From contig NIVC01000438.1 in the NCBI GenBank assembly GCA_002269645.1, forward strand, positions 287,379-351,378: a stretch of 64,000 nucleotides of DNA, written 5' to 3'. Positions within the stretch are counted from its first letter, which is position 1. Every line of letters starts with the position of its first letter. This document shows, one piece after another, positions 1-64,000 of this stretch. The position numbers and the translations under genes were made by a program. Below the pieces are notes generated by a model. It saw nothing but the letters and a program-made list of their open reading frames with translations. It was not told the origin of the DNA and ran no database searches. The stretch comes from Macrostomum lignano (Eukaryota).

Positions 1-3000
1 AACGGTGCCTGGGTGATGAAGTCCGGAAAGGCGTTACTAGAATTATTGTTATTACAAGTTCCACCCTTATCGCCCTCTGCGGCTAGCGGTGTGAAACTGG
101 GAAATGCTCCCACAGACGATGAAGGCAAGCCTGATGCGCCCCCCGTAGCTGATTGGGAATTGTCGAAATGAAGCTGCGATTGAACCAATGCGTCCTGCTG
201 AAGCTCCTGGGTGCTGGAACGAATTCACAAATGGGTTTTACAGATTAAAAGAAAAAAGATTTCATTAATCAAATCAACAAATGGTCAGCAGTTACCTGAA
301 CCAATCGTCGCTGGTGGATAGTTCCTGCAAGATAGACGGAGGGACAAAGGAGAGTGGTTTAAATCTTTGTTCTAAGATGAAGACAACAGATACACAATTA
401 TTAAATAGTATAATTGTTACAGAGGTGACTAAGGATATGGTGATTAAAAAATCTACGCGATAAGGATTAAACAGGGATGTGTGGAAACAAAGGTGCAGGA
501 AAAAGTGTACATTAGTAAATAAGGGACATGGGTCGATAAAAAGACATGGCTAGACACATGTCCGTATCTACCCACGGACACATGGATAGATACGGACACA
601 TGGGTAGATACGGACACATGGGTAGATACGGACACATGGGTAGATACGGACACATGGGTAGATACGGACACATGGGTAGATACGGACACATGGGTAGATA
701 CGGACACCTGGGTAGATACGGACACATGGGTAGATACGGACACATGGGTAGATACGGACACATGGGTAGATACGGACACATGGGTAGACACGGAAACATG
801 GGTAGATACGGACACATGGGTAGATACGGACACATGGGTAGATACGGACACATGGGTAGACACGGAAACATGGGTAGATACGGACACATGGGTAGATACG
901 GACACATGGGTAGATACGGACACATGGGTAGATACGGAAACATGGGTAGATACGGACACATGGGTAGATACGGACACATGGGTAGATACGGACACATGGG
1001 TAGATACGGACACCTGGGTAGATACGGACACATGGGTAGACACGGACACATGGGTAGATACGGACACCTGGGTAGATACGGACACACGGGTAGATACGGA
1101 CACATGGGTAGACACGGACACATGGGTAGACACGGACACATGGGTAGATACGGACACATGGGTAGATACGGACACATGGGTAGATACGGACACCTGGGTA
1201 GATACGGACACATGGGTAGATAAAGACACATGGGTAGATACGGACACATGGGTAGATACGGACACCTGGGTAGATACGGACACACGGGTAGATAGACACA
1301 TGGGTAGATAAAGACACATGGGTAGATAAAGACACATGGGTAGATAAAGACACATGGGTAGATAAAGACACATGGGTAGATAAAGACACATGGGTAGATA
1401 CGGACACCTGGGTAGATAAAGACACATGGGTAGATACGGACACCTGGGTAGATAAAGACACATGGGTAGATAAAGACACATGGGTAGATAAAGACACATG
1501 GGTAGATAAAGACACATGGGTAGATACGGACACATGGGTAGATACGGACACATGGGTAGATACGGACACATGGGTAGATAAAGACACATGGGTAGATACG
1601 GACACATGGGTAGATACGGACACACGGGTAGATAAAGACACATGGGTAGATAAAGACACATGGGTAGATAAAGACACATGGGTAGATAAAGACACATGGG
1701 TAGATACGGACACATGGGTAGATACGGACACATGGGTAGATACGGACACATGGGTAGATAAAGACACATGGGTAGATAAAGACACATGGGTAGATAAAGA
1801 CACATGGGTAGATACGGACACATGGGTAGATACGGACACATGGGTAGATACGGACACATGGGTAGATACGGATACACACGGACACCAAACAAGCCAGCAG
1901 AAATCGCAGAGCACATCAATAGCATTACCCGCTGGTACTGGGTGGGCTGCGGTGTGTCAGGCAGCTGACTGGGCAGCCGCTGACCGCCCAGCAGCGCGGC
2001 ACCCGCGGCACTAGCAGCGGTCATTGAAGTGGCCGACCGTCCAAAGATCGAAGCCGATCCGGCCGTATTGCTATTAGAAAACAGATCGACCTGAGAGTCC
2101 TGTGAGAATACCACTGCCGGATTTGTGTCTTGGTTAGAAGTTTCTTCTGCTTCTTCTAGGAGACAGTCAGGCTCTTCAGTTTTATTATCGTCCACAGCCT
2201 CTTCAGCCTCAGAATCTGACGAATCCGAACCACTACTCGAATCTGAATTGCTCGGCTCGTATTCTTCATCACTTTCATCCTCGTCATTGACTACGCCAGA
2301 TTTCGAATGTCTACTTTTGTCGACGTCTTTCTCCGAATTTTTCTGTTCATTCTCTTTTTTAAATTCTTCATATCGTCTGTAGCGCTCCTCGAGGCTCTGC
2401 ACACCCTGCCGGACCGCCTTCTTCATTAGGTTTGCGCGAAATTCATTGAAAGCCTGCCGACTGCAGGCGCTTGGCAACGAGTCCCTGTCAGCCGCCTGGT
2501 GGTACTTCACCGTCTGACATTCAACTCGCAGTGGAGCTGGCTTTGTCACAGCTGACGAAGTGCTGCTGGCTTCTGTTGCTGCACCGACAGCTTTCTGACT
2601 GTCCGGCTGCTGCTCGCTGTCGTCTTGCGACACCAGGCGCATGATTGACAGCTGTTGGTTAGGAGGGGAAGGGTGTGACATAAGTGACACTGGGGGAGAT
2701 CGGGCACTGACTTGGTGTGACATACTATCAGATTGTCACACTGTCAGATTGTCACACTGTCAGATTGTCACACTGCCAGATTGTCACACTGCCAGATTGT
2801 CACACTGTCAGATTGTCACACTGTCAGATTGTCACACTGTCAGATTGTCACACTGTCAGATTGTCACACTGTCAGATTGTCACACTGTCAGATTGTCACA
2901 CTGCCAGATTGTCACACTGTCAGATTGTCACACTGTCAGATTGTCACACTGTCAGATTGTCACACTGTCAGATTGTCACACTGTCAGATTGTCACACTGC

Positions 3001-4353
3001 CAGATTGTCACACTGGCGATTATCACACTGTCAGATTGTCCCACTGCCAGGTTGTCACACTGCCAGGTTGTCACACCAACAGATTGTCACACTGCCAGGT
3101 TGTCACACCAACAGATTGTCACACTGCCGATTGTCACACTGTCAGATTGTTCCACTGCCAGGTTGTCACACCAACAGATTGTCACACTGCCGATTGTCAC
3201 ACTGTCAGATTGTTCCACTGCCAGGTTGTCACACTGCCAGATTGTCACACTAACAGATTTTCACACTGCCAGATTGTCACACTGACAGATTGTCACACTG
3301 ACAGATTGTCACACTGCCAGATTGTCACACTGTCACACGGTCACACCGACACTGACAGGTCACACCGACAGATTGTCACACCGACAGATTCTAACAATAC
3401 CAGACTGTCACACTGCCAGGTTGTCACACAGACAGATTGTCACACCGACAGATTGTCACACCGACAGATTGTCACACTGCCAGGTTGTCACACTGACAGA
3501 TTGTCACACTACCAGACTGTCACACTCTGACAGATTGTCACACTGCCAGGTTGTCACACTGACAGATTGTCACACTACCAGACTGTCACACTCTGACAGA
3601 TTGTCACACTGCCAGGTTGTCACACAGACAGATTGTCACACTGCCAGGTTTTCACACTACCAGACTGTCACACTGCCAGATTGTCACACTGCCAGATTGT
3701 CACACTGCCAGATTGTCACATTACCAGATTGTCACACTGCCAGATTGTCACATTACTAGATTGTCACATTACCAGATTGTCACACTGCCAGATTGTCACA
3801 TTACTAGATTGTCACATTACCAGATTGTCACACTGCCAGATTGTCACACTGCCAGATTGTCACACTGATTTGTTTGTTTTGTTGTTGGCAGAATTTCTGA
3901 ATATCACAATGTCACACTACCAAGATATTACCACAATCAAAGAAGCATCCATGACAACAAGCTCACTTCAAAATCCTTAGACTGCGAGTGCATCAGTTTC
4001 CTTGGGTCGTTGGGCACAGCCGCATGCCTTTCAAACCGGCGCTTAAACTCAGCCTTAGCCATGGCTTCGGGGTCTGCTATTGGCGCTACTCCAGAAGATT
4101 TTGTCGACTCCTTCGACGGAGAAGTCAGATCAATGAAGCCATCAGCATCGCCTGCGCTGAGCTTAGGAGGCGGCATTTTAGCTGCTAAATTGGCTAGCAA
4201 AGCGCGCCGGCGAGATAAAGCAGCCTCGGTACCTTTTGGTTTTGTAGTCTCCTCAGTCTCCTTTGATTCAGTAGCAGTGGTGTCAATGCCAGCATCAAAA
4301 TGCTCAGTTGATGGATTGTCCATTTTGATTAACAGCAATGATTGATGATATGT
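1..4353 (-). CDS. CLSPN: Claspin-like gene, internal/partial; predicted exons 4353(or ATG 4323)-3967, 2651-1929, 324-296, 213-<1 (continues off the window)
   Basis: GT-AG sites join in frame (phases 0,0,2): ...KDFE|LSIMRL...TQYQR|ELSTSDDWFS|TQELQQ.... The motif order PKLSAGDADGFIDL / FKRRFERHA / FRANLMKKAVRQ..EERYRR / long acidic tract resembles, from memory, the central region of Claspin (KPRLGADEDSFVIL / LKQRFWKHA / [20 protein letters not shown] / acidic tract). The identification is recall-based and the 5' exons were not found. Confidence 0.55.
527..1882. repeat. 18-bp minisatellite (CATGGGTAGATACGGACA; variant ...TAAAGACA), intronic
   Basis: Visible tandem array of ~75 units; it accounts for the YLPMCP/VSTHVS/GRYGHM ORFs. 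Confidence 0.97.
2722..3866. repeat. 16-bp minisatellite (GATTGTCACACTGYCA), intronic
   Basis: Visible tandem array inside the predicted intron 2652-3966. Confidence 0.96.
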
Positions 4354-7300
4354 CTGCATGAATTCATTTAACTAGGCTTGAATTCAAGCTTATAGCTAAA
4401 GATATAAGATGATATTGTTGAGAATCGAGATACTGTTGAGCTAGCATCAATGATAAATTTCTTAGTATATTTAAGCAAGCTTAACAATATTCTAAGTCTC
4501 TAAAACCTCCATTAAAGCTATACATATTATACTTAAATGACTTATGACTTTGCTATATTAATCAACATTGGCAGTCTAAGATAAAAGCTAATAATCCCCA
4601 AGGACTAAGATCTAGCTTAATATGGCATTTTTGACAGAGGTAGACTATTATATAGGGTAATAACCATTCATTTGCTAATTTCATATGCTACTTTAAAATC
4701 CAATTTATTCATTAATTGTTGATTTCCTATTGGTTAAAAATTCAATTAGAATTCTATTTAACTTTATCTATGACTAACAATAGACAAATACTTAGTTTTA
4801 CCCAATTGAGTTCCATAACTTAAGGCATACCAATATGAATATACAATTCAAATTTATACAAAAGGTTTTTGGCAAAGAAATAGGGCTAAAAGTTTCAATG
4901 AAATTGTAAAGAATAAGAAGCAAATATAAATTTGGAAAAGGTAAAAAGTTTTCATAAGATATATCTGGCATTTGTTTGGATAATAACAAGCTTATATTGT
5001 TATTCAAAGGCTTACTAAAATATAAAATTGCTTAAAAAAGATTTTTTAATTGAAGATGGTACATTCTAACACTAAAATAAAAACTATAGAACTTTTTCTC
5101 AGTTTTTATATATTAGATATATTTCAATCTTAGCCAACTTTATTAATTTTTCAACTTTTTCGACAGGTTAGCTTTTTAAGCTTTGTTGCTCTCAATTGAG
5201 AAACAAATTTTAATATGTTGAATTTTGTCTAGGGCTTATGTTAAAGAAAAATTTTACTCTTTAACTTTAAAGAACTTTAACTCTCTTTAACTATATAGTA
5301 GAGAGCCTACTGATATGTCTATAAAGGTTTTAGTCACTTTGTTTGCCACTAACTTGTCTGCCAAAAATACATGTAATAAGTCTATAAGCTAATCTACTAG
5401 TAATCTGTCTGCTACCAACTTGTTCACCAATAGCATTAAATTAGACATGCATTTCTATAATCTAAACTACAAATTTTGTGATTATTTACCTTATATTATA
5501 TATATATTAAAAAACTACTTATACTAGGCCTATTAATATTATAGATGGACTGATTTTTAATAAAACTTTAATTTTGCAAAATAATAATAAAAGCCATTAT
5601 AAATGACATGACATTTCTATTTTATCATTTTGATAATATTTCTAAATTTGAAGCTATTTTATTTCATTCTTTTACAAAAAACTTTTTATTTCTTTTGAAT
5701 TACTGAAAAAGTATACATAGGCCTGTACATTAATCAATATACAATCCATAAAAAAAACCTAGTTAGTAAAAGAAATTCATTTAATAAAGAGCAAAATGAA
5801 TGTCCCTATCTATAAAAAACAAAATATATCCATTGCTTACAAATATTTGAATAATTTTATAATTATTTGATAAACTATATTAACTTATTTTCTTTACTTT
5901 TTAGATGGAATCAACTTAGCCTACTTGTGAGTTAAAAAATGGATTGCAAATGCAATGACTAGGCCTAGATTCTAGAATTCTGTCTATGATAGGGCTTACA
6001 TTTTATGTGTGAGGTTTATTTTGGATATTTTTAAGTTTTTTGCTGTTTTAGCTATATTAGATATAGGCCTAATTAATCAATATAATAAATAAAAATAGCC
6101 TAAAAAGTAGCAAATTTAGGGGAGAGGTGCATAGGGCAGGTCTTATAAAGTTAGAATTTTTTATGGAAAACACATGTACATGATAGACTATGGCTATACA
6201 TAGGCCTATTTATATACCTTAGCAATTGGTACCCATGCCTCTACCCCATTTAAATTTTCTGGATTTATTGTGGATAAAAATAAAAAAACTAAAAATAATA
6301 TATGACAATAATTTATTGAACAAAGTTATATGGAAATATTTATTAAAAAATAGTTTTTAAGAAAAAATATTATTACATGAATACAGCAGTCAGACAATAC
6401 TTAACAGCTTAGGCTAGGCCCTATTACTACTAGAGAGTAGAGCTTAGACAAAATTTTACAAATATGAAAGTTGATGAAACATTTAGAAGAATTGAGATAA
6501 AGTGTTACAACTTTTTATTACTTGACCACTTCTTAAGAGCAAGGTGTCTTTCCACTCAAGACAAATGAGAATTATTAAATGGGATAAAAATAGGTTAAAA
6601 AAACTAGCCCTCGTACTAAAAAATTAAACTTTTAAAATCTTGTTGCAACATATGAGTATGACTTTATTTACACTTCAGGTTATTTTTATTAACCTAAAAC
6701 TTTATTAGGGGTTGTTACTCTTTAGGCAATTAGGCTTATTATTATTAGGTAATCAGACAAAATTTCTTGATGTGCAATGATTTTATCTATTGCCTTTTTG
6801 TCTGCAGGCAGACGAAACAACTTATTCTAGGCTCTAGCAGACAAATTGGATGCAGGTCCTAGAATTTTCTTAGATGAAACATTTTCTGGGTTAGGAAAAA
6901 TATCCACATCTGGATCCTACTTGGAATATTTACAACTTTAATTATAATAGGCTATAACTTTATCTTCTGTATCCTGTGATCTTCATGCTTTAGGGTCTAC
7001 TACTTGCTGTCTTCACTCTTCAACTAAGCCTAATCCTGCGTTATCCTGTAAGCAATAAAGAAAGAATAGAGTGGGAAAATTGCCTTTGATATATTGCTAC
7101 TTTCCGTACTTTTTACTAGCACTAGCTAACCAGTAGGGCCTAACAGCTCCCGATTACACACGTGATGTCACGTGGACTGCCGTTGAATTAACTTTCTTTT
7201 TTAGCGACTTTAAACTGTTTTTCCAGGAAAACAAAAACTACACTTTAACAAAAACCTGGCATGAGTAATTGCATGAATCACTTCCTCAAAAAATCCAATT

Positions 7301-7473
7301 ACGAATCTTTGAGGACAGAATAAAACTTCCAAGCTATCTAGCCGAAACTATAAACTCTACAATCACAAAGTTTCAGTAGCAAGGATTTCATAATTCACAA
7401 TTGCTTCCAAAATGTGAAAGATCGAAAACTTCAAACTAGAGGGATGGTGTTTTTACGACGATGTACGAAGCTT

Positions 7474-10400
7474 CACCCGTGTCGCAATTATATGGTGGCT
7501 TTACAAGCATTTTTCTGCACGAAAAAAAACGGCATAGTAAGCTAACTTCTGCATGCAGATATGCATTTTCTACATGCATTTTCTAGCCTGACTGGAAAGC
7601 GTGGCGGCAATTTAAAATCGTTTATTTGCGTCGCGTGCACGCCTGCTAGCTAGCTCAGCTCATTATGGATGGGGGCTGAAGTGAAGCGTAACACAACACA
7701 AATGGCCGTACACAGAGAAGGGCAGCACGCTCTGTGCTACGCTCCCAAACGAGCTAGTAGTATGTTTAATACGCTTTACGTTTAATACACATACACATGA
7801 AATCTTGACAATTAGTGACGAATGAAAATAGTCATTCCTACTTTCTTCTAGGCCTAGTATTTCGCGCCGTAGTCATGTGATCTTATTAGCCTATACAGTT
7901 TTAAATCTATTTTCTTTTCTTTTATATTATATTATAGCTTCATGTTGTACCTATAAATTCTCCCTAAATATGGTTCTTTTCGATCTTAAGACTACAATTC
8001 ATTTAATTTTAGACCAACTTTAGTCCCTTTTTAATTAGCTTTATTTTTGACTAGTTCTAAGGCTAAGGGCTAAGGCCAAGAATATTAATGTAAGCTTAAG
8101 CCTAAGAAGGCTTATTAGCCTCTATTGTCTTTTAATTTATTTGCTCTATAGACTATAGTTAAATACCATGCACATTTCAATAAACATTTTTGATAAATAA
8201 GATTTGACCATATATTTATAATTTAAAAAATATATATTTTAGTCTAGGCTAGGCCTAGCTACATATAATAAAAGTTAAGTTATAAACAAACATATTCAAT
8301 AGAATACAATTATGAATATCAAAAACTAGTATAAACTGACTAGCTAGGCCACTTATTACACAGGCTACTAGCTATTTATTAATAGGTCTACTATATATTA
8401 TATAATATGAGTCATAGTATTTTTGGCTTAACTTTCTTCTTTTTTGCCTTAGCCTCTAGCCTCCACCTTCCCTTCCTCTCTAGCACTTGCCACTTACCCT
8501 AAGTTGCAAATCTAGAAAATTTTTAAGGAGGGGCCAAGCTATACCAAGCACTATAAACCCTATATTGGAAAATAGACCTGGCATAGTTAGCAGTCCAAAA
8601 AAGTATGGTCAAAATTTCTTTGGCTGCAACTGAAGGGATCCGCCCTTGTTACCCTTTCTTTTTTCCAGCCGTACCTTTTAGCCCTACCCTCTCCTTCCTT
8701 CTAGCCCCTAGCTTCTCTCCTCTAGCCTTATCCTCTTCTCTCCTCTAGACTTCACCCTCTTCTCCCCTCTAGCCCTCACCCTCTTCTCTTCTCTAGCCCC
8801 TACCCTCTTCTCCCCTTCAGACTCCACCTCTCCTCCCCTTCCGACCTCACCCTCTCCTCCCCTTTAGATCCCATTCCCTTCTCCCTTCCAGACCCCACCC
8901 TCTCCTCCCCTTTAGACCCCACCCTCTCCTCCCCTTCAGTCCTCACCCTCTTCTCCCCCTCAGACCCCACCCTCTCCTCCCCTTCAGTCCTCACCCTCTT
9001 CTCCCCTCTAGAATCCACCCTCTTCTCCCCTCTAGCACCCACCCTCTTCTCCCCTTCAGATCCCACTCTCTCCTCCCCTTCAGACCCCACCCTCTCCTCC
9101 CCTTCAGATCCCACTCTCTCCTCCCTTCCAGACCCCACCCTCTCCTCCTCTTCAGACCCCACCCTCTCCACCCCTTCAGACTCCACCCTCTTCTCCCCTT
9201 CCAACCCCACCCTCTCCTCCCCTTCAGATGCCACTCTCTCTTTCCTCCCTCTCAGACCCCACCCTCTTCTCCCCTTCAGATCCCACTCTCTCCTCCCCTT
9301 CAGACCCCACCCTCTCCTCCCCTTCAGACCCCACCCTCTTCTCTCCTCTAGCCCCTACCCTCTCCTCCCCTTCAGTCCTCACCCTCTTCTCCCCTCTAGC
9401 CCCCACCCTCTTCTCCCCTTCAGATCCCACTCTCTCCTCCCTTCCAGACCCCACCCTCTCCTCCCCTTCAGATCCCACTCTCTCCTCCCTTCCAGACCCC
9501 ACCCTCTCCTCCTCTTCAGACCCCACCCTCTCCACCCCTTCAGACTCCACCCTCTTCTCCCCTTCCAACCCCACCCTCTCCTCCCCTTCAGTCCTCACCC
9601 TCTTCTCTCCTCTAGAATCCTCTTCTCCCCTTCTTCTCCCCTTTATCACCCTCTTCTCCCCTTCAGACCCCACCCTCTTCTCCCCTCTAGAATCCACCCT
9701 CTTCTCCCCTCTAGAATCCACCCTCTTCTCTCCTCTAGCCCCCACCCTCTTCTCCCCTTCAGATCCCACTCTCTCCTCCCTTCCAGACCCCACCCTCTCC
9801 TCCCCTTCAGACCCCACCCTCTCCACCCCTTCAGACTCCACCCTCTTCTCCCCTTCAAACCCCACCCTCTTCTCCCCTTCCAACCCCACCCTCTTCTCCC
9901 CTTCCAACCCCACCCTCTTCTCCCCTTCAGATCCCACTCTCTCCTCCCTTCCAGACCCCACCCTCTCCACCCCTTCAGACCCCACCCTCTCCACCCCTTC
10001 AGACTCCACCCTCTCCACCCCTTCAAACCCCACCCTCTCCACCCCTTCAGACTCCACCCTCTTCTCCCCTTCCAACCCCACCCTCTTCTCCCCTTCAGAT
10101 CCCACCCTCTCCTCCCTTCCAGACCCCACCCTCTCCACCCCTTCGGACCCCACCCTCTCCACCCCTTCAGACTCCACCCTCTCCACCCCTTCAGACCCCA
10201 CCCTCTTCTCCCCTTCAGAACCCACCGTCATCCCTTTAGATCCCACCCTCTTCTCCCTACCCTTCTCGCCAACACTTCCACTCCTTACCCTCCTCCCTAT
10301 ACCCTCATTCCCTTACCCTCATTCACTTGCCCTCCTACTTTCGCCCTCCTTCGCTATCCTTCACACCTACCGTCCTCTACTCTTCCCCCCTATCCCCTCC

Positions 10401-10562
10401 TCTACCCACCTTCCCTCTACCTCCTCCCCTTACCCTTTACCCTCTTCCCCATTTGACCCTACCCTCAACCCGGGCTGTCTTACCCTACCATAATCGCTGC
10501 CCTCTACCGTCTTTATGATCTACCCCTCTAGTGTTCTCTGCGGTCTACTGTCTTCCAGGCCT
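7474..10562 (+). repeat. Left terminal inverted repeat (~3.09 kb)
   Basis: Reverse complement of 22972-26085. The mirrored ORFs 9228-10493(+) / 23041-24330(-) are identical except for one extra 8-aa unit. Confidence 0.95.
8740..10230. repeat. 24-bp C/T-rich minisatellite (CCTTCAGACCCCACCCTCTCCTCC-like) inside left TIR
   Basis: Degenerate tandem array; source of the PSDPTLSS / EGEERVGS pseudo-ORFs; mirrored at ~23290-24800. Confidence 0.93.
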
Positions 10563-11540
10563 CCTCTACCCTTCTCCCTTACCCCTTCTTACCCCTACTT
10601 ATTACCCTCTGCCTTACCATCTTTTCGTTGCCCTATTCCCCTACCCTTCTCTCCTACCCTCTCCCTACCCTAGAGCAATCTTCTCCCCTACCCCTTTCCC
10701 CTTACTCTCCTCCCCTACCCTCTTCCCTCCACTCCCGATAACCTTAAGCCCTCTTTTCCTACCCTCCATCCCTATCACCCTCCCCTACCCTCCTCCCCTA
10801 GAGGCTTACCTGTACCACTCCCCCACCCTCCTTCCCTAGCTTCCTCCTCTTACCTTCCCTACCCTCCCCCGACCATATCCTTATCCTTATCCTTACCCTA
10901 TTCCTTTACCCTTCTTCCCTACTCTCCCTACCTTCTTCCCTCTAACCCCACACCTCCTCTACCCTCTACTTCTTACCAACCGCTCTACTTACTCCTTGCC
11001 CTCTTTCCCTACTCTCTCCCTCCACCATAACCGCAACCCCTTTTTCTAATCGTCCTTTTCTATCCTCCTTCCCTACCTCCTCCTACCCTCCTTCCCTATC
11101 CTCTTCCCCTACTCTTTCCCTCACTCACTGCTGGAAGAAGCTCTCTCTACCCCTCCCCTGCCCTTAACCCCTCTTCCCCTATCCTTTTTCCCTAGCTTCC
11201 TCTTACCCCCCCCTTTCCTAAGATCCCAACCCTCCCCCGACCTCTACTCCTTGCCCTATTCCTCTACCCTTTCTCCTGCCCTCCCTACTCTCTTCCTTCT
11301 ATCCCTCCCTCTACCTCCTCCTCTACCATCTACTTCTTACCCTTCGTCCTAACCTCCATTCCTTGCCCTCCTTCCCTACTCTGTCCCCTATTCTCAACCT
11401 CCTTTTCCCCTACCCTCCTTACCCTTCTCTTCTACCCCGTACCCTCTCCCTCTATCTCCTCTCTACCCTGCTCCCCTAGCCTTCTTTTCTACCCTTCTCC
11501 TCTCCCTTTTCCCCATCCTCTTTCCCAACCTCCACCTCTA
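10563..11540. repeat. Polypyrimidine low-complexity tract between left TIR and passenger gene
   Basis: Almost exclusively C/T with CCCTA/CCTCT motifs; absent from the right arm. Confidence 0.85.
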
Positions 11541-11629
11541 CTATTTGAAACCATAATGACATAAAACTTCCAGATTGTCGTAGCTACCTGTACCCACTCT
11601 ATAATATATATTTACTTCCCTGATTTCAG

Positions 11630-13213
11630 GAGCCGGAACTGACGAGTTCCGCTGTAATGAAACCCTGGCAGGGTTTCATTTCGCACACAGTCGGTAGCAA
11701 TAGGGATTTCAGCAGTGAGTTCATCCGTATTATATTATTTCACTCTTGTCTTTTTAATTTTCCCATTTGTACACATGCTTACTGATTTTGCCGCGCTTCC
11801 AATCATCGATAATTTTCTCTTCAGAGGCTAGAATTTCCAGAAGAAAAAGTTAGCTGAAAAATATTCAATGGGACGTTGTCATTGACCTTAGTAGACCCTA
11901 TGTGCATGTACACTTACTGCATTTTCATTTCATTCAAAATTTTGTTTCTTTAGAGAACGTGAAGGAGGCATCCCGCGTTTTCAGCAGGCTCTCAGATGAG
12001 GAGAAGAAAAAATTCGGCAAACCGATACCTCTACGCGAGCTACAATCGCGTGCCGTGAAAAGGCTTAAACTTACAGTAAGCCGTCTGTCGCTCCATTTCA
12101 TAGTCAATGCTTTTTTGTGGTGCCAATATTATTTTATTCTTTATTTTAAGCTGGAAGAATGTGAAAGTGCGCAAATTAGAGTGTGCGGCTGCGCTTCAGC
12201 CTCGACTATAAAGGACGTCATCGTATTGGAGACGTCACGCGAACAAGGGCTCGTGGCGGAATCCGGTATTGTTGATGTAAGCATATGCATACCGTTTATA
12301 GTCTGTGCTAATTTGTTGATTTATTGAAACTAAATGTAAACTTTGAAATCTTTTATCTTTATCGTTTATCCCTTTGCAGTGTTTGATCGCTCGAACCCGC
12401 AGTAATTCTTCAAAATCAAAATTTACCGTTTCTGAATTGCGTCAACTCATCCCACCAATTCTGAGCGAGAAGTACCGTAAGTGCACAACATTCAACTTAT
12501 TTTACGGGCGAAGAGCGTATTATGATGAAGCGGGGTAGAGACCGTACGGTGTACTGATTTTGTCGCATTTCGACAATTCCTTGTCGACAATTCCTAACCT
12601 CCATTCCTTGCCCTCCTTCCCTACTCTCTCCCCTATTCTCAACCTCCTTTTCCCCTACCCTCCTTACCCTTCTCTTCTACGTACCCCGTACCCTCTCCCT
12701 CTATCTCCTCTCTACCCTGCTCCCCTAGCCTTCTTTTCTACCCTTTTCGATTCTATGTAAAATTTTGCTGATAGAAGCACAAAATACAGCACAGTGCCGA
12801 TTCGGCTAGCAGAACGTATGCTAAATTGCAACATGATTGCAGGAATTTGTAATAGCCATTGCTCAGTTCAATTACAATGAGACATATGAATGATTTGGAA
12901 CACAAATGCAGAATCTGATTGTTCATTTTGCATTTCAGGAAAAGGTGGAGGTATTGGAAAATTTTCATATGCAAGCGTTGGCGCTGGCGGAGCATGGGTA
13001 GGTTGGCCGGTCGGTGCTCCTCGCGAAAAGCCGCTAAACGCGATGTCGAAGGACGAATTGATGTCATTGTGGATTTCGAAAGAAAATTTGGCATTTGTTG
13101 CCAACAAAGGCGAACGAAAGCGTTGCCGTCGACCTCACGTGGCTGAAACTGTTGACATCGCAAGTTCCACTGACGCTGTGGCTGACCCTGAAGTTCATGT
13201 GATTCTCGACTAA
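11630..13213 (+). CDS. Transposon passenger gene, HMG-box-like protein (~225-234 aa); exons 11630-11714, 11954-12075, 12151-12276, 12380-12476, 12939-13213
   Basis: Five exons with strong GT-AG sites join in frame (705 nt including stop; phases 1,0,0,1). The N-terminus MKPWQGFISHTVGSNRDFSKNVKEASRVFSRLSDEEKKKF follows the HMG-box pattern (KrP..aF..f ... W/F..Ls.eeK..Y/F). A possible start is the ATG at 11657. The domain call is by eye. Confidence 0.62.
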
Positions 13214-13399
13214 AAGACTAGTCTATCAAACATACAGGGGCTAACCCTTGCACTAAGGTTGACTACCCTAATCCGGTCTAGAAGTCTAGAGACATGAAAT
13301 ATGATATGCTTATTACTATTATGCTTATCACCGGCACTCCCAAGAATTGGCCCCTAACTCTCAAAATATCGCCCTTGACCGCTTCCAATAATCACACCT

Positions 13400-13540
13400 G
13401 GACCCTCAAGAATCGCCTTTTAACTTCAATAACCGCCCCCTTACCCCAACAATCGCCCCCTGACCCCAAAAATCGCCCCCTGACCCCAAAACTCGCCCCC
13501 TGACCCCAACAATCGCCCCTTACCCCAAAAATCGTTTCCT
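13400..13540. repeat. ~20-bp tandem repeat (AATCGCCCCCTGACCCCAAA)
   Basis: Five to six degenerate adjacent copies. Confidence 0.8.
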
Positions 13541-14522
13541 ACAAGCGTAACCCCCACCAAGTTGCTGATTATTGCTTTTTTAGTTTTCTTAATTTTTACA
13601 TCGTTAGAGAGGCCTTTTTTTGACTTACTTAGAATGCTCAGGCACTCTGGCTCCAGCTGCTGTGCAGTACTGTTGAATTTCTTGGTACTTCTTTAATGGT
13701 TCTTATTCGTTAAATATAAAAGTTGAAACAGCGCGCCAAACGCATCGATGCACGTGCCTATTAAATTGTTATAGTACTGTTCTATGGCAATTGCGGTTTG
13801 AAGTTTTTGTTTTAACAGTTAGCTAAATTCCTTGTGTTACAGTCAAACGATGCATATCGAAATTTTTTATTCAGCTATTTAACATCATGCGTTTCGGACC
13901 TTTCTTGCGTTGACACCTCAAGCTTCAGAGTACTTTGAGACCCGCCTATTCAGTACTCAAGTCCCCACTCCTGAGCTCGTAGACAGCCCCATGGTAGCAT
14001 ATTGATGTGAACGAGTGGCAAGGTTCTACAGCCAACAAGAGAAGACGGCTATCTAAAGTCTATAGCCGATAAGGGATACTGCATAGACAAGATCGCACGG
14101 TTATTCAAGTCGTAGTGTTCCCACCGCAGCGAATTTTAATCGCTGAGCGATTTTAAATAGATGAGGGGTTTTTTGTCGTAGTTTTCAATTTTCAGCGACT
14201 TTTTATTCTGGAGTAAGAATCGTTAGATTCTGGAGTAAGAATCGTTAGAGTAAGCAGTAAGGGTCTGTAAAACTGCATTAACCCTCTAACGATTCTCTCC
14301 CCAACATTGACGAACCCCCAGCCAGTTCCCCCAGTGTAAAATGGCTGATAGATATCAAAGATACATGCATGCCCAATGTAGCAATAGCTTAGAATTCTTA
14401 GTTTTTATAGGCTAGCCATTTATACCAAACCCGGCCCATTCTAGCTGCAGATCGAGCGGCCACCAATAGACAGAATTGCGTAGAAGTCATCTATGGTTAA
14501 TTTGAAATTTTTTGCATACATG

Positions 14523-14750
14523 TAGACGGGCGGATTTAGGGGGGGGGCGGCCGCCTCCCCCCCCCCCAAATAGCTTGACCGAACATATTGCGCCCCCAAA
14601 AACCTAAATTTGCGCCCCTAAACTTGATTTTTCGCCCCCTATATGCATTTTTTGCGCCCCGTAGCTTAAAATTGGCGCCCCTTACACTCGTGTTGGCGCC
14701 CCAAACTTGGACCGCCCCCCCCCTAAAATGAAACTCTGGATCCGCCACTG
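14523..14750. mobile_element. MITE with GGCGGAT...ATCCGCC termini
   Basis: GGGCGGATTTAGGGGGG at 14528 and CTGGATCCGCCACTG ending at 14750; GC-rich GCGCCCC interior. TSD unclear. Confidence 0.65.
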
Positions 14751-14989
14751 CATGTAGATTCAATACAGGTCAAGTGGATCCACACGCAGCCGTGGAGTGG
14801 ATTGAGCTGGACTAAAAAACGTATTTACGCTGATTTGAAGAGCACTGGAAATTCACTGAAATTGAAGCATCGATATCTCAGCAACTACTCAATATTTTGA
14901 CAAGCAGTAAAGTACAGCTGGTGCAGAATTTCTATACCTATATTATGAAGTAAAATTTCATGCCCCAGATCCATCGTTTTGGGGTACAC

Positions 14990-15469
14990 TAGCTCGTATG
15001 TCTCGGAAAGAAGTGCATTTTGGCATAACTCTAGTAGTGGAATAGGCATCTTTACGCTCCAATGCTGGAGTTTCCTTTATGCTCCAATGCTGGAGTTATA
15101 TCAGCTCCAGTATTGGAGTTTCGGTTTTGGAACCGGAAAAGTGCAGATAACTCCACCGGACAACCTTCTGGCGCTCTGGGACCGCCGCCAATCGACTCAG
15201 GGAGCCGAAATCTCTCAGAAAATGTATCCCCCGGCCTAGGTGCACTTGTCAAATACACCTGATCAACCTGCTGTCAGTATAATGATTCTCCAAGTAAGCC
15301 GGCTGTCCTGCAACTAATCAAAACTACGCCAGCCACTGAGCAGTGTCGCACTAAACTGCACGCTAAAATCGACCATCAATCTAGTATGGAGTCTACAAGG
15401 CTCCAATTCTGGATTCCTTTATATATTCCACTACTGGAGTTATGCCAAAATGCACTTCTTTCCGAGCTA
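14990..15469. mobile_element. MITE with ~45-bp TIR
   Basis: CTCGGAAAGAAGTGCATTTTGGCATAACTCTAGTAGTGGAATA (~15002) is inverted to TATTCCACTACTGGAGTTATGCCAAAATGCACTTCTTTCCGAG (~15424-15466). Confidence 0.7.
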
Positions 15470-15640
15470 AAGCAGTTATATATGTCTAAGGTTAATCGTG
15501 ACTTCGGAATTCCTTCCTCGTACAAACTTCAGCCATTAAGAATATAGGAGGACTATTATTAAATTACAGCAGCCAATAAAAATTAATGGGGAGAACATCG
15601 CTCATTCAGATTGAGCGATCCTTTCTATTCCTTCATCCGT

Positions 15641-15841
15641 TGGGCCGACTCGTATGCAGAAAGCCTAGTCCAGACTAGCTAGTCCGGACTTGGGTAGTTC
15701 AGTCTATAGTCTATGGTCTAGCTAGCCTAGTTCTGCTATAGTAGACTGGTCTAACTTTGTGTTTCTGCATACCAAATCCAAGTCTAGGTACTAGCTTTTC
15801 AAGACCGGACTACCCTAGACAGAGCTTTCTGCATACGGCCC
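15641..15841. mobile_element. Small MITE (GGGCCG..TATGCAGAAAGC termini)
   Basis: GGGCCGACTCGTATGCAGAAAGC versus GCTTTCTGCATACGGCCC. Confidence 0.55.
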
Positions 15842-15938
15842 ATGGTCATAGCTAGCTCGTGCATGCTGCCTATTCTGATATACATGCAGCAATAATTCAC
15901 TCTTTGTAACGCAGTTTGCAGGGCGACTCTTTGTAAGA

Positions 15939-17295
15939 CTCAGCAACAGTCAAAAGTTCCACCCTCCAAGCGAGATGGAATTTTTCTCACTTATTGTGAG
16001 TTACGCAACTTGCGGCACGCAGCGAAGCTTGTCACTTGGGGGGCTTGGGTCTGTGTAATGGTACAAAACTGCGTAACTTTAAGAGGACAAATGTTCAGTC
16101 TAATCCATGCACACACGATTTCAAAAATGGTCCGGCAAATGACTAATGCTGAACGATGGCGTGCTGTTGGAATTCTGGAAGTCGGTGTGTTCATCAGTGA
16201 AGTTGCTCGCAGATTTGGAAGATCGCGAGCGGCAATTCGAAAACTGCTGACAAAGTCCCGTGAGACTGGCAGCGTGGAGCACGCTGCGAAAGGCAGTCAG
16301 CGCCTGCCTTTTATGGGGTGAGAAAAGCAGAGCAGGAAACATCCTGAGCGCCTAAGACAGTTCGACGTCGAATTCGTGAGAGTGGCTTCCGCTCTCGCAA
16401 GATTCGCAAGCGGCCTCGACTCAGTAGAGTCCTGCCCATGTGCACATCGCCAGCCGAGAACAGTGGGCGATGCAGCGCGTCCACTGGAGGCAGCAGCAGT
16501 GGCGACGCGTTGTTTTCACTGACGAGAGCCGGTTCCAACTTTTCCAAGCAGATGGTCGCTGCACCCGCGTTTGACGAGAACCGCGGCGGGAGATGCTGCA
16601 GCAGCATGTACAGTGCGCTGAGAGCCAGGCTGCCTCAGTTCACGTTTGGGCCGGCATCTCGCTACTTTCAAGGACGGATATCGTCTTCCTGGATGCCAAC
16701 GTGAACGCTAATAGCTACGCAGATTTTCTGCAGACTCGGTTCCTACCGTTTGCCGACGCTGCTTTCGGAGGAGGTGGCAACTGCATTCTCCAGGATGATA
16801 ACGCGCCGCTACACCGAGCCGATGCTGTTGGTCAAGTGAAAGAGCAGCTACAGATCCGCACTCTGCGCTGGCCTTCCCGGTCCCCAGACATGAATCCAAT
16901 CGAGCATGTCTGGGACTTTCTAAATCGCAGCATTCGAAAAGAGAATGCACCACAGAATGTTGCGGAGCTACGTCACGCCATTGAAAACGCTTGGCAGCAA
17001 CTTCCCCAGGACTTTCTGCGCCGCCTCATCTTGGGGATGCCCGCAGAGTCGCCGCTCTTCTGCGTGCGAGGGGATCTCACACGCGGTATTAAGCATTGCA
17101 ATTCTAACTGCATATTGCATAGAAAATAAACTTGTGATTTTGTGCAACTGGCATTTATTATTGATTCAATCACTCTTCCCTCCTCGCGGCGTACTGTACC
17201 TGGTAGTTGCGTAACTCGCGGGTTGAAGTGTGAGCGATAAGAATTATCTCTGGCTAGTAGGCGCGATAGGGGTGGAACTTTTTAATGTTGCTGAG
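15939..17295 (+). mobile_element. Tc1 (DD34E) element, decayed
   Basis: Imperfect TIRs CTCAGCAACA...AAAAGTTCCACCC / GGGTGGAACTTTT..TGTTGCTGAG followed by TA. Transposase fragments include an HTH (EVARRFGRSRAAI), FTDESRF, VWAGIS, QDDNAPLH and WPSRSPDMNPIEHVW, with 34 residues between D and E. Frameshifts and stops are present. Confidence 0.92.
16127..17129 (+). pseudogene. Tc1 transposase pseudogene
   Basis: Split across ORFs 16010-16321 and 16593-17129 by stops and frameshifts. Confidence 0.88.
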
Positions 17296-17320
17296 TATAC
17301 TTCAGACGAGCAATCCATTA

Positions 17321-17497
17321 CTCAGCAACATTGAAAAGTCGCCACTCTATGCGCCAGTGAGCAGTTTCTTTTGGACTATTCGGAAATAAAAGATACGAGA
17401 AAACTGATCGGGTGGCTTTAATCCGTCCAACCCTCGCACACCGCACACCACAGACGGAATCTTCTGCAGGTGATGGCGACTTTTCGATGTTGCTGAG
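17321..17497. mobile_element. Tc1-type MITE, TA-flanked
   Basis: TA|CTCAGCAACATTGAAAAGTCGCCA ... TGGCGACTTTTCGATGTTGCTGAG|TA; same terminus as the adjacent Tc1. A second, interrupted copy lies at ~17546-18003. Confidence 0.8.
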
Positions 17498-17728
17498 TAT
17501 AGTAATATATTATTCATCTACATGTATGGCTGAGCTGAGATACAGTCAGCACATTGAAAAGTCGCCATGCGACATTAAGCAATTTCTCTTGGATTATAAT
17601 ACAAAATAAAAACGAGAAAAATGATCGGGGTATACATGTAGCTTTATCCGTCAAACCCTCGCACACCGCTCCCCCACTTCATTCCTCAACTCGTCTGCCG
17701 CGGCGTAGCTAATTAGTTGCGTCACTCG

Positions 17729-17912
17729 CAGGGGCGGATGAAGACGGGGGCCATGGCCCCCCTCCACCCGCGGCCAAAAAATATTTGGTCATACTTTTTT
17801 AGACTGCTACTATGCCAGGTCTATTTTCCAATATGGGGTTTGTAGTTCGTAATGCTTGGTATACGAGTAGCTTGGCCCTGGCCTCCTCAAAAATTTTCTG
17901 GATCCGCGCCTG
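17729..17912. mobile_element. hAT-type MITE with 8-bp TSD
   Basis: CAGGGGCGGAT...ATCCGCGCCTG flanked by GTCACTCG on both sides (17721-17728, 17913-17920). A decayed copy sits inside both giant TIRs (~8495-8650, ~24910-25065). Confidence 0.85.
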
Positions 17913-18466
17913 GTCACTCGCAAAGGTTGAGATACATGTACTTTACCTGCACTCTCAAAAGTGGCGACCACAGACGGAATCTTGTGATGGCGATGTTGCC
18001 GAGTGTAGGTTGAGAAATTCTATATTGAGATCGCCTTGTACATGTATAGAGTACCAAGGCCAAAAGTTTAAGCCACGATTTTCGAGCTCCTACCCATCCC
18101 CTCCGGTCGCCGAGATTTATGTCTGAAATTGACGCCTCGATCTAGACATACGTTCAGTGCAGCATACGGTGTCCGCGCTGTCGAGTCTGATGAAAGACTT
18201 GATTGGTGACATGCATTGCGACAAGTTGATAAAGCCAATCCATGTTACGAGTGTTTCTGTTTAAAGTCGGCAGACGATCGATATTTGTAGTCCCAATATG
18301 CAGTCGGAAATCCAATCACCCAACGAATTCCATCGTAGCGTACATGCATAACAAAGAAATAAGGCAGTACAAAGAGCACTAGCAGACATGTCTCAACAAG
18401 TTTCATTTCTTCTTTTGAATCAGATATACTAATTTTTTTTTTGACTAAATTTATTCAGATTCGCAA

Positions 18467-18993
18467 CAGGGGCGTAGGGAGCTGGGGGGATAGGGGGATG
18501 TACCTGGTATCCCCCCACCGAAGAGCCTGGCCAAAACTTTTTCTGTTGCCCCTTGTTGCTATACATGCTACCATGTGACTCTGTCATAACACTTTTACCT
18601 TGGTGTATCCCCCCGTAGAAAATTCACCTTGGTGTATCCCCCCGTAGGAAATTCACCTTGGTGTATCCCCCCGTAGGAAATTCACCTTGGTGTATCCCCC
18701 CCGTAGGAAATTCACCTTGGTGTATCCCCCCGTAGGAAATTCACCTTGGTGTATCCCTCCCGTAGGAAATTCACCTTGGTGTATCCCCCCGTAGGAAATT
18801 CACCTTGGTGTATCCCCCCGTAGGAAATTCACCTTGGTGTATCCCCCCGTAGGAAATTCACCTTGGTGTATCCCCCCGTAGGAAATTCACCTTGGTGTAT
18901 CCCCCCCGTAGGAAATTCACCTTGGTGTATCCCCCCCGTAGAAAATTCACCTTGGTGTATCCCCCCCGTAGAAAATTCCTGGCTACGCCCCTG
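18467..18993. mobile_element. hAT-type MITE with 8-bp TSD and internal ~30-bp tandem array
   Basis: CAGGGGCGTAG...CTACGCCCCTG; TSD ATTCGCAA (18459-18466, 18994-19001); ~12 copies of TTCACCTTGGTGTATCCCCCCGTAGGAAA at ~18595-18975. Confidence 0.87.
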
Positions 18994-19130
18994 ATTCGCA
19001 ATGGGATAAACAGTCTCCTCTGAGTGCAGTTCGTACAAGGTAAGCCGTAAGGTATTACATGTATAAATGCTGAAGGCAATAAAGCAATTAATGAATGTAC
19101 CAAAAATTTAACTGAATATACTAATGCAAA

Positions 19131-19331
19131 GGGCTTGTCAACTTGAGCTCATAAAGTGGAGCCCGAGTAACCTAATATTACACAAATTATATGCCATTCA
19201 AACAAATTAGTCCAATTTTCATCACTTTTTCGCCAAACCCTGCTTTTTGGTGTCACTGCGAGCAAAATGACACATAACTTTTGTACATGATTTACTCGGG
19301 CTCCACTTTATGAGCTTAAGTTGACAGAGCC
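19131..19331. mobile_element. MITE with ~40-bp TIR
   Basis: GGGCTTGTCAACTTGAGCTCATAAAGTGGAGCCCGAGTAA versus TTACTCGGGCTCCACTTTATGAGCTTAAGTTGACAGAGCC. Confidence 0.8.
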
Positions 19332-19555
19332 TTTGAATTACTGGACAATAAAACGCACAAATACAAAGAGCGGCAAAATACAAATGAAAATTCAGAGTAG
19401 AAAAATCGAAAAAACAATTAAATCCACAATATAAGTCAAACTACATGTAATATTACGAGCGTAATTGTGCCACTCAGTCAATATACGAAGCACGAGCTTG
19501 AGTTCACTGAATATTCAGCAATCATCGTTGAGACAAGAGACAATAGAAGACTGAA

Positions 19556-22500
19556 TTATTCAATGGAATCGACAAAGCACTGCTGATCCGGAAAATTTTT
19601 TAAATGGTTTTGAATAAGCAGACGAAGACCATCAACTCGGACAGCCATTAGCGCCTCGACAGGTTCACCAGCAGAGGACGTTAGCGCAGACTGCATGCGG
19701 ACAAGGGCGTCTGATAAAAAGCGAGTCACACGAGCAATTTCCATCTGGACGATTCGAGGCTCCTCTTGCAGTCGTTGAATCAGGTTATTAAGTCGGATTG
19801 CCTCAATGTGCTTTCCTCGGTCAAGGCATCCGAAATCAGAGAACCCTTTCGACTGGGGAAGATTGAAATCTTCAAAGCGGAGCATTTGCGCTCGAGAAGA
19901 ACGCGAGTTAAATTCCCGAATGATTCTATTCGCTTTCCTTTCGGAAGCCCTGATGGCATTGCGAAGGCGTTTGGATAACTTCTGTCCTCGTTCAGTAGCA
20001 GTGCGCCGCACTAAAAAGTCACGCTCACAGGCCAGTCGATGGAGTCTTTCAATTGTCTTCCTTCGTCTAGTGGGTCTTCGGCGAGTGGTGCTATACATGA
20101 TCCGCAATTCGGCCTCCCACTGAGCAGCCAAGTCATGAAATCCGTCGATATCATCTGATAAGGTTGGTAGTGGCGCAAAATGCATTGCATGAATTAGGGA
20201 ATGAAATAAGCTTCGTGCTGAGCTCCAAATTGCAGTTAAGCTTAGAAGGAAAAATTATTTGAATTTACCGTTGAGTCCATTATTCAGCATGAATTGTTGG
20301 ACATCCTTTTCGAGGCTATTGCGGAACGTTTCTATATAACTGATTCGTCTCTTTAGCCAGGAAGCTGTAATTTAAAGGTGTGGAGCATTGAAGACGGCGT
20401 AATACTATAAGAACCACAACTACAGAAAATATGGAAAGTACCTACAAATAGTAAGGAGCTTGTGAAAGTTTAGAGAACAGGCAATGTGGCAAAGAAACTG
20501 CCTGCGATGTTTGTGGCTCATTTCTTTTAGCTGAGGACCGTAGCGTCGCAGATTTGACCACAGCGATTCGCAGCTTTCGCCATCTGTCAGGCCGGCACCA
20601 TTGGTGAAGCGAATTCCAGCTGTCATCTGGCAACCAAAATTGTGGCCGTAAGCATGCATAGCAGGAATCGCGAATTTCAAGCGATCATTTTTAAAATGTC
20701 CGGACAGCTTGCACGCAATGTCATATACGACAGTAATCGGTACTGACGACGGCACCTCTTCAAGCATCTGAGTGACCATGGCGTACGAGTAGTTCAACCT
20801 AAAAAGGACAATTCAAAGTTCGCTGTTGTTTCGCTTGCAAATAATTTAATATGAATTGCAACAAAAACGAGTATTTACCTTTCACCAGCAGTGATAATGT
20901 CAGCTAGATAGCGAATACACCCGTGTCTACATGAGCCACAGAAACAACCGAAAACATCCAAGTTCTTAGCGTCGGAAGCGGATACAAGCGCCTGTCCACG
21001 ACCACCTGCATTCCAGTTTGCGCAGTGGTCCTCACTGGGCTCCTTATCGTCCTCAATGTTCACGTTGACAAAAAAAGGTCCTTCTGTTGAAGGTAAGCAT
21101 TCCTTTCCAGCACTGCTACGATGCCGAATTCCAAAACACCCGTCCAAGATAAGGAATACTGGAGCTGCTTGCTCACTCTCATTTGCCTGACCCAGTGATG
21201 GAGGCTCGTGACTCGACGCGGGAGGCTCGTGACTCGGCGAGGGAGGCTCGTGACTCGGCGAGGGAGGCTCGTGACTCGGCGAGGGAGGCTCGTGACTCGG
21301 CGAGGGAGGCTCGTGACTCGGCGAGGGAGGCTCGTCACTCGGCGAGGGAGGCTCGTGACTCGGCGAGGGAGGCTCGTGACTCGACGCGGGAGGCTCGTGA
21401 CTCGACGCGGGAGGCTCGTGACTCGGCGCAGGAGGCTCGTTACTCGGCGAGGGAGGCTCGTGACTCGGCGAGGGAGGCTCGTGACTCGACGCGGGAGGCT
21501 CGTGACTCGGCGCAGGAGGCTCGTTACATTGGCGTTCTTGAAGCTGAAATGGATGTATTGTAATGAATCATACAAAATATGAGGGTATCCAAAAGACATG
21601 GCATGACATCACTCGACTGGTTCCAAATTTAAGTTCAACCTCCTCTTCCCAGAAAATGGCTTACAAAGCAGGCAGCGCATTCCAATTTTCCAGACCATCG
21701 CATGTCCTGCAGCAGATGCTGAAAGGCTGTCATTGAGCCATAGGAGTTCAGCATGCGGTAGATATTCACCTAAAATATCACAATTTCTTAATTATTATTT
21801 TGCAAAGTGTAAAGGCGTATAAACAAAGCGACACACAAACGGTACTACGAGCTCTTACCGGGTTAAGACGCCACATGGAGGACTTGACGAATTGAATTGC
21901 TTGGCATATAGAATACAGCGAAGCAGTCGTATACTGCCGGAGAGATTCGATTGTCATCAAAAGCCGAATCGAAATGGCTTTGGGAACAAACGCTCTCTCT
22001 GGATTAGAATGAATGGGCCAGTAGCCTTTTCCAATAAATACCTCAGTTAGTGAAATGCAGCTGCAAAGACTAATTCGTACATCGATATCTTCACCTAGAA
22101 AGTTGCCAGCGTAGGTATGTACTAGATTGCAGTTTATAAAGTTAAATCGCAACAACCACAGCAAAAAACAGCGACAGCCAGATTTAGAAAAATGCCTACC
22201 TTCTTCGTTTATGAAGACAGCATTTCTGTTTGAGTAGCGAGACAAACCGCATTTGCAGAGACACTCAATGTCCGTCACGGTGCGGTCTCTAACGAAGTAC
22301 TTGCCCTGAAATCAGTACCCATAAACTGCTATATTTACGCATGAGTTATATTTGTTTGTACGAGTTCAGAAAAAAAGGTGCATGAACTCACGTTCCATTT
22401 CTCTACAACATGCAGCGGTCTGTGTCGATGATGAAGCTGCAAACAATGGTGGCACACAGTTGACAAGTGACAAGTGGTACATCTAAAAATGTTGTCCAAC

Positions 22501-22938
22501 TCAGATGCACCACATAGCTCACAAGAAGAGCGAGCTTTAAGTGTTTCGCCAAAAGCATTCAAAAGATAATCTCGATTTCGATTCCACATCTCATTGCTGT
22601 ATTCCACACGCTTGGAATGGTTTGCTGTTGACGATGGCATGCTATGCTCTTGACGCAATTCGGTCTCCGTCTCACTCAGTGGCAGCCATTCAGCATCATC
22701 CGGAGGCTTCTCGCTAAAGAATTTTTTTTTACAAACAGAATATCATAGCATAGCATCTAATTAACATGATGCTTCTAAAGAAAATAGAAGATTGTTGTGC
22801 GACTTTAACTTACGAACAGGAAGGTTCAATTCTTGAGTGCTTCACGGGAGCAACGTTTACCGGAATTTGGGCTGTACGCTTTCCTCTACCAGCCACGAGC
22901 GACTTTACATTTCGCCGAAAAGCTCGACAAAAAACCAT
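19556..22938 (-). CDS. KDZ transposase with CxC cysteine cluster, 749 aa; exons 22938-22814, 22713-22392, 22305-22200, 22094-21859, 21769-21665, 21186-20879, 20798-20446, 20364-20269, 20154-19556
   Basis: Nine GT-AG exons total 2250 nt with consistent phases and no internal stop. Motifs: C..C...FRCTTC...C..C...H...PLH (CxC-type), ISLCSC...GYWP, LECAAC, LDGCFG, DVFG...CRHG...GER, VYDIACKL, FAIPAMHAYGH...CQ, GAGLTDGESCESLWSNL. These match the known KDZ catalytic core. Confidence 0.92.
21190..21525. repeat. 21-bp minisatellite (GGGAGGCTCGTGACTCGGCGA) in intron 5 of the KDZ gene
   Basis: ~16 tandem copies; gives the EARDSAR / VTSLPRR pseudo-ORFs. Confidence 0.95.
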
Positions 22939-22971
22939 AACAGCTGAAATCACAAAAGAAGGAGAGTAAGA

Positions 22972-26085
<3,114 letters not shown>

Positions 26086-27029
26086 GAAGCTTGCATATAG
26101 GGTCAGTTTTCCATGGTATGAATTTTCGAGACTAAGAAATCTCGAGCTTTTGACACGCCGAAAATGGATGTAGCTGTATCCTACACTATCGAAAGCGACA
26201 AATTTACCTGCAAAATTTTGAGCCATGCAGTTAACTTATTAACAGTATATCAATACCAAAGGGAGAGCTGAAATTTTTGCAGCGCCGGAACGGAGCAACA
26301 CAGGCACAGGAAATTCTTTGATGTCGCTGACCAAAAGTAACAAGATCATATATGGCAACTCTTTATTAACCTCCCGTCATTCTGATCTGTATGATGTAGG
26401 ACTCTCAAAACAGTCCAGCATCACCGACGCGATGACGTGCATGTAAACTTTAATGCGACGTGGTTAGTTTATTATATTGTAATCGAACCGAGTTTTTACG
26501 AAGATCAAGCTAAAATGTGATCAAAAGTAACTAAAAATAAGGCTACTATAAAATTTAGAAAATTATCTTTCAGGTGTACGGTCCAAGTCATGCATGCATG
26601 GTTTCGACTGCTGAAGGTGCCGACGACGGCTGAATGAAGATCGAATGCTGGAGAAACGCATCAGTTAATTTAGGTCTGCCAATAATCTGCCAATAAATGT
26701 ATATTGCAACAGGATCTCTATAGCTACTGTAGTTACATGATGCCATCTTTTGAAGGTGCCGACGACGTCGAGGTGATGTTTGGATGCTTGAGAGCTAGAC
26801 TATAGCTGAGGATTTCCAGCAGCTGAAGTTTTCCACCAGTTGCTCTCTCAAGGCTATGATCAGCGAAGAACTAGAGAGAAATTCGCATCAGTGTCCATAT
26901 AGTCACCTGGTGCCCAACCTGTTGAGGGTTCAGGAGCTCCGTCTGGGTGAAGACCAGCAGGGACCAATGAGGTGAGAGCTGATGCAGACACGTGTGGAAT
27001 TTGAAGGCTTGGCAAGGGTCTTTAAAATT

Positions 27030-27720
27030 TGCTTGCGAAAATTTGGTTGCCGAAGTCTGCTTGCCGAATTTTTCTTGTTGAATTTTTCTTGCCGAACTTT
27101 GCTTACCGAACTTTGCTTGCAGGAACTTTGCTTGCCGAACTTTGCTTCCAGGAACTTTGCTTGCAGGAACTTTGCTTGCAGGAATTTTGCTTGCCGAACT
27201 TTGCTTGCAGGAACTTTGCTTGCAGGAATTTTGCTTGCCGAACTTTGCTTGCAGGAATTTTGCTTGCCGAACTTTGCTTGCAGGAACCTTGCTTGCCGAA
27301 CTTTGCTTGCAGGAATTTTGCTTGCCGAACTTTGCTTGCCGAACTTTGCTTGCCGAACTTTGCTTGCAGGAATTTTGCTTGCCGAACTTTGCTTGCCGAA
27401 CTTTGCTTGCAGGAACTTTGCTTGCCGAACTTTGCTTGCAGGAATTTTGCTTGCCGAACTTTGCTTGCAGGAACTTTGCTTGCAGGAATTTTGCTTGCCG
27501 AACTTTGCAGGAACTTTGCTTGCCGAACTTTGCTTGCAGGAACTTTGCTTGCAGGAATTTTGCTTGCCGAACTTTGCTTGCAGGAATTTTGCTTGCCGAA
27601 TTTTGCTTGCCGAACTTTGCTTGCAGGAATTTTGCTTGCCGAACTTTGCTTGCAGGAACTTTGCTTGCAGGAACTTTGCTTGCCGAACTTTGCTTGCCGA
27701 ATTTTGCTTGCCGAGGTTTG
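27030..27720. repeat. 14/15-bp minisatellite (GCCGAACTTTGCTT / GCAGGAAYTTTGCTT)
   Basis: Visible tandem array of two alternating units; a few inverted units at 29187-29250. Confidence 0.95.
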
Positions 27721-28008
27721 CCAGCCAAAATTTTCATGTGGAACCTTAAAGAACCTATTTTTGAGCTCTTGTATTTCTAATTTTCATTTTCTGAGATTCG
27801 TGAAAGTCGCCTATAGTGTTATGATTTTGTATGAGGATATGGCGGATTTGAAAAGCCCTAACGCAGAAGCTTTCGAAACTCCACGGAACTTTCGGTTCTA
27901 TTTTAACTTTCGTTCCTCAATGACAAGTACACGACACTGTACTCGTGAAAATCCGCCAGTCCAAGTGCGTTTACATTTTTATATACTAATTATATATTAG
28001 CATCACTA

Positions 28009-28836
28009 CGAGGGGCACTATTAAAGTTCTGAGCCTGACCAAGATCTTATAGTGGCAAAGTGTTGAAACTTTAGGCTCTAAAAGCGCCACATGTTAATAG
28101 TCTATTGTCAACTTTTCAGAATTTTCTGCATTCCCCTGCAGGGCCCTTTCTGCAGGGCCCTGCCAACTTTCTGTCCTGCTGCGTGACCGGGGATGAGACG
28201 TGGATCCATCACCACGATCCCGAGTCCAAGCAGGAGTCCAAGCAGTGGCTGCCAGTTGGTTCACCTGCACCACTGAAGGCACGGACTGCATGCAGTGCGG
28301 GCAAGATTATGCTCACCGTCTTCTGGGATGCCAAGGGCCCGCTGCTGCTGGACTTTCTACCGCACAAGCAGACAGTCACAGGCGCCTACTACGCTGACCT
28401 GATCGCCCGTCTGTGCGAGGCAATCAAGGAAAATAGGCGAGGGATGCTGAGCCGAGGTGTTGTGCTGCTGCACGACAATGCACCGGCCCACACTAGCAGG
28501 ATTGCCAAGGCTGCTGTCAGTGTCGCAGGGTTTCGAGAGCTGCCGCACCCAGCCTATTCACCAGACCTGGCCCCGAGCGACTTCCACCTGTTTCCACATC
28601 TCAAGCGGGCGCTCCGTGGACAGCGATTTGACACTGATGATGCGCTGAAGGATGCTGCAACTGCTTGGTTTGAGGGCTGCTCGGTGCAATTCTTCCAGAG
28701 TGGCATTGAGGCGCTGCGATCAAGATGCCATAAGTGCATCTTGGTTGGGGGAGACTATGTTGAGAAAAGTTGATCTCACTTTGCCCATATCTCCTCTCTT
28801 TCATATTAAGGCTCAGAACTTTAATAGTGCCCCTCG
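28009..28836 (+). mobile_element. mariner (DD34D) element, internally deleted
   Basis: Perfect 28-bp TIRs TA|CGAGGGGCACTATTAAAGTTCTGAGCCT...AGGCTCAGAACTTTAATAGTGCCCCTCG|TA. ORF 28105-28773 has VTGDETW, WVPHEL absent, HDNAPAH and YSPDLAPSDFHLF (D-34-D), but lacks the N-terminal HTH. Only 828 bp long. Confidence 0.95.
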
Positions 28837-29980
28837 TACAAGTATCATATCTGCTCAATCGTGCTGAAATCAGGAACTACAAAAGTTTATACTGTTACCG
28901 ATCCCTATCTACCTATTCTAAATCTCTAATCATTTATATATACTAAATACTTAGAATGAAACTCTATAAGCCTAGTTTGAAAGCTTAGTGTCAAGTCAGT
29001 TTACGTCGACGCTGATAAGAATCCACTTGCCACTTGCAAAGAAGCATCTGTATAGTAGGCCTAAGCTCCTAAGTAATAATTGACTGACCAACTTCACAAG
29101 CAATCAAAACAAGCAAGCAAGCAAGAAAATAATTCGGCAAGTTAAAACCTTGCAATTGTGATTGCAAACTTCTAGGAAGCAGACATCAAAGTTCCGCAAG
29201 CAAAATTCGGCAAGCAAAGCTCGGCAAGCAAAGTTCGGCAAGTAAATTTTCCGCATGCAAACGTCGTACTTCCTTGGCAAGGCTGCACTGACGCGCAGTG
29301 TTGATTAGCGCTCAGAGCTAAGTAACATATAGCTCTGCTGCATTTCCTACATTTAAAGTGCATACTTTTTGATTTAATATACAATAAAGCAGGTTTACAA
29401 GCCAATTTATTCAAGTACATGTAAAAAGCAACAAACTACAAAATTGTCTTTGAAACCTTAGGGACAGATTTATCGGGTAACTAAAATATTATGCTAATCA
29501 GTTTATTAATTACATTCAATTGATGATGCGTACATACGTACATAGACATGTACTACGATTACGAAGTACAGTACCGCGGTAATATTAGAAGCTTTAATTA
29601 TTGTAGTAATGGTTAATTTTTATTGCAGCGATATACATACATGTACATGTACAATTGTACATGCAAGGGGTCACAAACTAAAATCGGATCGGTTTAAAAT
29701 TAGCAGAGTTATTACGATCCGATGATCTACATTGCTAACAAAATAAAAAGCCGCTATACCATTCAAAATGTCGACAAAGAAAAAGTTTGCATGTCCAAAC
29801 GGGTTTTGCATTTTCAGTACGCACTTGCGATGTGCATGTATTGTTGCCGCTTTCATAACCAAGCTGTCTGTGTCCATTTGCTAGCAGTCGCCGCCTCGGA
29901 ATCCAACGCATTAAGTTTTTCCTTGACTTTGTTGATCTTCTCTTCGTCCTGACTTTCTAGAATAGTAAACTTCTCATCCT

Positions 29981-32900
29981 TCACTGTTTCCATCTGTCGC
30001 AGACAAACTCAACGTGCTCACGGCAGTCGCTGTAGTGAGCCAGAGTGAGCAGCTCCTCCAAGTCCGGGTCTTCTTCCAACTCTGTCTTCCAATTATCGAA
30101 TGCGATTGCAGGCGAGCGATTGCGGAGCAGCTCAGCTTGGAGACTCCAGCTCAGGCAGCGGAAGTTCACGTACAGGTGGTGGGAGGAGCGAGGTTGTGAC
30201 AGTCTGGCTGTGAACAGAGTCTGCGTGAACTCGGGAAGAAATGGAAATCGAGGAGGATTGCAGCAGGAAAGGCAGAACCTCAAAAACCAGTCCATTTTAC
30301 ATGTAGCTTGAACTTGACTGCTCTGCAACTCCTTGATGACTCTCTCAGCCTCCTCAGATTCACCAAACTTCAAATGCGCCATGACGGTCATGCACAGATA
30401 GGCGTGCTTGTACCACTGAAGCTCATTTAAAAGACTAAGCTGCTTCATCAAGGCTTCACTGGATTCTGATTGCAGCTCTCTAATGCACTGGTGCACCACG
30501 CTGTATGCGTCTGCAAATTTTCCATATCTACAAGATCGGATTTGAGAAACACTAGGTGGCGTCGTGAGCGGCAGCAGCGTGAACGGATGGAAGTAAAAAC
30601 TTTCTGATTTAAGAGGTCTCACAAGTGCTCTCATCTGCTCAACCACTCTGTCGATGTCGCTTCTCAGCTCGCTCAGTCGATCTCGAACCGTCGCCTTCGT
30701 GTTGATGAAGTCGCCGCCGATTCCAGCGTTCTTGAAGTAGAGCGGTGCGTCTTGCATGAAGAAGTGCGGCATGCACTCATCGGGTGAGCTGCTTGAGTCA
30801 ATGAAGTTCAGCATCATTTCGAGAGACTCTTTCAACAGAGCGATCAGATTCTCCGGTTGCCAAGTTGACGCATTTTTCACGCCGTGTTTCTCCAGCATAA
30901 AGAATAGCAGTGTCTTGGCGTGGTAGGTTTTGAGCCCGGGTGCGTCTTTAATGACTGGCAGGTGCAACTTAAATATGAACTTTATGGCCGTAAACAACTG
31001 GCCCTGAACTGTACATAAGCGCTTCATTATGCTTCTCTCATGGAAGCTGAAGCTCACTCTGAGCTCATCTTCCATTTTCGGTCTTGTCGCCCTCACCAGG
31101 TGCACGTTATAAACACTGTAGTTCAGCAGCCTCCGAACTCTATCCTCACAATAGCTGCTGCAGCACTGCATTGCGTGGCACAGATCCTGCGCTGGGCGCA
31201 TTCCGCAGGCCTTCGCTTCCACTGATGGCTGGCTACCTAAAATTGAAAATGATGAAACAACCGGCTTTGATTCATTCCTTCGAAATATAGACTTAATTTT
31301 TTCGAGCCAGTCAACACCAAAAACTTCAATGAAGAGATCACTGTCTGAACAGAAATCCGACGTCTTTCGACGTTTATGATAGAGAATTATTGAATATGTG
31401 CTGTTACTATACGCCAACGTTCATCCGATGTAATGTAATGTAATGTAAAAGTACATATTTGTCGTAGACGTCAGGAACGGTTTTCGATACGTCTAATGTA
31501 CATGTACCGTAAACCTGGACTCACCGGAACCCACGGGCACCTGCGCGTGACCCTTTAATACTCGCAATTTGGTGGTGGCATCTCTGCAGCCTTGAAATGT
31601 TGACACTCCATCGCAGCCGCCTTCGAGATGAAATATTTGCGTAGCAATCAGCACCGTCCAGTCAATATCTGAGTGAGCAGCTGTCCTGCCGTTCATTTGC
31701 ACCAGACTGTTCGCCCAGCCCTCTGCGTAGCTGCCCGTCATCCGCCTGCCATCCTGTGTCAGCACTTGAGCTACGGCTTCTAACCATTTAGCCATTCCCT
31801 GCTGATACTCCGCTCTTTTCCTGGTGAATCCTGCCTTGCACAGCAGCCGATGCAGCTCCTCACTCAGACGTTGATCTCGGAGGCTAAATAAAATTGGATA
31901 GCATCATGCACGAAATCAGTAATTTTCATGTTGCCTTTATCAGCTCAAAATAAAAAGAAATATCAACGTTAGCACTGAAATGGAGCCCGTTTATCACTGC
32001 TCCAGACCAAAACCGATTGCGTTCGATAACTTTTTGGAATTATTGGCTAGCCTGCGCAACATTCCGACGTCAGCCGACGTCCCCGGTGTATCCGAAGTCG
32101 ATGAACGTCGCTAGAAAATGGGAATTTTCACATCACACCGACGAATTTCGGTGTAATAAAAGTTTTCCAATTGCAATCGACATTGATAGAGGTCGAAAAC
32201 ATCGGTCGAAGCCTCTGGCATCAGATTGCTTTACCGGTAAAAACACAGAGACATTCCAACCCAGGTCCCTCCCCTTGGCCTCTGGGGGGATTATTAGGAT
32301 AAGATCTAAGGATCTAGAAGAATAGCACCCATAGGATCGCACCCGAGGGGGACAGAATTGCATCAAACATTTACCGGTTTGTCTTTGGTCATCCTCAAAA
32401 AATGATCTGCACTTCGACTATGGTTTATACTAGCTGTTTCCCAGTCTAGCCACTTTATGATATTTTAGTTAAACTCGTTCGTGTATTTAGCTGCAACTGA
32501 CGATCCTGAGCTTTTTAGTATTAGTAAGTAGAGACGACGCCAACTCCTCCTCTGGAGGAGAAAGGGGAAGAACTCAAATGTATTTTTAATCTTAAGTTTT
32601 CAGTTGCAGTCGCTTGTTTTACGACTTAACTTTTAGCTCCATTTTGGCGCTTGATTAGACGTATCCTTTTTCAAGTCTTGGCACAAATTGGATCTTAAAC
32701 TCACGTCCTACTCGATGGCTTCAACAGCCGCAGCACCTGCGAGTGTCCGTGCCGTTCTGCCAGCTGCTCGCACGTCAGGCCCCGACCGTCTCGATGACTT
32801 GCATCCGCCCCTCTGTCTGCTAGAGTCTTGGCAGCTCGCACGTGGCCTTCTTTGCACGCTCGTGACAGAGCAGTCCGACCCTGGCTGTCTTCAGCACGCA

Positions 32901-33891
32901 CTGACGCACCGAGATTCAACAGTTTCTCAATGACTTCATGATGACCTGCATCAGCTGCCAGCATAAGAGCAGTTGCTCCACTACTATCTGGTAGATCGAC
33001 GTGTTGTCTGCTGAATCGCTTGTCATTAACCAGTGAGAGAGCTAGTGCGACATGGCTTTGAAAAATGGAGAGACAGAGCAGCTGTACGATCTGAGCTGGC
33101 TGCATTTTAGACAGTGTTACAGTAAGAACAGAGTTTCTGCCCTCAATGGCCATTGCAGCAATGAAGCTGAGGATTATGCTAGATTGGAAGAGCCAGTCGG
33201 GCTCGAGGCCAAGAAAGACAAGGACATTTTCCTGATGACGAGAACTAGCCGCGACCGCGCAATCTCGACGAAATTCGCTTCTCAGATGTTGATTTTCAAC
33301 AGCTTTATAAAGAAATTGGAACACGTCTAACTGACCTTCTCTTGCAGCGAATTTGGCAGCCTCTGTGCAGCACCTGTCTCGGATATTTTTGTCACCAATC
33401 GACTGCACTAGAAACTCTGAAACTTCCAACTGACCGGAGACCGCTGCACATTTCGTAGCCTCGACGCTGCAAAGCTGTCTCACAATGGGATCATCAATTG
33501 TCGTTATCAGAAACTCAACAACATGCAGTTGACCGTCAGTTGACGCCGATTCGGCAGCCTTTACGAAGCAATGATTCTTCGTGTCCGGTCCGATTATATT
33601 CTGCAGAAGGAACTTCATCATTTCCAACTCGCCTTCGCTTGCCAGAGGCCTGGCAATTTCCATGCAGCACTGGTCTCTAACTTGTTCATTAGCAACCTGC
33701 GATAACAAGAACTTTACCACTTCAAACTGACCATCAACGGCTGCAGTCTTCGCTTCCGCAACACAGAATAAGTCCCTATCGTGGCTGTACCGTATACTTC
33801 GGATTTCTTGTTTCAAATTCTTCAAAGCTTCTTTTTCCTCTTTCTTCTTCTCAGCTGTTTTTGAGTCCGTAGGACAGAGTTTTTCTGCCAT
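29981..33891 (-). CDS. Ankyrin-repeat + Mab-21/cGAS-like nucleotidyltransferase (cGLR-like), ~933 aa; exons 33891-32705, 31883-31525, 31236-29981
   Basis: Donor AC|GTGAGT (phase 2) matches acceptor TTTAG|C CTC CGA; donor TCCG|GTGAGT (phase 1) matches TTTTAG|GT AGC. Exon 1 has degenerate repeats plus canonical ANK repeats (GATALMLAA.., GRTALSRAC..). Exons 2-3 have the NTase motif GSYAEG...SDID, a third Asp in QDLC, and the Mab-21 motifs LRVSFSFHE, IKFIF, KTYHAKTLLF. Confidence 0.8.
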
Positions 33892-34439
33892 TTTAAAACG
33901 TCTTATAATTTCGGGCTTTTGAATTTAACACATTCCGTAAAATCAAAAAACGAAGTGTAACCACTTTGCAGCAAAGTATTTGATTTTAATCATTAGAAAT
34001 CTCTGTTGACTGAACAAGCAATTTATATTGATGGGTGTTGAAGCTCTTGCTGTGTTCGATGCAGCCAACAGAGGGTTGATAAAAGCTTTGCTGTAGAGGT
34101 ACCTGGTACATTTAGTCAAGTTTAGGCAATTTACTTGTACATTTCGCTCCAACAGGCGTAGATTAAAACAAATGATACCCTTTTTTATCACTCTTGGACG
34201 ACTAAACTGCATTTGGTTTGCTCTATGTTAAACATAGGATGCTAAAATGTACATCGCATTTGTAATCAAAATGGAAGCCCGACCGCACTGTCGTTTGACT
34301 GCAAACTGTTTGAATCTTTTGGCTAAGGTTAGACAGTCCGTTTTTGGATTTTAGGATCCAGAAGCTACATGCTATTTTAAAAAATAACTATATCTTCAAA
34401 TTAACGGCAATGTAACCATCAAACTTGCAATTCATTTCT

Positions 34440-35590
34440 CACCTCTCTGATCCATCAGATCCCACCTCTCGGATCCATTCCCCACCTCTTGGATCCATTC
34501 CCCACCTCTCGGATCCATTCCCCACCCCTCGGATCCATTCCCCACCCCTTGGATCCATTCCCCACCCCTCGGATCCATTCCCTACCTCTCGGATCCATTC
34601 CCTACCTCTCAGATCCACCTCTCAGATCCATTCCCTACCTCTTAGATCCATTCCCCACCTCTCGGATCCATTCCCTACCTCTCAGATCCACCTCTCAGAT
34701 CCATTCCCTACCTCTTAGATCCATTCCCCACTTCTCAGATCCATTCCCTACCTCTCAGATCCACCTCTCAGATCCATTCCCTACCTCTTAGATCCATTCC
34801 CCACCTCTCGGATCCATTCCCTACCTCTCAGATCCACCTCTCAGATCCATTCCCTACCTCTTAGATCCATTCCCCACCTCTCAGATCCATTCCCTACCTC
34901 TCAGATCCATTCCCTACCTCTCAGATCCACCTCTCAGATCCATTCCCTACCTCTTAGATCCATTCCCAACCTCTCGGATCCATTCCCTACCTCTCAGATC
35001 CACCTCTTAGATCCATTCCCTACCTCTCAGATCCACCTTTCAGATCCATTCCCTACCTTTCAGATCCATTCCCTAGCTCTCAGATCCATTCCCTAGCTCT
35101 CAGATCCATTCCCACCCTCTAGGATCCATTCCCCACCTTTCAGATCCATTCCCTACCTCTCAGATCCATTCCCTACCTCTCAGATCCATTCCCCACCTTT
35201 CAGATCCATTCTCTACCCCTCGGATCCATTCCCTACCTCTCAGATCCATTCCCTACCTCTCAGATCCACCTCTCAGATCCATTCCCTACCTCTTAGATCC
35301 ATTCCCTACCTTTCAGATCCATTCCCTACCTCTCAGATCCATTCCCACCCTCTAGGATCCATTCCCCACCTTTCAGATCCATTCCCCACCTTTCAGATCC
35401 ATTCCCTACCTCTCAGATCCATTCCCTACCTCTCAGATCCATTCCCCACCTTTCAGATCCATTCTCTACCTCTCAGATCCATTCCCTACCTCTCAGATCC
35501 ATTCCCCACCTTTCAGATCCATTCTCTACCTCTCAGATCCATTCCCTACCTCTCAGATCCATTCCCCACCTTTCAGATCCATTCCCTATC
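34440..35590. repeat. 20-bp minisatellite (GATCCATTCCCTACCTCTCA)
   Basis: Visible tandem array with interspersed 12-bp truncated units. Confidence 0.96.
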
Positions 35591-36228
35591 TCTCAAGGGT
35601 TGCCAACCCTGGGAGCGATTCCATAATCATTGGATTTAAAGGCTAACTTTCAAATTCACAATGACAAAATCAAACGGAGGCAAGTGGCTCAAAGATTGAC
35701 AAATTGGTTCGTAGAAATGCAGTTTTTCCTGTCTTTAAAATAGCTCAGTACAGAATAGCAGGTTCTGATCACTTACCGCATGGCTAGGCTATAATCGAGC
35801 CATGCAACAGCTGCTTGGAGAGCACCCTTACTCACTTAGCTTCCTCCCCAACCACCGTTGAGCTCCATTTAGAATTCTTCAAACTACATAGTCTTCACTG
35901 TCAGCAGAGTAGCTACAATGGGTTTAAGCGGCTCATTGCTGCGCCGACTTTTCTATTGGCTTCTAACAACTGCTGGCAGAGACAATCGCGCAGCATGCCG
36001 GACTGTCCCAGCGCCGATCATGGCTTAAGTGTACGAAAGCTTTAGTGTGCTAGTGCATTAGTATGTGTCCAGGACAGTGGCAGATTATGGTAGCATTAAG
36101 CATTTAAATTGTTGCTCTCATATGCAAAACTCAAGATCCACTCGAAGAGATCCCAATCTAACCGATCTTATTTGTAGTTCCTAGCGCCAGAAAGTTCCTA
36201 AATTTCTTTTAGTCTACAAGACTTCAAC

Positions 36229-39200
36229 ATGGAGCGCAAGCAACAGGCGGGCTCCACATCGCCCGCGTCAGCGAAGCGGAGTCGCGGCAAGCGTATCTCG
36301 TCGGGTGTCAGAAAAGTTCTCACTGGCCAGCTGGCACAGATGGTGAATGAGCAGTCAAGCGCTGAACAACCAAGAGGAACGAGAAGCTATCAAACCGAGG
36401 TTCCAAATCCTGCAAGTCCAGTGGGTCAGCTTGAGAGCAGTGGAGATCAGGTTGGGTCGTTGTTGGGCCAGCTACGAGTACAAAGCTCCCCCATCGGTGA
36501 GGCACATAATCAGGAAGTACAACAAGTTGGTTCGCTGGTAGATCAGTCTGGAAGCTTGCCGCTTGGTCATCTCGATGTTCAACAAAGACCACAAGGCAGT
36601 TCGTTGGCTGCTCAGCTTGGAGGTTCATTAGGTAAAAAATTGGGCAAGAAAAAGAAAGCCGGCTCAAAGCTTGCTGGGTCGTTAATAAAGCAAGTTGGAG
36701 AGCAAGGAGACAGCACCGGAAGTGCTATCGCTGGTCAACTTGGTGGGTCACTGCTTGGACAGCTTGGCGGAGGACAAGGACGACAAGGCAGTGGACACGA
36801 AGGATCGCTGGCTGGAAAAATTGGCGGGTCACTTCTTGAACAGTTCAGCGGAGGACAAGGCGGAGGACAAGGAGGAGGACAAGGAGGATCGCTGGCTGGT
36901 CAACTTGGCGGGTCACTTCTTGGACAGCTTGGCGGAAGACAAGGCGGAGGACAAGGAGGACAAGGCAGTGGACACGCAGGATCGCTGGCTGGAAAAATTG
37001 GCGGGTCACTTCTTGGACAACTTGGCGGAGGACAAGGCGGTGGACAAGGAGGAGGACAAGGAGGATCGCTGGCTGGTCAACTTGGTGGGTCACTGCTTGG
37101 ACAGCTCAGCGGAGGACAAGGCGGTGGACAAGGAGGAGGACAAGGAGGATCGCTGGCTGGTCAACTTGGTGGGTCACTGCTTGGACAACTCGGAGGAGGA
37201 CAAGGCGGTGGACAAGGGGGTGGACAAGGGGGTGGTTCACCGTTCGGACAACTGGGTGGTTTGGCAGGAGGTGGTGGCGGCGCGAAGCCTCCAGCAGCAG
37301 GCGGTGGTAAGGCAGGTCCAGCCGCAAATCCTGTGCTTAACACTGTGGCATGCAGCGCATTTCAAGGAATACGAAGAGCTGCAGAAGCAAAGAGCATCCC
37401 GATGAAGGTGTACTGGATTCTTATGGTTTTAGTTTCTGTCGGAATGTTCATCCAAGGCGTAACCAATTTGACAACTAAGGTTCGAACTGTACAAGTAGTG
37501 AGAACGTACCAAATGGACAAGGTGCCCTTCGTGTTCCCAGATCTTTACTTCTGCCCAAAGAACGCTTATTCTGGTAGTTTTCCGTTTACACTAAATCAAA
37601 ATCAGGCCGACGTGGTAAATCGAGAAGTGGCCAAGCTGAGCAAGCTTTATGATGAACAGTTGGCAACAAGCGGTCTCGATGAGTCGTCTAAAACAAAGGT
37701 TTGGTCAATTCAGCAATCCCTGCCAGTTCATATATTGCACGACTACATCTTTCATCGGCCAAAGCAGTCTTTGTTTTACCCGCCAATGATTTCATACCAC
37801 GGCAAGATCAACTATGAAACAGTGTTCCTTCCAAAGGGCAGAATCTGCTTCAAAGTCGCTCTAAGTGACGAAGACAAAAGGGTGCTAATTCGCAGACAAA
37901 ATCAGGAGACACTTCGACTGGCTCTATTCACGGATCCGCCATTTCGCGACTTCAAATATGCCGGGGAGCTAATCAATCCGATCTTCAATCCGAAGACCAA
38001 CGAGACGATACCATTTAGAATGTGGTACCCATCTGGTATAGTTAAGACGATGGCATCTGGATACACAATGCTGGTGGTACCTGCCGGAGTCTATCCATCG
38101 CTGGAGCACGAGAGCAAGTTTCTACTGGCGCCGGGTAAATCCTACGACATCGACATTCACATGGAGGAGCACAAGTTCAGCCCCGAGTTGTGGGACACGC
38201 ATTGCTCGCCGCAGCAGAAAACTGCCTACTTTGCTGACCACTTTACTGGCAAGAAAGTTGAATACAACTATAGCTACGATGCGTGCTATTACACAGAGTT
38301 TGCTCGATAACTGCACAAGATCGGCGGTTACATTCAGCAAGGTTTCCCCGTTAGTTGGGATCTTCGAGGTAGTCCAAGATGGGGTAACCTGTCAGAGAAC
38401 AGCAAGATTAACCGGAGCACCATCGAATATGGGATGGACTTAACCAAAGCCGATGAATCGGCTAATCCAGTGAAATTTTGCAATAGCCAACAGGCTTGCG
38501 TGCAACAAAAGTATGTTTCATCGTTTTCGTTTCATAATTGGCCCTCAATTGGCGGATCTTATTCGGCCGCTTTTCAACAGACGGATCCGAATGAGCAACC
38601 CGCAATTTACCAGCTAGCCACCATTGCCAAGCAGTTGGACGCAGGTAAGTTTTTCAATACATGTATATGTGACGCTTAGTGCCTAATTAGTATTATGTAA
38701 TTGTATTACAGTGAACAAACAAAGTACACAAAAGCACACAGACACATCAATGCTTGTATTCGTCCGTCTGTCAGGTCGGTGGTTCGATTCTCGACCCACT
38801 CGGAACAATTTGTGTCCTTGAGAAAAAAACTTAACTCTGCATTGCTTCAGCTCATGCAGCAGTAAAATATGTGCAGCATTAGCTGGGGTAATTGAGGGCG
38901 TGTGTGGCGACCCCCCAGTCCTTGGACTAAACAGCCGTACGCAGCCTTCAGATGCGCCGCGCAATAGCTGGGGCTGAGCTGTCGGTGGCACATCAGGCCC
39001 AATTGGGCAGGTATTTTCAGTTATTATTAATTATTATTACTCGCCCGGCAACATTCCAATGTCCGCCGACTTACTCGACATACCCGACGTCGTTGGAAGC
39101 CGTTGAAAAGTATGTAACATTACCTATTTTCCTGGTGATGTCGATAGATGTCAGAAACTTCAGTCGATGTAAATAGATGTCAAAAACTTCAGTCGATTTC

Positions 39201-39972
39201 GATAGATGTCAGAAACTTCTGTCGGTGTCAATAGATGTCGGAAAATCCATCCGATGTTGATAGGCATCGGAAACGTCGGTCGATGTCGATAAACATCGGA
39301 AATTTCGGACAATGTCGATAGATGACAGAAACTTCAGCTGAAATCCCTGACATCGGATTGCTAAACGAGGCAGTCCCACAGGGTTTTTAATATCCTGTGA
39401 CTTTCTCATGCCCCTAAAATTCTAGTTAAGAAATGTCTAGCAATCAAAGAAAAAAATTGCTGAATAGCGTTTCAGACATTTTGTGAGCTTTGACAGTGAC
39501 AGAAACATACGCAAATTCTCCATTAAAATTTGCAGGCCAGCACTCAACGCATTCGGAAGCGACACTGCGCCACTTCATCGCCGAGTCGATGCTTGAAGTC
39601 AGCATCCGAGTCGACAACCCGCAAGCAGCTCGAGTCCTCATGACAGCCTCATATTCAGGCACGTCGTACTTGTCCGACATTGGCGGCTTGATGGGCCTGT
39701 ACCTGGGCTGCAGTGTACTGACGCTCTGCGAATTCGTTGAGATGTTCTACGCGAAGGCAACGACATTTGTCAAGACAAAGTGCCCGGGACGACCGAGCAG
39801 CGCTCAGGGTGATGAAGAAAACAATGATGATGAAAACGATGATGCTCGAAACAATGAAGCTGACGGCTTGGACAAGCCTGTTGGTGATGAGGCTGAGATG
39901 ACTCCGTTGAGAACAGCTGAAACCGAAGTTTGCTCTGCAACTGGACACAGCCCGATTGAGGCAGTGGTTTAA
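36229..39972 (+). CDS. DEG/ENaC (amiloride-sensitive sodium channel family) gene 1; exons 36229-38644 and 39536-39972; in-frame TAA at 38308-38310
   Basis: TM1 (KVYWILMVLVSVGMFIQG), post-TM1 FVFPDLYFCPKN, and TM2 LSDIGGLMGLYLGCSVLTLCEFVE with a GxS filter. The frame stays open after TAA up to the donor GCAG|GTAAGT; the acceptor is TTTGCAG|GC (phase 1). The gene may be a recent pseudogene. Confidence 0.85.
36700..37260 (+). repeat. Coding Gly/Gln repeat (GGSLAGQLGGSLLGQLGGGQGGGQ) in ENaC gene 1 N-terminus
   Basis: Six to seven in-frame units within ORF 36229-38310. Confidence 0.9.
39130..39330. repeat. Degenerate ~27-bp repeat (CGATAGATGTCAGAAACTTCAGT) in ENaC intron
   Basis: Four to five imperfect copies. 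Confidence 0.65.
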
Positions 39973-40629
39973 CGACAAGTTTTCCAGACAAGTTGTCCCA
40001 TTTCTTACGTGTTTCTTGATCCATGCACATGTATATAATAAAATGTGAATTTCAAACTGTTTATGATTTTTAATTGGGGCCCCCAGGCCCGAAGCAGCTC
40101 CTAATAATTAATAATTAATATGTGCGAGTCTAATTATTACTATCTCATATGCAAAGTTTGTGTATTAGATGAGCATGGCTGTACGAAGTCCGGTGCCACT
40201 CGATTCAGTCTGTACATGACTCAATGATTTGCTATCTCATCTACTCGAATAATATTGTTTCCCCAAGTTTGAAGTCTTCCGACTCAGAAGATTCGGCGCC
40301 AGTAGCTACGGTGGGAGATAAAAGTACAGACAAAAAGGGAGACAGCTTGACTTTTAAGAAGCAAGTTTGCCTTACATAGCCAGAAGTTTCGTGTCGCTTT
40401 TGGAACTCCTATAACTGAGTAATTCAATGTCAAACGAAGAATACCAGTCCGCAACTTCAGAGAGTCAGCAAGATGAAGAACAATCCAGCGATGAGGCGAA
40501 ACAACAAACAAAAAGCTCCAAACTCTGCAACATCAAAAAACATTCCCAAGACGCTAGCAAAACAGAAATCCGTCAGAAAGACAAACAACCAAGAGGTCAA
40601 AAAGGGCAAACAGGATCATTTTTAAACCA

Positions 40630-41200
40630 ACAACCAATTCAGTTTTGAAATCAACAACCAATTCAGTTCGGAGACCAACAACCAATGCAGTTTGGAGACC
40701 AAAAACCAATGCAGTTCGGAGACCAACAACCAATGCAGTTCGGAGACCAACAACCAATGCAGTTCGGAGACCAACAACCAATGCAGTTCGGAGACCAACA
40801 ACCAATTCAGTTCGGAGACCAACAACCAATGCAGTTCGGAGACCAGCAACCAATGCAGCTCGGAGACCAACAACCAATGCAGTTCGGAAATCAACAACCA
40901 ATTCAGTTCGAAATCAACAACCAATTCAGTTCGGAGACCAACAACCAATTCAGTTCGGAGACCAAAAACCAATTCAGTTCGAAAATCAACAACCAATTCA
41001 GTTCGGAGACCAAAAACCAATGCAGTTCGAAAATTAACAACATATTCAGTTCGGAGACCAAAAACCAATTCAGTTCGGAGACCAACAACCAATTCAGTTC
41101 GGAAACCAACAACCAATTCAGTTCGGAAATCAACAACCAATTCAGTTCGGAGACCAAAAACCAATTCAGTTCGAAAATCAACAACTAATTCAGTTCGGAA
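40630..41200 (+). repeat. 24-bp repeat encoding QQPMQFGD in ENaC paralog 2 N-terminus
   Basis: CAACAACCAATGCAGTTCGGAGAC units in frame with ORF 40427; later units are 23 bp and shift the frame. Confidence 0.9.
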
Positions 41201-42624
41201 GCAAGCAATCAAATAAGCTCGACAACCATCAAACAGCTTCGCTTGGATTGCCTCAAGAGGGAGAGGTCAAGTTGTCAGTCCATTTGTAAACCAGTTTGCT
41301 ACCCATTATCCTGTTCAATTTGGACAACCTGGAATTTCCCGGTTGTCTGGCGTCGGTCATGTCGAACAGTCTGGAGGCAGTCCATATACTGGACAATTGC
41401 TGAGTCCGATGATGGCAATGTACCCTTATCCCGTTGCTATAAGTCCCATGACAGGACAGCTTGGTAGTACACACTTGCTACCCCCTGGAACTCAATTTTC
41501 TAATCACAATCAAGAGGATGATGACGACTTTAAGCAACAAATCCGGTGAGGCGAAGACAAAAGCACGCTGAGTCACCGGTTAGACAACGTGAAAGCTAAT
41601 CCTTGAGGCAAAGCCGACAAGGAGCATCATCCGTTGGTGTTCCCTGTCGTCCTTCGTCTGAACAGCAGGAGTCAACCGTTGGATCGCTGGTGGGACAGCT
41701 AGGTGGATCACTGCTCGGTGAGGTGGCTGGCGGTGAACAAGGATCAGGTTCCGTAGTTGCAAGACTGGGCGGTTCACTGCTCCGTCACATGACACGTGGA
41801 GATCACGAGAATCAAGGAGGCTGTACATCAAATGAAGAAGTTGGCGAAGCAGTGCTTACTCAACTTGGAGGTGCACTTCAGACTAAACAAACTGATCGAG
41901 GTCAGAGACCGGGTTCATCTCTAATTGGCATGCTAGACAGTTTTGCAAATGGAGGTGACCACCACGAGGAAGACGCTAACGCCAGAGACCCTCCAGCTGG
42001 TGGAGAAGAGGCCCAGTCTCCAGAGCAGGAGCCACAAGAGGATTTTCGTGTGCAGAAGGTGCTAATAAAAATGACCGATAGCCTGCAGCGCTGTGCAAGG
42101 CATATGTAGAGCAGCTGCAGAGCAAAGCCTTCCAGTGAGGGTATTCTGGATTCTGATGGTGCTATTATCAATCGGCCTGTTCATCAGGGGTACAATGTCG
42201 CTTTCTGGACGAATAATCAATGTTCGAGTTGAAAGAACCTTTCTGCTAGGAAAGGTGCCGTTTGTCTTCCCAGATGTGTACTTTTGTCCGAAGAACACCT
42301 ACTCCGGTAGTTTTCCATACACAATCGCTAAGGAGCACGCAGATCTGGTGAATCGAGAGGTTCAAAGACTTAGTCGGCTGCTTGATCAGCAGCTTCCCAA
42401 CAGCGGATTCGATTCGTCCTTCGGAACGAAGGTTTGGCTGATCCAACAGTCGCTGCCGATGTATTTGCTGGAAAAGTGCATCATGCAAAGACCCGAGCAA
42501 TCCTTGTTTTACAACCCAATCATATCCTATTACAATGACGTGAAATACGAGGCTGTTTCTTCACTATTTTGCCATCCTTGCCAGAAATACGGCCACTGAT
42601 CGATTGGACGCTTCGATTAGACTC

Positions 42625-43910
42625 TAAAGCCCCTGGTGCTGGCGCCCCTGGTGCTGGCGCCCCTGGTGCTAAAGCCCCTGGTGCTGGCGCCCCTGGTGCT
42701 AAAGCCCCTGGTGCTGGCGCCCCTGGTGCTGGCGCCCCTGGTGCTGGCGCCCCTGGTGCTAAAGCCCCTGGTGCTGGCGCCCCTGGTGCTAAAGCCCCTG
42801 GTGCTGGCGCCCCTGGTGCTGGCGCCCCTGGTGCTAAAGCCCCTGGTGCTGGCGCCCCTGGTGCTAAAGCCCCTGGTGCTGGCGCCCCTGGTGCTGGCGC
42901 CCCTGGTGCTAAAGCCCCTGGTGCTGGCGCCCCTGGTGCTAAAGCCCCTGGTGCTAAAGCCCCTGGTGCTAAAGCCCCTGGTGCTGGCGCCCCTGGTGCT
43001 GGCGCCCCTGGTGCTAAAGCCCCTGGTGCTGGCGCCCCTGGTGCTGGCGCCCCTGGTGCTGGCGCCCCTGGTGCTGGCGCCCCTGGTGCTGGCGCCCCTA
43101 GTGCTGGCGCCCCTGGTGCTGGCGCCCCTGGTGCTGGCGCCCCTGGTGCTGGCGCCCCTGGTGCTGGCGCCCCTGGTGCTGGCGCCCCTGGTGCTGGCGC
43201 CCCTGGTGCTGGCGCCCCTGGTGCTGGCGCCCCTGGTGCTGGCGCCCCTGGTGCTGGCGCCCCTGGTGCTGGCGCCCCTGGTGCTGGCGCCCCTGGTGCT
43301 AAAGCCCCTGGTGCTAAAGCCCCTGGTGCTGGCGCCCCTGGTGCTGGCGCCCCTGGTGCTAAAGCCCCTGGTGCTAAAGCCCCTGGTGCTGGCGCCCCTG
43401 GTGCTAAAGCCCCTGGTGCTGGCGCCCCTGGTGCTGGCGCCCCTGGTGCTAAAGCCCCTGGTGCTGGCGCCCCTGGTGCTAAAGCCCCTGGTGCTAAAGC
43501 CCCTGGTGCTAAAGCCCCTGGTGCTGGCGCCCCTGGTGCTAAAGCCCCTGGTGCTAAAGCCCCTGGTGCTGGCGCCCCTGGTGCTGGCGCCCCTAGTGCT
43601 GGCGCCCCTGGTGCTGGCGCCCCTGCTGCTAAAGCCCCCGCTGCTAAAGCCCCTGCTGCTAAAGCCCCCGCTGCTAAAGCCCCCGCTGCTAAAGCCCCTG
43701 CTGCTAAAGCCCCCGCTGCTAAAGCCCCTGCTGCTAAAGCCCCTGCTGCTAAAGCCCCTGCTGCTAAAGCCCCCGCTGCTAAAGCCCCTGCTGCTAAAGC
43801 CCCCGCTGCTAAAGCCCCTGCTGCTAAAGCCCCCGCTGCTAAAGCCCCTGCTGCTAAAGCCCCTGCTGCTAAAGCCCCCGCTGCTAAAGCCCCCGCTGCT
43901 AAAGCCCCTG
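42625..43910. repeat. 15-bp minisatellite (GCCCCTGGTGCTGGC / GCCCCTGGTGCTAAA, grading to GCCCCYGCTGCTAAA)
   Basis: Visible array; source of the GAPGA/KAPAA pseudo-ORF. Confidence 0.97.
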
Positions 43911-44490
43911 TCTCTCTTGTTTGGCGCCCCTGTCTCTCTTGTTTGGCGCCCCTGTCTCTTGGTTGGCGCCCCTAGCCCTGTTTCTCTTGTTTGGCACTCC
44001 TGTCTCTTGGTAAGCGCCCTGTCTCTTGGTGAGCGCCCCTGTCTCTTGGTAAGCGCCCCTGTCTCTTGGTAAGCGCCCCTGTCTCTTGGTAAGCGCCCCT
44101 GTCTCTTGGTTGGCGCCCCTAGCCCTGTTTCTCTTGTTTGGCACTCCTGTCTCTTGGTAAGCGCCCCTGTCTCTTGGTGAGCGCCCCTGTCTCTTGGTAA
44201 GCGCCCCTGTCTCTTGGTGAGCGCCCCTGTCTCTTGGTAAGCGCCCCTGTCTCTTGGTGAGCGCCCCTGTCTCTTGGTAAGCGCCCCTGTCTCTTGGTAA
44301 GCGCCCCTGTCTCTTGGTGAGCGCCCCTGTCTCTTGGTAAGCGCCCCTGTCTCTTGGTAAGCGCCCCTGTCTCTTGGTAAGCGCCTCTGTCTCTTGGTGA
44401 GCGCCCCTGTCTCTTGGTAAGCGCCCCTGTCTCTTGGTAAGCGCCTCTGTCTCTTGGTGAGCGCCCCTGTCTCTTGGTGAGCGCCCCTGC
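43910..44490. repeat. 20-bp minisatellite (GTCTCTTGGTAAGCGCCCCT)
   Basis: Visible array abutting the 15-bp array and sharing the GCGCCCCT core. Confidence 0.95.
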
Positions 44491-46249
44491 CTTCTGTGCC
44501 GGTGGATGCCACTTCCGAGAGCTGGCTAAAGCCGAGTTTCTGTCGATTTTGTCGAGTTTGGTCACCTCTTTTATTCCGTTTTTGGGCGAGCAAAATTTTG
44601 CTCGAATTAGTTCTACCCGATAGAGTCAGGCAAGAGTTCGCTACAAACAAGCGCCAAGAGCTGATCCTGGCAATGTTCATCGATTCGCACTTCTTTGAGT
44701 TTGATTACACTGGCGATCAAATCCGTCCGATTGTTAATCCGGTGAACAGCGAGAGTGTGTCGTTTCGAGACTGGCTGCCGCTGACTGGCGTACGCGAGAA
44801 CATGTTTCGATCCGGCTGTCAGATGCTAATCATTCCCAGGGGCGCCTATCCGTTCATTGATTACGACACGAAGTTAAGCTTGGCACGGGGCAGGTCCTAC
44901 ACAATCTCTGTTGGCATGGAGGAGCTGGTGTACGGTGAAGAGTTGTACAGTAGTCACTGCTCACCGAATCACGCAAGTGCACTCTTTACTGACCATCTGA
45001 CTAGCAAGCTGGTTAAGTACAATCACAGCTACACCGCCTGTCTGTACATTGAGTGGGACAAGAGATGCTACAAAGAGACTGGCGCCCTTCGGCACTACTA
45101 TCGTAGGCCGTGGGCCCTGTGCCACGCGCCCAGATGGGACAATCTGACCGAAATGCTGGTCTTGAACCGCTCAGCTGAGCAAATGGCTCTGGATGAACAG
45201 TTGGTCACGGATCCGACCGAGTACTGCCATCGGAATCAACCGTGAGGATATTCGCGTTATTACACGCAGGGCTTTTCATTCTACAAGTGGCCGAAATTCC
45301 GGAGTTTCGCGAGTTTACGCCAGAGAAGCAGCCAGCATTGGCTAAGCTGGGCCGCTTTGCTAGAAAACTGGACGAAGAAGGTAAGAAGAATGATTGGCAT
45401 TCCTGACTAATAGTCACTAGGTGTACTGTTGATGAATAAATGCTCTATAGATGCTGTATATATCTAGCGTATCTTCTTAAGTGGTATTTATTAAAATATC
45501 TTCAGCAGCGTTGATTATCTTCAGCAGCGTCTGTGCCCTAAAAGGAGCCACCTCTCTTTTATTAGAGGCAGGGGGCTGTTTAAGGCGCACTTTAAGCGAC
45601 ATTGTCATACAACCGGCGAGAGGCATTACTGTCCATTCCGCCGACTCCCCTGAGCAGGCACACAAGCGCGCAGATACGTAAGCAATCAAGCAGTCATACG
45701 CACAGGCGCACACTCACAGGAGCGTACAGCGGCCCTAACTTTATTTACCATTAGGCAATGTACACTTCACTGTGCCTTGGGGGTTGGCCCTCAAATGGCA
45801 TTAATTGCGCGAGCAGAGCCAAGCCAAGATTACAATTAAGCCCAAAGTAGTATGACTGCCTTGGAATCGAGCCTGGGCCACTGGCATATCAGAGAACACA
45901 GGGCTACGCCCCCCTCTAATCCCAGTTATTTCTGACATCAGTTGCTTTAGTTAGTGGAATCAACGAGTTACGAAATGCTGTTTTACACACAAACATAGTA
46001 AAATTTGTGTACTGCACATGTACACACGTTTATAAACATGAAAAACATGAATTTACACAGTTCCTCTCTTTGCATCCCACACCGTTTGACTGGAAACGAG
46101 TGTGTAAGATCCAATCCTCCCCTATTTCCCCACTACCGGCTGAATGAGGCAGAGAATGGCCCGTACATGTAAATGATGCGACGGTGGGATCCTAGACCTA
46201 ATACCGTACATGCAACCCTTTATATTGTTGTTGAGCACACATACATAGA

Positions 46250-46975
46250 TTCTTTGGAGGGGGATTCTTTGGCTTTTTTGGATGGGGATTATTTGGATAG
46301 GGATGAATGGGGGGATTCTTGGATAGGGATGGATGGGGGATTCTTTGGACAGGGGATTCTTTGGATGAGGGATTCTTTGGATGGGGATTCTTTGGATGAG
46401 GGATTCTTTGGATGGGGATTCTTTGGATGGGGATTCTGTGGATGATGGATTTTTTGGATGGGGATTCTTTGGATGGGGATTCTTTGGATGGGGATTCTTT
46501 GGATAGGATAATCTGTGGATGAGAGATTCTTTGGAGGGGGATTCTTTGGCTTCTTTGGATGGGGATTATTTGGATAGGGATGAATGGGGGGATTCTTTGG
46601 ATAGGGATGGATGGGGGATTCTTTGGACAGGGGATTCTGTGGATGAGGGATTCTTTGGATAGGATAATCTGTGGTTGAGGTATTCTTTGGATGGGGATTC
46701 TTTGGATGGGGATTCTTTGGATGGGGATTCTTTGGATGGGGATTCTTTGGATGGGGATTCTTTGGATGGGGATTCTTTGGATGGGGATTCTTTGGATGGG
46801 GATTCTGTGGATGATGGATTTTTTGGATGTGGGATTCTTTGGATGGGGATTCTTTGGATGGGGATTATGTGGATGATGGATTTTTTGTGATGGGGATTCT
46901 GTGGATGAGGGATTCTTTGGATGGGGATTCATTGGATGAGGGATTCTTTGGATGAGGGATTCTCTATACGGGGGA
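46250..46975. repeat. 15-bp minisatellite (GGATGGGGATTCTTT)
   Basis: Visible degenerate array. Confidence 0.93.
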
Positions 46976-47249
46976 TTCAGTTGGGTGAAATTTTATTGCG
47001 TGGTAAAACTGTGGTTGGAGTTTCGACCGAAATTTAACTAGTACATACACTGTATGCGTATATTGGAACAAGACATATTATACATAATTTATAGACTAGT
47101 TTCTTAGCGTAATTTCCCTATATTTCTACTGTCAGTAGAGTATCGAATAGAATGCCAGTATATATATATAATTGTAATTTGTCTGTTTTTTATCTACGCT
47201 TACATATGTATTTCTTCCAACCAAGCACATAAATATACTGCTGCGAGGC

Positions 47250-47330
47250 ACTCATTTTGGCACCCCTGCAGGCACTCATTTTGGCGCCGCAGGCACTCAT
47301 TTTAGCGCTGCAGGCACTCATTTTGGCGTG
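47250..47330. repeat. Short repeat CAGGCACTCATTTTGGCG x4
   Basis: Four adjacent imperfect copies. Confidence 0.8.
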
Positions 47331-47969
47331 ACAGTCGCGCAGGTGGAGAATCAATTCGCTCTAGAAGAATGCGATTTCTTGAGAGCGTATCACGTGTAAA
47401 TGTTCTAGCTATGTGACGCATACACCGTACATACGTGTACATGTACATACTGTTGCAAGTACTGCGTTCCTTCAGCTCACCGACCTGTGCAGCTCACTTT
47501 CTAAGAATAAATATCGATCTATTCGAGTGATAACGTTTCGCTTCAGTTAAAATCAGTGATTGCTTGCCCATGTAAGAGAATGCATGTTGTGGTTTTATGT
47601 ATATTTTTCTGGCTTCTAAAACAATTGCGCAGGTCGTTAGGGGAATAAAAATCCTATTGTAACCACAACTTGGTATTCCAAAGCTCATAATATTACGTGA
47701 CATGTAGTGTTACGTGTAGGGATATGGGATAAATTAGTGATCAGCGCCTATGCTGAGTTTATGAAAGTTAGTTTTATTCAAGCCTTACCCCTTTAATTTG
47801 TAAGAGGATAATTGTATGGGAGTCAAAATATGGTCCATATTTACCTTAGACAGTATTCCTTTGTAAATTCATCTACGACTTTTAAAAACTCCTGTTAGAC
47901 AGCAAACTACTGCTATGCGCTGGTTATGGCCATAAAAATTTAACACAAGAGTCTTACATACTAACTATA

Positions 47970-49213
47970 CAAGTTGTTGAAACTTTTTGAAGTTGGATTT
48001 CCTAAATTCCTAACACATTCCTAAATCTGACGACATAACTCAAACAAAAACTTGTTACAGTAATAGTTAGGATAGCGGTAAATAAAAATTGGGTAAATTT
48101 ATGATGAAATCCTTGAAGAATTTGAGACAAGCTAGTAGCATTGATCTTGCTGGTTGGGATTGCCACAGGAATATAGTACAGCAGGTAACATCTGTCTAAA
48201 AGCATGCATTGGCAGACTCTCTGATCTCTGGCTTCTGCCTCCTCCGTCCTCTTGGGTCCTTTGAAACTTTCTCCTCTTTTCTCCCCCTCTGGCATCTGTC
48301 ATCTCTACTCTTATATCTCTCCTCTCCTCTTTCCCTTTTTCCGCTCCTCTCTTCTCATTTCCCCTCTTTTCTCTCTGCTTTCTCCTCTCATCCCTCTCCT
48401 CTCTTAACTGTTCTCTCTTTTCTCTCCCCTCCTTTTACTCCTCTTCTCTTCTATCATCTCTCGTCTCCCGTCTGCATGCTCTCTCTCCTCTCTCATTTCT
48501 ACTCACTTTCTTTCTCTTCCCTGTCGCCCCTCTTTCTCTCCCCTCCTCTCTCTCTCCTCTCTCTCCTCTCTCCCCATCTCATCTATTCTCGCTTCTCTCT
48601 CCCCTCTTCTCTCTCCTCGATCTCTTTCTTCTTTCCCTTTCCTGTCTCCCCTCCTTCTCTCTCTCGCCTTTCTTCTTACAGCCCTTCTTCTCCCCTCTTC
48701 TCCCTCTCCACTTGCTTCTCTCTCTCCCCTCTTTTGTTCATTCTCTCTCGCTTATCTCTTTCCTCTTCTCTCTCTCTCTTCCCTCCTCTTTCCTTCTATC
48801 CTAGCTCTCTCTCCTCACGATCCGGCCCTCTTCTCATTTATACATTCAGACGGAAAAAAGTCGATGAAGAATTGCGTCAAAGTTTGAAGTCAATCGCTTC
48901 CCGTTGAGCAAATTAACTTGTGTCAAAATAGTTTATGATAAGTAAATTGAATAGGATTTGTGAAAGTGGAGCAACGCTATTGTTGATTTAGCGAAAAAAG
49001 CGCTTTTGGCAGTTTTTTTTACTTTCTGCTGGTTGGAAGACTTGAGTTTAGGAAATTTTAAAGTATCTTAAGACATTCTCCCGGGTAAGTTTCGGGTGGT
49101 GAAAAATTTGGTAGTAATTTGGTTGAGTGGCTTGGGAGTCCAAAGTGAACAAAATTGTACATACACACACCCTTAACACACAGAAAGAGAATTTTCATTT
49201 CTATAAATGGAGA
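47970..49213 (-). mobile_element. Non-autonomous Helitron-like element, copy 1
   Basis: On the minus strand it starts A|TCTCCATTTATAGAAAATG and ends GTTTCAACAACTTG|T. It is homologous over several blocks to 53971-57524 (e.g. GGAAGACTTGAGT.TAGGAAATT, GATGAAGAATTG.GTCAA.GTTTGAAGTCAATCGCTT, TAACAAGTTTTTGTTTG). It has a ~600-bp central GA tract. Confidence 0.62.
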
Positions 49214-50120
49214 TTCATAAAATATTACTAGTGAAAGCTTGAATTTATTTTTAGTATTTTTTATTAAAAGGCTGTGCCTTTTTTTGTTTTTTTCTCACAT
49301 TATCTGTACAACGCATTTAGGCGCATTCAAATGAAAACTTGATTTAGTTTACGGCTTAAGATGAATAATACTTGAACATTATTATTCAGTTATTCAAATA
49401 ATTTATGGGTGGGTTTCTCGACTGATATTTAGACAGACAGTCCACGTATTAAGAATAAAGTCCTAAATTCATGGATTTAAACCAGTTGTCCTCGTAGGAC
49501 AGGGCCTCTGAATATATATTATAACGTCTTCTTAAGACGTGTGTGTATTGTAGTTTTGGATTTATTTTGTCCTATCTAGGCCTAGATATAAAATACACCA
49601 ATTTGCTCATCTTTTGTTTGTATGATAGTGTAGTTTATTAGGCCAAGGTATAGTCTGCTATATTTTTTATAAAATGACATCAACATCATCAACATGTGAT
49701 TCTGAGCAGACTGAATCAAGTATTGCACAAACATCAGACACAAAGTTTAGTTTTAAATTAGAGTCAAATTCAACAATAGTGTTAGTTGAAAAAAAGATAG
49801 AAAAAGTTCGCTTAGATATTCTTGCAAAGCAAATTTTAAAGCTGTTTGGTATAGAAGCAATTAATTTTCAAACAATAAAGACTAATTCTAATTTTCAAAA
49901 ATCTTTCATCTCAAACAAAAGGTAGGCCTATGTTTCATTGGCATTATTGAAAATGTTTTTAATTTTTTGTTTGAATTACTTAAATAGTTTTTTCATTTAA
50001 ATGAAATTATATCAAAATTATATTCAAAATTCAAAAATATTTTTCTGTTTTAGAATTGCCATTTAAAGATTCTATTCTATTCTTAGATTCTTATCTTATC
50101 ATATGTCTATAGTTTGTATA

Positions 50121-53037
50121 TATGAGGGTTTCATGATAGATATTCAGACATACATTCAAACGATCGTCTTTAACTTTTAACAAAATTGACCCGCTTCAAC
50201 CATCTTTTTGACAAATACTTATGCAAGTGTTGGTCATCAAATAAGCTTTAATTTATTAATTGAAGTAAAAATCTTTCTGACATACATTGATTTAAAAATT
50301 GCTTAGGCCTAGCAACACTCTGATTAGATATTGCTTTAATGTTGACTGAAATTGTTTTGATCGTAGCAGCCTAAAAGCAGGTACTGGATTAAAAAATGCT
50401 TTGATTTACTCTTTATGCATGTCTTAGCTTTAAAATGACATGTCAGGCATCGCAAAAGACAGCTTTGATGCTGAGATATTCAACACTAAACATTGCTTTG
50501 CGCAAACTCACATTAAGAAATTTCACTGATTTTTTATCAATATTTGTGAATGTATAGCTACTATGTCCTTGTTTTTCATTGGAATCTTATCAAATTCTAG
50601 TCATATCTAAACTTCAATGATTTTTAATCAATATTTGTTCAGACGCTTGCCTACTTCTCCATTTATTAACCATAGCATGGATCCTTGCTAATGTACAAGT
50701 GTATTGTAAAATGCTTAAGACAATTATTTTTTTGATTTTTGTAAATTGTGTAGTATTACTGTCAAAACATTATTCTATATTATTATTATGATTATTAATA
50801 ATTATTACAAGTATTAAGCAATTGTGCAACTAAGCAAATAAGATGCATTGTTAGGGCATTAGGAAAAAATTATTATAAGCACAGTGGCTTCTATGATCTG
50901 CATTTCCAAGTTTACTTGTCAATGGCACAGCACATTGTACACACTGACATTTTTGCTTCTGTTCCAGCAGATTTTGTGGTGCCAAAAGAGGCATGATGGA
51001 CACTCAATCTATAGGATGCGGAAAAGTTAATGTTGCATTTTCTTAGCTACGCAAAGAGCTTTACACAAGTGTATAGGTTTACCCATTCAATCTGGCTATC
51101 CTGACCCAGTGGCTCTTCCTTTCCACTGAGCTTACAGGTGGGCTGTCGGCATGTCTTGCTAAAGTTTTGCAGTGCAGCTCTAATAATATTTCGTTCAGTC
51201 GCAAGCTTGGTTTGAGTGCAGTTTGCAATAACAGTGCACTTTTCCAGTAGCATCCATTGGCTAAGGTAATCTGTCAAAAAGTTGGATAGCCGCCATTGTT
51301 ATGGCAAAAAACACCTCCCTTGACAAGACAATCCCATTGCTCCAAACTTTGGGGTGGCCATTCCATAATGAAAATGTAAATTCTACTGCATCTAGCTACT
51401 TTGCAAGACACTTTTACAGTCCAAAAAGGACAAAGTCTACATTTTCTAGATTGCGGAGTTTGAATATAGCAGTAGCCCCTCATTTTAAGAACACAAGATG
51501 ACAATGTTTGCAGTGACTTACATAGGGCTTCATTTAGCGGCGCTTTGAAAAATATATACTTTGACCTATTTGAAGTCTCCGCCAATTGGACTGCTTCTAC
51601 ATTGGAGCTCAACATTTGAAACCGTCCTTGAACTATTTCAGAGTTAATTGAGCTAATGGTATCAAATAGAAGGCTAGTGCTCATACTCGTAAGCAAAGCA
51701 GGTTCACAATTAAAATGGTTGTATTTATGGCCATGGGATCTAAACTGATCTGTTTCACTTTCACTCGCTTCAGTCTCAGAAGGAGCAGCAGTTGATGGAC
51801 TGAGGAGAGAAGAAGATGCATCACGACTTGAGCTGCTTTTAGAAAATATCTTTATCCAATTAAATATTTTCATGTGGCTCCTTAGGTTGTTCCGCATTCC
51901 AAGTCTAGACAGAAAAAAGTTAAGAACTGCTATGGTAGTCCAAAGGGATTGGAAAGCTTAGCAGTACATTAGAAATCGCCTGTTCAATCTAAAAAGTATG
52001 AAGTACATAGCTATTGGGTTGCAACAACAGTGGAAGAAATTTTTCCTTTTTATTCCCACCACTTACCTCATTCTCCTCATTCTGATTTGGATAGCAAAAG
52101 CCATGCAAAAAAAGTAAAAAAAATAACAAATAAACTATTTGCTTCATATTAATTGCCACTAACTGTTATTATATGCAACGTCAATTTCTCTCAATAACAG
52201 TTGGAACATGTTTGTTGTATGCTCCTATATTTATTTGAACCACAAAGTGGTGAAAAGTCATGATTGGTTGCCATATGTACAAATGTACACTTAGTGACTC
52301 ACTGACTCAGGTACGATCTATGAGCTATGCAAGATAAAGGCAGGAATCTTTAAAAATAAAATACTAAAGACAGTTTAAAAATAGAAGCAATCAATAAAAT
52401 CAATAAAATAAATGCCTTAAGCATTCCACCTTGCCTTAAAAATCAGTGAAATTTCTGAATATGAATTCGCGCAAAGCAATGTTTAGTGTCAAATACCTCA
52501 GCATCAAAGCTGACTTTTGCGACGACTGAGGTGTCATTTTAAAGCTGAGACATGCGTATAGACATGACTAGAATTTGACAAGATTCTAATGAAAAACAAG
52601 GACATAGCAGCTGCACAAATATCAATAAAAAATCAATGAAATTTCTGAATGTGAGTTCGCGCAAAGCAATGTTTAGTGTCAAATATCTCAGCATCAAAGC
52701 TGTCTTTTGTGACGCCTGACATGTCATTTTAAAGCTAAGACATGCATAAAGAGTAAATCAAAGCATTTTTTAATCCAGTACCTGCTTTTAGGCTGCTACG
52801 ATCAAAACAATTTCAGTCAATGGTAAAGCAATGTCTAATCAGAGTGTTGCTAAGAAATTTTTAAATCAATGTATGTCAGAAAGATTTTTACTTCAATTAA
52901 TAAATTAAAGCTTATTCGACACCCAACACTTGTATAAGTATTTGTCAAAAAGATGGTTGAAGTGGGTCAATTTTGTTAAAAGTTAAAGATGATCATTTGA
53001 ATGTCTGTCTGAATATCTGTCGTGAAATCCTTACATA
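50121..53037. mobile_element. Element with ~500-bp diverged TIRs and unidentified ~2-kb interior
   Basis: 50121-50610 is the reverse complement of ~52556-53037 with scattered substitutions. The left end TATGAGGG resembles mariner TACGAGGG. There is an extra sub-repeat at 52440-52555. Confidence 0.75.
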
Positions 53038-53970
53038 GTTTGTATTATATATTAGTGTAATAGTGTACACCAAATTTAATGCCAGAAAAATGACAAGACC
53101 TCATTTGTATACTAGGTTTGTGTGCCAATACAATTAATTTGTCATATGTCCTTTCACACAATGTATCTACTGACTGACTGGCACTGCCTCATATTTGCTA
53201 GGATATGCCTTGATTTACACTGAAAAATGATGAGACCTTTGTTATAGGCCTATACTAGGAAATCTTGCCATATATGTCACCTTCTAAACTAAGGCTATCC
53301 TAACCCTATGGCTATATATTAAGGGCTTTGGGCTAGACAATATCATTTTTTGAGAATTTCAAGAATTGAGATTGGCCTCTATAAGATATTTGAGATTCCA
53401 TTGAGATTCAAAACATATAGTGGAACAACAAAATTTATAAAGGCGCATTTCATTTGTGAAAGGGGGTCAGTTTGGCCTAGCTGGCCATATTGGCTTATCT
53501 TAGTTATGCCATTGCCACTTTTTTTGGCACTAAAAGCACTTATTTTAGAGCTGCAGGCACTCAATTGCCTTATGGTTTTTAGTACCTACTGCACCCAACC
53601 CCACCTCCCTAGGCAATTGGGGGGGGGGGAGGCACAGCCCCTTGGCTACTTCACTATAAAAAAGATCATTTAGAATCATGCAAAATGCAACAAAGAGCCA
53701 AATACTATAGGAACAATGAAAATTTTTTCTGCAAAAGTATTTAAGTTTTAAGATTCTTTGTAACATACAAAAGTTAAACAAAATATTGACATTGAAATTG
53801 ACACCATTAGGCTCTATGATGCTGCATTTATTATAGATAAAATGTTTTCTCAAACATTTGTTTTATTATCTTGAATCTTGACATTTTTTGAGATTTGAAA
53901 TTGAGATTAAGATTTTAGAAAACCCTAAGATCTTGATAAGATTTATCAAGATCTCATCTAACCCCTACTA

Positions 53971-53993
53971 TCTCTACCTATAAAAATCAAAAC

Positions 53994-54026
<33 letters not shown>

Positions 54027-55496
54027 GGACAAATTACTTCGCTATGGACTCCCAAACCGCTCAACCAAATTACACCAAACTTTACACCCACCCTAAACTT
54101 ACTACGGAGAATGTCTTAGGCTACCTTTTAATTTCCTAGACTCAAGTCTTCCTACCTAAAAGTACAAAAAACTGCTCAAAATGCGCGATTTTTTCACTAA
54201 ATCCTCCATAGCGCCGCTCCACTTCTACCGATTCTCTTCAAATTTGACACAGGCAATTTTCAACTATTTTGACACAATCGTGTAAAATTTCGAGTCTCAA
54301 AGTTAATCCTGAGCGGTGCTGTGCACTTTTAAAGTTAGGCTGTTTTTTTCAGCGTAGCAACCACCCCAACCTCCGCCCGCCTGCCTCTCTTTCCCGATCT
54401 GGGCCCAGATGTGTAAAAGGGTTTCAAAATTGACTAACTTTCAGCTGCCATAAGTTTGCTCCACGTAAAGCGATTGACTTCAAACTTGACACAATTCTTC
54501 ATTGACCCATTCTCTGTCGAAATCTAAAGTTTCAACTCTGTAACTCAACCGAAAAAGAAACTGTAAGCATGTGAAGTTTGTCTGCTTTTTCTGTTGTTTG
54601 CCGCTCATCCAACTCATTCCCCCAGACGAAGGATCAGGCGATAGGGCTCAATGTACATAGCGAATGTACAGTGTTTTGGAATAACTTTTTAATAGCCTTC
54701 TCTGTACCCCCGCGAGTGGAGAGGCGTGGAGAGGAGAGAGTTTAGCGAGAGATTCAATTTCAAACCACTGTCCTCTGAATAGACAAGTCTGCAGCAGTTA
54801 AACAAGGATGGCAAACCAAGGCGATGTGGGATAGTTTGTAAAAATATCGAAAAATTAATGAATAACTGATTACAATGCAATCCTACTAAATTAGTTACAC
54901 CATGAAGCTTTTAACATTAAGTTTCGCATAGGGTAACTTTAAAATTTAAATGACTCCTAAGAAATGCGTATTTCCTTGGTTGTTAGACTGCTGCAGAGTG
55001 CAGACTGTGGTGGTGGAGCTGGAGATACACAAATTCCTCTCAGGGCTGCTAATTGGCCAGAAAGGTGACGTGATTAAAGCATGAGAAATGATAACCATGA
55101 TAGTACCGTCCCACAAACTGGCTTTCGAAGCAGGGATCGTTAGATTTTTAACTCAAAGGCCAGATAAAGAATCCAACTCATGGCTGCGGGCCAGATGAGA
55201 GTGAAAAAGAAAAGGAATAGACTATTAGAAAGAGAGGAAGGGCGAGAGGGGGGTAAGAGAGAATATATTAAGATAACAGGAGAGACGAGTGGGGTGAGGA
55301 CGAGGAGAGAGCAGAGAATATGGGAGGAGGAGGGGAGACAGGAGGGAGAGGAAAGAGTAGAGGAGAGAAGAGGGGAGAGATGAGACAGAGGATCGATGAG
55401 AGAGGAGAGTAGAGAAGAGTGAGAAGAGAATAGAGAACAGAGAGGAGATAGGAGGGGAGAGAGAGGTAGAGAGGAGTGAGAAGAGAGAAGATAAAA

Positions 55497-55572
<76 letters not shown>

Positions 55573-56794
55573 GAAAGAAGAGAGGAGAAAGGAGAGATGA
55601 TAGAGTAAAGGGAAGAAGAGGAGAGAGGAAATAGATGAGATTGTGGAGATGAGAGAGATGAAAGGAAAGATGAGAGAGTAGAGATGAGAGATGAAGGAAG
55701 AGAGAGCAGAGTGCAGAGACAAGAGAAGAGAATAGAGGGGAGAGAGTATAGAAGAGGGAAGAGAAGAGGAGTAAGAAGAGAGGATTCAGTAGAGGGGAAA
55801 GAGAAGTGTACACAGGAGAGTGGAGAGTAAAGATGACAGAAGAGAGAGGGGGTAGAGAGCAAAGATGAGAGTGAACGCGAAATATGAGAGGAGAGATGAG
55901 AGTGAAGAGAGAAGACAAGAGAGGGAGATAATAGAAGAGGGAAGAGAAGAGAAGGGAAAAAGGAGAAAGGAAAAAGAGGAGTCAAAAGAGGGGAAGAGAA
56001 GAGTACAGATGAGAGAGGTGAGAAAACATACGAGTATAAGAGAGTAAAGATGGCAGATGAGAGAGGGGAGATGAGAGACCAGAGACGAGAGTGAACAGAC
56101 GAGAGATGGGAGAGTGGAGAGAAAAAAGGATAGAAATAAGAGATGAGAGGTGAGACAAGGGAGAGAGAAGTGAGTGAGGAGAGAGGAGGAGAGGGGAGAG
56201 AACCGAGAGGACAGGGGAAAGAGGAGAAAGGACGAGAGAGGAGAGGAAACAGGGGAGAGATTAGAGGAGAAAGAGAGATGGGCCAGGAGAGAGCAGAGAG
56301 CTGCAGATGAGAGGAGAGAGGAGACAGCAGAGAGGAGAGCAGAGAGGAAACAGGTGAAAGAAGAGATGAGAGAGTAAAGGGAAGAGAGAAGAGATAAAGA
56401 TACATCTCTACATCTCTAAGGTTGTAGAGATGAGAGATGTGGAAGGAGAGATGAGAGATGAGAGATAACGGAGAGAGGAGAGTGGAGTGAGAGAAGAGAG
56501 GGAGACAGAGTATAGAAAAGGGAAGAGAAGAGAAAAGAAGAAAGGAGAAAGGAAAGTGAGGAGTCAAAAGAGGGGGAAGAAAAGAGTACAGAGGAGAGAG
56601 GTGAGAGAACATATAAGACAGAGATGCCAGATTAAAGAGGGGGGTGAGAGAGCAGAGACGAGAGTGAACAGATAAAAGATGAGAGAGTAGAGAGAACAGA
56701 GGAGAGGTTACAGAGATGAGAGGAGAGAGGAGAGGAAAGAGGAGAATGGAAAGGGGAGAGAGTAGAGAGAGGAGGAGAGATAAGAGAGAAAGAC

Positions 56795-56868
<74 letters not shown>

Positions 56869-57524
56869 AGCAGAGAGAAATGAGAAGAGATAAGAGAGAA
56901 AAGATAAAAGAAGAGAAAGGAAAGATGAGAGAGCAAAGACGAGAGAGAAAAGAGGTGTGGGAAGAGACGAGAGAAGAGGGGAGAGATGAGAGAGTAGAGG
57001 AGAGAGTTAAGAGAAGAGAGAAAAGAATAGAAAGGAGAAGGAAGATAAGAGAGAAGAGGGGGTGAGAGGAGAGAGGAGAGGGGGAGAGAGGAGAGAGGAG
57101 AGGAGAGAGAAAAGAAGAGACAAGAGATGAGATAAGAGAGATGAAAGAGAAGAGAGATGAGGGAAGATACGAGAGAAGAGGGGAGAGAGGAGAGATAAGG
57201 GACGAGAGAGATGAGAGGAAACAAAGAGACAATAGAAATTTTAAAAGATCCAAGGGACGTAGGGAGAGTCAGGGAGAGACCAGAGTTTAGCAATATATGT
57301 TTTAGAGTCAGACAGACATTGCCTGACATTCTGCGCAGTACCCCAGCCAACAATGTCTCAGACGCTAATTTTACACGAATGTGCTCCATTTTATGTCTAC
57401 CTCTATCCTACGAACTATTAACAAGTTTTTGTTTGTTTATGGCCTTAGATTTCAGAATACATGCAAAAATAGTTCCGGGGATTGGAATTCCCCGGGTTCA
57501 AAATCCGCGGGTTTCAACAGCTTG
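53971..57524 (+). mobile_element. Non-autonomous Helitron-like element, copy 2
   Basis: A|TCTCTACCTATAAAAATC followed by (CTGT)n, a GC-rich near-hairpin CCCCGGG..CCGCGGG, and the terminus CAGCTTG|T; no TIR or TSD. Both ends are confirmed by homology with the copy at 47970-49213. Confidence 0.65.
55200..57240. repeat. ~2-kb GA-rich polypurine tract with two pure (GA)n runs
   Basis: Pure (GA)n at ~55500-55570 and ~56795-56865; source of the Ser/Leu pseudo-ORFs. Confidence 0.95.
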
Positions 57525-57859
57525 TATATTATAATTTTATTATATGCTTATTTGTGGTATTGTCTTGATAAAGATACTAGGAGGGAAGACTAGGCCCCTA
57601 GCCTAGCATTCTGATTTTCAAAATTGTATCTTTACCTCAAATTAGACTTTAGATATAATTTTGCATCCTAGCAATAGCAAAAAACCTAGCATGGCCCCTT
57701 ATAATATAATATATCTACTGGGATAAATATTGGCAATATAAAAATAGACTCTATTTTAATTGATCTATATAATCTTAAATATAATATTAAACTTTTTCTA
57801 CTTTAATCTAACCCAACCTTCTAATAGGCCTAGGGACTCCAATAAGATTTTTTAAAGTT

Positions 57860-58140
57860 TGAATTTAGTTCTTCCCTCTTTTTTCCACTTTTTTGTAGAC
57901 TTATTTCTCTCTTTCTCCTTTTCACTCCTCCTTTTCATCTCTTTCTCTTTTCTCTCTATTTTCTTTTCTTTGCTTTCATTTTTCCTCTTTTCTCTTTTCT
58001 TTTTTTTGCTTCTCTCCTTCTCAGTTCTCCCTATTTCTCTCTTTCTTCTTCCCTTTTTATTCCACTCTCTCCCATCTTCTTCCTATCCCCTCTCTTTTCC
58101 CTTTCCTCTTTCTACTCTTCCCTCTTCTCTTATCTTAAGC
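57860..58140. repeat. CT-rich low-complexity tract
   Basis: Composition almost entirely pyrimidine. Confidence 0.8.
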
Positions 58141-58432
58141 TTTAGCAAAATGTCTTACCTCAAAAGAGAGCCAGAAAGTACAAAAAAGTACAACAAAGGT
58201 CTATATTGAAGGTCTGCAGCATACTACTTTTTAGACCTTGATAAGGTTTATATTGAAAAGGTCTCAAATTTACAATCCATATTGTTGGTCCCATTATAGT
58301 CCAAATTGAAGGTCCACGGCATACTACTTTTTTACCTTTTAAGGTTTGTATTACAAATGTATAAAATAAATGGTCCAAATTTGATCACCTATTTGAATTC
58401 AATATTTGCTGATATTGCAGATTGCTTAAATA

Positions 58433-59169
58433 CAAGTGGTGTCCCAAAAGTTGGTGCACTTTCTTCACTACAGCCTTTTCTGACTGATCAGAAACATTAA
58501 GTCTATTGCAGTTGAAAAGAGAATTATCTGCCCATTAAAATGACTTTCTGTTTATTTCTGTATCTGACTGGCATTCTTGAGATATGAGCACTTTTCTGCC
58601 CTACCCCCTATGCTACTTTTACAAATTGCCATAGACCAAAGCTTTATACCTGATGCACAAAACAACAAAACATTCAATGAATCAACAAAACATCCACAAA
58701 ATGAAAGCTGAGGAAAGAACAGTCAAAAGTTAATCATCAACATTGTCCTGAGGCTTCTCCACATAGTCACCACTGTGCTACACACTTCTGCCATCGGCTA
58801 TGTATGTTGACAATGCACATCCCACATGGCCAAGAAAACGGAAGACACAATAGAGTAGGCAAATTTTGTGCTGCTCTCACTGCTACTCTACTCTCTGGAT
58901 TTGTCAACAGCTAACTTTGCCTTCTTTCCAAAGAGGAAGAAGCTGCTGCATGGACAAATCTTTGCTTGTTGTGGGAGCCTGGAAGCATTGACTTGCCAAG
59001 TTCTCCTTCATGAGATGCCATGCTCAGATTTTGCTAGTTGACAACATTGACAACATGCATAGCCAATGGCAGAAGTGTGCAGTGCAGTGATGACTATGTG
59101 GAGAAGCCTCACGATCAGTCAGAAAAGGCTGTAGTGAAGAAAGTGCACCAACTTTTGGGACACCCCTTG
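58433..59169. mobile_element. Tc1/mariner-type MITE, TA-flanked
   Basis: TA|CAAGTGGTGTCCCAAAAGTTGGTGCACTTTCTTCACTACAGCC... versus ...GGCTGTAGTGAAGAAAGTGCACCAACTTTTGGGACACCCCTTG|TA (~57 bp, 1 mismatch). An inner inverted pair lies at 58752-58815 / 59045-59108. Confidence 0.88.
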
Positions 59170-61349
59170 TAATATACTCACAAGTTGGATACTTATTCCA
59201 CTTTCTAACCATTTGCTTTTAAAATCAGTTTGACACAAAATTCTATTATTACCTATATTTTAGGCATTGTTAAGCTTAATAGAAAAGACTTTAAACTAGA
59301 AAATTTATAGCATACATGTTAATTTTAATTCAACAAATTTTTGCAGATTTAGTTGCTTAAAATGTATTTCTATACTACATTTGGCTGCTTTAAAGTTTAT
59401 ATTTCAAAAAACATGAACATGATGTACTACAGAGCTTAACCATTTTGCTATTTACTGGCATGAGAAAAATGATATGGCAAACAGATACAAGATAATGAAT
59501 TTACTGACATAGGAATAAATAGTATGCCACTAAGATATAGATGTGATAATAATGACAAAGACTTCAATAGCCCCTACTTAAACTCAACAACATTGGGGGT
59601 GCTTTATTTAATAATTATTTTTGTTTGAAAACTTACCTTAACCCTAAATTAATAGAGCTAACTTAGATTTTATTTTTTAAGATGCATAGTACTAAGTACT
59701 TAAGCTCTTTAATTGTACAAATAATATAGAGAAAAACTAATAACTAATAAATTAGTGAAATGCATCAGCCAGGGTAATGGCAGGTCCTTGTGAGATGTAG
59801 TTTCATTGTTAAAGGTATGCAAGGACCTTTATAGCTTCTAAAAATGCTTTTAGTTTTTTACGTTATAAATAAAATGCAATGACAGTAGCCTATAGCTTTT
59901 TAGGTCCTATGTCAATTTCAAACAAGAATTCCTTATAGTACTTGTAATTTTTCATAGACTGGCACTTCTCATAAACATCAATCCAGGCACAAATAATGTT
60001 AGTACAAATATTGCTAGGATTGTTAAGAATAATAGTTAGCCCTTTGCCTTCAATCATGAGGTATATGCCTCTTGAAGAATTACACTTGAATTTGATAGTG
60101 GGTGGTACAAGTTGATTTCTTTGGCAATGCTAAGTCTTGACAGCAAATAATTTGCATTGGGAAAAATGATCTTCATATCTTCAAGCACCTTTTCAATGCT
60201 TTCTAAGTGGAAGTCCATATTTAGACAAAGACAAAAAGCTTTGTGCTCATCAGGCACTTCTACCTCATTAGTAGAATAGAAAATTATGCTTTTTGCCACA
60301 TTTTGGCCATCTTCTTTGTCTGATAGGTTACACCATTTGCAGGAGGCTCAAGTTCTGCATCCTCTTTGTTAGTACACAAGTTTTCTTTGTCATTGTCTCC
60401 TACTGCTAATTTGTTCTTCCACTTGCTGCCATGTTTCTCGCACATTCAAGCTATGAGATGGCTCAATGCCTCAGGTAGAATGCAAGTGTATCTAGGTCTT
60501 TAAATAAACATGATTTTGCTGCACCGAAATTGGCATTTATCCTTTGTCTTTTAAGGCCTAGATAGGTGGAAATTATTGCTTTGCACACATCACCCAACTG
60601 GTCATAATTTAAAAATAAGGATCTTTAACTTTATAATCAATAAAAATATTGATGATTATGAGCTTCAAAAACATGTTATAGAATGTTGAACTGATTTTGA
60701 GATCTTGACCCTTGGCTGGATTTTGACAAAGTTCCTGAAGTGCAGCAGATAGCTCAGTCATTTTGGACAGTCAGTAAATCTGTTTAGTAACACTTGACTT
60801 TTTTAATGGCCAAAATGTATTACAGAATGCAACCTTTTTAAATAAAAGTTAAGTATTTACTATTTTTATGCCAACACTTTTTAGTTATGTTAAATATTGA
60901 GTTTGGTGTCATGTTTTAGATTTTTCAGCTTTATGATGAACATATTTGCATGAAAAACATTGTTTTCATTCCAAGTATTCTAGCTCTAAAGGTAGGATCA
61001 TATGTTAGGAACTAGCAAAAATGGTGCATGTTTTTATTTTTTTAAAGCCTAATATCTTTGTATTTATTGCTCCTAAACTCACTTAAATGGTCTTAATTCT
61101 GTAACCATAGCAACCACCAGGCAATATTTCTGTAGCCACAATCTGTAACCGAATTTTACTAAAAAAGGCACCCCAAATGTCCACAAAAAGTGGACATTTA
61201 CATTACTCGTATAAAGCAAGAAGTAATATATTCGATAAGCACGAGATGAATGTACATGGCTCAAAGTACATTTATATTTAAGCTGTATAATCCAGCTGTA
61301 TAATGCAGTATAATATATTTATTGATTTCATTCAAATTTCCATAATCCA

Positions 61350-63839
61350 CAGTTTGATCTTGGTAACTGAACTCGACTACATCGAAGATGTTGAGCATTT
61401 GTTTCAACTGGCCAGCATTGAGCTACCATCCAATGCGGCTATTGTCAGCACTAAGTGGCTTTCTGATTGTATTCGAGCGAAAGCTCTGACTACACCAGAG
61501 AAGCAACACTTTCTTTGTCGTAAAGCTCCTGAGGTAATGATGAGTTTTACTAACAATCTATTGATATGAAGCTGGTATTTTAGCTGTTTAAAAGCGCCAG
61601 AAATCGTTTCTCTCGCTTTGCAGAAAAAGTTACCAGAGGATTCTGCAACATCAACGGACATATCGTCAGCATCTGCTGCTGCTTTTCCAACTGAGTTCCT
61701 GTGTCAGATGCGCTGCCCTTTGGAGCACCACAATGCCTCACTTGCTGTTAGTTCGTTTTCTATGAGTTGCGAGACTTGCCGCTTTTTTATATGCCTCCCT
61801 GATCCTCAGTTGCTGGGCCAGCCTCCCAGATCCTCAGTTGCTGGGCCGGCCTCCCAGAGTGTCAGCTGTTGGGCAGCCTCCCAGATCCTCAGTTGCTGGG
61901 CCAGCCTCCCAGATCCTCAGTTGCTGGGCAGCCTTCCAGATCCTGAATGTCAGTTTCTGGGCCAGCCTCCAAGATCCTCAGTTGCTGGGCCGGCCTCCCA
62001 GAGTGTCAGCTGTTGGGCAGCCTCCCAGATCCTCAGTTGCTGGGCCAGCCTTCCAGATCCTGAATGTCAGTTTCTGGGCCAGCCTCCAAGATCCTCAGTT
62101 GCTAGGCCAACAGCCTCCCAGATCGTCGGTTGCTTGGCCAACAGCCTCCTAGATCCTCAGTTGCTTGGACCACCAGCCTCCCAGATCCTCAGTTGCTGGG
62201 CCAGTACTAAGCATTGATCTCACATGAACAAGGCTCCCAAAATCCCATTTGAATCCCTACAGCAAGCCCTGTCAGTTCTGGCCCGCAACTCGGAACACCA
62301 GTACGGCATCACCAAGGACCAGCAGTACTACGCCAAAGCCCTAGCATTCGATCGCGCCGCAGCTTGTCTGAAAAGTCTCCAACAACCGCTATTATCAATC
62401 AGTCAGCTGACCGACAGCTGTCCTCGATACATTGGCGATCACGCTATTCGGATTATCACAGAACTGTTAAACACGGGCGCGTCAGCTGAAGTTGATGCTG
62501 TGACAGGCTCGGACCTGTACCAGTGCATGACTAATCTCACAGCTGTCTATGGGGTTGGTCAAGCGTTAGCCTACAAATGGTACAGCTGTGGGGTCAAGTC
62601 GGTCTCCGATGCTACTCATCGATTGTTGCGCCATCATGAGTGTGGCGAAGGTCAACAACAGAAGAGAGACAGTGAACTTGTTGCCTTGCTTCCCATGGGA
62701 GGCGGTGATCACAAGTGAGTGCGTTTGATTGGTTGAACTCTGCTTGACGCGTCTAATGATGTTTTGATAGCTCAAGAAGACGTATGTAGCTTCACAAATA
62801 CCAAGCTTCAAAAATAGTAAATTCATTCACACACACTAAGATTCAAAAACACTGAGATTCACACACACTAAGATTCACAAACACTGAAATTCACACACAC
62901 TAAGATTCACAAACACTGAAATTCACACACACTACGATTCACAAACGCTTAACTTCACAAATACTAAGATTCACAAACACTGAGATTCACAAACACTACG
63001 ATTCACAAACGCTGAACTTCACAAACACTAAGATTCTCAATCGCTAAGCTTCACAAATACTAAACTTCACAAACACTGAGTTTCACAAACACTAATATTC
63101 ACAAACGCCAAGCTTCACAAACACTACGATTCACAAACGCTGAACTTCACAAACACTAAGATTCTCAATCGCTAAACTTCACAAACACTGATATTCACAA
63201 ACCTTTTCAACCACTACATGTATTTGATTGACAAAGACCTTATTCAGCCTCCCGTATTTTCCATTTCACAGGCGTCTTCAAACAGGCCTAGCCTTTCACA
63301 ACGATCTCGTCAACAAGCCTGTAGCACTTGCTGAAGCCAGCTATTTTCGCGATTTAATTGCAAAACTGCTACTGGAACTACGAGGCCCCGGATTCACAGT
63401 CACCTTAGTTGGCGGTTTCAGTCGAGGCAAATCAACCGGTCACGATTGCGACTTGTTAATTACTCACGATGTCGAAGGCAGAGAGGCTGGAGCTGTGTCC
63501 GACTTGGCCAGAGTTTTGACAGCTGCCGGGATGGTGATACACGGCACATTTGAAGCTAACAGCTTCAGTCCGTCAGTTTTGAGTAGAGATTTTAGAGTGA
63601 AAGAGTTGAGATCTACGTTGGATCATTTCGAAAAATGGTTAGGCGTTATTAAACTGTCTAGCAGGGATGCTGATTCATCAACTGTAGACCGCGATGTCGA
63701 ATCGATTATGGCCAAGATCGACGGGAACGGCTGCGACAGGCGGGGCGAGGGGCTACCAGCAGCGAAACGGCGAGCCCTATCGCCTAACTATTGCGCGTTT
63801 GATAGCTTTGCCGAGGCTGTGGCTATGGCTGGCGGTGAG
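61350..63839 (+). CDS. POLM: X-family DNA polymerase, Pol mu/TdT-like, partial; exons ~61350-61533, 61624-61746, 62263-62714, 63272-63839 (5' start uncertain, 3' end beyond window)
   Basis: BRCT-like IVSTKWLSDCIRA; FLCQMRCPLEHHN (cf. YACQRRTTLNNHN); 8-kDa domain ALAFDRAAACLKSL; HhH motif VYGVGQALAYKWY; catalytic VGGFSRGKSTGHDCDLLITH; LDHFEKWLGVIKL. The GHD motif plus BRCT points to the Pol mu/TdT branch. Splice phases are consistent. Confidence 0.85.
61795..62210. repeat. ~28-bp degenerate minisatellite (CCTCCCAGATCCTCAGTTGCTGGGCCAG), intronic
   Basis: Tandem copies within the predicted intron 61747-62262. Confidence 0.9.
62820..63205. repeat. Degenerate TTCACAAACACTAAGA-type minisatellite, intronic
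   Basis: Tandem copies within the predicted intron 62715-63271. Confidence 0.9.
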
Positions 63840-64000
63840 GTGAGTGGCTTCTGCTGTGCCTGTACTGTCTGGGATGTGCTGGATTGCTAATCTAGCCAGT
63901 ATATGATCAACTAGAATAGAATGGATTGCTAATCTAGCCAATCACAGATCAATTAGAATGGAATTAATTTTATAATCTAGCCAATCACAGATCAATTGGA

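Follow-up and report, generated by a model that had tools for sequence, protein, structure and literature searches.

The DNA analysed here, a stretch of 64,000 nucleotides from Macrostomum lignano (the window), contains a genuine spliced gene of five exons at positions 11657-13213 of the forward strand. The gene lies within an 18.6-kb DNA transposon of the KDZ superfamily (7474-26085), and the C-terminal core of its product looks like the GTF2I repeat (I-repeat) of vertebrate transcription factors. We interpret the product, with moderate confidence, as an accessory DNA-binding factor encoded by the element; DNA binding, binding to the ends of the element and a role in transposition are all functions that we infer for this protein.

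The coding sequence starts with an ATG at 11657 and is distributed over exon 1 (11657-11714; 58 nt, followed by a phase-1 intron), exon 2 (11954-12075; 122 nt), exon 3 (12151-12276; 126 nt), exon 4 (12380-12476; 97 nt, with the donor gtaagt at 12477) and exon 5 (12939-13213; 275 nt, including the TAA stop codon at 13211-13213), all on the forward strand. The splice sites of all five exons are canonical (GT donors, AG acceptors), and the joined frame is open, comprising 678 nt from the first ATG, i.e., 225 amino acids (product P0001). Counted from 11630 and with the TAA included, the same five exons give the stop-free frame of 705 nt that had originally been predicted, and the peptide across the junction of exons 1 and 2 as well as the strings CGCAS and GGAWVGWP named in that prediction were all found in the product. 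Intron 1 splits the codon of K20 (A|AG) within KPWQGF...EEKKKF. Exon 4 encodes the first helix of the GTF2I-like core (ELRQLIPPILSEKYR), and exon 5 the remainder of the core (G.W.GWP...L..L....L.FV) together with an unconserved tail. On the upstream side, the frame is closed by an in-frame TGA (11621-11623). An acceptor-like 'tttcag' ends at 11629, 27 nt 5' of the ATG and immediately before position 11630; it may represent a spliced-leader trans-splice acceptor of this gene, trans-splicing being common in M. lignano (PMC5730564). Intron 4 contains a repeat copy (12592-12748, forward strand) that is 99% identical to a CT-rich segment at 11347-11499; this 153-bp repeat enlarges the intron to 462 nt and leaves the coding sequence untouched. 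The window, which is eukaryotic, contains abundant tandem repeats, and a scan for sigma-70 promoters and terminators, a type of search irrelevant to a eukaryote, gave nothing above shuffled sequences.

The gene had been described as hidden and invisible as a single ORF. This applies to an ORF list of the prokaryotic style only. The gene is not a hidden one but has an annotation already, since the UniRef entry A0A1I8GVQ9 (M. lignano), an independent public gene model, matches the product from end to end at 100% identity. Further support for the exon structure comes from the paralog P0002 (PAA69595), encoded at the locus L001 (NIVC01001309.1), the exons of which measure 52+, 122, 126, 94 and 350 nt (a further ATG is located 12 nt upstream of the 52+ exon), exons 2 and 3 thus being equal in length to those of the window gene. 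Intron phases are 1, 0, 0 and 1 in both genes, and all four intron positions are kept at a protein identity of 34%, which chance cannot explain. The GenBank annotation that includes P0002, P0004 and P0005 was built on RNA-seq transcript assemblies (StringTie/TACO, TBONE, TransDecoder; PMC5730564), and the paralogs are present in it as PAA69595, PAA65676 and PAA51807; therefore, spliced transcripts underlie the gene models of these three paralogs, as judged from the annotation. For the window copy, no transcript-based record was found among the recorded gene products of the contig collection, and exact-product look-ups of P0001, P0007 and P0008 (a KDZ protein, see below) returned no record. Between the window gene and P0002, differences are most frequent at third codon positions (0.68, compared with 0.54 and 0.48 at the other two), and pN (0.50) is lower than pS (0.79); dN/dS is not estimable for this pair because synonymous sites are saturated at that pS.

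The transposon that encloses the gene is delimited by a left terminal inverted repeat of about 3.1 kb (7474-10565), which begins with CACCCGTGTCGC, and by a right one (22969-26085), the two arms being complementary at 96-100%. Both termini have the same outermost bases (CACCCGTGTCGCAATTATA), and each arm contains a 24-bp tandem array (at 8732-10257 in the left arm). A 7-bp target-site duplication, GAAGCTT, flanks both termini (7467-7473 and 26086-26092); reading it as an 8-bp duplication, the length reported for Zisupton (PMC12730594), gives one mismatch. The KDZ transposase gene (19559-22742) has several exons and is located on the reverse strand, convergent with the candidate gene. Its exons match the Pfam model PF18758 with 94.2 and 29.8 bits (cut-off 26.6 bits), and it is collinear with residues 12-669 of the 703-amino-acid M. 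lignano KDZ protein P0008, the transposase of the window element being apparently full-length. A decayed Tc1/mariner transposase (15896-17126) is also present inside the element. Since the two arms are nearly identical and a target duplication is present, the whole unit, including the candidate gene, was inserted as one piece. The earlier proposal of a KDZ element with ends about 18 kb apart is thus confirmed by its inverted arms, target duplication and PF18758 transposase. A search for further elements with the KDZ transposase yielded two UniRef proteins only, neither with a contig.

At L001, the homolog P0002 (10001-11375, forward strand) is again accompanied by a KDZ gene (about 17171-20990, reverse strand) at a distance of 5.8 kb, and the locus has inverted CT-rich arrays at 6405-7877 and from 21184 up to its end. 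Gene order, orientation and spacing are the same as in the window element, while the transposases of the two elements are merely 36-67% identical and, apart from the genes, only the Tc1 fragment and a 125-bp repeat are conserved between them. Because the gene has been kept beside such strongly diverged transposases, we conclude that gene and transposase have long been transmitted as a pair. When L001 and three further loci (L002-L004) were searched for the last 24 nt of the window element and for the outer part of its terminal repeat, the internal 125-bp repeat was the only sequence in common. L002-L004 are nearly identical to each other and contain genes of the P0004/P0005/P0007 type; they show no KDZ reading frame within 10 kb, and the family is therefore not strictly limited to autonomous elements. 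Each of them has the 24-bp terminal-repeat satellite of the window 5-8 kb downstream of the gene, and they may represent decayed or non-autonomous elements, or solitary copies. The genomic context is known for three paralog lineages, two of which are located inside KDZ elements.

A HMMER search over 1.84 billion representative proteins recovered only three relatives of P0001 (P0002, P0003 and P0004), all from M. lignano. P0002 is 34% identical over residues 4-200 (E = 3.5e-24), and the matches of P0003 and P0004 are restricted to residues 118-201. P0006 and P0007 were recovered as further members by a profile search, two word-indexed searches returned M. lignano proteins only, and none of the 249 matches that family patterns gave in metagenome contigs was confirmed. 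In the sequence collections searched, the family thus appears small and lineage-specific, being found only in M. lignano. Thirteen columns are invariant among seven family members (L122, R123, L130, K133, R135, G152, W154, W157, P158, P162, L175, L178 and F187). As all of them fall within L122-F187, it is the C-terminal core that defines the family (LR..V..mL..K[FY]R ... G.W.GWP..P ... L..L ... FV). The Lys/Glu-rich, helical N-terminal third of the 225-amino-acid product belongs to a region common to P0001, P0002 and P0007 only and absent from P0003, P0004 and P0006. Of what had been taken for a novel region (CGCAS, GGAWVGWP), the string GGAWVGWP and its surroundings constitute the conserved core of the family and resemble a GTF2I repeat.

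Automatic names are of little help for this family. A0A1I8GVQ9 is called a Plus3 domain-containing protein in UniProt, and a homologous family member has been named photolyase/cryptochrome, which is unrelated to Plus3; because homologs are labelled so inconsistently, these names are unreliable. A Plus3 identity is not supported: no Pfam Plus3 match was obtained at E<=10 and no Plus3 structure was among the Foldseek matches, the likeness to the Plus3 domain (Rtf1) consisting of the database label only.

The core (residues ~118-192; 12425-13111, forward strand, a coding span across intron 4) looks GTF2I-like in both fold and profile, without being a GTF2I member at the level of Pfam, and we base this assignment on the convergence of a PDB profile search, a profile-profile comparison and a predicted structure. 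In the PDB, the family profile matched two GTF2I repeats (2dn5 and 2dn4), in both cases precisely along the conserved core, with E-values of 0.7-1.2 that are not significant, the alignment spanning the whole length of the domain; a search with the single protein P0001 gave only chance-level matches to Hsp70 tails. Profile-profile comparison (hhalign) was performed against six human repeats from the PDB, one of them confirmed as PF02946. It aligned 66-70 columns of the core with positions 1-72/76 of 83 (P = 6.6e-4 and 1.1e-4), with an hhalign probability of only 27-56%; the cross-controls gave P = 0.55 (core versus HMG) and P = 0.27 (N-terminus versus GTF2I). The GTF2I score of 28.0 was reached by none of 200 column shuffles (shuffle maximum 19.3). 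With a small GTF2I HMM, P0001 itself scored at chance level and its relatives at p = 4.5e-5 to 5e-3. The Pfam model (PF02946) matched neither any family member nor the isolated core at E<=10, and the positive control, a human repeat, scored 107 bits.

An AlphaFold model was computed from seven family sequences (about four of them distinct) without templates; with a single sequence, the prediction was unusable (pLDDT 38). The core was predicted with a pLDDT of about 80-87 as a helix (119-136), strands (~149-155), a second helix (172-180) and a strand (186-188). When this model was compared by Foldseek with 350,542 PDB chains, the best seven matches were all GTF2I domains (probability 0.99, 0.97 and 0.93; target-normalised TM 0.53-0.65). 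Individual E-values were 0.18-3.7 and thus not significant alone, and the PDB holds only ten distinct GTF2I-domain sequences. In a viral library, Foldseek found nothing above a probability of 0.08. The GTF2I repeat, as present in TFII-I, GTF2IRD1 and GTF2IRD2 (PF02946), and the candidate core share, over about 70 aligned columns, a long helix (LR..V..lf..KY), a strand pair at an aromatic-G-(L/W)-P turn, a helix (L..iL) and a final strand (I.FV), and the predicted fold matches seven solved GTF2I domains. They differ in that the repeats are arranged in tandem in vertebrate proteins, whereas the candidate has a single copy, that the turn reads GWP instead of GLP, that the Pfam model does not match the candidate, and that the gene is transposon-borne and its host a flatworm. 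I-repeats are independent DNA-binding modules (PMC3438194). The core site of the vertebrate I-repeat, RGATTR, occurred zero times in 2.8 kb of terminal repeats, and no short subterminal motif was conspicuously enriched within the outermost 1.26 kb of these repeats.

The small protein would thus bring an I-repeat-like module into the element, and we prefer an accessory role because its gene has stayed next to the transposase while the elements diverged deeply. The protein might recognise sites in the long, repeat-filled ends of the element and, once bound there, could help the KDZ transposase to find, pair or regulate these ends, in a manner comparable to the Myb-like protein of PIF/Harbinger or to TnpA of En/Spm. 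Three other explanations must be weighed against it. The original prediction regarded the N-terminus as an HMG box, through which the protein would bend DNA and thereby aid the pairing of the element ends; we consider this improbable. A short HMG-like motif is real (residues 16-42, RDFSKNVKEASRVFSRLSDEEKKKFGK; 11702-12021, forward strand, a coding span across intron 1), and it includes the signature 'LS.EEK..F/Y', the string FSK......F.RLS.EEKKKF aligning to helix II and the start of helix III. In hhalign, these 27 columns aligned to eight reference HMG boxes with P = 2.3e-3, and the N-terminal profile alone aligned over 24 columns with P = 3.6e-4, a score reached by one of 200 column shuffles; per-sequence HMM p-values were 0.002-0.01. 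The motif is common to P0001, P0002 and P0007, and in P0007 the distance from the W to the aromatic residue is about normal for an HMG box. However, the aligned 24-27 columns are a part of the ~75 of an HMG box and include none of helix I, and no match to Pfam HMG_box (PF00505/PF09011) was obtained at E<=10 for P0001, its N-terminal 66 amino acids, P0002, P0007, the N-terminus of P0007 or any of the other relatives. The original statement that the sequence fits HMG-box helix spacing does not hold either, because P0001 and P0002 have 25 residues from the W to the aromatic position, compared with about 31-33 in SOX2 and HMGB1. The helix I region of P0001 is 5-6 residues shorter than that of P0007 and ~6-8 residues shorter than those of SOX2 and HMGB1, and the would-be helix III is broken by the proline-containing stretch G-K-P-I-P. 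Furthermore, the N-terminus was modelled with low confidence (pLDDT 43-64; helices 4-11, 18-30, 34-38 and 46-66), Foldseek of the AlphaFold model against the PDB listed no HMG box at E<=10, and the region, being missing from P0003, P0004 and P0006, is not the defining part of the family. A complete HMG box is therefore not demonstrable and the HMG-box reading is only weakly supported; DNA bending and synapsis of the ends would be putative functions.

The protein could also be a passenger or a host-directed factor, i.e., a DNA-binding gene captured by an ancestral KDZ element, or one approaching domestication, without any contribution to transposition; it might target host genes or influence how the element is silenced. 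We regard this as possible, though rather unlikely. Fungal KDZ elements do carry non-transposase cargo in the form of TET/JBP genes (PMC12730594), the family is small and lineage-specific, and P0004, P0005 and P0007 are transcribed from loci that have no nearby KDZ reading frame. Yet these same loci bear the 24-bp satellite downstream of the gene and may themselves be elements, decayed or non-autonomous, and the retention of position, orientation and introns with transposases as divergent as those of the window and L001 suits co-function better than chance cargo. Finally, there might be no functional gene at all, the frame being spliceable by chance, an annotation artefact or a decaying pseudogene copy. 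The product of the window copy is known from automatic annotation only, family members have inconsistent automatic names, and the repeat in intron 4 was inserted recently, all of which would be compatible with such an origin. It is nevertheless very improbable in view of the intact frame with canonical splice sites, the introns kept at low protein identity, the invariant columns in seven members, the transcript-supported paralogs and the confidently folded core. An accessory DNA-binding factor of the KDZ element thus remains the interpretation that we favour.

In our literature search, no publication was found that connects KDZ elements with GTF2I or HMG domains, or with accessory genes of the GTF2I-like or HMG-like kind. 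Databases already list the gene as such, and the apparent novelty lies in the assignment of a GTF2I-like fold and in the conserved linkage to an animal KDZ transposase. To our knowledge, few DNA transposons have been characterised as little as the KDZ elements, of whose mechanism in animals next to nothing is known. A conserved second gene with a predicted DNA-binding fold offers a testable candidate for the way in which the transposase recognises very long ends, and it would bring a two-gene architecture to the KDZ superfamily. As a further result, the automatic Plus3 and photolyase names of this family turn out to have no profile or fold backing. A GTF2I-like fold in a flatworm transposon would mean that the domain, which has been studied in vertebrate TFII-I proteins, occurs more widely, and would raise the question of whether the GTF2I domain originated in a mobile element. 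It is conceivable, albeit doubtful, that the GTF2I repeat is an older module that existed as, or descended from, an end-binding accessory protein of KDZ elements; if true, the flatworm gene would be a surviving transposon-borne form, and TFII-I would be another family of transcription factors derived from transposon parts.

In the two-gene DNA transposons PIF/Harbinger and En/Spm, the second protein (a Myb-like protein and TnpA, respectively) helps the transposase to find, pair or regulate the element ends. The KDZ element described here resembles PIF/Harbinger and En/Spm (CACTA) in having a second, non-catalytic gene beside the transposase and between terminal repeats; the predicted domain of its product is likewise of a DNA-binding type, and the long, repeat-filled ends could hold many binding sites. 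As in these transposons, the second gene is inherited together with the transposase, as seen from the order, orientation and introns in the window and at L001. It differs from them in its domain, which is GTF2I-like and not Myb/SANT, and in its transposase, which belongs to the KDZ superfamily. Fungal KDZ elements with TET/JBP dioxygenase genes (PMC12730594) provide a parallel within the superfamily, because there, too, the transposase travels with an additional conserved gene; in the animal host studied here, however, the cargo is a small putative DNA-binding protein instead of an enzyme.

The candidate five-exon gene and the convergent KDZ transposase gene flank a decayed Tc1/mariner transposase (window 15896-17126, + strand), whose pieces, DDE_3 and a Tc3-type HTH, are spread over three frames. 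Because the second, diverged KDZ element (L001) carries a 102-aa fragment collinear with this transposase (L001 14471-14776; 67% identity), the Tc1/mariner insertion may have taken place before these KDZ elements diverged from each other. A repeat of ~125 bp is also present in both: one copy lies in each terminal repeat of the window element (window 8514-8637 and 24921-25045), another inside that element (window 17770-17903), and a further one in the L001 element (L001 15233-15355). The copies display 79-89% identity and may represent a small mobile or regulatory repeat. The 24-bp satellite of the window terminal repeats was also found at the three loci of KDZ-less paralogs of the candidate gene (P0004/P0005/P0007), 5-8 kb downstream of the paralog gene (L002 15730-18415; L003 17281-18617; L004 17542-19826), and these loci contain reverse-transcriptase fragments as well.

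Intron 4 of the candidate gene measures 462 nt vs 77 nt in the L001 paralog, because a 153-bp CT-rich segment located upstream of the gene (window 11347-11499) was duplicated into the window intron (second copy at 12592-12748, 99% identity). An acceptor-like site, 'tttcag' (window 11624-11629), lies 27 nt before the ATG and is immediately preceded by an in-frame stop; since trans-splicing affects many M. lignano genes (PMC5730564), this site may serve as a spliced-leader trans-splice acceptor.

Within the KDZ gene region, a 21-bp tandem repeat (15.5 copies; window 21200-21524, - strand) lies inside an open frame and translates as an in-frame EPPSPSH-like repeat directly upstream of the KDZ domain. 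Elsewhere in the window, tandem-repeat arrays, a GAPGAK-type one (15/30/45 bp; 42617-44680) and a Gly-rich one (84 bp; 36229-38310), make up long open frames that might be repetitive structural protein genes or merely satellite DNA.

The window KDZ element is bordered by a perfect 7-bp target-site duplication, GAAGCTT (window 7467-7473 and 26086-26092), which contains the palindrome AAGCTT, whereas 8-bp duplications have been reported for Zisupton-type KDZ elements (PMC12730594).

What the first reader, a model, noticed from the sequence alone, without database searches (positions are those of the whole stretch)
29981..33891. Ankyrin-cGLR fusion: candidate invertebrate innate-immune second-messenger synthase
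What the ORF track shows as three separate ORFs splices into one ~933-aa protein. It has ~6 atypical plus ~3 canonical ankyrin repeats, then a Mab-21/cGAS-like NTase with an intact G[S]...DxD...D triad. No vertebrate-cGAS zinc thumb is visible, and a helical C-terminal extension follows. cGLRs are established pattern-recognition enzymes that make cyclic dinucleotides. The ankyrin array could be an unknown ligand sensor or an autoinhibitory module (inference).
Basis: partly seen in the sequence, partly recalled or inferred. Interest (0 to 1): 0.75.

Follow-up and report, generated by a model that had tools for sequence, protein, structure and literature searches.

The report
Flatworm ankyrin-cGLR gene, known family
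The three reading frames do splice into one ankyrin-repeat plus cGAS-like enzyme gene with an intact active site, but it belongs to a large flatworm (Macrostomum) gene family that a 2023 survey already listed as ankyrin-fused cGAS-like receptors, and whose product and trigger are still unknown.

Summary
On the minus strand, three ORFs join through canonical GT-AG introns (33891-32705, 31883-31525, 31236-29981) into a 933-aa protein. It has about 11 ankyrin-type repeats in an unbroken 33-residue register, then a Mab21/cGAS-like nucleotidyltransferase (G446-S447, D468-x-D470, D533). There is no cGAS zinc thumb, and a helical C-terminal extension follows.

Homologues fix the exon boundaries. The closest solved folds are human cGAS, MB21D2 and Cv-cGLR1. 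A profile-profile comparison with other animals' cGLR-type proteins gives E = 3e-35 and aligns all three catalytic motifs. dN/dS against a Macrostomum lignano paralogue is 0.19.

The interpretation as a candidate cGLR is reasonable but not new. Close relatives (62-74% identity) form an expansion found almost only in M. lignano: 88 clusters at E < 1e-30. Li et al. 2023 list these proteins as ANK-fused cGLRs. They cloned five, including my closest-studied homologue PAA68676.1, and none is among their 15 active enzymes.

So this is a new member of a known, still-orphan family. One caveat is a one-base frame change near 30005, which cuts off the conserved C-terminal tail. STING in this lineage was not tested.

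The parts
32705..33891 (-). Exon 1. It starts at the ATG at 33891 and encodes a Lys/Glu-rich N-terminal helix (aa 10-32), then the ankyrin array (aa 39-395). The array has six atypical 33-aa repeats with an 'RDxCCxxAAxxAAxxGxLxVVxFL' pattern, two degenerate repeats and three canonical repeats.
   Evidence: ORF; 33-residue register; Pfam Ank_2/Ank_4/Ank E 1e-19 to 1e-23; AF2 helix pairs at pLDDT about 90; Foldseek matches to ankyrin-1, AnkB R13-24 and MIB1 ANK over 370-430 columns.
31884..32704 (-). Intron 1 (821 nt, phase 2), GTGAGT...TTTTATTTAG.
   Evidence: The M. lignano P0003 gene has introns at the equivalent place, plus a 42-nt mini-exon that is not detectable here.
31525..31883 (-). Exon 2. 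It encodes the NTase spine helices, the G446-S447 motif, a long conserved loop (EGWANSLVQMNGRTAAH), D468-I-D470 and a conserved Cys/His-rich insert.
   Evidence: tblastn boundaries 31885/31523; motif conservation; AF2 strands 441-445 and 468-482.
31237..31524 (-). Intron 2 (288 nt, phase 1), GTGAGT...TTCAATTTTAG.
   Evidence: The same intron position occurs in the M. lignano gene, where the intron is about 17 kb.
29981..31236 (-). Exon 3. It encodes the third catalytic Asp (D533 in 'RPAQDLCHAM'), the 'HLVRATRP...RVSFSFHE' motif, the Mab-21_C lobe (aa 608-680 in the 933-aa numbering), a conserved helical C-terminal extension (aa 752-932), and the stop at 29983-29981.
   Evidence: Pfam PF20266 at 29.8 bits against a cut-off of 24.1; profile hits to mouse cGAS at 1e-6.
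29853..30005 (-). Site of a one-base frame change relative to M. lignano (about 30005), followed by the out-of-frame remnant of the conserved tail (…KDEKFTILESQDEEKINKVKEKLNALD…).
   Evidence: tblastn jumps from frame -1 to frame -3 at 30005/30002 for six of seven homologues; the DNA alignment shows a single-base gap after GAGTTT; ORF 29853-29993.

Best explanation
This is a three-exon gene of a macrostomid flatworm. It encodes a member of the Macrostomum-expanded family of ankyrin-repeat cGAS-like receptors (ANK-cGLR).

Shown: an N-terminal solenoid of about 11 ankyrin repeats is joined by a short linker to a Mab21/cGAS-fold nucleotidyltransferase. That enzyme domain keeps the Gly-Ser loop and all three metal-binding aspartates, lacks the vertebrate zinc thumb, and carries a family-specific helical C-terminal extension. 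The sequence is under purifying selection.

Inferred: like characterised cGLRs, it rests inactive. A ligand reorders the unusually long, conserved loop between the GS motif and the DxD motif. The enzyme then joins two NTPs into a cyclic di- or oligonucleotide that a downstream receptor reads. The ligand may be nucleic acid bound on the basic NTase core (pI 9.05), or a protein captured or released by the ankyrin array. The array most likely acts as a protein-protein interface for recruitment, oligomerisation or autoinhibition. The size of the paralogue family fits a diversifying recognition role.
For: Gene model and boundaries.

Family: 37-46 word-index hits, nearly all M. lignano ANK + Mab-21_C proteins at up to 74% identity. 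An exhaustive profile search finds 88 clusters at E < 1e-30, and nine of the ten looked up are M. lignano.

Fold: AF2 model of the NTase part (pLDDT 74, pTM 0.78) matches human cGAS at 6.6e-6, MB21D2 at 5e-5 and Cv-cGLR1 at 7e-4.

Sequence profile: mouse cGAS at 1e-6 and cGLR1 at 4e-5. hhalign against other animals' cGLR-type proteins gives probability 99.9%, E = 3e-35, with the GS, SDxD and D columns aligned.

The catalytic residues are conserved in 22-25 of 25 paralogues. dN/dS is 0.19. The NTase core has pI 9.05, within the range above 8.5 that Li et al. report for nucleic-acid-sensing cGLRs. Li et al. classify the M. lignano homologues as cGLRs with ANK fusions.
Against: No activity has been shown for any member. 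Five M. lignano constructs (NTase part only) were screened with poly I:C and dsDNA, and none is among the 15 active enzymes.

The Pfam NTase-core model PF03281 does not hit this protein; only Mab-21_C does. The GS-to-DxD loop is about 9 residues longer than in cGAS and is modelled with low confidence.

This copy has lost the frame of the conserved C-terminal tail. No transcript evidence exists for the exon 1 to exon 2 junction. Whether a STING or another receptor exists in this lineage was not tested. Li et al. state that most platyhelminths lack cGLRs, and the six platyhelminth rows seen in their Table S5 list 0 cGLR and 0 STING genes.
Confidence: 0.6

Rival explanations
1. It is a catalytically silent Mab21-type scaffold, like MAB21L1/2 or MiD49/51. 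The fold binds a nucleotide or a partner protein but makes no messenger. The ankyrin array and the C-terminal helices do the work as an adaptor.
For: MiD51 and MiD49 are among the structural matches (ranks 13-24). M. lignano relatives were not among the active enzymes in the published screen. PF03281 does not hit.
Against: All three acidic residues and the GS motif are kept in 22-25 of 25 paralogues that are only 26-74% identical overall. That is not expected if catalysis were dispensable. cGAS, MB21D2 and Cv-cGLR1 score better than MiD51. Many true cGLRs are inactive in vitro without their unknown ligand, as Li et al. state in their limitations.
Confidence: 0.2
2. It is an active nucleotidyltransferase, but not a cyclic-dinucleotide synthase. 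For example, it could make OAS-like linear 2'-5' oligomers, or transfer a nucleotide onto a protein or RNA held by the ankyrin array.
For: Only the fold and the triad are established, and OAS and other NTases share them. The family is very divergent from characterised cGLRs (11-15% identity to solved structures). It has a unique long GS-DxD loop and a conserved Cys/His cluster.
Against: The best sequence and fold matches are cGAS/cGLR rather than OAS or poly(A) polymerases. GLD-2 and TENT2 appear only at E > 0.1.
Confidence: 0.12
3. This particular copy is a decaying paralogue (young pseudogene) of a very large family, or it carries an assembly error. The one-base frame change at about 30005 would be the first lesion.
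For: The frame shift relative to six homologues removes about 40 conserved tail residues. Transposon remnants and minisatellites crowd the locus. The mini-exon present in the M. lignano gene is not found here.
Against: The 933 codons before it have no stop across three exons. The splice sites are intact and every conserved motif is kept. dN/dS is 0.19. The change lies next to a T-run, a typical place for a sequencing indel. Tail length also varies among annotated paralogues.
Confidence: 0.08

Closest known systems
Macrostomum lignano ANK-cGLR paralogues, e.g. PAA68676.1 (BOX15_Mlig016402g1, my P0003), PAA93208.1, PAA62074.1 (P0052); catalogued in Li et al. 2023, PMC9980059, Tables S2 and S3
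   Same: They share the domain order (atypical and canonical ANK repeats, NTase, helical extension) and the intron positions. Identity is 62-74% over the full length, and the GS / DxD / D residues are identical.
   Different: The window copy is not identical to any recorded protein, and its best identity is 74%. It lacks the 42-nt linker mini-exon and has a frame change that shortens the tail. It is probably from another Macrostomum species or an unannotated paralogue.
Characterised invertebrate cGLRs (Drosophila cGLR1, Crassostrea virginica Cv-cGLR1, Stylophora Sp-cGLR1) and human MB21D2
   Same: They share the Mab21/cGAS fold, the GS loop and acidic triad, and the absence of a zinc thumb. 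The catalytic core is basic.
   Different: Sequence identity is only 11-15%. This family has a longer GS-DxD loop, a Cys/His-rich insert, an ankyrin array of about 390 aa and a C-terminal extension of about 180 aa. No product or ligand is known.
Vertebrate cGAS
   Same: It is the best structural and sequence match among solved structures. The 'RVSFSxxE' and 'SYHxKT'-type motifs are shared.
   Different: There is no H(X5)CC(X6)C zinc thumb at the cGAS position and no disordered basic N-terminus. It is not an orthologue.
Stylophora pistillata ANK-cGLR fusions (Li et al. 2023, Fig. 4C)
   Same: An ankyrin array is fused to a cGLR core, and the authors propose it as a protein- or ligand-interaction module.
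   Different: They come from a different phylum. I could not compare their sequences here, so independent fusion events are possible.

Membership tests
Mab21 / cGAS-like receptor (cGLR) superfamily | Mab21/cGAS bilobal nucleotidyltransferase fold | tested here: met
   The AF2 model gives Foldseek PDB matches to human cGAS (6.6e-6), MB21D2 (5e-5), Cv-cGLR1 (7e-4) and MiD51. Pfam Mab-21_C scores 29.8 bits, above the 24.1 cut-off. hhalign against other animals' Mab21/cGLR proteins gives E = 3e-35.
Mab21 / cGAS-like receptor (cGLR) superfamily | Match to the Pfam NTase-core model PF03281 (Mab-21) | tested here: not met
   There is no hit at E <= 1 for this protein. More distant relatives such as P0131 do hit it. 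This reflects divergence of the core, since profile-profile alignment still covers it.
Catalytically competent cGLR (as opposed to MAB21L1/2-type) | G[S/G] activation-loop motif, [D/E]h[D/E], and a third acidic residue on the neighbouring strand | tested here: met
   G446-S447, D468-I-D470 and D533 are present. They are conserved in 22-25 of 25 paralogues, lie on predicted strands, and align to the GS / SDxD / D columns of the comparison profile.
Catalytically competent cGLR | Synthesis of a cyclic nucleotide second messenger | not testable with these tools
   This needs biochemistry. Published NTase-only constructs of M. lignano relatives were not among the 15 active enzymes.
Pattern-recognition cGLR | Activation by a defined ligand (dsDNA, dsRNA or other) | not testable with these tools
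   The only pointer is indirect: the NTase core has pI 9.05, within the range above 8.5 reported for nucleic-acid sensors.
cGLR-STING pathway | A STING (or other CDN receptor) encoded in the same genome | not tested
   No usable route was available. The window has no such gene. The literature searches found nothing for Macrostomum. The six platyhelminth rows seen in Li et al.'s Table S5 list 0 STING genes, but M. lignano is not in that table.
Vertebrate cGAS orthologue | H(X5)CC(X6)C zinc thumb between the WRLSFS motif and the C-lobe helix | tested here: not met
   The HMM alignment to mouse cGAS shows that cGAS carries insertions at that spot which this family lacks. Only about 8 residues separate 'SFSFHERSIM' from 'QGQLF'.
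ANK-cGLR fusion class (Li et al. 2023, Fig. 1C) | Ankyrin repeats on the same polypeptide as the cGLR core | tested here: met
   The in-frame splice model holds. More than 30 annotated M. lignano proteins share the fusion. It is listed in Table S2 of PMC9980059. The junction in this window itself has no transcript evidence.

The most novel reading that the evidence does not exclude
The Macrostomum ANK-cGLR expansion could be a diversifying receptor repertoire in which the variable ankyrin array, rather than the NTase groove, recognises non-nucleic-acid ligands such as pathogen proteins. This would be analogous to NLR sensor domains. The output could go through a non-STING route, which fits the fact that the other platyhelminths tabulated by Li et al. 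have no STING genes. Some paralogues carry a caspase on the same chain, which would point to direct coupling to cell death.
Probability: 0.15. Interest if true: 0.75.

Novelty: new member of a known kind. Interest (0 to 1): 0.35.

Why it matters
The gene adds one more, probably non-lignano, member to an orphan branch of the cGLR family. Flatworms were thought to have largely lost cGLR signalling, and Macrostomum is the exception, with dozens of ankyrin-fused copies.

Nobody yet knows what these enzymes make, what switches them on, or what reads their product in an animal group where other tabulated species have no STING genes. A second species' sequence helps separate conserved functional positions from lineage noise. 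Those positions include the long GS-DxD loop, the Cys/His cluster and the C-terminal extension. It also suggests that constructs for biochemistry should include the ankyrin array, which the published screen left out. By itself, this is confirmation and annotation rather than a discovery.

Tried and rejected
1. The alternative exon-3 acceptor at 31344 (969 aa) was rejected. Its 36 extra residues are absent from all homologues.

2. I first suspected that the third catalytic Asp was replaced by His in 'VHLVRA'. This was rejected. That motif corresponds to the cGAS 'yLVPK' strand. The true third Asp is D533 in 'PAQDLCHA', and paralogue P0029 has the canonical 'DLVPAF' there.

3. The acceptor near 32551, and any cassette exon in intron 1, were rejected. 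The acceptor meets a stop after 10 codons, and no credible in-frame exon exists.

4. phmmer of the single sequence against PDB found nothing. The family profile was needed.

5. A paralogue search within the window found none.

6. An exact look-up of the exon-1 ORF in public assemblies found no record, so the source organism is not identified directly.

8. Literature searches for STING in Macrostomum found nothing.

9. A search of Li et al.'s supplements for caspase-fused members found nothing, but those files were truncated when stored.
Full report
**Observation**

The window is eukaryotic and rich in repeats. On the minus strand between 33891 and 29981 lie three long ORFs of 396, 100 and 478 codons. 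Reading the sequence and enumerating splice combinations gives one stop-free model:
- Exon 1 runs 33891-32705, with donor GTGAGT.
- Exon 2 runs 31883-31525, with donor GTGAGT.
- Exon 3 starts at 31236 (933 aa) or at 31344 (969 aa) and ends at the stop at 29981.

Homologues decide between the two acceptors. In the alignment of 13 relatives, none has the 36 residues that the 31344 acceptor would add. tblastn matches of seven relatives begin and end within two bases of 31883, 31525 and 31236.

The exon 1 donor is the least directly supported junction, because similarity ends at 32713. Three points support it. It is a consensus donor sitting immediately before the in-frame stop. It has the same phase, and almost the same position, as the corresponding donor of the annotated M. 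lignano gene for P0003. The M. lignano gene does have a 42-nt mini-exon here encoding a poorly conserved linker. I could not find a counterpart in the window.

**Anatomy**

Residues 39-401 keep an unbroken 33-residue register. That gives six atypical repeats ('RDxCC..AA..AA..G.L.VV.FL'), two degenerate repeats and three canonical ankyrin repeats. Pfam ankyrin families hit strongly. The full-length AlphaFold model has mean pLDDT 82, and about 90 over the array. It folds the whole region as helix pairs. These superpose on 370-430 columns of ankyrin-1, ankyrin-B R13-24 and the MIB1 ANK domain. The pTM of 0.59 means the relative position of the array and the enzyme is not predicted.

The C-terminal 537 residues hit Pfam Mab-21_C above its cut-off, but not the NTase-core model PF03281. 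A single-sequence search of PDB found nothing. The family profile, however, finds mouse cGAS (1e-6) and a cGAS-like receptor 1 structure (4e-5). The AlphaFold model of this part has pLDDT 74 and pTM 0.78. It matches human cGAS (6.6e-6), human MB21D2 (5e-5), oyster Cv-cGLR1 (7e-4) and then MiD51/MiD49. A profile-profile comparison with 14 more distant Mab21/cGLR-type proteins from other animals gives probability 99.9% and E = 3e-35 over 289 columns.

**Active site**

I first suspected that the third aspartate had become histidine in 'VHLVRA'. The alignments show otherwise. That motif is the equivalent of the cGAS strand preceding 'WRLSFS'. The true third acidic residue is D533 in 'RPAQDLCHAM', and paralogue P0029 has the textbook 'DLVPAF' there.

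G446-S447, D468-I-D470 and D533 are conserved in 22-25 of 25 family members that are otherwise only 26-74% identical. They sit on predicted strands. They align with the GS, SDxD and D columns of the outside profile.

The loop between the GS and DxD motifs is about nine residues longer than in cGAS. It is highly conserved in sequence and modelled with low confidence.

The cGAS zinc thumb is absent. The HMM alignment shows cGAS carrying insertions at that spot which this family lacks.

The NTase core is basic, with pI 9.05. Exon 3 compared with the M. lignano P0003 gene gives dN/dS 0.19 at dS 0.87, so the coding sequence has been under purifying selection.

**Relatives**

The word-index searches return 37-46 proteins. 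Nearly all are from Macrostomum lignano, and nearly all combine ankyrin repeats with Mab-21_C. The exhaustive profile search over 1.84 billion representatives finds 88 clusters at E < 1e-30 and 1173 at E < 1e-3. Of ten looked up, nine are M. lignano and the tenth, much weaker, is a tubeworm Mab21 protein.

The best identity to the window protein is 74%, and no exact copy of the exon-1 ORF is on record. The window therefore probably comes from another Macrostomum species or from an unannotated paralogue. I could not settle which (one search found nothing).

**What is already known**

Li et al. 2023 (PMC9980059) surveyed about 3,000 animal cGLRs. They state that 87% are stand-alone enzymes, but that some carry TPR or ankyrin modules. 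They show ANK-cGLR as a class in Figure 1C. [quoted passage not shown]

Their Table S2 lists M. lignano proteins, including PAA68676.1, with Ank_2 hits. Their Table S3 lists five M. lignano proteins (samples 89-93) cloned as NTase-only constructs for the 140-enzyme screen. Sample 93 is PAA68676.1 (BOX15_Mlig016402g1), which is my P0003. Sample 92 is nearly identical to P0008.

The 'Note' column is empty for these samples. The 15 active enzymes are described as coming from insects, anemones, molluscs, hydras and corals. The authors themselves say that many cGLRs appear inactive in vitro, probably because their ligands are unknown.

The architecture and the family are therefore catalogued. Their chemistry and biology are not.

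**Mechanism**

Shown: one polypeptide combines an ankyrin solenoid with a cGAS-fold transferase that has a complete metal-binding site, and that site is conserved under selection.

Inferred from the established behaviour of cGAS and cGLRs: ligand binding reorders the GS loop, and two NTPs are joined into a cyclic nucleotide signal. The basic core is compatible with a nucleic-acid ligand. The ankyrin array is a protein-binding device in every well-studied case, and it may recruit, oligomerise or autoinhibit.

I put 0.6 on 'active ligand-gated cGLR-type messenger synthase'. The rivals are:
- a silent Mab21-type scaffold, 0.2
- an NTase with a different product or substrate, 0.12
- a decaying copy, 0.08

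**Caveat on this copy**

Six of seven homologues switch reading frame at 30005/30002. The DNA alignment with the M. lignano gene shows a single-base gap after 'GAGTTT'. As a result the ORF ends at 29981. The conserved acidic tail remains readable in another frame down to 29853. This is either a sequencing indel beside a T-run or a real truncation of about 40 residues. It does not touch the catalytic domain.

**Surroundings**

The neighbours offer no functional hint. They are:
- a mariner transposase remnant directly 3' of the gene
- two tandem DEG/ENaC channel genes 5' of it
- Pol X-like exons at the far end
- many minisatellites
- a 3.1-kb inverted repeat pair around a DDE transposase remnant

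No second cGLR copy is in the window.

**Verdict**

The headline ('Ankyrin-cGLR fusion') describes something already in the literature for the sister species. It is a new member of a known, orphan family. Interest is moderate to low unless the ankyrin array or the caspase-fused paralogues turn out to define a new signalling mode.

Noticed in passing
window 29853-30005 (-): There is a one-base frame change relative to M. lignano paralogues, right after a T-run. The conserved tail (KDEKFTILESQDEEKINKVKEKLNALD...) continues in another frame. This is either an assembly indel or a real C-terminal truncation.
   Followed up: partly
L001 9070-9125 (M. lignano gene for P0003) versus window 31884-32704: The M. 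lignano gene has a 42-nt, in-phase mini-exon (NPQHLQAAAQRLHP) between the ankyrin exon and the first NTase exon. No counterpart is detectable in the window's 821-nt intron.
   Followed up: partly
protein residues H481, C486, H508, C535, C540, C541 (window about 31780-31160, -): A Cys/His cluster is conserved across the family inside the NTase core, including an H(X3)CC(X3)C-like string right after the third catalytic Asp. It may be a metal site, at a different place from the cGAS zinc thumb.
   Followed up: no
M. lignano proteins P0056 (PAA59752.1), P0190 (PAA80948.1), P0067 (PAA93319.1): Three separately annotated paralogues carry the same Mab21 module followed by ankyrin repeats and a caspase (Peptidase_C14) domain, E about 1e-25. 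Another model (P0053) adds WSC and RING domains. These could be real cGLR-caspase fusions or merged gene models.
   Followed up: partly
window 7474-10565 and 22969-26085: A pair of inverted repeat arms of about 3.1 kb, 96-100% complementary, made largely of minisatellite. They enclose 12.4 kb that holds a DDE_3 transposase remnant (16593-17129). This is either a giant transposon with long terminal inverted repeats or an assembly palindrome.
   Followed up: partly
window 28105-28773 (+): A mariner-type transposase remnant (Pfam Transposase_1, E 2e-21) lies just 3' of the cGLR gene.
   Followed up: partly
window 36229-39972 and 41603-45245 (+): Two tandem genes for amiloride-sensitive sodium channel (DEG/ENaC, Pfam ASC) proteins. 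Each has a glycine/glutamine-rich repetitive N-terminus. The second is interrupted by a long GAP/KAP minisatellite.
   Followed up: partly
window 62224-63890 (+): These exons resemble a family X DNA polymerase, with weak, sub-threshold Pfam hits to the pol lambda fingers and pol beta palm domains. A word-index homologue search found no relative at E <= 1e-5.
   Followed up: partly
window 453-3530, 26871-28000, 34425-34791, 40622-41216, 42569-44680, 46198-46932, 55140-57389: Dense minisatellite arrays produce long spurious ORFs on both strands and strong local GC skew.
   Followed up: no
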